From Callorhinchus milii (Eukaryota), in assembly GCF_018977255.1 (NCBI RefSeq), contig NW_024704752.1, positions 8,370,001 through 8,434,000 of the forward strand: a DNA stretch of 64,000 nucleotides, read 5' to 3'. Under the pieces are notes generated by a model. It was not told the origin of the DNA, ran no database searches, and was given only the letters and a program-made list of their open reading frames with translations. Position 1 is the stretch's first letter; each line of letters starts with the position of its first letter. This document shows positions 1 through 64,000 of the stretch, piece by piece. The position numbers were made by a program, and so were the translations under genes.

Positions 1-676
1 TACATTCGGGTTTTAACTTGGAAATTTGCGCCTGCAGAAAAACAGCTTCCAAATGGGATTGAAGAATTTTCCAAAGTTCTGCAGTCTTAAATTTAAAGGC
101 AACAGTTGTAAGTCTAAGACCAGATGGACCTTCGGGCCTCAAGGGATGGAATCCAGGCATATTTTCCGCCCCCCACCTCCCACAGATGCTGAGGCCAGCT
201 GTGACACTCTACAGTTACCACTTTATCTGAGATCATCAAACAGTGTTAGGAGAGCTGAAACCTGGGAACTACCTGTGACATTGGAAAGTACAATTTAGCA
301 CTGAATTATCAGTGAAGCCCAGATGAAAAGCCTGTCCCCTCCACAGCCCATGCGCAATCTAATCATAACCAACACATTTTATTTCCCGAGGGGAAGTTCT
401 ACACAGACACTCACTGCTGACAAACATCTACCGTATTCAACCTCAGCCTCCTGACATCCAAATAAAATGCTCCCCCCACTCCACACCATAAACCCACAGC
501 AATATAGAAACAATCAGATCTTGTGGCATATTTTCTGATCCAAGATTGGGCATAGGCCCTAACCAGGAAGGTAAAGGAAGGAGCTGAGACACCAAAACAA
601 AGTAGGTTGCAAAGAATTTGGGATTCAGTTCATTTCATGTTGTTCACTGATAGATAAAAGACCAAAAGACACAAAC

Positions 677-805
677 CGTCTTCACAAAACTCTCCGGCAA
701 TCCCAGGTGGGCAACGGCAGCTTCCTGTGGCCGCATCGCACGAGCCTCCGTTCTGACACCGGCAGATGCTGTTGCAGTCCTTTCCGTAGGTGCCCTTAGG
801 GCAGG
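677..805 (-). CDS. MEGF6: MEGF6 exon 15 (129 bp), EGF/laminin-EGF-like repeat [43 protein letters not shown]
   Basis: ttcccag| acceptor, |GTTTGT donor, phase 1-1, eight-Cys MEGF repeat. Confidence 0.93.
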
Positions 806-3800
806 CTGGGAATAGGAAGTGATAACAGTAGTCGAATGAGCTGCTGGAATCTTTTTAACATGAAGGAACTTCAATGAAGTGAAATGGACACAGCTCAGCC
901 CAGACGAAGATAGCAAGTGAGGCTGTATGGTCACACTCAAACTAGGACACATGTCTGCACAGCCATAGGCATCGGCTCAGTTACTGCGTGACCACACTTT
1001 CAGGTGGATGTGCTTTTGATTCCTGAGGCCTTGCAATAGTCTTTCCTTCCTGTTCATTTCCAAGAGCCAGGCCATGCTCCTGTGCTACAAATTCTTGGTA
1101 CCAAATAGGTGTGTTGTGTCTACATTAGCTTCCATATTATAATCTATGGTACATCCTATCCTGGTTGTGTTGTGTCTCTGTGGCTTCCTCTACCATTCTA
1201 AGGGATTCCCATCTTCTATTCGCAGCTTGAATGTCGATAACAGGATAATAGAGGGAAATAAAGTTTGGAGATTTGAACTCATGGAGAGTGAAGCAAAGAT
1301 GTGAATTATGTGACCAACTGCAATCAAACTGTAAAAGAGTTAGATGTGTTTCAGGAAGAAGTAAACTGACTCTGGTTACAGGTGAGGCCGCTCCATCCCC
1401 CAGGACAGTCACATCCGTTGCTTTCAGCGTTGCAAACTCCTCCATTCACACAGTCATCACAGCTCAGGCTGCAGTCGTTCCCAAACGTGTTATCCAAGCA
1501 GACTGTGAATTGACGCAAATAAAGGATTTACAACAAACCAGTAAATGTCTGACAATCGAGCTCAACGCTGTCTGCTGAACACCCCTCAACAAAAAAAACT
1601 CATACAGGAATACTCCAACACCTTGCCCATTATTCATGCAAGAGTTTGACAGTGAGTCAAGGTATCCCAATTGCTGTCCTGCCTAATGGGTGAATTTTGT
1701 CAATTCAGTCTTTACTCGAAAAATTTTTATTTTTACCTCCAAAACTGGCTTCCAGATCAAGACAAGACTGATTGTCTAAAATTTTGCATCAGCTTCAAGT
1801 TTAAATATAAAATGGTCCAACAGTCTCAGGCTAAGTGGAATTGGGGACCTGGTACGTACTGATTTTGTGCATGAGTCGCAGTTCGTCCCTCAGATCCTCT
1901 TGTACAGATGTGTTAAGGAGGTTCTGTAGTGTAGAAGCTGTGGTGGGGTTCTGAACAAGAGATCTCGGAATTTAGCCAGCTCGATCTCTTCCTCCAGCTC
2001 CTCATCTTCATCATCATCAAGAGCTGAGGAAAGAGAAACATCACATTAAAGGCAGCCAGCTACGGAGTCCTGAGGTCCAGGCCTCCCCCAGGGTCTATCT
2101 TCTGCATAGGACCATCTCCACTCAACTCACGGGAACAGCTTTTTCTGTCGGCCTCCAGCCTGTATCCTCCTGGACACGTGCACCAGTATGATCCGACTGT
2201 GTTAATACACAGATGGTCACAGCCACCACTGTCTGCTGAGCATTCATCTACATCTATTTGTGAAGAGAAGCAAAAGAGAGCGGGTTAGACAGAATGGGCT
2301 AGCTCCTGGGTGCGCTGGGGAGGAGGGGGGTATGGACTTACCCAGGCACGGTGGGAGAACACAGAGTATGGTGGGAGGGCACTCAAATGCCCCAAGTACT
2401 ATGTAAGGCATAAGAGCAAAGACTGGTGTGTGTATATTCAGCTGCTGCGAATTTATTCGCTTCCAATCAATTGGTTGGTGGAACAGTCCAAGACTGATTA
2501 AGTGATAATTTTTCAATACTATTAAAGAGCCAATCTGTTGAATCAAGCTCACAAGACCTCAGGACCCTTTCCATAAATCAGCAAAAGGTTTTTGTCTCCT
2601 CAGTTTGCAGTACAACAGAGCCCAAAATCCAGAGAATCCAAGTTTCAGACAAAACATCGACCATCTACACGACACAGTTCCCATCTTGTTTCCCTTTTTG
2701 ACTTGAGATTACCCTAGAGATCAGTCTGTTTCCATTATAGACAGAATCTGTTGCTGAATCCTGTTTGACATGTGAACGGCTGGGAGGAGCTGAGGACGGG
2801 GCAATATTGTGACACAAAGTATCTCGTTTGAACCTTGGAAGCTCAGTTTATCAAGCTCCAATCTGTTGGGTTTGAATCCCAGTAATAATAATAATCCTTG
2901 CATTTGCTATAGCACCTTTCACATCTTCTAGACAGTAGAGTCCATTCAGGACTTCATTACTGTTGGGTCTGTTGGACGTTCAAACAAAGTTGCCAGTTTT
3001 AATAAATGTGAATCATTGAGTAATGAAATAACATTTGGTGGAACTGACTGAGAAGCACAGCTTGGCACAGACCAATGGGTTAGGGCCTTTCACTCTCACT
3101 ATACCGTCACAGCTGCATCCATCCATGTTCAACCTGTATCCTGCCCGGCAGCTACACTCATAACCACCGGGATTATTACTGCAGTCCTGGGCACAGCAGG
3201 CCACCCGAGTCTCACACTCATTTGAATCTGCAAGAGATCAGAGAACGAAGAGCAAGTAAAATCACAATAACCTGAATCTCATCTACAGCAATAAGTGACT
3301 ATCACTCAAATATATATCCGCAACAGACACATATCGTAGGGTCAGTTAATCACACAGCTAATCACATTAGCCAGCGACAGGACTTCACTACACAAAAAAA
3401 GGTCTCCAAAAGTCTATCTCATGAGGTAAAATAAATAGGCGAAGGAAGGAGTCAGAGCTGCCCGTTGTGCAGTGGAATGGGAGTGGATAAAAATTGCACA
3501 GACAGAGAACTGATCTGTTACACAAGCTTCAAAAAAAAGTTTGCGGGAGGTTTTACTCTTGGCCATGGTGGGTACCTAGGCACGTGCGTGAGTCCGAGTC
3601 GAGGAGGTATCCTTGGTTACAAGAGCAGCGCGGTCCGTAGGTTGTGTGCTCGCAGTGGTGAGAGCAGCCACCATTCTCTTTGTCACAGCTGTTTACAATC
3701 TCCATCTCAATGCCTGTTGGGGTTTGAGGGGAGGAGTGGGATTGGGAGAAGGAGGGAAGAAAGAGGAAAGAAAGAGGAAAGTGAGCATAAAATGAGAGGA

Positions 3801-6800
3801 TGAGCTGATTGCACCACGTTTGTGGGACACTGCTGTGCGCAATTGGCTGCCGCGTATCATTCACACAATATACAATCAATTCACTTTACAGTATATTCTG
3901 TGAAGCGCTTTGAGATGTCTCGAAGATGTGATAAGGCGCTATATCAAATGGAAGGATTATTATTTATTATTAGTGTAACCACAAACCAGTGCCTACCAGT
4001 GGAATGTCAGCCATTGCATCTAATTTATTTACACTGTTATGCGCATTGTTCCTCCTGCTCCCTGTAGCCTCACTGTGTGTCACCACTGTTTCTGGCTCGA
4101 TTTCATCTTCTCACCTACTCTTTCCAACATTCTGTCCTGTACTGTCAATCTTGATCGCTCGCCTGCATTTGTTTAAACCGTCACTACATGGTGTAATTAC
4201 TTATGAAATGTTTTGAGATGTTTCAACATCATAAGCACTGTAAAACTGCAAGTTCTTTCTTTCTCAATAATTTTTTTCTTCTTTTAAAATAACTTTTACT
4301 GCAGTTGCTCCCTCTGGAGGCCACTGGAATCCTGTTCACAATAGCCATTTCATCTTCCACTTTGTTTGTCCTTGTGGAACATTATGAATCAATACAGTGT
4401 CACTAGGAAGAGAGGAGAGGGGAAGATGGGTCCTGCTTTATTGAGGTTATATACTGGAGGTTATATCACAAAATGAGCAATAACAAAGTCCCACCATTGC
4501 TTTAAACCACACAGACTGTCCTTAACAACAAATGCCTCATTATGAGAGAGTAAAGGCACAGAACGGGAAGCTCGGTGCTTAACCACATGTCAATTCCACA
4601 CCTTATTGCTCCACTTACGGTAACACTGTTTCCCATCAGCTCCCATCTCAAATCCAGGATTACAGACACAGCTGTACGATCCCAGAACATTGACACAGCG
4701 ATGAGCACACATTGCAATTCCCGTGAGACACTCGTCGATATCTGTAGGAGGAAGGCCAGAGGAGAAGACATCCAATCAAATTCCATCAGCAGCAAAATAT
4801 CCCAAAGAGCAACCTATTCCTTCTCAGCAGCCATAGAGACAATGATAAGGCTGCAAAGTCAGTCGGCTCTTTAAACCAACACTTTGCTAGGGTGACAATC
4901 CTGGGCAGCGTCTTGCTCAAGGGACTGTTTCAGAAACAGCAAAGACCATGATTGAGCCCAGGGTCTGGTGATTCCATGATGTCCGTTTGCCAAGCAAGGG
5001 CCAAACACTTACTCACAGGCAGTTGCGAATTCAACCATTAGAGGGCTGATGGTTCTATTAAAGCTGTGGATCCTACAATATGAATCAAGCCCTTTCATCC
5101 TTATTCTATTGATGCCGCTCTCTAATAGTAATCCCTTGCTTTGTCTCACGAGACGGAACCAGGAGAGAGAACAGCGCTGAATTCTGGCTCTGATAACAGC
5201 CCATGCCCAGGCAGCTCACTGATGCCCCACACAGACACCTGGAGCTTGACAGTTTCGTACCATCACATGTTTTCCCATTTGCCGTCAGTTGATACCCGGG
5301 ATTGCAGTTACATTGTGCCGTTCCATCTTCACTGTGGCAGATGTGCTCGCAGCCACCATTCTGATCACTACACGGATCCTTCACTGGCAATGAAAGAAAG
5401 TGCCAGTGGTCATTTCTGAATTAGCATCAGTTAACACTCTGCTGGCTGTAACACACTCACTCACCGTTTTAACTAATACATACACTGTTGTAAGACAGCA
5501 ACAACAATTTACACTTAAATAGCACCTTTCACCTATAAAATGTCTCCATAGCACTTTACAAAGGCAGAGTTGGAGTTGGGAGATTGAAGGATCTGTCATG
5601 ACATAACAAACTGGTGGAACAGGTTTGAATGTCCTGTCCACCTCCTGTTCTGTTCTATTATGTTTGTAATTATTTATTTCATGCTGGGATCTGACAGCCA
5701 AAAGTCAGAGGAGACTTCCATCACACCAACTTGAGCTGCCGTCAAACCTAGTTGGCAGAGCTAAAACCCGGGATATTTATTATTCTCTTTGGTTACCGAA
5801 AGGGAAATTGGCCCAGTTTGGTGTGGCCTTGTCAATGCCATTTTAGACAGTGCAAACACAAAAATCATGTCAATATCGTGTGCACCGATCATTAAAAAAA
5901 AACCTTTGTAAAGGGAATTTCAGACTCTGATGGGGACAAGTCTTCAAAAATTCTGCCCAACTTCAAACATTTTGGACAAACAATACCTCCTACTGAACTG
6001 CTGCCACGCTCTTGCCTTACATTCACAATGCTTCCCATCTCTCTGCAGCTGGTAGTTTGCTGGGCATTTGCACAGGTAATGGTCGTCGCTGATCTGCACG
6101 CACTCCCATTCACATCCGCCATTGTTTAGCGAGCAGGAATTTACAGCTGATGGGGAGGAGACAGAAAAGAGAAACTTAATTTAAACTCACCATTTCTGAC
6201 CTAAAATAGGCAGTCGCCTACAAAAATGCAGAGTAACTGCAGTTTATAGTGAATCCTGTGAAGGAAGTCCTTTGAGACATCTTCCTAATGTGAAAGGCTC
6301 TATATTAAATGCAAGGATTATTGATGCATTTCTCCCTCCTCCAATATAACACAATCTCTGGGAGTCTGAATATTCAGGTACAAAGCACTTCATCTTCATT
6401 GTAACACGTGGAGTCCTGTAGCTCAGTGGTTAGAGCACTCGCTTTGCAAGTGAGAGACCTGAGTTCAATTCCAGGCAGAGGGCGAAACCTTGGGCAAGTT
6501 TCCTTACTCCACACGCCTAATAATAATCCCTCCAAAAAAACAAAAACAATAATAAATTGGTCATTTTCAATCTACGACTGTTTGTGGGACATTGCTGTGC
6601 GCAATTGGCTGCCGCGTTCGCCCACAAATATACAGTCAATTCACTTTACAGTCTATTCTGTGAAGCGCTTTGGGACGTCCTCCCGACGTGAAAAGCGCTA
6701 TATCAAATGCAAGGATTATTATTATTATTATTATTATTATTAACACTCTCCTGTGGTTGGAGGAGGAAAGAGAGAGCGACAGGGAATACTTATAAGATGG

Positions 6801-9800
6801 TTGCAGAGAGAGAGGAGAAAGAAAGGGATGGCATGAGTCAATCGCAACACCAATGATCTTTTTTTTAATTATGTGTTTATAACAAATTTATACAAACAAA
6901 TCACGAGATCCCTTAAGAAGTTGAAAACTATTCACCCCCCCCCCCCCCCCCAAAGAATTAAAGGCTGCCTTCAAGGAGTTGTGCCAGACTGCAATTAAGT
7001 GCAAACAGCGTTAAATAACAATTTAGCTCTCATACCAGTCTCTTCTCTAAAACTGCTGTGACCTTTGATTCCAGATTACTGCTTGTTTGTTGAAATGGAA
7101 AATTCTGGGATTATTCCCTTCCTCCCATTCCCCCATCCCCCCCTGCTTCCCGCTTTCCCAGAGAATCAGCCTAGTATCTGCTTTCCCGTGAAGACTTTGT
7201 GGCTCTGTCTCCTGCAGAAAAATGGGATGTTGTCTCTGTGTTCTGCACCTGCCACTCACATTAGCACCTATCCACCAAAAGCCAGATAAGCATCAAGGCA
7301 TTAGGGGGTTAGCACGAGAAGTATGAAGGGTGTGAAAGGTGAATAGCCAGCCAGGACTATTCACTTGTGGCTTTTGGGCTTGGGGATGTAACACCCCCAC
7401 CTCCCCCACAGCAACATAGATTTCAAACAGACAGTGTGAGGATTATAAAACACACTGAGGGCAAAGGTGACTGATGAACGACGTGAAACACAAGCTACAT
7501 TTCTTTTCACTCAACCTCTTGGGGTCAACTGTGTTCAGTGCTGAAGATTTGTTAGATTACATGTGGTGCAATAGCAACGGGGGAGGGGGGGGTGGAGAAA
7601 GAGTTTCAAATCTCCATCCCGTGTTCCCGTGTTTGCTTTGCTTCTCCACTTTCCTAAGCCATGTGATTATGGCTATTTACTTAATTGTACGACTATCTCA
7701 TCTACCTGTCTAGATAAAGAAGTTAATAATTATATTTATTTCCCTTCTCCCTTTCCTCTCCTGAAGCTACCAACTGAAGCTGGACTAGGCACTCCCTGAT
7801 TCTTTTACTCAAGTGACTATTTCTCTTGGTGTTGAGATGCTACCCTGCGCGTGAGGCGCTATATTCATAGAATGTTACGGCACAGAAGGAGGTCATTCGG
7901 CCCCTCGTTGTTGTTAAATGCATAAAATGCAGTCAACAACTGCTGGTCTTCTCCAGACCTCAAAGCTCCATTTATCTGCTATTTTTTGTGGGAATCTGTT
8001 GTGTCAGATTGGAAAGAAGATCGTTTCAACCTCTAGTCAAACCTTGGGTAAATCTGTGCCAAACATATAGAGTATAACTGCAGCCAGCTATATTGCCACT
8101 CAGGCAATACTGTACCTAATAATACCTATAGACTTCTTCTATATCTCTGCTCCATGGTGCACACAACTGATGAGTTCAGTGCAGTTAGACCATGAATTTG
8201 GCTGACCACTTACTAATGCAAGTGCGACCGTCCGCATGGATCCTATACCCAGCCTCGCACTCGCAGTAGAATGAGCTTTGGGTGTTCACGCAGCTCTGTT
8301 GGCAGCCTCCATTGACCGCGGTACACTCGTCCACATCTATTAAAGAAACAATATTCAGGCACCTGCCAAGCTCAAACAGTTTTAGAGAATTTTTTTCCCT
8401 TTGGGGGAAGATGCTTGGGTGATGCTCTAGAAAGCAGGAGAGTACTGTAAGAAAGAGGATGGTATAAATCAAATGGATGGTTTGGGAGAGCATAAAGAAA
8501 GGGAAGTATGGTGGTTGGAGGCTATCAGTCACAACGCCCCCACTCGCTGAAAATCACTCCCACAATCCCTTTACGTTAGTCGTCTCCACACCTTCCAAAT
8601 CCCCTTAAAAACCTTCTAATGACCATGAATTTGATGAACATCCTTCCATTCTCCTTCCGTTCCTTCTTGTTCGGTGCTCCCTATCTGTAAGTGCAAGCTG
8701 TTGAACGAAGCCAAGCTAGAGCTGTAAACACTTGTAGATTCTGTTTGTGAAAAGCTAAAAGTAAAGAATAGGTTAGGAGCTTAGGGGCATTTCAAGCTCT
8801 CAGCTTCTATGCCTCCTTCCTGACCCTTTCTTTAGTTGTAAGTCAATTGGTTCAGGTTCTTCCGATTTGAAATCAAACAAAAAAAGATATATTAACTGGG
8901 ACTGACTGGTTAAGTTAGGACTGCCATGTTATATAGAGTAAGGCGCAACAGAAGAATACTCCCTGTTGTACCATTGTGATATCAGGCATCCCTCATAACA
9001 TAACCAAGGCACTGTAACCCAACCATCTGCAGTCTTTACGATGTGCTTTTGGCTATTAAAAAAACTGTTCTAAGATGCACCTGTTGGACTTTACAAGATT
9101 CTTTTATTTAGTATTTTTTTCATGTTGGCTCAACGGTTGCCTTCACCCGCAGTGCTGATGTGAGGTCCATCACAAAATGGTGCAGGGTGGGTGTGAACAT
9201 GAATTGGGGCAGTCACTTGCTCTCAGAGCATATTGTTCAGGTCAGTGGAGTTGAGGAGCAAAGGGCAGAGAGAAATTCAAGTGCCCCTAGAAGAGGCAAA
9301 AACAGCGGTCATAAAAAATGGTCTGTTCCATACTCCGCACTCCCCATTTCCTACAACAGGAAATGATTGTTTGTAGCACATTAGTCTTGTCTTTTGAGGA
9401 TCATATGTATACAGTTCTGGTGAAACAGAAAGCACAGAGCCAAACTGTTCTGCTACAGTTCCAGACTTGTCTCAAGCTCCATAACTCTCAGAACTGAAAT
9501 ATCTGGCATCACATTTCGGAAAAAATCCCCTCCAACCACCGGCTGTTTGGAAATGAAACATGTCCCTTTGGAAAACCCTCAGCTTTACCATTTGTATAAT
9601 AGGTTAAACAGGAGTTCTCAACGGCTGCTTAATAGTTTACATCCTTCAATGATACTAAAGGAGTCAAAAATAAACCTGGAAGTGTGAGTGCAGGCTGTAC
9701 ATAGGAGCAGGGAAACCAGCCAGAAACAGACTCCGGGTCCTCGCCAGACCAGAGTCTCCACTAGAGACACTGTAATGAAGTTGGGGACCTGTACGCACGT

Positions 9801-12800
9801 GTCTGCACAAACAAGCTGAGTGTTTGAGTGGATATAGCACAGGCCTAGGAATATGAATAAACTTCAGAAATTTTAGAAGAGAGGAAAGTGCCTGTAAGTT
9901 GATCTTGATTGATCTTAACCCCACTTTCTCATCATCTTTTCTTTAATCTCTTCTCTGAAGCCCAGGCAACAACAACAACAACAACAAATTGCATTTCTAT
10001 AGCAACTTCCCTATTAGGAGGATTTTCCAAAATGCAGGATAGTTGAGGGTTTGCACCCGAGCTGGAGCTTGGAATCAAAAGGAGTGTAGGGCAAGGGAGT
10101 GGGAGGATAGCCGAAGGCACAGTCAAAGAGGAAGGTCTTGAGACAAAGGCCTTGAAGGGAGCAAGAATTGTGGCGAGACGAAGGGACTTCAGGATGCAGT
10201 TCGAGAAGATGGGGGAAGCCAGGCTGAAGGCTCGACCGTTAATTGTGGGGCAGATATGGAGTAGTCCAGTATCCGCTGAGCGGAAGGAGTGGGCAGGTTG
10301 GCAAGGCTTTAGCAAGTCACATCTCTATCTCTAGCAGAGTCTTGCTTATAGGGAGTTTACTGTAGTTATTCATTTCATGACTGTTTATGGAACTTTGCTG
10401 TGTGCAAATAGACTGATGGGTTCACTTACAAACAGACAGTCACTACACTATCCTCCCCAGTCTTACCTTCACAGGACAGGCCGTCAGTGCCAAGCCGGTA
10501 CCCCCCTGAACACTTGCAGTAGTAGCTGCCAATGGTATTGCAGCATTCCTCCTGACAGCCACCATTCCCTCTCACACACTCGTTCACGTCTGTATAAGGG
10601 AGAAACAAATAACAACTCAGTTATGATAAATCCTCCCCCCCAACCCACAACACTACTGTGTACAGGGGAAAGCAAGGTGATATGTACAGCTGAATCGAAA
10701 TGTGTCCTTGCCTGATGTACGCACCCGGTTTCCAGCAAGGAGAGCCTGTGGATAGCCAAGGAGAAGAGAAACCCTAGCTGTTCATTTCTGCCCTCCTTTG
10801 CCCACGGTACTGCTGTGCACAATTGGCTGCTGCATTTCACCCGCAAAACACAGGCAATTCACTTTACTATATATTCCGTGCTTTGAGACACCTCAACAAC
10901 ATGATAAAACGCTATGTCAAATGCAAAGATTATATTATTATTCTACACCAATTATTCATACAGATTCCCAAGTGAACAACTTGCCTTTAGTGCTGCAAAA
11001 TGGGTAACAACAACAACAACAAGATTCCATTTATAGAGCGCCTTTCACGTCGGGAGGACATCCCAAGGTGCTGGACAGTTGGGTCAGGACCCGAGCAGGG
11101 GGGAAATGGTCAGGCTGAGGGGAGGGAAGGGAAGTGGTGCTGTTCCCTCCAGAGCAGCAAAGTGTATCTCTACAGAGGTACAGTCTCCGCATATCCACAC
11201 AGGGCAGAACATGCACCTGCAACCTGGTCAGTTAGCCAGGGCAGTTGTACGTTGTAGCCTCCTGTAAGGTACATCAGAACAAAGTGTGTGGCTGGGTTAA
11301 GAAGAAGCTGAGAGGTCATGAAGCACAAATCCTTTGTAGCCTTTCACCTCCCTTCCCCCTGAGCCCACCTGCACCTGTAGCCTTTGAAGCCAGGAGGTCT
11401 CGGAATTGAGACAAAGGAGGCACATTGTCGACAAGCTTTTGGCTTTCGGTTCCATAAAAATTTGAAGAAAAAGGAAATGAATTCATGTCAATTCCAGTCC
11501 GGTACAGGAGGCAACGCAGGAAGTGAATAATTACGCCGTTATGTGGCCGACAACTAATCACCTCATCATTGTGCTGGCTGCCTCACCGGGGACAAAGACT
11601 TCTATTTCCCGTCATTACTCCGGGAGCGCAGAGCGATGGCAACAGGGGAGGAATAAATAACCGTCTTAGCTCTAAAACACGAGCCAGCGAGGAACATCTG
11701 CCAGATCCATTGCATCAATGCGAGAGAAACCAATCCACAACGTACACATACTCCAGCTGGGACCAATGTCTCCAAATTCAACATTACCTCCTTGTTCTTG
11801 TGTTCAAATATAAAATTTAGAATCCCAGTTGTTTTTTATGATCTTGTTCCCCATGTTCTTCCATACTTTGGGGGCCTGGGGACCTTGGATACAGGAGTTC
11901 CATTTAATAATCAATGAATGGAAATCCCAACCTCCCTCCTCCCACTTATCCGTATGTTAGCTATATTCCATTTACTGACCTTGAGAGGTTAAACGTGGTA
12001 TAATTTCTGTAATGTACACATTGTCTTCTCAAGTAATATTGAGAATATACTCAATTTATCATGTTGAAACAACTCAAAATGTTTACCAGTAGTTAGTAAC
12101 TTTTTTTATATATAGGCAAACATATCTACCAGCAGCAAGGACCCACAAGGAATTCCCTTCTCTTTTCCAATAGTGTCAAGGGACAGTAAACTGAACAGGC
12201 AAACAGGTTCTTAGATTTAACATCTTAGCCAAAGAATGAAATCCATGACAAGGCAGTCCTCCCTCAATAATTCACTGAAGTGCCAAGCTAGAATATGATC
12301 TCAAGACCCAATATGGGACTTGAATCCCCACCTTGGTGAGTGCTACCAACTAAGCTGAGCTCAAAGTTAGATGAGGGGCTAAGGTCCACAGTGCTAGTCA
12401 GTAATAAGGTTGAGAAGAACAGGGAGCACAAATCAAAAAGTAGTGGTTAGGTTGAGTCAATGCTCATCCAATAGAACAACAACTTGTATTTAAATAACGC
12501 CTGTCACACCTGGACGACAGATACCTGTACAACACAAAGCTGTAGCACGTCACCACACCAGAAGCATGGATACAAAGTCATTTTGTCAAAATTCTTTAAT
12601 GTTATCTTATGTGAAAGGCACTACATACATCAGTGCAAGTAGTTTTTGTTCCCGTCCCACTGGATTTCAGCAGCTGATTTTGTAGATGTTTAAATTACAT
12701 TCTTAAATTAAATTACATTCCTCACAAACCAAAGAATCTCAGAACTCAGCGGAAGGTTCCATTTGTTCCCATATTAATCTGTTGGACCTATTGTTTCCTA

Positions 12801-15800
12801 CTTTGAAAAGCAAATGTGCAAAAGAGTCTTTCCCCCCAGAATCAACCATTGTGGAGTCCTGTAGCTCAGTGGTTAGAGCACTCACTTTGCAAGCGAGAGA
12901 CCTGAGTTCAATTCCAGGCAGGGTGAAACCTTGGGCAAGTTTCCTTACTCCACCCGCCTAATAATAATCCCTCCAAAAACCAAAAACAATAATAAAAAAA
13001 ATTGGTCATTTTCAATCTATGACTGTTTGTGGGACATTGTTGTGCGCAATTGGCTGCCGCGTTCTCCCACAAATATAGTCAATTCACTTTACAGTGTGTT
13101 CTGTGAAGCGCTTTGGGACGTCCTCCTGACGTGAAAAGCGCTATATCAAATGCAAGAATTATTATTATATTATATATTATTATTACACTGCAGGCAGGAG
13201 AGCTGTTCTGCTGCGGCAAAGCTGAGGTTCCAGTAGAATGAACTTGCAAAGCTCCAAACTGCCTCCAAGGGTTTTGGCAAGGTTATATCAGACCCAATTA
13301 CATAGAGCTCCTTACAGTATACAGTGAAGCTTTCCCCATACACACAGACCTCCTGAAGATACAGATTCATCCAAGGGTATGGTTCTATTGCTGCGAGCTG
13401 ACCTCCACTAGCTCAGCCAAATGACTATATGTCCTGCATGTGCCCAGGGAGTAAGCTTCAGTGATTTAGTGGTCAAAGCATTAGAGCCAAGCTGACCCCA
13501 TCTTCAGCCAATAACCACACACTCAGTGTCCGGCAAGACTGGGAAATGTGGATAAATTGCTCCTTCAGGCTCCCACCCCCACCACCCAATGATAGCATCC
13601 TGACTATCATCCTGAGATCAGCAAACTCAGCAACAAGTGGGGAACAAAGATACAGGCATCTGATCTGTGTGACTCAGTTCCACATAGGTCAGAATAAGGC
13701 AGCTTGTAGGGTAGTTAAGCAGATGCTTCTGTGGACCTGTCTCCCTGGTGCATTCAGGCTCTTATTTCCCTTCGCAAAATGTCACCAGAATTAATTATTA
13801 ATTCCATCTCCATCTGATATTTGCAGAATTTAATTTTTTTTTGAGATTCGCAGAATTTCAATCTTTTTTTGAAAATGTCAGGAGTTTATTTTTTAATAAA
13901 AAATTGCTATTGTACATTCACGTTAATGGGAAAAAAGTCACTCCTGTCAGGACCTAGTTAGCTTCTATACTATACTACAAAGCTTCTGTACAGGAGCAGG
14001 AATGCAAACTTAGAAAGATGAACATGCGACATATGATACCAGCAATAAATGAACCCTTCCCCTTACCCAGTGTGCACTAAACACAGATCTGGGAATGGAG
14101 CACCAGAGGCCGGGTGCCAAGTGGCTAAAAGTCCACCCGCAGATAGCAGGATGTTACATGCACAATATGCTCAACCAATATTATGGATGTTCTACTGGAC
14201 CTTACCCCATCACCCCACCAACACACACACACACACAGTTTGTGATTTACACTTTTTCACCCAGTGTACAAGACACCATGTGCAGGCAGGAATGTCTCCC
14301 AAGTCCAACAATGAATGTGCCGCTAGGTGTACATTATTACAGGAAATAAATCACCACTAGAACACAGCACGCTGCCAGCACCTTCATTAAACAGCAACTG
14401 TGACCACCAGTACGCCCATTCAGAGGAACACATCCTTGGCAGAACTCCAGGCCTCCCGGCCTCTGAAATTGAATGGAATGCTAACTGCAGTAATGGAACT
14501 CTGACACCACAAGTGCATTCCACAGGACTTCCCCATTTCCACAGTCGGGCTTTGGGATATTCTCCCACGAAGACAAATCAGAGTTGGCCTCTTTGCTTAT
14601 GTACGCTTGGAGAGATTACTGTATTCCAGAAACAAGGAACTACTAGCAAAAGTACATCCAGGTCTGTAGAACCATGAAATAGGGCACTATCTCCTACTCT
14701 CATTAGTTTTTTCTAGAATCTCTTTCCTCTTGTGAAGTAACTTCTAACCTCACTCAATCTTCCATTCCTACTATCTTCAGCGTTTGGGGCTATATCTAGC
14801 CAAGTGGCCTTGATTTATCTCAATGTTCTCTCCCAGTCTTTTTATCATTGGTGATTTTTCTCTAGCATCCTCCCTTCCCCAATCTGTCTCCATCACTGCC
14901 TTTCTCCACTTTATTTATTTCAAGACACGTGTGAGCGCTTGGGAGGAAAATTGGTGGCAAAAAAAAGTTTATTTGTGACTCTCAACCCAACAGCCCCCCC
15001 CCCCCCCCCTCTTTAAATGTTTTCTGAAAGAAGAGACCCCCCACCTCAGTGTCATTGAATTTTTTTTATTTTTTTGGTCAGCCGAGTATCTGAAATACTC
15101 AGAAACCCATCACCGTGCTTAAGAGTATCCAAACCAAACTGAGAATTCCATGCATCCCAACTACACATGGAAATTCCAGAGATAGATTGTTGGAATGGAA
15201 TGCGCACTCTCTCCCTGGAGAGACGCATCCTGCTTACCTAATTCCGGAAAGTATTAGGCACAGGTTAACAAGAGCCATGTGTGTCTGAATCCATGTGTGA
15301 CCCTTGACAGCGAAAGGCAAAAGCCTATATATCCATAAAATAGAGCACTACACCTGATCCGGAGGGACCATTACAGCTGATACCAATCTTGCCTTCTTTC
15401 CACATCACTTTTAGGGCTCACTGGGCAATAGTTAAGAAAAACCTGGCTGAGTTCCCTCTCCCCAATTCAGGATGCTGGGGCAAAATTTAGCAATAACTAC
15501 TGCCATCCTGGCCGAGATCAGCTAACTCAACACAGATTTGTGACTAAACTAAAGAACTTCTTGTTCTGTATTTTCCAAATAAATTAATTGAACGCAAAAG
15601 CTTATTGCAAGAAAATCTCCTATAGCAAGCAATGGAATTTTGGACAAGCGCTTTGTGACTGTAAGAAGCAAAAAAAAGTCAGATTCATTGATAGCTTTCC
15701 CTGTCCTCCAAAAAGCTACACAACATACTATAAGGTAAACATACCTCAAAATTGAGCTCAACGGGCTGTGGGACAAATGCTAATGAGGCCTGGGTTGTAC

Positions 15801-18066
15801 ACAGAAACAAAGGACTTAGCCAGTCTTAGAGATAAGCAATTTTCACTGCCAATAGCTTAGAAGTTTTATAAGAATAGTTATTATCAACAGAAGGCAGCGA
15901 CAGATATAAATGATACTCTCACTGCACTTAAGAGCATGGAATGCAAATAGTTCAACATTTACACTGTGCTGAAGGGAGGGTCAGGCAGCAGTAAGGGCTA
16001 ATTAACATGCTCTGGAGGCAGATCCCCTGAGCCAATGGACTGCTCTTGTCCCAGAAACTGAAGGATCATTAATCTTGGGAACAATGAAACTCTAATTATA
16101 GGATTACAAATGATAAAAATTGCAGTCATTTTTCAACACTGAAACATCCATTGTCTGCTAAGTGGTGTAGCCGGATCCATCTTAAATGCATTTAGAAAGA
16201 ATGCTTACAGGTTCAGGACACCACTAGTGGAACACCCATCAACTGAGACCCACAGAGAGTAAAAAACATCCATTTGCTTGATGATCCAAACTGCAATACT
16301 CCAATCAAATATATTCACATGGAAGCTTCTTTTAGTGCATCTGGTCAAAGTTTCAAAGGGGATGTAGCAATTGGGAAAAGTGGATTAAAACAGGAAGGGA
16401 GTGAATAGATGATAAAGTGGTCTATGAAGCTATCCCTTCACCTCTGGGATCTAGATTTAAATCTAGCCTAGACTGAAGGGAAGAAAGAGATCCCTTATTA
16501 ATGCTTTCCTCTGTTGTTCCTCCAGAGGTTCAAATACAGAGTCTATACCTGAAATTCCCTATATGGTCAGCTCCTGATTTCAATTAGCAGCTTATCCAAA
16601 GGATGAATGGTTCTGTGGGTTATTATGGACACCACCTCGTGTCTGTGTTTTGTTTTCGTGAAGGAGTTTGAAATCTTATATATTAGAAATCTGTATGTAA
16701 TCTAAATCTGATGTTCTATTAATCTGTATATCCGCTTGTAATTACCAGGCTCAAATGTTGATAAGCAAAGTAATGGCTTTGGCGGCCTCTCAATGTGTTG
16801 AGGCTCATAATACAGTCCTGCATCACCTCTCCTTCACCCTCAGCTGCTCCTCAGCTGATCTGCTCCCCACACAGTTCTGGGTCTAGCTGCCCAGGTATGG
16901 AATTCACCCATTTATTTGCTGATCAACATTCGAGGTGGGCAATTATATCTGGACATACAGGCAAACAGAACATTAGATATAGATTACATTCAGATTTCTA
17001 AATCTATAAGATTTCAAAATCCTCAACCAAAACACACAGATCCAATATGTTGTCCATCATAATCCACAGGACCATTCATCCTTCAGAAGTGCTGCTATCT
17101 CTGCCCCAGCCCACACACAAGAGGGCAGACCAAAGGCACTAAGGAAATGATTAAAGTCCCATGCTTTCAAGTCTCATGATGCACATCTGTGCAGAGAGTT
17201 GCCTGCTAAAGCAATCTGCACACATGGTGCACTGGGCATCAAGTCTGCTTGTAATTATAATTCCATCTTTTTGCTTAAAGTTGCTGTTCATGTTTCTCAG
17301 TATCTGTTCTAACTCAACTGGTTAACTGTGCTGGCCAGCTGCGGAGAGAGGAAGGGGAGTTGTGTGACCAGCAACTGAGTGGGGAGGGGGTCGAGGCAGC
17401 AGATGGTGGGTTTCATCTGAGAGATGGTGGTTGAGAGGGAGGGGAGGGAGTATTCGAGGCAAAGGTACAACACCTTTATGAAAAGCCAGGCATGCGGGAA
17501 ACATAAAATCAAATCTGATAGTGTTAGATATTATGGACAACACAGATATTAGTTAAATTGCTTCTGAGTTAGCCACTTTTAACAGATGTGCTTCACTAGG
17601 TCCGTCCCCAAAGTATATTTGTTGAAACCCTACTACTCAATGAAGCTTTGTGATGGGTCAGGCTTTCCTCTCCTCCTCTTTTGTTCTTTATATTCTTCAA
17701 ATGATCAATGGAAATACAGTCTGCAGAGCCAAACTCCTGGCATGTTATCCCCTTGGAGTCTGCCATTTCCTCAACCATCCATCTCTCATTGGGCCTTGGA
17801 TCAAGGCCAACTCAGCACTGAATTGCAATCAGTGTTGCTCTCGCAGCCTCACACGCCTTCAGCACCAGGCTGCAAGATCCACTCACCACCCTTCCCAAGA
17901 GGTGTGTTGATGTTTGGGGATGGGGGGGCTATTGTTGTCCTTAGATATAGGTTTAGCTGAGAAACAATGATCGGCCCAGTGGTGTGAAACATCATTGATG
18001 AGCTACAGCCAGGATTAGCAGAGAGGTAGGATGTGAGACAGGGAGAGTAAGCATGTGAATGTTTCT

Positions 18067-18109
<43 letters not shown>

Positions 18110-21100
18110 CACATAAGCATGTACATGTGTGAGAAAGAGAGAAAGTATATAAGTGCGTGAGCAAGAGAGACAGAGCATACACACACACACGTGTGAGACA
18201 TTGTATGTAAGACAGAGAATGAGAGAACACGTGTGAGAGAAAACAGGAGAAAGAGAGAGAGCAAAAACAAGAGAGAGAGAAAAAAATATCCGTAACTGTG
18301 GAGTGGGGGACTCACTTCTCCCAGTTACCTAGTTGCGCTTCCAATGGAAAATCAACAGAATAACGTGGAATAAGCAGGAAATGTGCCGCCCACGAGAGAT
18401 GAGCTTCAGTCCCGAAGGCTCTTGTCTGTGCATCGCTTAATAGTTGTTGGAAAGGTTATGAGGGTTCGAGTCTTTATCAGTAATAAGCAGGTACCACATT
18501 TCCCACATTAGATTCTAATCTTTTAAATAGTGTAACAGGCTTGGGGAGGTGGTGACCTGATTAGAGGCAACCCAGGGGCACCCAATGCAGCACTGGGTCT
18601 GAGGTATGAGAAACCAGAGAGAAAGGTACCAAGAAGCGATAACCACACAGAACCCAAAAAGAAAGATAAGAAAGTTTGCGATGGACAGGCAGGAGAGTAG
18701 AGATGAGAGCTGGACTAAAATCACCTCTTAGATGGCAAGGTTTTAACTTCCCCTGCACGGGCATAAATAATACTTGCATGAGAGCACCAAGTGGAATATT
18801 CTGAAACTGAAGGAAATACCTAACCAATTTTTACAAAGCTATTTAACATTTAAATTGAATTAAATTAAATTGCCGTCCAGGCTACAATTCACAATAGAGT
18901 TATGCACATGTATAATAATAAGCGTTTCAGTTGTAGAATATTTGAGAAGCTGTTGTTATGCGATACCCTCAATTCACTCACACAACCTCTATTTATTTTA
19001 TGAAATAAACAACAGATTTAGAGGAATTTGATTCTGTGTTTGTTGGGTCTCAAGTAATCTCAAATGTCAATTTTATTTCAGTCTTTCTCGAGCAAAGTGA
19101 ATAACAATCTTTGCATTTGATATAGTGCCTCATCGTGTCATGGAGATATTTCAAAGTGCCTAATAGAGTTTTACTGTGAAGTGTAGTGATTGAGTATTTG
19201 TAAGTAAACTCGGCAGACTCTGTTTGCCTGGGGCTTCAGTAAACGTCTCACTCACTCACTCAAAGTTAAAGTTGAGAGAAGAATCCACATTACTGACTGT
19301 TGTTGGAGTTGATGAAGAGACACGTGGGGAGAAATTCCGCCTCCGATTAGAGTTACTTTGTTTATGTAACATTTTAGAGGTCCAGAATCTGGCATATTGT
19401 TGAGTTAGGTCTTAACTTTGCAGTTGGTTTTCTGTAGTTTTTAAAAGAACTTAGAGGAAACTTAGAGGCAATAGGCTTCAAAATTAAGGCTAGATTTAAA
19501 AATTTGCCTAATTCAGAAAGCTCTGAAATGCTATGTAAATAGAGTAAATTTACACCTGGGTGAAATCTCTCCCCAAAAACAGGCCTAAAATGCATCTTTT
19601 GCAATTATGCCCAGGGTTTTGGTTTCTCTTGGCCAAGTCCACTAGAAACTGGGTTGAAACAGTTCCAAATTCAGAGGAACATTCACCCCATCAGTCGAAG
19701 CTGGATCTAAACTCATAATTCAAGTACAACAACAACAACAAAATTACATTTGTAAAGCGCCTTTCACATTGGGAGGACGTAGTACAGTAATAATTAAAGG
19801 GGCTTAACTTGGAGCATTCCTTCACATGGATGTATGTGGCTGAATGGTTCACCTGATCAGAAGTTTTTTTTACTATCATTCTTGCCATATCATGGCAGGC
19901 CAGCCAGATGCTGAGCTTTTGGTTGCTTGCGTTCCCAATTTGCTGCACTTTCTGTTAAGCTTCAAGTCTGACAGGGTTGTAGATAGAACCTGAAACTTCA
20001 ATTATTTATCCTTCACAGAAGCACGTGTATCGGACATATAGCGTTATGGGTTTCAATGTGGAGCTTTCAGGGAGACATTGATGTTTTCTAGCCTTGGGGG
20101 GTTACAAAACCAATCTGAAAGGGCAACACAAATAGATTAGGAGTGACGGCTCGAGCACAGCACACATCCAAATAACAGATTGGTTCAAGTATACCTTGCA
20201 CAGTCTTGACAGCCTGCCTAACACCTAACAGGTTCCTGTGATATAATCCAAGACAGTCAGGGCTGTTGGCTGTCACACGAGAAGACATTGCTGTCTCAAC
20301 AGGACTTAGCGAACACGGATTTAAAAGGGCAATATGTGGGGGACTGACCTTGCCCTGAAGAATGTGTAATTTTCTGCCAAACTTAGGTAGATTCATCACA
20401 CCAAAGATGTGATAAGGCGCTATATCAAATGCGAGGATGATTATTATTCTAATAGTAGTTGTTTCGCGGGTGCGATCAATACCCCTCACACGATGTTGCC
20501 AGAGAGGAAGGGGGAACGTGTGCCAGAAGTGCAAGAGCAACAATGACTTGGTCGGAGGGAATTATTATCAGTGGAGTGAGGAGGACCAATAAGACACGAT
20601 AAAGTGCTATATCAAAAGCAAGGATTATTATTTATTATCACTGTGGAGACTTGTAGCGTAGTGGTTAGCAAGCCAGAGGACCCAGGTTCGATTCCCAGTT
20701 TCCTTACACCACACATCTCTGTTTATCTAGCAATAAGTAGGAACCCTGTGGTTAGTCGATTGGTGACCCCTTTTCTGGGGTTAATAATCCTTTTTTTAAA
20801 AAAATAAATGTCCTCACTCAATCCACGACTGTTTGTGGGACACTGTTGAGTGCGATTGGCTGCTGCATTTTATCCACAAAATACATAGTCACTACACTTT
20901 ACAATATATTCTGTAAATCACTTTGAGTCGTCTCAACGACATGATACAGCTATATCAAATGCAAGGATTATTATAAAATGACTACCAGATGGATAATCGG
21001 CCTTCAAACTGTTTCATGCCCAATTTTTTGCATTTATTTTCTCCTCTTCTCTCAGGAGGACACTAATTCTTCCAGTGTACAGGGCCCCAGGTTTTCCTGT

Positions 21101-24100
21101 CCAAATTCAACAACAGTATCTCTCTTCTGTTTTACTTGTCGGTGCAAGGGTTAACCTGCCCAGGGTTATTTTCGTTACTTAGAGAGACAGATCTGCTGAA
21201 ATCTGCAATTCGTGCACTTTGATTGCCAAAGGTTCAGGAAATCGCCAAGTGTTCCCGAAGCTGAAATGGATGCCAGCAACGACGCGGATGGGTGGAGGAG
21301 AGAGTGAGAGAAAAACACATCAAAGATGTCTGCTAATTGAAAAACCTGGGCAGGCAAGGTCTCTGGGTTACAGCCCTTGACAGTTCAGAAATACCTTCTG
21401 CTAAGTGCTCAGTGGGCTGAAATAAACACTTTATAGCAGAAAAGAAGAAAAGAGAAAAGCTCATCAAATTACGTAACAATGTCCACAAACATTAGTTACA
21501 ACAAATTCTCTCTCTCCTCCTGAAGCAGCACAACATTCACCGCCTTTGAACTCTACTTGAAGGGCGCTCGCTATATTCAACAGCACTCAAGTAGAATTAC
21601 TGTCTTTTTTCATTGACAGCAGATTAAAAGATATTTAAAAAAGAGATTTCCTGCCCATCTCTGATCAGGCCTTTGCTTCCCTCAAGGATCAGGACGGTCC
21701 CAGTTGAATGCCTGGTCAGTGCTGAGTTGGTCCTTGGGCTGGAGAAGAAGCAATCAGCTAGGGTTTCTGTTCTTAGTTACTATTCAGTTACTGCAGTACT
21801 CCAGGGCACTGCTGATGACAGTCCAACCAGCCTGCCAGTAGCTGAGCAGGACAAATCCCTGCTCCCAGGGACTGGCCTGCCTCTCCAGGTTAACCATACA
21901 AGCCAAAGCCCAATGGGTAGAGTGGTCCTAGCTTGACAAGCAGTAGGAAGTATGGCAGACAGTGCCCTTTGTGACAATGAGGTTTTAGCTGATTAAACCC
22001 AAGCAGTACCCCAAACACATATTCTGGGGTCCCAATCCTTGGTTGTTGCTACCCTGAACCTACTACTCTTCAAAATTAGTGAAGTAGGGTGCGTCCCTCC
22101 AGGGAGAGTGTGCATTCCATTCAAAAGAAAATTTCCACATGTCGGCGGAATATATATGTGGCACTCTCAGTGTAGTTTAGATACCTTTATGCACGGCGAT
22201 GGGTTTCCGTATGTGTCAAACAGGCAACTGAGCAAAAGAAAATCAAGTTATCCCTGTGATAAAGTGCATTTCTGTAGAACACAAGACTGAGCTCAGCAGT
22301 GACCCTTAAAAAAAATCAAAAGATTTCGAGAGGTTTGGGTAAAAAAAAGACCGGTCAGCCTATTTGATCTCAACCTTTCAGAATACCTAAGTCAGAACAA
22401 CGACAACAACAAGATTCCATTTATTGAGCGCCTTTCACGTCGGGAGGACGTCCCAAGGCGCTGTACAGTTGGGTCAGGACCCGAGCAAGGGGGAAATGGT
22501 CAGGGTGAGGGGAGGGAAGGGAGGGAGCGAGGAGGGGGGAAATGGTCAGGGTGAGGGGAGGGAAGGGAGAGAGCGAGGAGGGAGTAGAGAGTCGAAAGGG
22601 GAGCTGAAGGCACGGTCAAAGAGAAAGGTCTTGAGACCGGCCTTGAAGGAGGAAAGGGAGGAAGCAAGGCGAAGGCACTGGGGGATGGAGTTCCAGAGCC
22701 TGGGGGCTGAGAGGCTGAAGGCCCGGCCACCGATGGTAGGGCGGTTGGGGCGGGGGATGTGGAGCAAACCGGAGCCAGAGGAACGGAGGGTATGGGCGGG
22801 TAGGTAGGGGGATAGTAGGTCGGAGAGGTAGGAGGGAGCAAGGCCGTGAATGGCCTTGTAGGTGAGGATGAGGATCTTGAATTCGATCCTCTGGGGGATG
22901 GGGAGCCAGTGGAGGCGAGCGAGGGTGGGAGTGATGTGGTCCGAAGCCTGGTGCGGGACAGTACACGAGCTGCAGAGTTCTGAATGACCTGCAGCTTGTG
23001 GAGGGAGGTGCCGGGAAGGCCGGCGAGGAGAGAGTTCCCATAGTCCAGCCTTGAGGTGATAAAGGCGTGGACCAGAGTTTCAGCAGTGTGAGGGGTGAGG
23101 TAGCGCCGTAGTCATGCAACATTCCGGAGGTGATGGAAAGCGGTGCCAGTTGTGGCGCGGATATGAGGGAGAAAGGACAGCTCAGGGTCGAACAGAACCC
23201 CGAGGTTCCTGACCGGCTTTGAGAGGTGGAGAGTGCAGCCTTGGATGCTGATGCTGTCAGCGCCTGAGGTGCGGAGGCGCTGACGTGAGCCAATCAGGAG
23301 GGCCTCAGTTTTGCGCACGTTGAGCTGGAGAAAGTTATCTCTCGTCCAGGACTCGATGTCGGACAGGCAGGCTGTCAGGACATCGGTGGTCGTGGAGTTG
23401 AGGGTAGAGGAGGAAAGGTAGAGTTGGGTGTCATCCGCATACATGTGGTAGTTAACCCCATGTCTGCGGATGATGTCACCAAGGGGGAGCATATAGAGGG
23501 TGAAGAGGAGGGGACCGAGGACAGAGCCTTGAGGGACACCGCACGAGACAGTGCGGGGGCCGGAGGAAAAAACATTCGTGGAGACAAAGTGAAGATGGTG
23601 GAAGAGGTACGACCTAAACCACTCAAGGACAGGGCCTTGAAGGTTTAGGTGGGAGGACAAGCGGTGGAGGAGGAGAGTGTGGTCGACCGTATCGAATGCT
23701 GCCGATAGGTCGAGGAGAACGAGGAGGCAGAGGGAGCCCTGGTCACAGATGGTCAGGATGTCATTGGTGACCTTGACCAGGGCAGTTTCTGTGCTATGGG
23801 CAGCACGGAAACCCGACTGAAGGGGTTCGAATAATGAATGGTTGGAGAGGAAAGAGCGCAGAAGGTAGGTTCACTGTTCAAGTGAATGGTAATAATCCCA
23901 GGATACCATTCGAAAAGAGAAGGGAGTTCTTCCCATTTTGTTCTGGCAAACAACGCTACAAATAAAAGTTGTTTGTGGGATGCTGCTGGGCACAAATTAG
24001 CTGCTGCATTCACCTACAAATACACAGTGGCTCCAACTTACAGAAAGTCTGTAAAGTGTTTTGAGATGTTTTGACATTATAGCCCCTACACCAAATGTAC

Positions 24101-27100
24101 TAAAGAATCTTATTATTAATATTTACCAAACATGAGGTCTTCCCATTAGAAAATGTTGTGAGCTACCAGAAAGCAGCAGAACCACATCTCAACAAAAACT
24201 GGTCCATTCAGGAGATAAAGAGAGTAATTTGGGATACACCAGACAGTTACTGTAAATCAAGCTACGCAGGCCTCTGTGCCAATCAAATGGACTCTTGGCA
24301 CCAGTTCAATGCTGTGCTCCAGGGGATTCACAAGTAGGAAATGAGGCTTTCAGGAGATTAGCCAGGCCTCCTTGCCTGGGATTTATCCAGCATCATGTTC
24401 CCGGGGGAGGTTTGTGGGGGGGAGGGGGGGGTTGGATGTAAAATAATCATGGTACAATTCAAACTGTAAGTCCCACTTGATCTGACAAGCGTTAAACAAT
24501 CTCTGGTGCTGAATAAGAGCAAGTAGTGAGTACAGATCTAATGCCCACCACGTGTAGGGTGCATCCCCACCTCAGTGGCTCCCAAACCTTCTCCACCAGC
24601 GGAGGCTAGATCCCACGGTTGCCCCCCCAACGGACCCTTCTGAGTGACCACTCGGCAGATAATGGTTGAATGAGAAAGGTTTGGCGTCCCGTTAAGGTTG
24701 AAACAAACCAGAGACGAAAGAGGAATCAAGTCGTGGTTCAACAATGCAAAGCTTGGGTTTTGAGAGTTAAATGTTGTTAAGGAAGGAAGGCTGAGGGAGT
24801 TGTATTCTGAGGGAAAGAGTGACTTAGAGCAGGAGACAGAGATTTGTTTTTTCATTTAAAACCTGTTTTCACGTTAGGGGAAGGATGTAATTTTGTTCTG
24901 TTAAGCATTCCTTTGTTATCTAAAGAACATTATTTTGTTGCTTTCTTTAGAATCGAGGAGCTGATACACAAAAGCCTGAACTGATGGAATTGAGGGTTCA
25001 TCAGGCAGCCTTTTCCCCATTACAAACAAGACCTATCCTCAGTTGAGGTAGACAACCGGCACCAACTCCTTCACTAGAGATACCTGGGTTTTGTCCAAAA
25101 AAAAGTCAATCTACTTTACAGTATATCCTGTGAAGCGCTTTGAGACGTCTCGACGACGTGAAAACCAATATATCAAATGCAAGGATTATTATTATTACAG
25201 ATAGCTAATTTCAATTGGTTCTCTTTTTCTGCACTGTTAGATTTGTGCAGATGTTGGTTAGTTTACATCCAATCCCCCCTCCCCCCCCACATAAAACCAT
25301 CCAGGAACAACATTGTGAAGTCCTGTAGCTCAGTGGTTAGAGCACTCGCTTTGCAAGCGAGAGACCTGAGTTCAATTCCAGGCAGAGGGCGAAACCTTGG
25401 GCAAGTTTCCTTACTCCACACAGAGCCTAATAATAATCCCTCCAAAACCAAAAACAATAATAAATTGGTCATTTTCAATCTACGACTGTTTGTGGGACAT
25501 TGCTGTGCGCAATTGGCTGCCGCGTTCGCCCACAAATATACAGTCAATTCACTTTACAGTGTTCTGTGAAGCGCTTTGGGACGTCCTCCCGACGTGAAAA
25601 GCGCTATATCAAATGCAAGGATTATTATTATTATTATTATTATTATGCTCCTTCACTGGACATGAGGTTATAAGGGAGCAGCTAAGTTATCTACGAAGGA
25701 TGATCAATTATTTTTCCCCATCTCGGGGTAACCCATACCAACCTCTCGATCAACGATGATCACCCAGTCCTAGGAAACCAAGTATGGGTCGCCTTCCTTG
25801 TATATCATAGGCCTCACCCACCCTTGATTTCTGAGGCCTTTCAGGTTATATTGTTATCAGTCTTCATGAGAAGTGAAGCCTTTTAAAGTTTCTGCTGTTT
25901 ACTTTTCTGTTACATTTCTCTCTCTCTAAAGCCCTGAGGATCTGGGAGATCACAGGCAAAACCAAACCTCTTACCAAGTATCCACCCACATATGCTGTCT
26001 AGCAGTACTAAGAAGATAGCAATCAGCAAGAGGTATACCTTACTCTTCCCCTGGTCCAGGGGTGCTGAGATTAACTGTAACGCCTTCATCCAACTCAGAA
26101 GTGACCAGGGATTCAACCTGGAAGCTTCCTGGTTTGTATAGTTTGTTTCCATGCTAAAGATTGTCTCTATCAACTCAGCCATCGAGGGAGTCAAAGAAGT
26201 TTCAATGTCAGATTGGGGCTATACATTCAGCATCTTCCCCACATAGAATGCTGGAGAGCTGAAGGACTGTAACTGAGAGGCTCAACATTAATCCTCCACA
26301 TAATGTCCTGCATTGTTATACCATTAAAGTTAACAGCTTTGTAACCCAAGAATGCTAACAATGTACATGGTCCTGATCCTCGCTAACCACTTCCTGACAT
26401 TTTTTGAGAGCTAATAATGTGTTTGGTCTGTACTGCAGTTCTGGGTTGCAAAACAGATAAACATCATACAACCTTCAACTCCCACTGCGATGCCTCTCAG
26501 TCGAACCTTTGTTGCTGGTCTGAGTTCCAATTTCAACGATGCCGATTAGCAGTCTATATATTACTAGTGGGGGTTTTGTGAATAAATCACATCTCTTATT
26601 TCGGTAATTCCTTTGAGGAGCCAGCCCTGTCTTGTCTGTGACACGACACTCCTGCAAACAACCAAAGGATACCCAGTGTACAAGCCAAGGCATGTTTAAC
26701 AGAACTCTGCTGGGCAAGAAATGTTCAGAAGTTCCACAGGAATCAGTTAGTGCATAAAAGGACGGCTGGTCTCCAACTTAACTCAAAATGTATGAAACGC
26801 CAAGCTCTGACCACTTGTTACCCGAAACTTGATTCAGACTCTCCTTCTGTCACAACCGTGTTTTCTCTATTTTATCATTCCTTTTTAAATATTCCTCATG
26901 TAAGTTATTTACAGTAGAATGATCGATCATTCCACCTACTTGCTCCTCATCTTCACTGTTAAATTCAAGGCTCAATCGCGCTATCCCCTATTTAAACTCA
27001 TTCTTTTGACTTGATTGCAAGACCATGAACTCTTCACTTCCCTTAAGTCTTTCCTTCCTCCTGCAGTCCACAAGTTTTAAAACCTAAGCTTGCATCTACT

Positions 27101-30100
27101 TCTCTGCTATTTAGATCATCCTTGATCCTACTGTTTTACAGTGTCCGGATGATCAGTACAAGGGGCTTTCACCTCAATTTCTCAATCGTTGCTTCGGGGT
27201 ACTTAAAGCTATGTGGAGAACACAATTACAGTATAACAGAAGAATAGGCTGAGACAACACCCTGCACATCTATTTACACAGGGACAGGCTGAACTCGTTA
27301 ATGTTTGTCCACTGAAGGAATACATGTCAGTTAAAGAGCAATTGAAGGGGTTAGAGACAGCAATGTCACACTGGTCTCAAGATAAAAGGACAAAGAGCAG
27401 TAAAATAATTGCACAAAGAAGAAAAACACAGAAAGGATGAGATGAACAAAATCAACACAAAAAAAATTCAAAAGAATGAATCTAAGAAAATGCACACAGA
27501 TCAACAGCTCTGTGAGTTTATTGATCAGTCGCTGACCCGTATAGATTGAGACACAGGTTGAGTCCCCAGTCTGGACTGTGAGATGGCTCAGTGCTCTGGG
27601 CTAGTCAGGCTTTCCACATACGATCACAATGCACCAAGTCTCTGCAGGAGATGTGCATCTGTGGGCGATTGAGTACAGAGAGCATCAGACTCCTCCTGGT
27701 GCCCCTGCAGTCAAATAACCAATCGGTACTCATTGTCGAGGCTTACATATGGTATCACTTGGGCGAGAGACTGAAGAGAGTCCGTGGAACAGAACCATAT
27801 GACACAGTAGGACACCGTTCAGCCTATTTTTCGTGCCAGTGTTTCCTATTCCAAGAAGCCGTCAATCCTGATCTCAATTCCTTGCTCCTTCCTTCCTTGT
27901 ACCCTCGGATGCCCTTCCTCTGCGTGTTTGTCAAATTTTCTTTTAAATGCCCTGATCGTCTCAGCTCTAACAGCCACCCTGGCAAATTGCTCCACATCCT
28001 GACAGCCCTCTGGGAGAAGAAGTTCTTCCGAACCTCTCCTTTATTTCCCTCTTTGTCACAATTTTGAAATTCTCATCCTTGAATCACTCTCCGAGTGGAA
28101 AACGTTTTTTACATTTCATTCCTTTCAAACTTTACATTATCTCATCTCATCACTCCGCAGGCTTCTCTGCTTTAACAGAACGTCAGTGGGGTGAGGGAGT
28201 TTAAAATAAAAAGTCTCAAACTTTCAGGAACCAGTAAGCAAAATAAATGAAAGGTTTAAAACGCACAAAAATGTTGAGTTTCTGCCCGATGTTGACAGTG
28301 CTGAGAGCTGGGCCTCTCTCTGGAGACGGAGGCTATTCCAAACTCTCTTCTGTCGTTACTTCATTTCTCATCAAACTCCAAATTAATCCCCCACTTCCCC
28401 CACAACCCCCCCATGCCCCCGGTGTGGACAGGCAGACAAACTGATCCCAGGCTTCTCTATTATTTTGAGGCTTTTCTGTTCCAAGTGCACCATATAGTGT
28501 GTCACTGTAGTGCACTAAGTGCTCTTTTGCTCATTTCGGTACACCTCACAAATCTATCTGTGCGCTGTATCAATAACTGACACCATTTCAAATCACTGAT
28601 AGTACAGACCAATTCTGTCTTCTAACAGCCCCATGCACACACGCACTTTTCAGCAGAGCGAGGGTTACCAGAGGAAGAATCCTGGAGAAGTTCAGCTAAC
28701 TGTGTACACCCTGATGGTAGAACACAGGACTTTCCAATTCTCTATGCCTCAGTTCCACACCTGGCCATGCCATCGATGAGCTCAGATTTAACCTCACCCA
28801 TTCAAACAGTTAGATTTTTATTGCAGGGGTTAGGAAACATTGTTGAGCTAGGTATAGAGAGGGCAGTTTTCTCAGGCTTTTTTTAAAAAAACTAGACTTA
28901 AAAAAAATCTATCACTTGGGTGCAAAAAAAAACTCTTGTTTGATTTATGAGCCGTCATTCAATAGGAAGGGGCACTGGCGTTAGGAGAGAACCAAATAAG
29001 CTGTATAATACTGGACATTTGTAAATCAATCGTCCTCCCCCCCTCAACACACACACACACACTTCAGTAAGACCCAGCCAGCTATTCATCACAAGCTTCA
29101 AAAACTAAAATAAATGCAGGCCTCAGCTTTACATTGAGAAATGAGTTAACCTCACAAGATCCTGATTGTGAAACTGTCCTTACACAATGACAATGTGGGG
29201 AACTCCAGACCACAACTCCTTTCCATGGGCTCTGCATTCAGCCAAATGGGCCGTGGTAACAGAAGACAGTTAGGAAGCGGCCTACAGATGAGATGACAGG
29301 GAGAAGGATTGATGGAACAGAATACAATGGGTGGGGAGGGGGCAGAGAGCCTGTGGGCAGGGTGGTCTGTGCCCTGACCACCCAGTGCGTTGTCAAAAGA
29401 ATTCAAGTGAAACAAATCCATTTCAAACAAAGATGGTCACCCGCTCCAACATTAGGGCAGCATTCTGAAGAGCAGAAGCGGAAGTGAACAGGATTAAATG
29501 TGGGTGATTTTTTGGGTGATCTTTCGCAGAGCACAATACAGGTGGCAAATGCCACAGATATGCATGCAGAACAGCCACCCGGAAAAGGTACTAGAGGGTG
29601 GCTCATGACTGTGTAATGCAATACCAGAAGATAGACGTTTTTAAAAAAAATGAATTCACACTAACACACAATGCAATAGAGCAGGGATAAACATAGGATC
29701 AAGATCCACTCTGCTTGGTTGCTGATCTCATTGTGCCAAGTAGAGAGCGGCTGAGCAGCAGTTGGAACAGAAACAGAATGGGGAAAGAAGGAGAAAAAGG
29801 AGTTGTATTTTACAGCACCTTATCATATCAAACTATCTCAAAATACTTCACAGTAATAACTGTCAAGTGAAGTCATTTTCTTTTGTAGGCAGATGCTACA
29901 AGTTATTTTGTGCAGAGCAAGGTGCCATAAACAACCATAAAGCAAATGACCAATTTATCTGGAGGATCATTGACCAAGAAACCAGAGAAATTCCCTTTGC
30001 TTTTGGAATAGGATGATAGGATCTTTAACACCCAGGCTCGAGGCAGACGGGAGCTGGGTTTAACGTCTCATCCCAAGGACGGCACATCTGTCAAAGCAGC

Positions 30101-33100
30101 GCTCGCTCGCTTAAGACTACACTAGGGGTAAGCCAAGACTGAGTTGACATTACAACATCCTGCAACCTTCTGACCCCGAGGAGAAGAAATTGTCACGGTG
30201 GTCTCCAGCTTCTTAGGTTTATGTGAGAGCAGATAGTATCTCTTGGCTCTTAGCGAGTCAATATAAAGAACCCTTATCTGCATCAAATAACATCAAAAAT
30301 GGAATAAAACTTAAAATTATTTGAACAATTTCTTGGGACCAGAGCACTTAAAAATTGACAGGAATCATCATACCCAAACCCAACCTCCCCCCAAAAAATA
30401 TTGTTGCCCTAGTTACGTGGATTGCCTTAGGGAGTGCCACCTTTCTCAGACTCTTCTATCACCCTTGTCTCAAGAGGTTTGAGATGCTTCAGTGAATTTG
30501 CCTCCAGGTGTGTGTGGCACTGGGAGGTGGAAGGTTAAGGTCTTGAAAGGCCCTGCAGCAGAAAACACCAACAGCTGCATTAGGAATCAGCGTGCGAAGA
30601 GAAGGGAAATGAATAATAAAAAACACTTGCATTAGATATAGCATCTTATCACTTGTCAAAATGCTTCAACGTGCTTCATACAATGAGTTACTATGAATTG
30701 CAGTGACTTATTTACGCAAACAAGGCAGGCAATCTGTATCAGCAATGTCCAGCAATTAAATGAATTGATCTGTTTTGTGTTGAATAATAATCCCTCCAAA
30801 ACAATAATAAATTGGTCATTTTCAATCCACGACTGTTTGTGGGACACTGCTATGCGCAATTGGCTGCCGCGTTTTGCCCACAAATATACGGTCAATTCAC
30901 TTTACAGCAAATTCTGTGAAGCGTTTTGAGACGTCTAGAAGACGTGAAAAGCGCTATATCAAATGCAAAGATTATTAATATTTATTATTGAATTCGGCTG
31001 AGATAAATATTGGTCTGGACACTGGAAAACTCCCTGCTCTTATTCCAAATTGTGTCACAGGATCTTTAGATCTAACTGAACCACTGAAAATGTAGATAGA
31101 ACCTTGATTTAATTTCTCATCTGAAGAATGACATCCCTGGCAATGCTGTGCTCCCTCAGCACTGCAGTGGAATGTCAGCCTGGCCTGTAGAGTTGAAATC
31201 CTGCTGTGGGGCCTGAACCCATAACCTCTGACCAAGAGACGTGACTATCATAAGTCATTATGTTGAGGATGAAAATGCATCATCGCACTGCCCAGGGCTG
31301 TACATAGATCAGGAAATACCAGATTCCAGCAATTTCAATTGGCCACTTATCTCTATAAAAATTGCTGAGAAAGGCAGCAAATGATTTTCTTATACACTCC
31401 ACTCATTCTCTATAGGTCAATGTCTGCACAAGACTAGCCAGCCTTCATTATCCTAATCGTCATGTCTTTGAAAGGTAGTTTGTGCAAACACGTAAACAGT
31501 CTCTGAGTCTCTACAGTAGCCAGAGTCACTGGGGTACAGTCAAGAAAATTATAATAATAATCCTTGTATTTGATATAGCGCCTTATCATGACTTTGAGAT
31601 GTCTCAAGGTGTTTCACAGAATATATTGTAAAGTGGATTGATTGTGTATTAAGTGGGTGAAATGCAGTAGCCAATTACACACAGCAGTGACCCACAAACA
31701 GTCGTAGATTGAGTGACCAATTTTTTTGGGGTGGGGGTAGGGGTTATTACCCCCAGAAAGCGATCCACCAATCAACTAACAACCAGGTTCTTCCTTGCTA
31801 ATAGGTAAACAGAGGTGTGTGGAGTAAGCAAACTTGCCTATCGTTTCGTACTGTCTGGGAATCTTAACACAGCCTCACACACACACACACAAATACTTTC
31901 AATCAGTAATCACTGGATAATGATCAGAATGGAACACTGGCTGGTAACTTTTCACCCACGCACAGAACCAAATCTGAAGTGACCCAGTATTTTGAATATT
32001 TGAAGTGCAGTAGGAGTTAATTGGTACCATATCAACTCCTTTCGCAGTCTACTAACAAAAATGCCCCTTTGCTCTCCCCCTTTCCTGTTCAAAAACAAAA
32101 GGAATGCTCTTGTATTGAATTTGACTGCCACCACTGCTCGGCCCTCCTTTCCTGTGCGATTGTCCCTCGATGTGTGTCCTACGAGATTGTGTCATCAGAT
32201 TACACCCAAATTATCCCCTTCAATCAGGTGCTAATGATCATTATTAAACCATTGCATATGAACCTACAGCTCTGGTTAATTCCTGGGTCAGATTAAGTGA
32301 GACAACATCTCAGTAAGGTACATCAGTGCCTGCTTTGCTATTAAGCAGGATTCCTTCTTATTCAACATTGGGTAATTACATGGAAAATAATTACATGCTG
32401 TTGTAGACATCAATGTCTCGCTTTACCTTTTGCGCTTTTTATTGTGCTGGTGTACAGAATCACGGTCCCACGACAGACAGTACAGAAACGGCCTTTGTTA
32501 GTTTGGTTAGATAGATTTACAGTCTTGAACTCTGGTGGAGATAGCCGAAACTGGTATCATACATTTGCTCTCAATATACTGTACAAGTTTCACAGTAAAC
32601 GTATTATGGTCTGCATGGATTCCTTCACAACTGATGTTTCTAATTTTGATGATTCCACAAATAATCCCCAGTGATGCTCTCAGCCAGGAGCTTTCTCCGA
32701 TCACACTGAAAAGTCACAGAGCTGCTGTTAGCCACTGAGAAATTGTTCGCCCGTAACCTGGAGTTGGTAAAAACCTGCATTTCATAAAGGAGCTCTCCTC
32801 TCCCAAACCACACACACAAATGGTTCCCTCTGTTGTGCCGATGGCTTTCCTGGGATAGTTGAACACATTTTCGAAACACAGAATCCTTCTCACACCACTG
32901 AAACAACCAAACCACTGCAAAACACAGCTGTCTAAACAGTGGGACCATCAGTGTGTCCTACATACTGAACCCACAATAATAATATTTGATATAGCGCCTT
33001 ATCACGTCTTCAAGATGTCTCAAAGCATTTCACAGAATATACTGTGAAATTAATTGACTGCATATTTTGTGGGCGATATGCAGCAGCCAATTGGGCCCAG

Positions 33101-36100
33101 AAATGTCCCACAAACTGTCGTGGATTGAGCGACAAAATTATTCTTTTTTTTTTGGAGGGATAATTACCCCCTGGAAAAATGATCCACCAATCGATAATCC
33201 TTCCATCATGAAAGGCACTATGTCAAATGCAAGGATTATTATAATTGCAACCTTACTTTTCTTTTTAAATGTAATCAATAATGTTTTTCCATCGCTAAGC
33301 TCAATTTTCTTCTTGTTCCTGTTAATTGTGTTACCCAATTCACTATCACTTGCATCTTCTTACCCGCGTCTTCACTGTGTTAAAATCAAAACTCATTCAA
33401 ACATCTCTTAATCTATGACCCATTCAATCTCATGATTTCCGTGAGACTCTTTATTGCCCTCTCTTCCTTTCTGCCTACAATCTACTGCTTGCGACTATGT
33501 CTTGATCTACCCAGAAACTGTCCACAATATAGGCCTCGGCTTTCTCAGTTATTAAAATGACCTGTAATCTGACTCTTTTGACTGTTCTACAAATCTTCGA
33601 CTCACACAGATTGGAAAGCCAGAAGTCCCAATTCAATGATGATTTCCTAACCAACTGAGAAGGGCTTTCTGAGGTAAATATTTCCCAATGCTTAACAAGC
33701 TTACCTATCCTACAGCAACAACAACAACAACAAGATTCCATTTATAAAGCGCCTTTCACGTCAGGAGGACGTCCCAAGGCGCTGCACAGTTGGGTCATGA
33801 CCCGAGCAGGGGGGAAACGGTCAGGGTGAGGGAAGGGAGGGAGCGAGGAGGGGGGAAATGGTCAGGGTGAGGGGAGGGAAGGGAGGGAGCGAGGAGGGGG
33901 AAGAGAGTCGAGAGGGGAGCTGAAGGCACGGTCAAAGAGAAAGGTTTTGAGACCGGCCTTGAAGGAGGAAAGGGAGGAAGCAAGGCGAAGGCACTGGGGG
34001 ATGGAGTTCCAGAGCCTGGGGGCTGAGAGGCTGAAGGCCCGACCACCGATGGTAGGGCGGTTGGGGCGGGGGACGTGGAGCAGACCAGAGCCAGAGGAAC
34101 GGAGGGTACGGGCAGGTAGGTAGGGGGATAGTAGGTTGGAGAGGTAGGAGGGAGCAAGGCCGTGAATGGCCTTGTAGGTGAGGATGAGGATCTTGAAATC
34201 AATCCTCTGGGGGATGGGGAGCCAGTGGAGGCGAGCGAGGGTGGGAGTGATGTGGTCCCGAAGCCTGGTGCGGGACAGTACACGAGCTGCAGAGTTCTGA
34301 ATGACCTGCAGCTTGTGGAGGGAGATGGCGGGAAGGCCGGCGAGGAGAGAGTTCCCATAGTCCAGCCTTGAGGTGACAAAGGCGTGGACCAGAGTTTCAG
34401 CAGCGTGAGGGGTGAGGTAGTGCCGTAGTCTGGCGATGTTCCAAAGGTGATGGAAGGCGGTGCCAGTTGTAGTGCAAGCAGTTGGGGAGGATTTTCTGTA
34501 GATTTTCTATGTATCTGAGATTGTTTTCCTATACTTTCACACCCTTCACAAGATATGCAAATATATACCTAACATGTGTCAGTTTGCTTCATTCAGTAAT
34601 ACTTTCGCCTCTGAGCCAGAAAGCCACGTGTCACAGTCCTGAAGAAGATCACCATCTAGGTTGACATTCCAGTGTTATAATGTGGGAAGCATTATATTAT
34701 CAAAAGTATTGTCCATTGGATGAAATGATCAACCAAAGTACTATCTGCTTGTTCGGTTGGACATTTTAGGCATTTAGGCACTATTCAAAATGAACTTCTC
34801 CTAATGTCCTGACCAAAAATTCTCCAGAATTCATTCGCCATTAACCTCATAACTGTATGCAAAATTTTGCTGTGTACAAAATGGCTGCCTTGTTTACTGC
34901 GAAAGGCTTTGAGCTGTTTCAACATGGTTGTTCTTTAAAAATGCAAGTTCGTTCTTTATATCAAGTGCTGAGACAATGAAAACATGCAATAATGGTATCT
35001 TGCCAAATAGAAGAGAAATTCAAGAGTTCTCTGGGATCAGAGTTTCTCATTAAGCAGAGCCATCAACACCTCAGAAAATCCTTGGATTGAGATTTATGAT
35101 CACATCAAGACAGATTGCACTCCAAATGGGTTGCATGTGGCTTGCCTGATAACCAACAACAGCCATTTTCACAAAGGGGCCGACTGTCTGAAACAGGGCA
35201 GTCCGATGCTGCCTGACACACCCTGCGGAGGATGCACAGATTCTGCCTGTTCTGTTTCACGTACCCAGTATAGTGCCACTTTTAAATCACGACTACCTGT
35301 TAATGTGCTAACCTGATTAGCAGCAGGCCTTTTCTCTCTTCATCAATCTTGCATCAATTATCAATCTTGCATTGCAGCATCTAACCAAGAAATGCCTATC
35401 GCTATGGGAATATTTAACTGACCTCTGCAACTTAAACATAGTAGAGCTTACTAAACAAAAAGTACCGACGAGGGTAAAATAAATGCCATCTTCTGATGAT
35501 GGATACCCTGGGAGGGAAGGTGGAATGCGAGAAAATAGGAGGAAGATTACAGAAATAAAAAAAAACGGTCAACTGTTAAATTATATGGACATACTCAAGT
35601 CTCTGCTATTTTCCGGAAATGCTTGAGGTTTTGTAAGCTTCCAAGCTTTAAGTCAAATTAGTCAGGACATTGTAAATGAACAGCCTGTGCAATTCACTTA
35701 GTGCTTCTACTTGCTAGGAATTCTCTCTGCTCTCTCCTCCCTCAACATTCTTGACCTGGACTCCTCCATTTTCACATTGATGGAAACCTGCTGATTTGTT
35801 CCATTTTGTGTCGTCCTGTAGCTCAGTGCTAGAGCACTCGCATAGCAAGTGAGAGACCTGGATTCAATTCCCGACAGGGCGAAATGTTGGGTAAGTTTCC
35901 TTACTCCACACACCTCTGTTTACCTAGCAGTTAGTGGGAACCCAGTTGTTAGTCGATTGCTGGATCGCTTTTCCAGGGGTAATAATTCTTTCAAATTTTT
36001 TTTTAAAAATTGGTCATTTCGATCCATGACCGTTTGTGGGACACTGCTGTGCACAATTGGCTGCCATGTTTCGCCCACAAAATATACAATCAATTCCCTT

Positions 36101-39100
36101 TACAGTATATTCTGCGAAGCACATGGAACCATCTCAAAGACGTGATAAGGTGCTATATCAAATGCAAGGATTATTATTATTATTTTAAAATCTCAATTGC
36201 GGGTTTAACAAAATGAAATGTATTGACCGAAAGGTCAAATTCTTCCACATAATTTCTACACGATGTTATATGACAGCAAGATAAAGGTGAGGTTTTTTAA
36301 AAAAGGGGGTCAGGGTTAAAGAGAAAATGTTTGCCTGAAAATACACAGTCATTACACTTGACATTAATTGACTGTACTGGTTGGATGATGGCAGTAAATA
36401 AAGGAGGTGGAAAGTAGATACAAAGGTGGAAGCCCTGGCCATAATAAGGTGTTTGCATGGCCTGTGAAAGTACAGCCTCAATGAACTGAATGATCCTCTC
36501 ACCTCATGGTCTTATTGCAAATAAGTAAAACAATAATGGCAATGATTTCACACTAGCTGGTGTCCCCAGCACATTATCTCCACCAAACTTTCAAAGTTAT
36601 CCTGCTTCTATATTGATACGCTTCCATATTTCATCGTTAAATGGTTCTTGGAAACGACTTCAGCTCTGGCCACAATGGGATGATAAGTTATTTCCAACAG
36701 TGTTGTCCACTAAGCTTTAGTCACTGGCCAAAATAACAACTACAAATTGCATTTATGCAGCGCCTTTCGCATCAGGAAGGACATCCAAAGAGCAATCCCG
36801 AGCATCTTTCAGGAGTGCATTAACATAGAAAGATTGGACATGGGTCACCATGCAGGAGTCCCAGTTTAGTGGGCTTCTCATTCCAATCATTAGAGGCTAA
36901 GCACTTCCCAATAAAGGGCAAAAAGCTATTTTGTTAAAAGCTGATAAACCTGCCTCATAATCACACTCCCATACATTCTCAAGCAAAAAGGAGAATAGGA
37001 GAGGGAAGCTGCTAAACTCCAGTATTAGCAACATCCCTTGGACATGCAGTCAATCAATAGCACAAAAAACACATGGAGCAGCAAGCCCACCTCCAGTCAT
37101 AGGAGGAATGCACTATAAATAGCCCCTAAGCCATATTCCAAGCACAACTAACCTGGCCATACCTAGTAACAGAGTGTCCCTGTCGTACACAGGATGGAGC
37201 AGGCATTTGAAAACCATCTGCAAATGCAATGCCAGGCCAGGCTGTCAATATTCTGCAGAAACAGACTATAAATAGTCACACTCAGCAATATTTGACCCTA
37301 CGGTGCTGGAAAACATTATCGCAGGGGAGAAAAAGGAAAGAAAAATGCAGATGGAAACTTTTACTCAAAAAACCTTGAACAATTCCTTCAGGTCCAATAA
37401 CGGAGCAGAGTTAATTCTGCATTGAAAATGTGGTACAGTAAAGATCTTCAATTCCGACAAGCAAAATATTCCTCATTAAAATTGTACAATTTAGAGTGGT
37501 TCAAAGGTTTCCTTTTGCAGGAATTTGACAGGGTTGCCAATCTCGTCTGATGATATTACCAAGGGCAAGAGTTCAAATGAGCAACATCAGCAGCAACATA
37601 ATTTAAGCAATAGCACTTAAATGCTAGTTTTGGGATTTTAATAAGGAACCCATTAACAATCGGGATTTACAAAATACGTTGCAAATTTGGGATTGTTTTT
37701 TAATTGCTGTTTCTATACGATATGGAAATTATAACGATTAAATTTGACATAGAATTTAACATCTACAGTAATTGCTGTCAAGTATATTGACTGTGTGCAG
37801 CTGCATACAGCAGGTCCAATATTGACTGAAGTGAATGACCAATTTTATCTGGAGGATTTTTGGCTTGGACATCAGGAGAAATTTGCTTCTGTTTTCAACT
37901 AATGTTGCAGGATCTTTAAGATTCATCTCACGAGGTGAATGAGGCCTCAGCTTAATGTCTCAACCAGAGTCCAGTAGCTCAATGGTTAGAGAACTCGCTT
38001 CGCAAGCGAGAGACCTGGGCTCGATTCCCGGTAGGGTGAAACATTGGCCAAGTTTCCTTACTACACACGCCTCTGTTTACCTAGCAGGTAAGTAGGAACC
38101 CGTTTGTTAGTCGGTTGGCAGATAGATCACTTTCCTGGGGGTAATAATTCCTTCAAAAAAAAACTGGGTCACTCAATCCACAACTGTTTGTGGGACACTG
38201 GTGCATGCAATTGGCTGCTACATTTCGCCCACAAAATATACAGTCAATTCACTTTCAGTTATATTCTCTGAAGCGCTTTGACACATCTCGAAGATATGAT
38301 AAAGGCACTATATCAAATGGAAGGATTATTATTTTATTATAACCACAGGATAACATTTTTAACAATGGAAAAATGACCAATTGGGTGTACTTTGGTGGGT
38401 GAACTATGCCTATGGAACCAAGCCCAACAACAACACCTTGCATTTATATAACGCCCTTTATGCAGGTAAAGTCGAGGAGCACTTAACATTGGCTCAATTT
38501 GACGGCATAGTGCCCAGCAAGTCATTCCCTTTAAGAGAGAAAGAAAATTGGAGGGGGGATGGTAGAGAAAGATGAACATAAACACATTCCTCTAACGAAA
38601 AGGAACTAGGGTTGATTTTGTGAGTTGACATGCCTTGAAGCTACATCCATGATCTGGGCATTCATTTCAGAGCAGATGCGCTTTTTGTCAAAAAGGCAGA
38701 AAGCTGCAGAAACGGAAACACACCAAGCGGTCCCTTGGATCACAGCCATCTCTCCTTTTCAGCTCACGCTGCAGAAGTGTGCAACGGAAGGAGGATTATC
38801 GTTGGGGCACAATCTCTTTTCTATGTTTACTTCCAGGGCTGTTATGCATTTGCCTGGACGCAACTCCTCCTTTTCCCCATCAGGATAAGGGATTAACAGG
38901 TAAAGAACAGGAGTAATGAAAACAGCAAAGATTTGTTTGGTGAGGGAAGACAACAACTTGCAATTATATAGCGCTCTTCATGCCAGACAGCGTCTCAGAA
39001 AGCTTAATGAAATCTTCAAGTTCAATTGTTCAAAAAGAGACAACATTATTCCTGAGCAAAACCCCGCTTTGACCCCAAGTGAATAGCATCATATCACAGG

Positions 39101-42100
39101 AACGATATTAGTGCTCTTGAGAGGTTACAATGCAGTCCAGCCTGGCGATAACAGGCCTTGTGAATCTAGGTTAAAGAAGCAGGGTTTGTTCTTAATTTAC
39201 TAAATGTAGAGAGATTGGGATTCGATCCTTGTCTCCGTAGGTATATACACTGTTTGGTATGAGACTGAGTTATATCACAAAGGTGCCAAGTTGGCTGATT
39301 GCAGACTGGATAATACCTGTAATCATGGTTCTACAATTGCCCTTGAATAAAGGAAGGAAGTCAGCCGAATGGCTCCTTCTCTAGTTCACACTGTACAGTG
39401 AGTATGGCTTATATTGGACATATTTTTGATCCACCAAACAGTTGAACAGAATATCAACACTGAGTGTCCAGGCTCACACACAGAGAATGACCAATTGAGT
39501 GAGGTGTCAGAGGGCAACTAGAAAACTGCACCTCAGTATTAGTTAGCACCCATGGGGGGGGATGGGGAGAGAAGGTGGCAGAAGAAAAAAGAAATGAAAA
39601 GCATATTTTGATAAGGCGCCTTATCCTGGCTAAATATGTCAAAGCATTTCACATGTCGAGCAACTTTGAAATGCAGTGACTGTTATGAAGGCAAACACGA
39701 TACTAAACTGGTAAAGCAAAGTCCCACACGTAGCAATGAGATGAATGACCCATTAATGTCATTTTTTTCACCATCTAAGCTTCCACTTGAAAAACAGTTA
39801 CTTGGCCTTGAAATGAGCTGTGCTGTACTGGGCAGGCTGTACACCACCACAAATGGCTTCAGCAAAGGAGGGAGGAAAACCAGAGATAATCTAAAACAAT
39901 ACACTGACAGAAAGCAAAGTAGCAAACTGCTACAAATTCTCAGATCTGTCTTGATATTTCAGAAGTAATTTGAAGTGATCAGACACAGAAAACATGATGG
40001 AAGTACAGAATTCAGAAAAATGCAATCCATTGCCAAAGTCCTTTCATCGTTCACTGTCTGTGCCAAGGACTTTCTGGAGACCTTTGGCACGATCATTAAG
40101 AAGAGTATTATTAAAACCATTTCCTGCTACCAAACCTCTGAAATGTTATTAAGTATGAGGAGATTGATTGAATTAATTGTGTCAGAATACATTACACACA
40201 TTCCAAGGACACTTGTGTGCAATTGTGTTCAGTGATTTCACATTAATGGAGGTTTGAAACAGCTAATAATAATTCCTTGCATTTGATATAGTGCCATTCA
40301 CATTGGGAGGATGTCTCAAAGTGGTTCACTGGATTTATTGTAAAAAAGCAGTAACTGTGTATTTTGTAGATGAAAGCAGTAAGGCAGAAGCCATAAGCGA
40401 ATGATTGATTTTATCTGGGAGTTTGTTGGTCAGGACACCAGTAGAAACTCCCTTCTTTAACATCCACCTCAACAGGGAGTCAGGACCTCAGCTGACATCT
40501 CATCTGAGGAAGGAGCCTCCAACAAAGCAGCATTCCCCAGCACTGTGTTGGAGGGTCAACCTCGACTCGATTCAAAGTCTTGAGGTAGGGCTTGAACCCA
40601 CAAACTTCTGACACAGAGAGAAGATTGGTATCAACTCAGCGAGGCTGACCCCTATCTGGATCAGAGTTATAAGGGCCATTTTGGAAGGGGAACCAGAAAT
40701 GGTTGCATTGTCCTTAAAATAAGCTGTGAGCACTACATTCCCAGAACTACAATTATCTGAGCGTACTGGTAACCAGATATTTTGTCAATCCTCGAACTTT
40801 CCCATACTGTATTGGTTTAACTCAGTGGTGTGGAAATGATGCAGCTGGAATATGACAGGAAATTGCATCTCTAGAGGTGTTATAAGAGCCAGGTTTCAAA
40901 TACAGCTCATAATATTTGATATTACTCTCTGTTACTCTACTGACCCAATCTTGTTAAAGCCTTTGGGCAGCACATATGGTACAGAAAGAATCAATACGGA
41001 TATGTGCTAAGAATAATTTGTATCTTCAAATTCCTTTGCAGGTATAAAGGAGAACTTGCATTGTTATAGTGACTTATCACATTGAAACGTCTCAAGTGCT
41101 TTCCAGGGAATCACTATTAAAACCAGCACAGGTACATCCCAGGTTATTCAAGATCATAGAATACGGAGTTCAAAAGGTCCCGAACAAAACTAATGGTTCC
41201 CCAATGGAACCATGGATAGATGCACTACCCTGTGCTCTACTGAACCACACAGGGATGATTCCCAGTCTGTGCTGAACTAGCTCTAGCTAAGCTCAGCTCG
41301 GGACACAACAATTCAGCTCCCTGCCTTCGGTCTGTGGAGGAAGAAAGAAATCTGCCACAGGTCCTGTTCTTTATTGTTATTAAGCAATGTGCTGGAATGC
41401 GTCTGTCTGTCTGCTTGCCTGTATGGATATACATACCCATTAGACTAAGACAGGATCCAACTTTAATATGATGCCCTCAGCTGAACAATCTGCTTCAGTT
41501 TGCTGTTGAGTCTCCCATATAAAAAATAAATGAGATCCTGGAGCATTCGTGGTCCCCATGGAACTGCATTACAGCACATGTCGGCACTTTCAGGAGAAGA
41601 ATATTTAAAAATATTCCAATTGAAAAGTAAAGGTATTGTAAGGCAAATAATTGAATACATTTTTAACGCAACATGTATTTAGTGCAACTTTAATACAACT
41701 TTAATTTAAAATTCTGCCCCAGCTCTCTGGAACACCTCTCTCCCGCCCCCTTTTAAAGTCTGGTGTCTTTCCCACTCTCTTCAGGTGCTCCCCAGGTTTG
41801 GGTGCCGAGCCAGCTGTGTAAAGCGCTTTGAGACTTCCTTCCAACATGAAAAGCTCTACATAAATGTAAATTGTATTATGTTTTATTAATAACATGCTCA
41901 TTTTTCACACAAATCCCGCTTTAGTGCTACGAGTTTTTTTTCTGTTTAGGTTGGGCACAGATGTCACAAAGCATGCAGTATTAATTAAGGTTACAACGAA
42001 TGTCAAGAATAAAATGCATGATGCATTAAAAAAAGTTGTTGAGTTCAGATAACTTGCTTTCAGGATTTAAAAGGGGATATTTTGCTACCACTGCTGTTTG

Positions 42101-45100
42101 CCGGTTCCCTCAATGGAATCAACAGACTAAATAAAACTCTTCATTTTAGATAAAAGAGATTCAAGTCCAAAATGTGATGCTTTGAAAATTATACGTAGTG
42201 AGAGAATGGGCAAGGAGTCACCTTTTTATAACTCTGTACAAAGATTAGGAAGAAGTGACCACTGGGATGAAATGCATTGAAAGTGAATGGGAAGACATCC
42301 TAGTTGTTGACTTTGAACCCCTGCGTTCCAATCCTATTAAACCCACTCTGCCATTTATCCTTTTGAGGCCAATATAAATGTGCATATGATTAAAAACTAG
42401 ACTGGAGCTGACTCTATCACTTTACTTGCACAGATCAAATGTCCCAGGTTTGATCACCAGACAGAAATGAGACGTGGTAAGGCTCACACATGAATGATGG
42501 CCACTTGGACAAGGCACCAGAGAGGGAAGAAGGTCCTGTGGGATTGTACCCTAAACAGAAGGAGTAAGGAGTAAAATTCAGGAGAGAAAGGAAAGGGAGA
42601 AATTTGTCGAAAGAGAAAAGAAAGATTATATCAATTAGATTGGAACAGCAAGCCTGTGATGTATTATGCATGTAAAAGAGAGGAGGTGAAGGAGGTGGGA
42701 TTCTGCAACTTACAGCAGAATACAAAAGCTCAAAATAAAGAGCGAATGAGTTTAGCAGATGGTGTCAGGGACTTTGAAGCCAGCCTCTCCGAGCTGTTGA
42801 GGGGCAAACACTCCCAGCCCCAGCCTCATGGGGAATGTTTTTTTCCCCAATTTCGTAACCAGATCAGTGCATTTGAAAGTCTTCAAGGAAAGCTTTACAA
42901 AATAACGTGGAATAAAAGGTGATTGGAAACATCACTGCCTTCTATTTGCCTCCCCATCCCCTCAAAGACTTTTTACACATCAAATGTCAATTTTAAACTC
43001 ATTAAAAATGTATTAGAGCGAGCCTCCCTCTGACTGAATGTAATCTTTTAACGTGTCTCACCCGACAGGCTGACGCTAGGAGAGTGCCTGGGTTCTCAGA
43101 TCAGCTGCAGACAAGCCGCAATAGGAAAAGTTAGTGAGGTGTGTGTAAGTGAGGGAGACAACCAGAATAATGTCTCACCTATAACTGATGACATTCAGCA
43201 GAAAGAAGGCAGACTTTTTCAGGGAATTCAAACTACTGTAAAATAATGATTATGAACAATGTTTTAAGCTAGAACAATGATTGATAATTCCCCACCTCCC
43301 CTCCACCTTTCCAACCCACAAAACATACAGTTCGTTGAAATACGTAACTTTTGGCTGTTCTTGACACTTGCTATACGGCATTGTTTTCTCAGCTCTGTCA
43401 GAGCCAGGAGGAGTGCTGAGAGCTTACAGCACTGGCCTTAGCCTGAACAAGATTTCCCTAAGACTAGAGAAGGTTTGGGCAGTTGCAATTGATAGCTTAT
43501 CAGGGTAGGTAATCAGTAGCTCAAATTAATTTTTTGCTTATCAGGGTACTAATTGGGAGATGCAGGTGTGTGTACCCTGATAAGCAGAACATTAATTTGA
43601 GCCACTGATTTACCTGCATCTTATAATAATAACAATTACATGTTATATAGCACCTAGAATGTTAAAACCCTACAATTACTATCAAATATAGTGACTGTGC
43701 ATTTCAGGACCTGGGACATCCTCCCGACATGAAAGGTGCTATATAAATGCAATTTGTTGTTGTAGCTTCAGTGCTAAGTAAGAACACGCTCACTAAGTAC
43801 GGCTAACGCTGCTTCCATATCTGTGGCCACTCTACTAGCATCTCACATGCACAAGACTAATAATAATCCATCCAAAAAAGCAAAACAATAAATTGGTCAT
43901 TTTCAATCCATGACTGTTTGTGGGACACTGCTGTGCGCAATTGGCTGCCACGTTTGCCCACAAATATACAGTCAATTCACTTTACAGTATATTCTGTAAA
44001 GCGCTTTGGGACATCTAGAAGACGTGAAGAGCGCTATATCAAATGCAAGGATTATTATTATTATTATAAAATACAAGGCTTGTTTTTTGCTCCTTTTCTT
44101 GCACCCAATCTCCATCTCTTTGTTGCAACCATTCTCTATATGATCACTATTGTATTAAGCATTATTCCTCTGAACCTACCTTCATCCCTATCTCCTCTTA
44201 AGCCTGATATATACAAACCCACTCCACCATCCTGGATAACTGTGGGCTGTGTGAGCCGTCTTATAATAATAATAATCCTTGCACTTGATATAGCACTTTT
44301 CATATCTTCTAGACGTCTTAAGCACTTCACAGAATATACTATAAAGTGAATTGACTGTACATTTCTGGCCAAAATGTTGCAGCAAATTGTCCCACAAACA
44401 GATGTGGATTGAAGTGACTAATTTTTTTAAGGGATTATTATCAGGCGTGTGGAGTAAGGAAACGTGCCTCAAATTTCACCCTGCTGGAATCAAACCCAAG
44501 TCTCTCGTTTGTGAGGCGAGCGCTCTAACCATCGAGCTACAGTCTTGTACCACTTCCTTACCACACTTTCTCTCACTCAAACTAATTCTTTCCCAAAGCC
44601 CAGGTCTCTCGTTTGCGAGGCAAGTGCTCTAACCACTGAGCTACAGTCTTGTACCACTTCCTTACCACACTCTCTCTCACTCAAACTAATTCTTTCCCAG
44701 ACCCCTAATGCGTAGAATTCCTCACCTCCCCCCTTCAGTTTTTCCTTCCTCCTAAAATCTACAGGTTTTGAAAAACAATCTTAGCCTTATCTAACTACTG
44801 GTTGATAGATTTAATGTAGTGTCTTGCTCTATCGATTTGGTCCGAGTTGCCCGAAACTATCCATTGCAACTGCCCAAACCAACTGAAACAAAGTCATTTT
44901 CTTGTTAATTGTCATGGGTCCAAAAAAATGACTTTCACTGAAGGAAAGGTGGGTGTAACACAATAACCCCCATTACCTTTCATATCTGTAATAGATATTT
45001 ATCATGGACTGGCAACAAAAAATATTGGTGAAACGAAATTAGATTACCCTGTTGCAAATCCAATTTTTTTCTAGACAAACCATCGAGAGGTTTTTAATTT

Positions 45101-48100
45101 CATATTTTTATTGAGCTTTCTGTTCATTTTCTTAGATAACCGTGCGCTGTGTGAGCAATCATGTACCACTTCATCAGAGTACAGATGACATCGGTGTGAG
45201 CAGTGCTATCTGCCTCAGCCCGAGAATACTGAACTGGAGAATATTGTCTCAAAATTAAAAGCCTCAAACAAGACTAGAGATGTGAAGGTATTATTTTAAT
45301 CCCACAGAGCGGGTGGATATGTGTAACGCATGTTGATGCCATTGATAACGCCTTTAAACACAAGCTAGGTTACTATTTAGCTGGGATTAGGATCATAAAT
45401 CTTAATGCGGTATTGACAAAGATGAGCAAGGGGTCAAGGAAGAGAATGCTACAATTTATCACCTACTCCACACTGAAATATTTATCTTAACCATATATCA
45501 CGGCATCCTCAATGCAGGTTAAAAGGTGAGATGCAGTCTCCAAATGTTTCAGTCTAGACAGCTTCAGAATAAAGTTAAGCTCTTTAGAAATGTAAGATAC
45601 ACCAGGCACCTTAAAATGTTCCATATGTACAAAAGCAGTGACCGCTGTGAAAGGCAACTCTTTACAGCCTTGTAAAATCTAGAATACTGTAAGTATTATA
45701 AGTACTATAATAACTGTCATTTTGCATACTCGCTCTTAGTTTGACTCCCTCGAACTCTATCCCACTATCTCTCATCTCCAGACTCCCTCACCCATTGCTT
45801 ACTATGCTCTCTCCACCTCCCCCATCACTCACTCTTTCATTGCCTCACTCCCTCCATCACATGTTCTTTCTATTCTGCTTCACTCATGTCTTCCACTTGT
45901 TCCTGTCGGAAAGATTATTACAGGCATCAGTTACAGGCCGGGACTTTTCTCCACAGCAATGTGACAAAATGCAATGCGACGCGTAGCACTACGCTCCACA
46001 GGTTTGATCAGTCTGTGCTGAGTCGGTTGACCTCAGACTGAGAGCAGTTGAGGTGCTAAAGTTCCCTCAGGGACCCTGGGCTAGGGAGAAGAAAGATCAG
46101 GAAGCTTTCCTGCCCCTTATCTGTAAGTAATAATTCCTTCTGAGAGGAAGATAAAAATCTAAGCTTTGGATTTGCAATTTCTAATTTTACTCAGTGAAAA
46201 TATCTACCTATTAAGCACTGTAGCCAACTCTCCCCAAACCTCAAGCGTCGAGTGATATTGTGATGTCTCTGCAATAACCACCCCAGCGACATCAGAGTGT
46301 TGGGTGAAGTTTGTGTTCAAAGTTGAGAGATGTTAAGAAATGGAACACTTTCTTATTTCAGACAGGTTGTATCGCATCAAGCACTCACAGGTCAGGTACA
46401 GCATGTGCTAGATGTGCAGCAAAGCTCCACTCCCCTCACAAATATTCCCAGATAAGATCAGCACAGATAGACGGAAAGTTCCTTTCATCGTCGCATCCTC
46501 AGACACTGCACCCTCTTACGTACCAGTATAACATCTCCACAAGTTGCTAATTTGGTGCCAAATTGATATCCTCCTGTTGGGAGGAAGGGGGTGGGTGGGG
46601 GTGGGCAAGCAGGGTTTCCTTGGAGCTGAACTGGCTTATTGGCAGGACTGGACCAAATTAAAGATGGCTTGTGCTTGCTCAAGACTGTTAAGACTGTCCC
46701 CAAACTTCTTTCACACAGAATTCTGACAGGCAACAAAGAGGAGACTTCATCCCACTAGTCTGGGCTGGATTCAAATGCAATTTCCAGAGGTGAAAAGTCA
46801 ATTTTCAATCCCCGAGGATCTGAAAGCAGGTCTTTTATCAAGTCCGCCTTGACTGCTGAACTGAACATTGTTTTCAGGATGTGTTGTTTTTTAGGCTGTT
46901 CTCTAACACTATGATTCCACCACTTCAGAGAAAACTTATTAAGTACCAACTGTAACACAATATCTACACGGATATCCTCCAAATGTAATTACAACAGGAA
47001 CAGAGCTCAACTCTCAGACTCAGAGAGTCCTTTGGGGTCCATCAGACACTGAGCATCTTAACAGTCTCACATTCCTGCATTGACTTCCACCCCGGCATTA
47101 CGGATTAGCAATGATGCTGATGACAGATGCAGCCACGAGCAGCTGGAGCTCACAACTGCTCTAAATGAGACGTCTGTTAATCGGGACTCTGCTTAAAACC
47201 GTCCTGTGTGCTGCTGCACCCAATACTATCCTATGCTCCGACAATATCCGGCTTCCCCTAAAGAATTCTAACTTGCCAGAGGAAGATATACTCTTCAGTC
47301 CAAATGCCCCAAAGAGGGTTTACAAGGCCACACACCAGAGATTCAATTTGTTCAACCTCGTCACGAATACGTACCATCTATTTGAAACAGAGGATGAAAA
47401 ATGGCCAACTTCTGGCTCGTCAGGTCACGGCTGACATCACTTCCTGCCTGAAGTGACATCAATTGCGCTTCCGGTAAGTAGTGCATGTGGGCAGCAAATT
47501 ACATCATCGGTGACCCGAGGATCCAAGACCACATCAGTTCCCCACCATTTAGTGCAAGGATTTAACCATAACAGTAATAACAAATTATAACTAATAATAA
47601 ATATGCTTTACCATATCAAAATATCCCAAAGGGCATTACAAAATGAGTTACTTGCAAGTGCAGTTAAACGTGGCAGTGAATTTGGTCAGCAAAAGTAAAA
47701 AACAACCAGATTTAATCTCGACTGTGGTGAACTTTTGAATGAGATAGGAATGTTGACCAGGAACACTGCTCTTCTTTAGAAAAAGGCCATGGGATGTTTC
47801 ATGCCCACAAGAGCAGACTGATGGGACTTCAGTTTTATAAAAGACAGCATCGCAACAATGCAATGCCCCAACATACTTACTGTAAGATGCAAGATCCTGT
47901 TAAATCATTCTAGACTCTTGTGTCAACAGAATATTAATAGAAATTGACTGCAGTCTAATTTTCCCCAAACGAAAGAGAAGTCCCTTTACACTGCAAGCTT
48001 TCAGCACCTTGTGAGTGGAAAAAGTACACAGACCCCAACACTTACTTGTGTGATAAAAATAAACCAATGGAATGTATATCAAATTATCTACGCTCTGATG

Positions 48101-51100
48101 TAACTATGCAACAATTTACAGATGTACATTATAAAAAATGCAGCATGGGCCGGTAGGGAGGAGGAAAAAGAGAAAAGGGTTGTGTTGAACAGCGAGCATA
48201 AAGAATCCAGCCTTACTGAGAATGATTTTACATTTAACCTAAAAAGGAAAAAAGTCAGGCATTTACAACTGTATTTGTAACCACTTTTTTTCTTTTTTCA
48301 AAATTCCATCTTTTTAAATTCTCTGCTCTCCCACATCAATCACCCATCAACACCTTAGCAAACAATGTACTGGCCAGCCTTCTGCCATAGTCTACCTGTT
48401 TAGCAAAGGATGCCAAAGTGATCTGAGTAACACTGTAATAATAATCCTTGCATTTGTTATAGTGCCTTATTGTTAAGAAATCTCAAAGCACTTCACAAAA
48501 TATACTGCAAAGTGAATTGACTGTATATTTTGCAGCAGCCAATTGAGCACAGCAGTGATTCACAAACAGTTGTGGATTACGTGACCCAATATTTTTTTCC
48601 GAGGGATTATTACCTCCAGAAAGTGATCTGCCAATCGACTAACAACCGACTTACTACTTACTGAGAGGTGAACAGAGGCATGTGGAGTAAGGAAACTTGC
48701 CTAAGGTTTCGTCCTGCCCGGGAATCAAACCCGATTTCTCTCACTTGCAAGGCGAGTGCTCTAACTAATACGTTATAGGTTAGAAGCCGATATTTCAGCT
48801 CTAAGTCCAGCAAAGACTCAATAAAACGAAAGTCTCCTTGCTTCAATGTCCTATTTGAGAGGAGTCTAGGGCACACTAAACGCATAGGCTCACAGTACAA
48901 AAGTGCTTTTCGTTCATCACTAAATTCGATCTTATGCAAGGCCACTAGATGTCTGGTATAGGAATTGTAAATGCTATCACAGGTGAAGAAGAGGTGAGGC
49001 TTATGATGATGCTAAAAAAAACTCCTCTTCATAATGGATATCCAATCTAGCTCTTGTATGTCCATAATCAAGTAGCGGGTCTTAACCACAGCTTGGAAAA
49101 GAAATGAAACACTTTAGTGATGTAGTCATGATGTCCCTTACGCTCACACAGGATGGAAGGGTTTGGTGATAGAATGAGCACACTGCAGCAGTCAGCTGTC
49201 TAGACAGGAGATATAGCTTCCACACAAGAACCAGAGTGCAATGAAAGGTAGTCTTCCTTAACCTGTGGAGTCTGTTCCAGCTCTCAATACCAGCTGCTCC
49301 ACCGTTGGATGCATTGAATTGAACCATTTTACAGCACACATTTCTGTGCACAAAGTAACTGGCCCAGAGACAAGTTCAAGGTAAATGGTACCAGATGTGA
49401 GCAAACGTCGTTTACTTGGTATGTGCTGTACAGACCAACATACACAAGCAGTACATGATGCTTAACTGGACAAAGTCAAATGGTGGTGAAGTGTTGCAGT
49501 GGATTTGTACAATGTCCTTTGGCCTTTGCACCTCAGGACTGAATCAAGAACACATTGATGGAAGTTCCTTTTCTATTAGTCAGAAAGATTCCAAGGAAAT
49601 TTCCTTTTAGCAAATACAATCCAAGTTATAGCCCACAGTGTGCAATTCAGCACCAATTCTCATGTCACTCAAACTAGGAACTAAACTGGAATGCTACACA
49701 ATGGGAGGGAATAGAAAAGCATTTTGTAAGAAATCCAACTCTTTAAAATGATGAGGCAGGCATGGATAATGCAGATGTAAACATGTTACGTCATGTGGAA
49801 TGTGAAGACAGGACTACAGGATGCAATGATAAACTTGACAATGCTCAACTGAAATTACAAAGAAGTTTTACACACACAGTAATAATAATTCTTACATTTG
49901 ATATAGTGCCTTATCACGTCTTCGAGATGTCTCAAGTGCTTCACAGAATATACTGTAAAGTGAATTCACTGTATTTTGTGGGCAAAACAGTATATATATA
50001 TATATACACGCACACACATATATATACATACACCGGACTCACTCACAAGCTAGTGAAACCGTACAACCAAATGTGAATGTGTAACTATAGGTATTACCAG
50101 AAATATTACATGCTCATCTCAAACTTCTTATTACATGTTTGGAATGCAATACCTTACAAAGACCTCACCAAATACATCTGCGCATTAAACATTGGAAAAT
50201 TCAATTTAAAATTACAAAAGAATCGCACCAATATTTAGAATAATAATTCTTAGATGCTTAGAACTGGTGAGAACAAAATGCCCCAAAACGTTTGAGGATT
50301 GCATGCTGGCGCAATGGTCAAAGTGTTCCTTAACACCTGTGTGACCCGGTTCCAGCTACAAAGCGACCGTAACTTGAGGTCACCCCATGTTACAAATCAG
50401 TCATCAGCTGCAAAGTACTTCCATATGTTTGAGGAATTAGCTGCCTTTTCCATTCACCAAGTAAGTGACATTGTGATGCCCGGTTAAAGGAACATGGTTT
50501 CTGTGGATCTCACAGGTTACATTACACTGCATTTGAGGCAGGTATCACTGCTAACACCAATACTGGGAGATAAATGAGTCACCCTCATTTTAAGTGGCTA
50601 ATTGCTAACCCCCACAGCCAGCAACTTTGACCCTGATGGAATGTGTACATGTCCCTGTATGTATGTGTAGGTAATGTGAGTGACGCGAGGGGGAAAAAAA
50701 AATCTGACTTTCTTTCAGATTAATCAGATGAAGAAGCACCCCATTCAGTCCATTAGCCACACCATGATCCAACAGCCTGCCAACACTAACTAGCTGCCAT
50801 CACAGAAGTGAAACTCCACTGTAAGTGTGGACCCAGATGTTACCATTTGCTAACAGTCTGTATTTCCAGTTTCAGATTTATTTAAAGAACTGCATTTTGG
50901 GAGAGGGAGTGGGAAAACAAATGGTACCTGTATTACCTATAACCAAGGGTGAGTCAGGAAAGGAGATAATTGGAAGGGAGTGGAAAAAAACACCTTATTA
51001 ACAGGATCCAGAATGGCAAGCTGAGCGCTGGCAAACACCTATATGTAGGACTCTCCTAACACAAATTATTATTATTATTTTTTTTTTTTAAATTTCACAA

Positions 51101-54100
51101 AGTTTTAGTGCTTTGTCTTAACGATTGCGCAGCACACCACTAACACACAAAGATCAAACTATTGCTTCAGGGGCACCGTCTCCTCAACACTGTTACAACT
51201 AATATATTTCCAGCTGGTAAGGGAAAGCAGATGTTGTTAAAATGCTCACTGGACAGACTGCGATCTACAGAGTGGGGGTGGTGGGGGGGGGGGGTGATAA
51301 GAAAGAGTGGGAGATCAGGAGCAGCAGCCACCAGCATGAAAGGTGGGAGTCTCAAAAGCCCACTGCAGTTTATCAGACTGCTGGCAATGTCTCGCTGCAC
51401 TCACACTAGGCTGTTAAGGTGACTTGCGTGCATCACACACCTCGATCATGGCAGCAGTTCGACCTGGAGCACCCTGCACACTTTCAATCGAACAAGGCAC
51501 TCAGAAAATGCCAGCTGATGTTACCTCAGTGATAATTTATTTTACAGTATATTCTGTAAAGCGCTTTGAGACCTGTCGAAGATGTGATAAGGCACTATAT
51601 CAAATTTAAGGATTATTATATAAAGATTATTATTCATCAGTGGTAACTGAATCCAAGGTTGAATTACAATCTCTTATTTTGTACACCATGTGCTAAATAA
51701 TTTCTTTTCCAAATTTACCTAATTCACGCAGAATTATCGTGTGCGTTAACAGGCACCTCTGCTGCCACACCTATGTGGCCTTGCTTCATCTGTGATCCTC
51801 CTGTCAGTGAGTGTTTGTAGGCGATTCTACAGTGGAGGCATCACAGACTAACACATTACTGTCTTTATTCAAGGGCACTTTCCAGCATAAGTTACGAGAC
51901 ACTCATCCGGAACAAGAACCCTAGATAGTTTTATGTGGACCCCAGCCAAGAGACGCCAAAGCCAACTGTAATTCCAAGTTTCCATATCACTTATGCAAGG
52001 AAATTTCCTATTTGTCTGCAATGCTATGCATACTCTCTCCCCAGAGGGTTGCACCCTGCTGATCTAATTCCAAAAAAGTATTTTGCACAGGTTGGCAGGA
52101 GCCAAGGCTAGGGTGTGCATTTGAGTACTGCTGGAATTTAACCAGCTAAGACCACTTAGCTCACCAGTGTCAGCACTGCTTGGAAAGGTTCCCATTGTTT
52201 ATTTAACTCATTAGGAGTTTGTCCTGCAGGGCTAAATAACAGGAGTTGAGTGGAAAGAATCCCTGCCTCCAGTAACTGATCTGCCCTCCAAGTGTTACCA
52301 ATGAGCGAAACTGGTTGGCCTGTCATCAGCAGAATGCTGACCACCTAAACGACCTACTCAATGCCAGTATTGTACTGTCAGGCACATCGCCTTGGAGGAT
52401 AGTCACTAGTTGATCACTGGACACCCTGCATGCACAGATTTGAGCCTCTCACTAGGTGGATAGCAGGTACCAGGAACTTCTTACAAGCCTCTTGGAGACG
52501 ACACATCTCAGTATGAAACATGTGAGAGCATTACGACCATCCTTTGCCGATCAAGAAACAAATCCTGACCCATTGAGCAATGGTTCCACTCTGCTTCTGA
52601 AGTGCAGAGCTTCAAGCAGCAGCTGCTTGACTTTCTGCATGTTAATCAAGGGGGGTACTTAGTAAAGTAGAAGTGCAGGATGATTATCACCTGGCACACA
52701 CGTGTATGCCTGGTGCTGACCTGTGATGAACCCCTTAAAGTTAGACTTCCTGTACTGCGGTAAGTTCAAACATGTTGAAGAAGATGATGCACGATTTGAA
52801 CAAGAGAGACAGACATAGCTTTGTGTTCCAACTGGAAGCTTTGCCAGGAATGTGACTAATGGGCAGCAAATGACCCAAGAGCCAAACATTGAGAAGCTTG
52901 GCCATAAATAATGCAACTGACCACATTTCAAAATCAGTCATTTTACGTCAATTCATCAAGTTGCACCCACAGCGAAATATAAAAGGGGTTAACTTGCAGG
53001 CAATGGTCAAACCTCATCTGGACACCAGCGGTTTGAAATTCGTTTTGTCTGAAAATGAAAGATTGTGCAGAATTGTGGAAAATGATTGAACTCAGTGATA
53101 ATTCGGAAACTGACTGTTTTTAAAAAGATGGAGAAGTGGATTTTAAAATAACATTGTCTAACAGACAAATGGAGTTTGTGGTCTCTGAACCCTAGGAGAA
53201 TATTCATGGTCTGCAACTCTTCAAACTGTGTATGCTGAAAATCTGGATCTCTGTGAGATGAAGTGTTTATTTCTGTCTGTTGCTGAAAAAATATCTTGTG
53301 ATCATATTGATGATGAAAGCCATCCTAATAATCCTTGCATTTGATATACTGCCTTATCACGTTATTGAGATGTCTCAAAGCGCTTCACAGGATATACTTT
53401 AAAGTTGATTGACTGTGTCTTTTCCATATCACTCAATCCCAATTTTACCTCCCTCAAGACCTCAAAACTGTTTGACATTTTTTTGTCAATCGGTTACGCA
53501 TCTCTGTCTACCAGGAGCAAATAATTTTGGTCCACATTTAAGTCAGAAAATCTAGGATTGGGTTTTAAAACATTTTATTTAATGGGACTTTGAGAATCTC
53601 AAATATGATGACGAGGCATCACAGTTATCTTGGATTCAGGAAATGGCTCAGATCTGACAACCAAGCGCTTTGTGACAATTACAGAAATTTCATTCAGTGT
53701 CTCAAATGCAATGATTGACAGAGAAGCTAATGGAATTAAAACAGGGCACCTTCCAACCCAGGAGAGTCTAGAGAAAATTCATTTTCTGCAGCTGTAAACA
53801 TTGTCTTTCACCAGGCAGCTCAGATCATACCAGTGTCGAAGTGTTGGCAAGATCTAGCTCTAATGTTGCTCTCAATATGGCTTTTGTCTGTTTGGGAGAA
53901 GGGGGTCACTTTTATTCCTTATTTGCTGACACCTTCCAATTCTCCAAATCGTCACTCCGACTGAGAGCCAGCTCTGTATTCTACAAAGACCAGACTAATC
54001 GTATCCTCACCAGAACAGACACACACACTTTAGTGGGGGTCATTGGATACAATACAATTAACATTTATATAGTGTCTTCCACATCAGGACTACTGTACCA

Positions 54101-57100
54101 CTTAAGGTCTTTGTCTAAAGTTTTTAACATTGTCATTTACGTACTGTATTGAGAAACACAGCAGAAAGTTCTCCATCTGATGAGCTAATTAACAAAATGT
54201 TCCATTCTTCCCACTCCGGTCCTCATGGCTCCAAATTGTTTGGGGTCTAAGCCAAGTACTAGGTTTTTCCTAACAAATTTGTTCAAAATTAAAAGTTTCA
54301 TTCAGCTGGAATGGAATATTTATTCTGCGAGGCATTGCATCCAATAGACCGTACTTAACCCAATTCTTGCCAGGAATGCCAGGAATTTCTCCCGTTTTCA
54401 ATTGGGGTTTCCAATGCAATTCACAGAGGAAAGACAAAAGATTTGAAGTGTTGTTTGAAAGGCGATGTGGGAAAACTAAATTGAAACAAAGTAAATTTAG
54501 TGCCCACAGTATGCCAGGGCTTTGACGTGATACATCACCCACCGTGTGTGGGGAATGTATTTGCAACTACCCATGTGGCAAGTTTTAATTGAGGTCATAT
54601 CATTGAGGTAATGGAAGGCGACAGGTATCAGTGGAACTATATCCCAGCAGCAATCAGCATATTCAGGTGATTTGGTGGGGGATGAGGAAATTGAGGGGAT
54701 AAAGTAATCATAGCCCCTCCACATCTCCAGGAAACCCCATTTATCAGCCCATTGCCCTGGGAAGGAAATCTGACAAAGCACATCTTCATCAAACAAAGCT
54801 ATCCTGAACAGGCCCTTAAACAAAGAAAGTCTGCTTCTCCAAGGCTGATATCTCAAGTGAGTTTCCTGTTGAAATTTTAGCCACGTTCCCTCAGAATGCT
54901 GATCAATGGTGGATAATAGAAATAAAATAGACCCACAATCACACTCCAATCCCACTTGAGATCTTAAACATTCTGATTTTAAAACATTTTTTGGCATTAT
55001 ACTGAGTTGTACTTAAGTCATCTGAGTAACTCATTATTGAAAGCCGTAGAGGGTGAAGCCCACAATCAGCGTGATTTAGGAGAATGAAAGTAACTTACCG
55101 TACTGACAGCGGGAACCCTGGAAGCCCTCAGGACACTGGCACACCTGGGACAGTCCTTCAGCGCACTTCCCTCCATTGAAACAGGCACCAATAGCACATG
55201 CAGCTGGAGCAAGAAAATACACTGGCTTTGAAATGGCAGATTGTTTGTCATGGATTCAATTAAAAGCAAGGTGCACTTTTAGATAAAAAAAACACTTTCT
55301 ATTAATATTTAATCTTGCGTGCAATTTAAAGTAAAGTTACCAGTAGGAAATAGATCCCCTCTCACCGCCCCACCCCACCTCCTAGATGATGATCAATATA
55401 TGATGTGATGAATCTCAATTTCAATACAATGGGAAAGGAGTGAAGAGGAAAAGCATATCCATATGTAGTACATATTGCAAACGTTAAGACACATTTAGAG
55501 GCAATCTGGATGCCAATCTCAATTTCACTCTCACCCACTCTTCCTCCTCCCCCCACCCCTCCCCCCACCAAACACACACAGTTACTGTGGTGAAATCAAG
55601 ACCTAGTGTGTTGCTTCCCTGTCTAAGTTGTTCACTCAGGACCTTAAGATTGAAATACTGACCTCTATTAGTCTTCCCTTCATCATACAGTCTGAATGAT
55701 CTATGGTGGAGTGGTCTTGAAGGATGAATGGAAGTCTCCTGATCTTAATAAAGATTACCGTCACATAACCCCACACTGTATCTCATCATTCTTGCTCTTT
55801 GCCAAAATTAATTTCTCAGTAGCCACAATTCTAAAATAGTTCTGTTGGTACAAACAGCATGGAAATTCTTTGATACATTGGAAGGGCAATGTAACTTACG
55901 GTGCAAACACCCCGGCTCCTCATTTTGCTGGTTCCATCCTGGGCAGCACTTGTAAGTAGTCTGCAACTCCATATTGTACACTTGCCTGTAAGCAGTGTAG
56001 TAGCCAGTTCTAAGGAACAAAAGGGAAGAGGTTTTTCAATACATCACAAGACAGAATTCATTCACCAATAACAAGGACAGACCATCCATCTGTTTCCAGT
56101 AAACTACTCTCTCCTGCAATAACAGTGGATGGATTCCTGTCCTCACTCAGTGAGCTTGACGTTAAGCCAAGGAGAGATGAAGGCGACTGTAGACACAGTT
56201 GAAGAGGTGGGTCTTCAGGTGTGATCTGAAGATAGGCAAGGTGGGGGCATGGCGGAGGGGTTGAGGCAGAGTTCCAGAGATTTGAGTTCCAGAGATTTGG
56301 GGCATAATGGCTGAAAGCATAGCTGGCAATTGTGGAGCAAAAGGTTTGAGGGACGTGTAGAAGGTCTGTGCCAGCTGAGGGAGCAATAAACTGAGCAAGA
56401 ATAATACAATTTTAAAACGGATACATTCATCAGAGAAACACAGCCATTAATCCAACAAGCTTTTCCAGTACTGTACTGCCAGCATCAAGAATTGTGGTGA
56501 GTTCAATTTTTTTTAAACGTGTTCCCAGATTTGGTTTAAAAAATATGGTCACCTTGCGTGTAGGGTCACTGGAGGTTGGCAGAACCCAATGTTTAATGAG
56601 TAACTCACCTTCTTTCATATCCAACACACCAACGCTTGGCAGAGCAGCCCTGTTTCCACACTTTGACCATCCTTGTGAAGGCCTGTACGCAAGGCTGTCG
56701 ATGACCCACCATCGCAAGCTCCTGTTCTGGACACACGTTGGGCCTGCAATGAACAACACACAGGTCAGAAGTAGCAGTTTCTGAGATTACGTGAACCTCA
56801 TGATTAGTCTACACCTTGAAAAACATTCCTCAGCAACATATTCTGCTCTTACAACCATCCAAATACCTCAATTTAGATTTGAGTCTGTAACACACTCCTG
56901 TATAAAACATGCAGGACTTTTATCACTCAGTACAAAAATACAGTTGCAAACCATCTTCGTAGAAAGTGCACATCTTTGTGGAGTCCTGTAGCTTAGTGGG
57001 TAGAGCACTCACGTCACAAGCGAAAGGATCTGGGTTTGATTCCCGGGCAGAGCGAAACGTTGGGCAAGTTTCCTTACTCCACATGTCTCTGGGGTAATTC

Positions 57101-60100
57101 CTATTCAGTCTTGTGCCCAATAAGTTAGAGAAATCCACTGTAAGTGTCATTAGGCATTATAAGAAGGCCAGTACTATTGATTTCTTCCATAGCCTCCACA
57201 ATGTGATAGGTTACACTGCATGATAGATGAGTTCCTTTATATTTCTCTACTTGTGGAAGGTGACCTGGGGGAACAGAGTATTAAATCTAATCACAGCCCC
57301 ATCTGCTTTAGATTTTGTTATTCATAGATATTTAACAGGTAGCCCGATGAGATTGGACATCTCAAACAGAATGGGGTCCCAGGAGAGGGAGAGCTCTGGA
57401 GGGGGGAGGGGGAGAGGGATCATGTGGGAGCAATGGCCAGAGGGAGGTGAGTTAGCCTCCCACTCTTTACAGTTAACACTTAGGAATCTTTGTGATGGAG
57501 ATTTTTTTTCTGAGAGAGAATGAGAAACAGGTGGATCATATTAAATGTCCGATGAACACTTTGATTTATCCCAGCTGGGTCCTTGGGAGCATCATTGTAG
57601 AACCCAGATTATAGGTAGCTTCAGTTTATCTGGCACATTCCCCCTCAATTGATTGATTGATTATTAACCAGATTTTCAATTTGAGGGAAAACAGGGAGTG
57701 TTTCATTCCCACTACAATATTGCTAACCTTGGTCGCAGAATTAGCCTGTGAACATTCCTTAGATTTCAAATCCTCTGTCTGACATGCTTGTTCCTCCTTC
57801 CTTCATCCAGCTGTTGTTGAAACAAGGACTGGTTAAAACATCTCCTCCTCGACCTTATTCTTTCCCAGGACCTCAAGGCTGAGCAGAAGTAGCTGGTGTT
57901 AGTGAACACAGGTGCTGTAGCCCCCTCGGGGAATTCTCCACCTTCAGATGAGGCAGCCACATCTCATTAGTTTACAGACTGGTGCTGACAGGGCCGGTGA
58001 TGAACGTGAGGTTTTTGTTGTAATTGGCATACAGCAGAAAACACTTAATTGTTGCGTTCAACAATATTTTCACAAATGTATGAACATATGACAGATTTAC
58101 ATGACAGAATTCAAGAAAAGCCTTGCTATATCTGGAGACTTCTCTCATTTCTAAATTTCCAATCTCTCTCTCTCTCTGCCACAACATACCCTGTCGACAC
58201 TGCTACTGTCATGATTGTCTCTCCTCTGACTTTCTCTCATTGTGATCAATTTGAAATTCATCACACCTTATTCCAACTCATTCTTTCCCAGGAAACTCAA
58301 CACTGGAACTCTTTCTCTTTCTCTAACAAGCTGAAAGCCCAAGCTTGTTACCTGATTAATCTTGTTTCTCTCCTTTTCTTTAAGAAATCCTTGCATTTGA
58401 TAGTAAGCCACACTTTTGACATTAATGTCTACCACGTCAAAACATCACAAAGCACTTTCTGTTGTTCAACCTCGGTGGTCTCCTGCTCTTAAACTGCCAT
58501 CAAGCGAAAAAAAACCATTCAGTGGCTTTACACAGAACTGCATGTTACTTTTTATTTTATTATTGTACCAATGAGTCCTCAAGTCCCAGTAACTGCAGCC
58601 CCATGTTTGCTTGTGTGCAGTTTACTGCTCCAGGCAGCATGTTCCGCCTGCCGCCAGTTGCATGAGTAATGGGAGATTAATCACATTCAATTTTCCCAGC
58701 AGGAAGTGCTTTAACCATTCCCAGATGACAGCACAGATACTGTGGTGCACCTCACTGTACCAGAGAGGCAGAAGTTAAAAACATCAGAGAAACTGAAAAA
58801 AAAGACCATTTGGCCCATCAGCATTGACCATGCACAGTCACCCATCATGAATATCCCACCAATCCACTCTGACTCACTCATATTGCCTCATGTTTCACCC
58901 ACAAAATGTACAGTCACTACACTTTACAGTAAATTCTGTGAAGAGCTTTGAGATGTCTCAATGAAGTGATAAGTCGCTATACCCAATGGAAGGATTATAT
59001 TATTTATTTACACCTGAAAAGTTCTCCATGCTCATTCCATAAATCCCAAAGAAAAATTGGTTAGCATTCTACCAAAATATCATTTTATCCTCTCAATCCT
59101 TCTTGGCTACCTCCCGCTGGTTCTAGCAGGACACAAGTACTTAGAGGAACCAAGGAAAGGCCTATTTTTATCTGAGTATAAAGAGGCAAATCCATCCCAC
59201 TTTTCCAACGTGTTCCCTATGAAAAAGCACCTGCAACCCTTCCTTCTCCGAGCAAGCCAAGACTAACTGAAATCAAGATTCCTGCCAAAGAGAACGCAAG
59301 ATCAAACCCATGTCTCATCGTTCCCTGCTGCTCTATCTGCCTGGAACTTATTTATAGTTATTTTATAAAAAGTACAAACTGCACATTGTGATGTCAGCCA
59401 GAAAGAGAATATGAGAGACCATTAAACACACTTCCCTGCACTAAGAGATTCTATGGCATCCAGCATTAAATAATTTATATTGATTAATACCATGGACTAC
59501 CAGTACCCTGTCCTTCAACCCGAACTGCAGCATTAATATCTGACTAAGCAGTGTGAGCACACTCGGCGTAGCACTGGTAATACTTGCATTGTAAAAAATG
59601 GCAAGTCACTACATTTTACAGTAAATCCTGTCAAGAGCTGTGAGACGTCTTCCTGCCCTGAAAGGTGCTATATCAAATGCAAAGATTATTATTGTTATTC
59701 TACAACACTGTATCTCATCGCGCACCTTTACAGTGAACATTTGTACGAGGGGGGAATGCTTTTCTTCAAAATAGCTTTCTGAGATATTGTACGTTCACCA
59801 GAAAAGGAAAACAGAACCTCGGTTTAACTTCTCATTCAACAGATTGTATGTCCAACTTTGCAGCACAAATTACTGTTAGCACAGGACTTGCGGAAGCTTT
59901 CTGATTACACGCGTTTGTGAAGTGCTCAGTTTTGCTTAAACATATCTCCAGGAACAAGTGATGTGAAGCTGTCACTGTACTGCAGGATACTGGCTCACAT
60001 CTCTGCTTCAAACACTGGCTTTGCACCTACAGTTTAAATGGGGCATAATTCATTGATTATCTTATTCCTCGGGTATCATATTACAAAATTAGCAATATCT

Positions 60101-63100
60101 GAATAGAATGATAAAACATGCAGCATGGAAGATTATACAATGTATACCATTGTGCTCTGATCTAGACCACCGCGCAGTGCCATGATCCATTGAGGAGATT
60201 ACAATAATACATTGTATTGAAAACTATTCCCAAGACAAAACTGTCTTGCAAAGAGAGCTATATATTGTACTCATAACTAACTGCGATGCATTCAGCTGTC
60301 AGCTTTAACCAGCCATTGCTTGCTGTGAAAGATGTCTGTGTTATTGTATTGAGGGTCAATTGCAGACATCAAAAGCATCCCCAGACAGCTTTCATGTTAT
60401 TGCAGTTAAGGGAGCACAGACATACTACAGTCTTCACACAAGCCACAGTTTTGAAATCGCTTCTAATGGTGTGGTTGCTAGACCTCTGACAGAGTTTGTC
60501 CAGCCACCCTTTAAATGATATACTGGGAAGGAGAATGAAGGGCTGCTAAGATTTGGCTGGAAAGCTAACGAATTTCAAATAGTGTCCACCAATCTCAAGC
60601 TATTTTCTCAAAGAATATTGAGATCCTTGCATTGGTTCTCAAATCCCTCCATGGCCTCCTTCCATTTGGTCTAACCTTCCCCAGCTCTACAACCCAGCCT
60701 GCACTCTGCGCTCTTCTGGCTCAAGATTGACTTCTCACTCCCTCTGCTCTAGTGTCAGGGATTGAGTCTTCACATTATCAGTTGTCAGTTTGAAGAAGGT
60801 CCTTTGGTCCATTTTGTTCTTGTTATTCCAAAATATCTGCCCTGCTGTCTTTCCGTCACAGCAACAAATGTTTTTTTCTGCCCTGGTTTCAATTACCTTT
60901 CCTGGCAACCTGTTCCAGGCATTAATTATCCTCTGGATTAAAAAAAATGGTGTCTGACCTCAAATTGTCCTTTGCAACTCTAAACCTATGTCTTCTTTTT
61001 CTACTGTCTTGGTGCAGTAAAAGTATTATCCTGCTTTATTTTATTCTGGGTTTTACTTTAAACTATTATTTACCTTCATAAGGACCCCCTAAGAAAAGCT
61101 CCTTTCAAGACTGAAGAGCCTTATGTTGTTTAATTATTAAACAAAGCTCATTCCTCTAACATTAAGAACCACTAGACTGCCATCCCTACTATTTTCCGAG
61201 CAACTTTACTTTGCTACCTCTCCAGCTCTTTACAAAGATCTCTTTAAAAATCCTGTGCCTTCAATCAGCTCTAAAAGCCTCCCACGTCTTGCTCAGTGTC
61301 AGCGTTCAAGACTTTCTTTCATGTAAGTAGTACTATATCAAATGGAAGTTGAAGAGGAGCTTCATTAGCTCCAGGACAATAACCTGACACTAAGGTCCCA
61401 GCGGCACCACAGGAGTAAGTGGCTGCTAACCTCCAAGCAAAGGGCTCATAATGGTCAATGGGTCAGAGTTCATAGCAATACCACATCATTATGTGATTAC
61501 AGCCACCCTGACTCTCCAGCACTCAACACACTTGTCTTTCCTCCACATCCATGTCACAAGTGGTCCTGCCACACAACAGGAGATGGAGAAAAAAAAGCAG
61601 AAAGCCCCATCTTCTTTGCTGAAGGCAGTCTGCCCAGATTGATCCTAGAGTCTTTCTAACCTATGTGCAGATACTGAGAGTAGAACATTGCTCATTACTC
61701 CAGGATCCTGAATACGCACACATCAATAGTGGGTCATACTGATCTCTACAGACACCACACTATGGATTTTGATATTTCCAGCATTTGGTGCTGAATTTGC
61801 CACAAATAAACTATTTGAAAATCAGTAAATTACATTTATTGGTGATCAACCTACCACCCAGCTCCTGTATGTACCCCTTTTCTGTGGTAAGTCGTGAAGA
61901 TAAAATGAGAGAATCAATAGTCACATCATAACACTCCTTCCATCTCGGTGCCTTTACTTTATCCACAGAACCAAATAATTATCGATATGTTCCCTCCTTT
62001 CTCTTCCACTATATAGTTTAAAACACAAATCAGAAACTTATATATGCAAATCAGGTACTTCCACTTACATTGTATGCACTATTGGTTTCAAGTATTAATG
62101 AAGCTATCTGTCCTTTTTTCCACTTCATCAATGTCTTAATTACTCCTCTGAATATTTCCACCTCCCCTCTCTGCTCCAAAGTACTACAGGTACTCTATCC
62201 TCATCCAGTTCAGTTGAATCCAAACTTCATTCCATCATCTCCAATTTAATTAATTCTTTCCCATTCCTCCCCCTACCATCTACAGCCACCCAAACTCCAA
62301 GAATGGCCTCACCTAAACACGAATTCTCTTCCCCACATGATTCAACTTTACTCGATGCATCTTACTTTACCTAGAACTCTCTTTTGCAATTAAAAAAACA
62401 TATCGTTTCCTATTGAACCCAGCAGAATTCCTCCACGTTGTTAGCCACCTACAATCTTCTCTTCCACAGATTAACAGAAGGGTGTCCTGTGGTCCTGTGC
62501 AGCCAAACATACCAGAAAAGGGCAAAACGAAAACAGAGAGAAGGGACTTACGACTTATCATTGATCCATCAGTTGCTGACAGTGGGCTGCAGACATCTCA
62601 AAACAAAGGTAACGCTGACTGCTGTTTCATCCCATCAGTGGGTTTGGAATTAAACCCAGCGGTACCTTTGATTTGGGGATGCCTGGGGTATACTGTCAGT
62701 GACTGATGACTAAAGCAAAGGGCGAGAATATCCCCATCAGACACAGACTGCGGTAGAGTGGGCTCAATGGGGAACGAATGTTGGGTTCAAGGGGGAAAGA
62801 ATAATCCAACCTGTCAATGCCCTTAAATTCAACAGGACATCCATCCTGCGACCCACAAGACATCTAAGGCTACAAAAAAAAATTAAGACATGCAGACACT
62901 AAATATCACATCCCATTCTGTAACACAAACATGACTTCAGTTCCCAAAAGCAAAGTCCGGATAAAACCTCGTGAAAGTAAAACTATATTTTGCATCGGCG
63001 ACTTTCATTGAAACCGCAAAACTATAAACCTGAATGTCATCAAAATAGATCTCAAATTGCACTTACATGTCAGGTTGAAGGTCCATCCACACAGCCTGTC

Positions 63101-63146
63101 TGGTCGCAAATAAGTAAAGGCAGAAAAGTACAAACTCCAAATTCAT
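677..63146 (-). CDS. MEGF6: MEGF6, exons 1-15, 3'-partial (continues beyond base 1): complement(join(63067..63146,56609..56743,55900..56009,55099..55203,10467..10589,8214..8336,6021..6146,5261..5383,4619..4741,3576..3713,3105..3227,2131..2253,1860..2023,1371..1502,677..805)); apparent 1-bp frameshift in exon 13
   Basis: All introns are GT-AG with compatible phases except exon 13. Domain order is signal peptide, EMI, EGF, cbEGF/EGF array, acidic linker, EGF repeats. Recognised MEGF6 peptides include [42 protein letters not shown] and [17 protein letters not shown]. An intronic mir-551 is present, as at human MEGF6. Confidence 0.93.
1371..1502 (-). CDS. MEGF6: MEGF6 exon 14 (132 bp) [44 protein letters not shown]
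   Basis: ttcacag| acceptor, |GTCAGT donor, phase 1-1, open frame with all cysteines intact. Confidence 0.93.
1860..2023 (-). CDS. MEGF6: MEGF6 exon 13 (164 bp as given), acidic linker [41 protein letters not shown] / [13 protein letters not shown], with an internal frameshift
   Basis: tttctctttcctcag| acceptor, |GTACGT donor. The entry frame hits TGA at 1892-1890, while the shifted frame reads [13 protein letters not shown] into a phase-1 donor. Confidence 0.88.
2131..2253 (-). CDS. MEGF6: MEGF6 exon 12 (123 bp), cb[44 protein letters not shown]
   Basis: aaatag| acceptor, |GTGAGT donor, phase 1-1. Confidence 0.94.
3105..3227 (-). CDS. MEGF6: MEGF6 exon 11 (123 bp), eight-Cys cbEGF-like [41 protein letters not shown]
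   Basis: cttgcag| acceptor, |GTATAG donor, phase 1-1. The CC...NNPGGYEC...DGCxC pattern is as in MEGF6 orthologues. Confidence 0.94.
3576..3713 (-). CDS. MEGF6: MEGF6 exon 10 (138 bp), [49 protein letters not shown]
   Basis: caacag| acceptor, |GTACCC donor, phase 1-1. [10 protein letters not shown] is characteristic of MEGF6. Confidence 0.95.
3812..3972 (+). mobile_element. SINE 3' fragment (similar tail-only fragments at ~2884, 6235, 10800, 25105, 49880, 51535, 53328, 58885, 59600)
   Basis: gtttgtgggacactgctgtgcgcaattggctgcc...gcgctatatcaaatg.aaggattatt. Confidence 0.8.
4619..4741 (-). CDS. MEGF6: MEGF6 exon 9 (123 bp), cb[44 protein letters not shown]
   Basis: cctacag| acceptor, |GTAAGT donor, phase 1-1. 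Confidence 0.95.
5261..5383 (-). CDS. MEGF6: MEGF6 exon 8 (123 bp), [44 protein letters not shown]
   Basis: ttgccag| acceptor, |GTACGA donor, phase 1-1. Confidence 0.94.
6021..6146 (-). CDS. MEGF6: MEGF6 exon 7 (126 bp), [45 protein letters not shown]
   Basis: ccatcag| acceptor, |GTAAGG donor, phase 1-1. Confidence 0.95.
6408..6741 (+). mobile_element. Full-length young tRNA(Ala)-derived SINE, short subfamily, with L2-like 3' tail and (TTA)n; possible TSD TAACAC
   Basis: A box TAGCTCAGTGG at 6419-6429, B box GAGTTCAATTCC at 6461-6472. Near-identical copies at 12851 and 25315. TAACAC flanks both ends (6402-6407 and 6741-6746). Confidence 0.9.
8214..8336 (-). CDS. MEGF6: MEGF6 exon 6 (123 bp), cb[44 protein letters not shown]
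   Basis: taatag| acceptor, |GTAAGT donor, phase 1-1, cbEGF consensus. Confidence 0.95.
9967..10300 (-). mobile_element. Older, diverged L2 LINE 3' end
   Basis: (CAA)n tail on the + strand, then gaaggcacagtcaaagaggaaggtcttgagac...gaaggctcgacc, similar to the L2 ORF2 end (GRAFS, FK). Confidence 0.75.
10467..10589 (-). CDS. MEGF6: MEGF6 exon 5 (123 bp), calcium-binding [44 protein letters not shown]
   Basis: atacag| acceptor, |GTAAGA donor, phase 1-1, D-x-N-E-C and C-x-N-x4-Y-x-C consensus. Confidence 0.92.
11006..11133 (-). mobile_element. Short 3'-terminal fragment of the same L2 LINE
   Basis: Matches 22396-22522 (aacaacaagattccatttat...gggtcaggacccgagca). Confidence 0.85.
12851..13184 (+). 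mobile_element. tRNA-derived SINE, short subfamily
   Basis: High identity to 6408-6741. Confidence 0.9.
16400..16625 (+). mobile_element. LF-SINE-like relic (head and middle)
   Basis: cccttcacctctgggatctagatttaaatctagcctagactg resembles the head of the 46370-46810 element. Confidence 0.45.
18066..18285. repeat. Compound microsatellite (TG)n(AG)n with a degenerate AG/AC-rich extension
   Basis: Directly visible. Confidence 0.9.
20643..20975 (+). mobile_element. tRNA-derived SINE, long subfamily, diverged with deletions
   Basis: A/B-box remnants, internal segment and tail are recognisable. Confidence 0.78.
22396..23865 (-). mobile_element. L2-clade (CR1/L2 group) LINE, 5'-truncated: RT domain, ORF2 C-terminus and 3' UTR; non-functional
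   Basis: Translates to [62 protein letters not shown]. Has an in-frame TGA near 23112, a 1-bp deletion relative to the 33716 copy near 22940, and a (TGT)n tail. Confidence 0.92.
25315..25646 (+). mobile_element. tRNA-derived SINE, short subfamily
   Basis: High identity to 6408-6741. Perfect anticodon-like stem CTCGC-TTTGCAA-GCGAG and a long (TTA)n tail. Confidence 0.9.
25765..25838 (-). ncRNA. MIR551: microRNA mir-551 precursor (5p arm 25810-25831 GAAAUCAAGGGUGGGUGAGGCC; 3p mature 25772-25792 GCGACCCAUACUUGGUUUCCU)
   Basis: The arms base-pair (GAAAUCAAG/CUUGGUUUC, UGGGU/ACCCA, GCCU/AGGC). The 3p arm matches the miR-551 family mature sequence as I recall it. It lies in sense orientation in MEGF6 intron 4, the known host intron of MIR551A. 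Confidence 0.93.
27786..28180 (-). mobile_element. CR1 LINE 3' fragment (further CR1-like pieces at ~7866-7910, 45230-45400, 60790-61170)
   Basis: CR1-type 3' signature (gacacag.agga..cc.ttcagcc; accctggcaaattgctccacatcctgacagccctctgggagaagaagttcttc). Confidence 0.6.
30620..31240 (-). mobile_element. Older Deu-domain SINE (SacSINE1/AmnSINE-like), interrupted by a younger SINE; related copies at ~12040-12360(-), 23890-24120(+), 29810-30185(-), 34590-34960(+), 40263-40650(-), 47590-47875(-)
   Basis: Motif chain gataaatattgg..ggacac..aactccctgctc..ggatcttt..tttaa..tctcatctgaa..ctccctcagcactgca.tggaatgtcagcct recurs at these loci. The family name comes from recalled consensus and was not searched. 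Confidence 0.65.
30783..30976 (+). mobile_element. 5'-truncated young SINE nested within an older Deu-domain SINE
   Basis: Matches 6517-6720 and is flanked by the two halves of a minus-strand Deu-SINE. Confidence 0.82.
31551..31862 (-). mobile_element. tRNA-derived SINE, long subfamily, 5'-truncated
   Basis: Reverse complement of the family body and tail. Confidence 0.8.
32975..33195 (-). mobile_element. 5'-truncated SINE, long subfamily
   Basis: Reverse complement of tail and body. Confidence 0.78.
33716..34472 (-). mobile_element. Second copy of the same L2 LINE family, 3' ~750 bp
   Basis: Nearly identical to 22396-23155, including the duplicated purine-rich 3' UTR unit and the (TGT)n tail. 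Confidence 0.9.
35808..36184 (+). mobile_element. tRNA-derived SINE, long subfamily
   Basis: Same head and tail plus an internal ctctgtttacctagcag...gttagtcgattg...ggatcgcttt segment. Confidence 0.85.
37967..38340 (+). mobile_element. tRNA-derived SINE, long subfamily, abutting an older Deu-SINE fragment (~37740-37965, minus strand)
   Basis: Similar to the 35808 copy throughout. Confidence 0.85.
43508..43614. repeat. Inverted repeat, ~42-bp arms with a 22-nt spacer
   Basis: ggtaatcagtagctcaaattaattttttgcttatcagggtac versus the reverse complement of gtaccctgataagcagaacattaatttgagccactgatttacc: 3 mismatches and 1 indel. Confidence 0.88.
43858..44068 (+). mobile_element. 5'-truncated SINE (body and tail)
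   Basis: Matches 6517-6741. Confidence 0.85.
44263..44552 (-). mobile_element. tRNA-derived SINE, short subfamily, with its head duplicated in tandem
   Basis: Reverse complement of the family; see the tandem repeat at 44495-44702. Confidence 0.82.
44495..44702. repeat. Tandem duplication, 2 x 104 bp
   Basis: Units start at 44495 (cccaagtctctcgttt) and 44599 (cccaggtctctcgttt) and differ by only a few substitutions. Confidence 0.9.
45995..46130 (+). mobile_element. Another old interspersed repeat family (SINE-like); related fragments at ~13480-13690(-), 15430-15545(-), 21690-21830(+), 41250-41400(+)
   Basis: Shared motif gtctgtgctgagtt.gctga.ctc.gcc...ccctgggctagggag...atcagc.agg at several loci. 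Confidence 0.5.
46370..46810 (-). mobile_element. LF-SINE-like ancient SINE relic
   Basis: The minus strand reads cttttcacctctgg...tttgaatccagcccag (head), caatttggcaccaaattagcaac (middle) and ggagctttgctgc...catgctgtacctg (3' part), colinear with the recalled LF-SINE consensus. Confidence 0.6.
48436..48765 (-). mobile_element. tRNA-derived SINE, long subfamily
   Basis: Reverse complement of the family from tail to anticodon arm. Confidence 0.82.
49991..50031. repeat. (TA)n/(CA)n microsatellite
   Basis: Directly visible. Confidence 0.85.
55099..55203 (-). CDS. MEGF6: MEGF6 exon 4 (105 bp), EGF-like [35 protein letters not shown]
   Basis: ctccag| acceptor, |GTAAGT donor, phase 1-1, six-Cys EGF module. 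Confidence 0.95.
55900..56009 (-). CDS. MEGF6: MEGF6 exon 3 (110 bp), EMI domain C-half [36 protein letters not shown]
   Basis: ccttag| acceptor, |GTAAGT donor, phase 2-1, EMI signature KCCPGW. Confidence 0.95.
56160..56410 (-). mobile_element. Degenerate L2 ORF2 C-terminal fragment
   Basis: Residual peptide [24 protein letters not shown], typical of L2 ORF2 ends. Confidence 0.6.
56609..56743 (-). CDS. MEGF6: MEGF6 exon 2 (135 bp), EMI domain N-half [45 protein letters not shown]
   Basis: tgcag| acceptor, |GTGAGT donor, phase 2-2, EMI cysteine pattern. Confidence 0.95.
56978..57085 (+). mobile_element. SINE head only (tRNA-like part)
   Basis: gtggagtcctgtagcttagtgg...gggcaagtttccttactccaca. 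Confidence 0.78.
63067..63146 (-). CDS. MEGF6: MEGF6 first coding exon, signal peptide [26 protein letters not shown](M)
   Basis: ATG at 63146-63144 with G at -3 and a hydrophobic core. Ends AT|GTAAGT (phase 2) and joins G-CCC-AAC of exon 2 to give LQPDMPNVC. Confidence 0.9.
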
Positions 63147-63615
63147 GTCTCGGTCTCTTAAAACAATTCTACAGCGAGAAAGAAATGTGGGACTTATTTC
63201 GCTGTGCAAACTGTTCGCGATGAATCTGCTTGTGCTGTGTTGTACTCTGCCGCCCCTTCTTGCTGAGTGTTTAAGCTGAGATCAATTAGTGTAGTCCTTA
63301 GCTTGAGATCCAATTGAGTTGGATTCCTGGGCACTTGTTTGCAAAGTTCTCAAAGCAAGGAATCATCTCTTTCCAGAGTTTGTCCTCGGCGTTGATTTGT
63401 CTTTGCAGCCTCTGTCTTGGATTTCTTTCCCTGACTTCCCTTTGCTGTGCTTCTCTGTTTCTTTGCAATGTCAGTTTCTGTTCGGTTGCAGCGCTACATT
63501 GGAAGAGCACTGATCGATCAATCTGCTCTTTGAATCCTCAACCACCAAACTGCACTTCCGCAACGAACCCCTTCCCCTCCCTCCCCAACATGTGACTCTC
63601 CGGAGTCATGGTAAC

Positions 63616-63646
63616 TACATACATACATACATACATGCATACATAC
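63616..63646. repeat. (TACA)n microsatellite upstream of the MEGF6 start codon
   Basis: Directly visible. Confidence 0.85.
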
Positions 63647-64000
63647 TTGTAGGACTGCAGACCCGCACTCCAATTCGAACTTAACTTTCACCTACAGTCG
63701 GGATCAATAGTCACTGGAGAGTCAATCCCGTTTATCTAACGCTGTACTCATTTCATTTGCACTCAGAGGTACATTTGCTCGGCAGGTCCTGTCTTTTGTT
63801 AAGACCTGGGGTCTGATTCACTGATAACCTGTTTGCCCTTTCACAACTACTTTTTTTTTCCTGATTAATGTATTAATCAGAGTCGGCAGAAATCGCAGCA
63901 CAGAGTAACTCAGATAGTCAGAATGTGGGGAGAGAGGATGCAGATCTGTCTGCTTCATGGATGTGTGTGTAGGGGAGTCAGATTTTGTCCACTGAGGAGA

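What the first reader, a model, noticed from the sequence alone, without database searches (positions are those of the whole stretch)
1860..2023. One-base frameshift and premature stop in MEGF6 exon 13, at the hinge between the cbEGF array and the C-terminal repeats
Seen: the exon is 164 bp between two phase-1 introns. The entry frame reads ...[18 protein letters not shown] (TGA at 1892-1890). The shifted frame reads [13 protein letters not shown] and splices correctly into exon 14 (ICLDNTFG). Adding one base near 1901-1902 (TAC[G]AAGAG) would give YEEDLRDEL. The site is not in a homopolymer. Exons 14 and 15 are fully intact. Inference: this is an assembly error, a recent loss-of-function allele subject to NMD, or a truncation giving a secreted EMI+EGF-only protein. 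Intact downstream exons favour an error or a very recent allele.
Basis: partly seen in the sequence, partly recalled or inferred. Interest (0 to 1): 0.7.

Follow-up and report, generated by a model that had tools for sequence, protein, structure and literature searches.

The report
Assembly error at a silent SNP
The apparent frameshift is most likely an assembly slip: every other data set from the species that covers the spot has the missing base, which is a silent polymorphism, and the gene is likely EGFEM1, the sister gene of MEGF6, with an otherwise open reading frame.

Summary
The 164-nt exon, its splice sites and the early TGA are in the assembly as described. But 7 of 7 public runs that cover the site (8 laid, three studies) carry one extra base, and a spliced contig holds a 165-nt exon joined to exons 14 and 15. 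The extra base comes in two forms, giving Lys codon AAG (3 runs) or AAA (4 runs): a synonymous SNP. With either, 36 exons read as 1,544 residues without a stop. The assembly lacks exactly the variable base, which sits between an A-run and a G, so an unphased consensus likely dropped it at a heterozygous site (inferred; known error type, PMC5632298). The assembled animal's own reads were not available, so a private null allele remains possible (about 5%). The gene is also likely misnamed: it faces MECOM, and a second copy beside a RhoGEF gene groups with teleost MEGF6, so this is EGFEM1. Artefact; low interest.

The parts
1860..2023 (-). Hinge exon (coding exon 13), 164 nt in the assembly, 165 nt in reads
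   Evidence: spliced contig of run X5 has 165 letters over 1860-2023 (table 8)
1898..1900 (-). Site of the missing base: third position of a Lys codon, AAG or AAA in other data sets (synonymous SNP)
   Evidence: C put in behind 1898 in X1, X3, X6; T behind 1899 in X2, X4, X5, X8; both are one site and both restore the frame
1890..1892 (-). Premature TGA, in frame only in the assembly
2068..2070 (.). Second one-base deficit, in intron 12 (two C in the assembly, three in reads)
   Evidence: 4 of 4 DNA-type runs, table 4; context
2131..2253 (-). Exon 12, last calcium-binding-type EGF repeat, intact
1371..1502 (-). Exon 14, intact, spliced to exons 13 and 15 in RNA contig
677..805 (-). Exon 15, intact; 22 further intact exons follow beyond the window's left edge
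3105..10589 (-). Exons 5-11, EGF repeats, intact
   Evidence: Pfam FXa_inhibition/cEGF on exon 10
25766..25839 (-). mir-551 precursor in intron 4, as in the paralogous gene
   Evidence: Rfam RF00892, 69.7 bits; paralog copy 62.1 bits
55099..56743 (-). Exons 2-4: EMI domain and first EGF repeat
   Evidence: Pfam EMI on exon 3; exon 2 alone gave no Pfam hit
63067..63146 (-). Candidate exon 1 with ATG, hydrophobic leader and phase-2 donor (predicted, not shown in RNA)
   Evidence: the only candidate that passed the filter

Best explanation
The frameshift is likely a consensus error of the assembly: other data sets of the species all carry one more base at 1898-1900, that base is a silent A/G polymorphism, and the assembler likely dropped it because the sequenced animal was heterozygous there. 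Mechanism (inferred): one allele lengthens the A-run on one side, the other the G-run on the other side, so against the shorter sequence each allele looks like a different run-lengthening insertion backed by only half the reads, and both are discarded. The real gene is an open EMI plus multi-EGF gene of at least 1,544 residues, likely the EGFEM1 paralog of MEGF6. Artefact by any route: about 0.94; by this route: 0.78.
For: 7 of 7 covering runs of 8 laid, from three studies, have the extra base. Spliced contig with a 165-nt exon 13 joined to exons 14 and 15. Two alleles at one site, both Lys. Either allele gives 1,544 residues with 0 stops over 36 AG/GT exons; the assembly gives 17 stops. Only 30 of 3,201 positions differ among the four DNA-type runs and the assembly, so a random one-base loss would hit such a site about 1-3% of the time. 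A second one-base deficit lies 170 bases away. Toy likelihood consensus dropped the base in 14 of 180 heterozygous trials in this context and in 0 of 540 control trials. Indels at bases that differ between merged haplotypes are a described error (PMC5632298, passage); short consensus indels causing frameshifts are the commonest long-read error (PMC8081667, passage).
Against: The assembled animal's own reads were not seen, and its sequencing and polishing method is not known here. The four DNA-type runs all differ from the assembly at 5 SNP sites in 3.2 kb, so they are other animals or another haplotype. Only contigs were laid; they drop rare alleles. Two of the seven supporting contigs have depth under 5 (X6 3.7, X8 4.7). 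A first simulation with simple alignment scores never dropped the base (0 of 200), and in the likelihood model it was dropped in only 3-17% of trials, so the route is possible, not obligatory.
Confidence: 0.78

Rival explanations
1. Ordinary consensus deletion in a short run, with the animal homozygous; the overlap with the SNP is coincidence. Still an artefact.
For: Another one-base shortening of a C run at 2068 in 4 of 4 DNA-type runs; short indels are the commonest long-read consensus error (PMC8081667, passage).
Against: Chance of landing on a polymorphic site about 1-3%; homozygous controls never lost the base in the toy model (0 of 360).
Confidence: 0.16
2. A real, private one-base deletion allele in the assembled animal, giving a null (nonsense-mediated decay predicted, since over 20 exons follow the stop) or a short secreted product.
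For: The assembly has it, and the animal's reads were not seen. The EGFEM1 lineage tolerates decay elsewhere: human EGFEM1P is a pseudogene (PMC4396373, passage), and two marsupial entries end a few repeats after the hinge.
Against: 0 of 7 covering runs show the short form as their long contig. Second, short records at the site in X1-X3 add only about 18, 18 and 27 bases in the bin where a perfect match to the assembly allele would add at least 46 (rough arithmetic). It needs a third allele at an already polymorphic base. No other lesion in 35 other exons.
Confidence: 0.05
3. A species-wide truncation, or a frameshift rescued by an alternative acceptor inside the exon.
For: An AG ending at 1938 would restore the frame in the assembly's sequence.
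Against: All covering runs have the extra base, and the RNA contig keeps the whole exon up to 2023; nothing needs rescuing.
Confidence: 0.01

Closest known systems
Haplotype-merging indel errors of unphased long-read assemblies (PMC5632298; passages and section 14 read)
   Same: A one-base indel at a nucleotide that differs between alleles, breaking a coding frame in an otherwise clean gene.
   Different: The assembler and read type of this genome were not established, and heterozygosity of the assembled animal is inferred from population alleles.
EGFEM1 (EGF-like and EMI domain-containing protein 1), e.g. P0015 Notamacropus 613 aa, P0148 Antechinus 696 aa, P0018 Fundulus 1,321 aa; human pseudogene EGFEM1P
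   Same: EMI plus EGF architecture; hinge exon aligns with the EGFEM1-type hinge; tail-to-tail with MECOM as in human (PMC4396373 passage); hosts mir-551.
   Different: Full-length here (at least 1,544 residues, 37 exons located), whereas the two marsupial entries stop a few repeats after the hinge and the human gene is a pseudogene.
MEGF6 (multiple EGF-like domains 6)
   Same: Same exon plan and phases, same intronic mir-551 position.
   Different: The MEGF6-type copy in this genome is on contig C24 beside a RhoGEF gene and a MECOM-like paralog, and it, not the window gene, groups with teleost MEGF6/megf6b at 100/99.

Membership tests
Real loss-of-function allele | Short form present in independent reads | tested here: not met
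   0 of 7 covering runs; all carry an extra base
Real loss-of-function allele | Short form present in reads of the assembled animal | not testable with these tools
   No run known to be from that animal; contigs only
Pseudogene | Further lesions or lost splice sites | tested here: not met
   35 other exons open, 36 of 36 with AG/GT; spliced contigs in X5, X6, X7
Haplotype-merging consensus error | Indel lies at a base that differs between alleles | tested here: met
   Two alleles at one site, 3 and 4 runs
Haplotype-merging consensus error | Assembled animal heterozygous; assembly unphased from noisy reads | not testable with these tools
   Not known; toy models mixed (0 of 200; 14 of 180 against 0 of 540)
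MEGF6 ortholog | Lies beside ARHGEF16 and PRDM16 (human order in PMC13488206, passage) | tested here: not met
   Downstream neighbour is MECOM, 100% identical to the Callorhinchus milii entry, ending about 22 kb from the last located exon. The RhoGEF neighbour is at the C24 copy. A search for a RhoGEF remnant between the genes was swamped by repeats.
MEGF6 ortholog | Groups with MEGF6 proteins in a tree | tested here: not met
   C24 copy plus four teleost MEGF6/megf6b rows form a clade 100/99 that excludes the window gene. Caveat: no mammalian MEGF6 and no outgroup in the tree, and three bird and lizard rows labelled MEGF6-like fall on the other side.
EGFEM1 ortholog | Tail-to-tail with MECOM | tested here: met
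   human arrangement in PMC4396373 and PMC11577113 (passages)
EGFEM1 ortholog | Groups with proteins named EGFEM1 | tested here: inconclusive
   On the same side of the 100/99 split as P0015 and P0018, but its place within that side is unresolved (57/34); P0018 scores slightly higher to C24 by identity (42.7 against 41.5%) though lower in bits
EGFEM1 ortholog | EMI domain followed by EGF repeats; hosts mir-551 | tested here: met
   (shared with MEGF6, so not discriminating)
EGFEM1 ortholog | 5' neighbour GOLIM4 (recalled, from no call) | not tested
   DNA beyond the window's right edge was not fetched

The most novel reading that the evidence does not exclude
The assembled elephant shark really carries a private frameshift allele of a still full-length EGFEM1, arisen at an already polymorphic base: an early, independent step of the same decay that shortened this gene in marsupials and killed it in humans.
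Probability: 0.05. Interest if true: 0.3.

Novelty: not a real feature. Interest (0 to 1): 0.08.

Why it matters
As an artefact it matters only for annotation: the reference should get the base back and the gene should likely be called EGFEM1. It is a clean example of a false gene loss at a heterozygous site, a warning for frameshift calls in this assembly. The side result, a full-length EGFEM1 in a holocephalan beside MECOM with MEGF6 beside a MECOM paralog, supports an old duplicated block and gives the likely ancestral form of a gene that humans lost; modest interest.

Tried and rejected
Homolog search with the hinge exon alone found nothing (74 candidates, 0 scored); no database protein of this gene from this species was found, so none could be checked for the 165-nt form. 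No listed holder is on record as RNA; RNA origin of X5-X7 rests on spliced contigs. The exon 12-13 junction was not shown by any listed contig. Simulation with simple alignment scores did not reproduce the deletion. tblastx of the C24 RhoGEF interval against the C11 stretch returned repeats and was uninformative. The last coding exon was not located. Alternative-acceptor rescue rejected. PMC6053246 (passages) had no bearing. Paper searches for EGFEM1 with MEGF6 gave 0 papers; a search with elephant-shark terms listed 10 of 80 papers, none holding either gene name; one search gave three listings, not read. These searches do not show that the paralogy is unpublished. Earlier-findings look-ups near the site and by words were empty.

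Full report
Observation. On the minus strand the exon runs from 2023 to 1860, is 164 nt long, follows a pyrimidine tract and AG and is followed by GT. The frame entered from exon 12 stops at TGA 1892-1890; the frame shifted by one leads into exon 14. The exon is single-copy in the genome, at G000:C11:8371850-8372035. I built the gene from the window and 100 kb of neighbouring DNA: 36 internal exons, all with AG/GT. Of the 34 with phase-1 introns on both sides, 33 are multiples of three; the hinge exon is the only exception. A candidate first exon with ATG and hydrophobic leader lies at 63146-63067, which makes the hinge exon number 13.

Reads. Twenty-four runs were listed, eight holding part of the stretch, from four studies; I laid those eight. 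All are assembled contigs, not raw reads. Four runs of one study cover introns continuously and so behave as DNA. All four have one extra base at the site: C behind 1898 in X1 and X3, T behind 1899 in X2 and X4. Of the other four, three cover the site and all three have the extra base: T in X5 and X8, C in X6; X7 has no cover. The X6 and X8 contigs have depth under 5. X5 holds one 585-letter contig that joins exon 15, exon 14 and the hinge exon with consecutive record positions, with 165 letters over the 164 reference bases (table 8). So 7 of 7 covering runs from three studies contradict the assembly.

The missing base is a SNP. The two insertions are two alleles of one position. On the coding strand they give AAG or AAA, both Lys, and both restore the frame. 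With either, the 36 exons translate to 1,544 residues with no stop; the assembly stops after 494 and has 17 stops.

Mechanism. Shown: the assembly lacks exactly the variable base, and that base lies between an A-run and a G, so each allele lengthens a different neighbouring run. Inferred: the assembled animal was heterozygous, each allele looked like a separate half-supported insertion, and the consensus kept neither. Only 30 of 3,201 positions carried other letters, so a random loss would meet such a site about 1-3% of the time. Korlach et al. report that merging haplotypes introduced indels at nucleotides that differ between them (PMC5632298, passages and section 14), and the vertebrate genomes paper names short consensus indels as the commonest error, causing frameshifts (PMC8081667, passages). 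My toy tests were mixed: with simple alignment scores the short form never won (0 of 200); with a likelihood model rich in run-lengthening insertions it won 14 of 180 heterozygous trials in the real context and 0 of 540 control trials. A second one-base deficit in intron 12 at 2068, seen in 4 of 4 DNA-type runs, suggests such slips are not isolated here, though it could be a polymorphism.

What is not excluded. The assembled animal's reads were not seen. The four DNA-type runs share five SNP differences from the assembly in 3.2 kb, so they cannot speak for that animal, and contigs drop rare alleles. In X1-X3 a second short record overlaps the site without being listed as either insertion; from the binned depths it adds about 18, 18 and 27 bases where a perfect match to the assembly allele would add at least 46, which argues, roughly, against its being the short allele. 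I put a private null allele at 5%.

Gene identity. Homologs of exon 10 include proteins named MEGF6, megf6b and EGFEM1 (27 of 27 candidates passed). The genome has two such genes. The window gene faces MECOM tail to tail: the neighbour's large exon is 100% identical to Callorhinchus milii MECOM, and its last exon ends about 22 kb from the last located exon of the window gene. The copy on C24 is followed by a RhoGEF exon and then a MECOM-like gene only 52% identical in the large exon, which I infer is PRDM16. In human, MEGF6 lies with ARHGEF16 and PRDM16 (PMC13488206, passages) and the pseudogene EGFEM1P lies downstream of MECOM (PMC4396373 and PMC11577113, passages). In a tree of 15 rows (13 of the 27 hits, the short fragments left out, plus the two gene models) the C24 gene groups with four teleost MEGF6/megf6b rows at 100/99, excluding the window gene, whose hinge aligns with the EGFEM1-type hinge. 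The tree lacks an outgroup and mammalian MEGF6, and database names are mixed (three bird and lizard rows labelled MEGF6-like fall on the EGFEM1 side), so synteny carries most of the weight. Both genes host mir-551 in the same intron. I put EGFEM1 at about 90%.

Comparison. Two marsupial entries named EGFEM1 (613 and 696 aa) end at the same place a few repeats after the hinge, and the human gene is a pseudogene, so a short product is a real state of this lineage elsewhere; whether those entries are complete models was not checked. In the elephant shark the evidence points to the full-length state.

Verdict. The frameshift is in the assembly, but most likely not in the animal: artefact about 0.94, by heterozygous collapse about 0.78. 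Not a real feature; interest 0.08.

Noticed in passing
window 25766-25839 (-) and L036:8222-8295 (-): mir-551 precursors in the same intron (intron 4) of both paralogous genes, so the host-microRNA pair was duplicated together.
   Followed up: partly
window 2068-2070: Second one-base deficit against 4 of 4 DNA-type runs, in intron 12; error or polymorphism.
   Followed up: partly
G000:C24:8287303-8421885 (L022-L040): Likely true MEGF6 with a RhoGEF gene and a MECOM paralog downstream; 16 modelled exons read without a stop, hinge exon 165 or 183 nt.
   Followed up: partly
L004-L011 (G000:C11 about 8279000-8332400): MECOM on the plus strand, 14 matched segments at 82-100% identity to the named protein.
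   Followed up: yes
window 6416-6478, 12855-12926, 25323-25385, 35812-35882, 37968-38039, 44476-44546, 56989-57046: Seven weak Rfam tRNA matches inside introns (29-47 bits), probably heads of tRNA-derived SINEs (inference).
   Followed up: no
window 2883-2933 and 3818-3964: Short pieces of very high-copy repeats; summed contig depth near one million.
   Followed up: no
P0002, P0026, P0004: Bird and lizard database entries labelled MEGF6-like group with marsupial EGFEM1 (96/96), so they may be misnamed.
   Followed up: partly
P0015, P0148: Two marsupial EGFEM1 entries end at the same place shortly after the hinge, suggesting a shared truncation.
   Followed up: no
window 3401: One-base indel polymorphism in intron 10, present in 2 of 4 DNA-type runs.
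   Followed up: no
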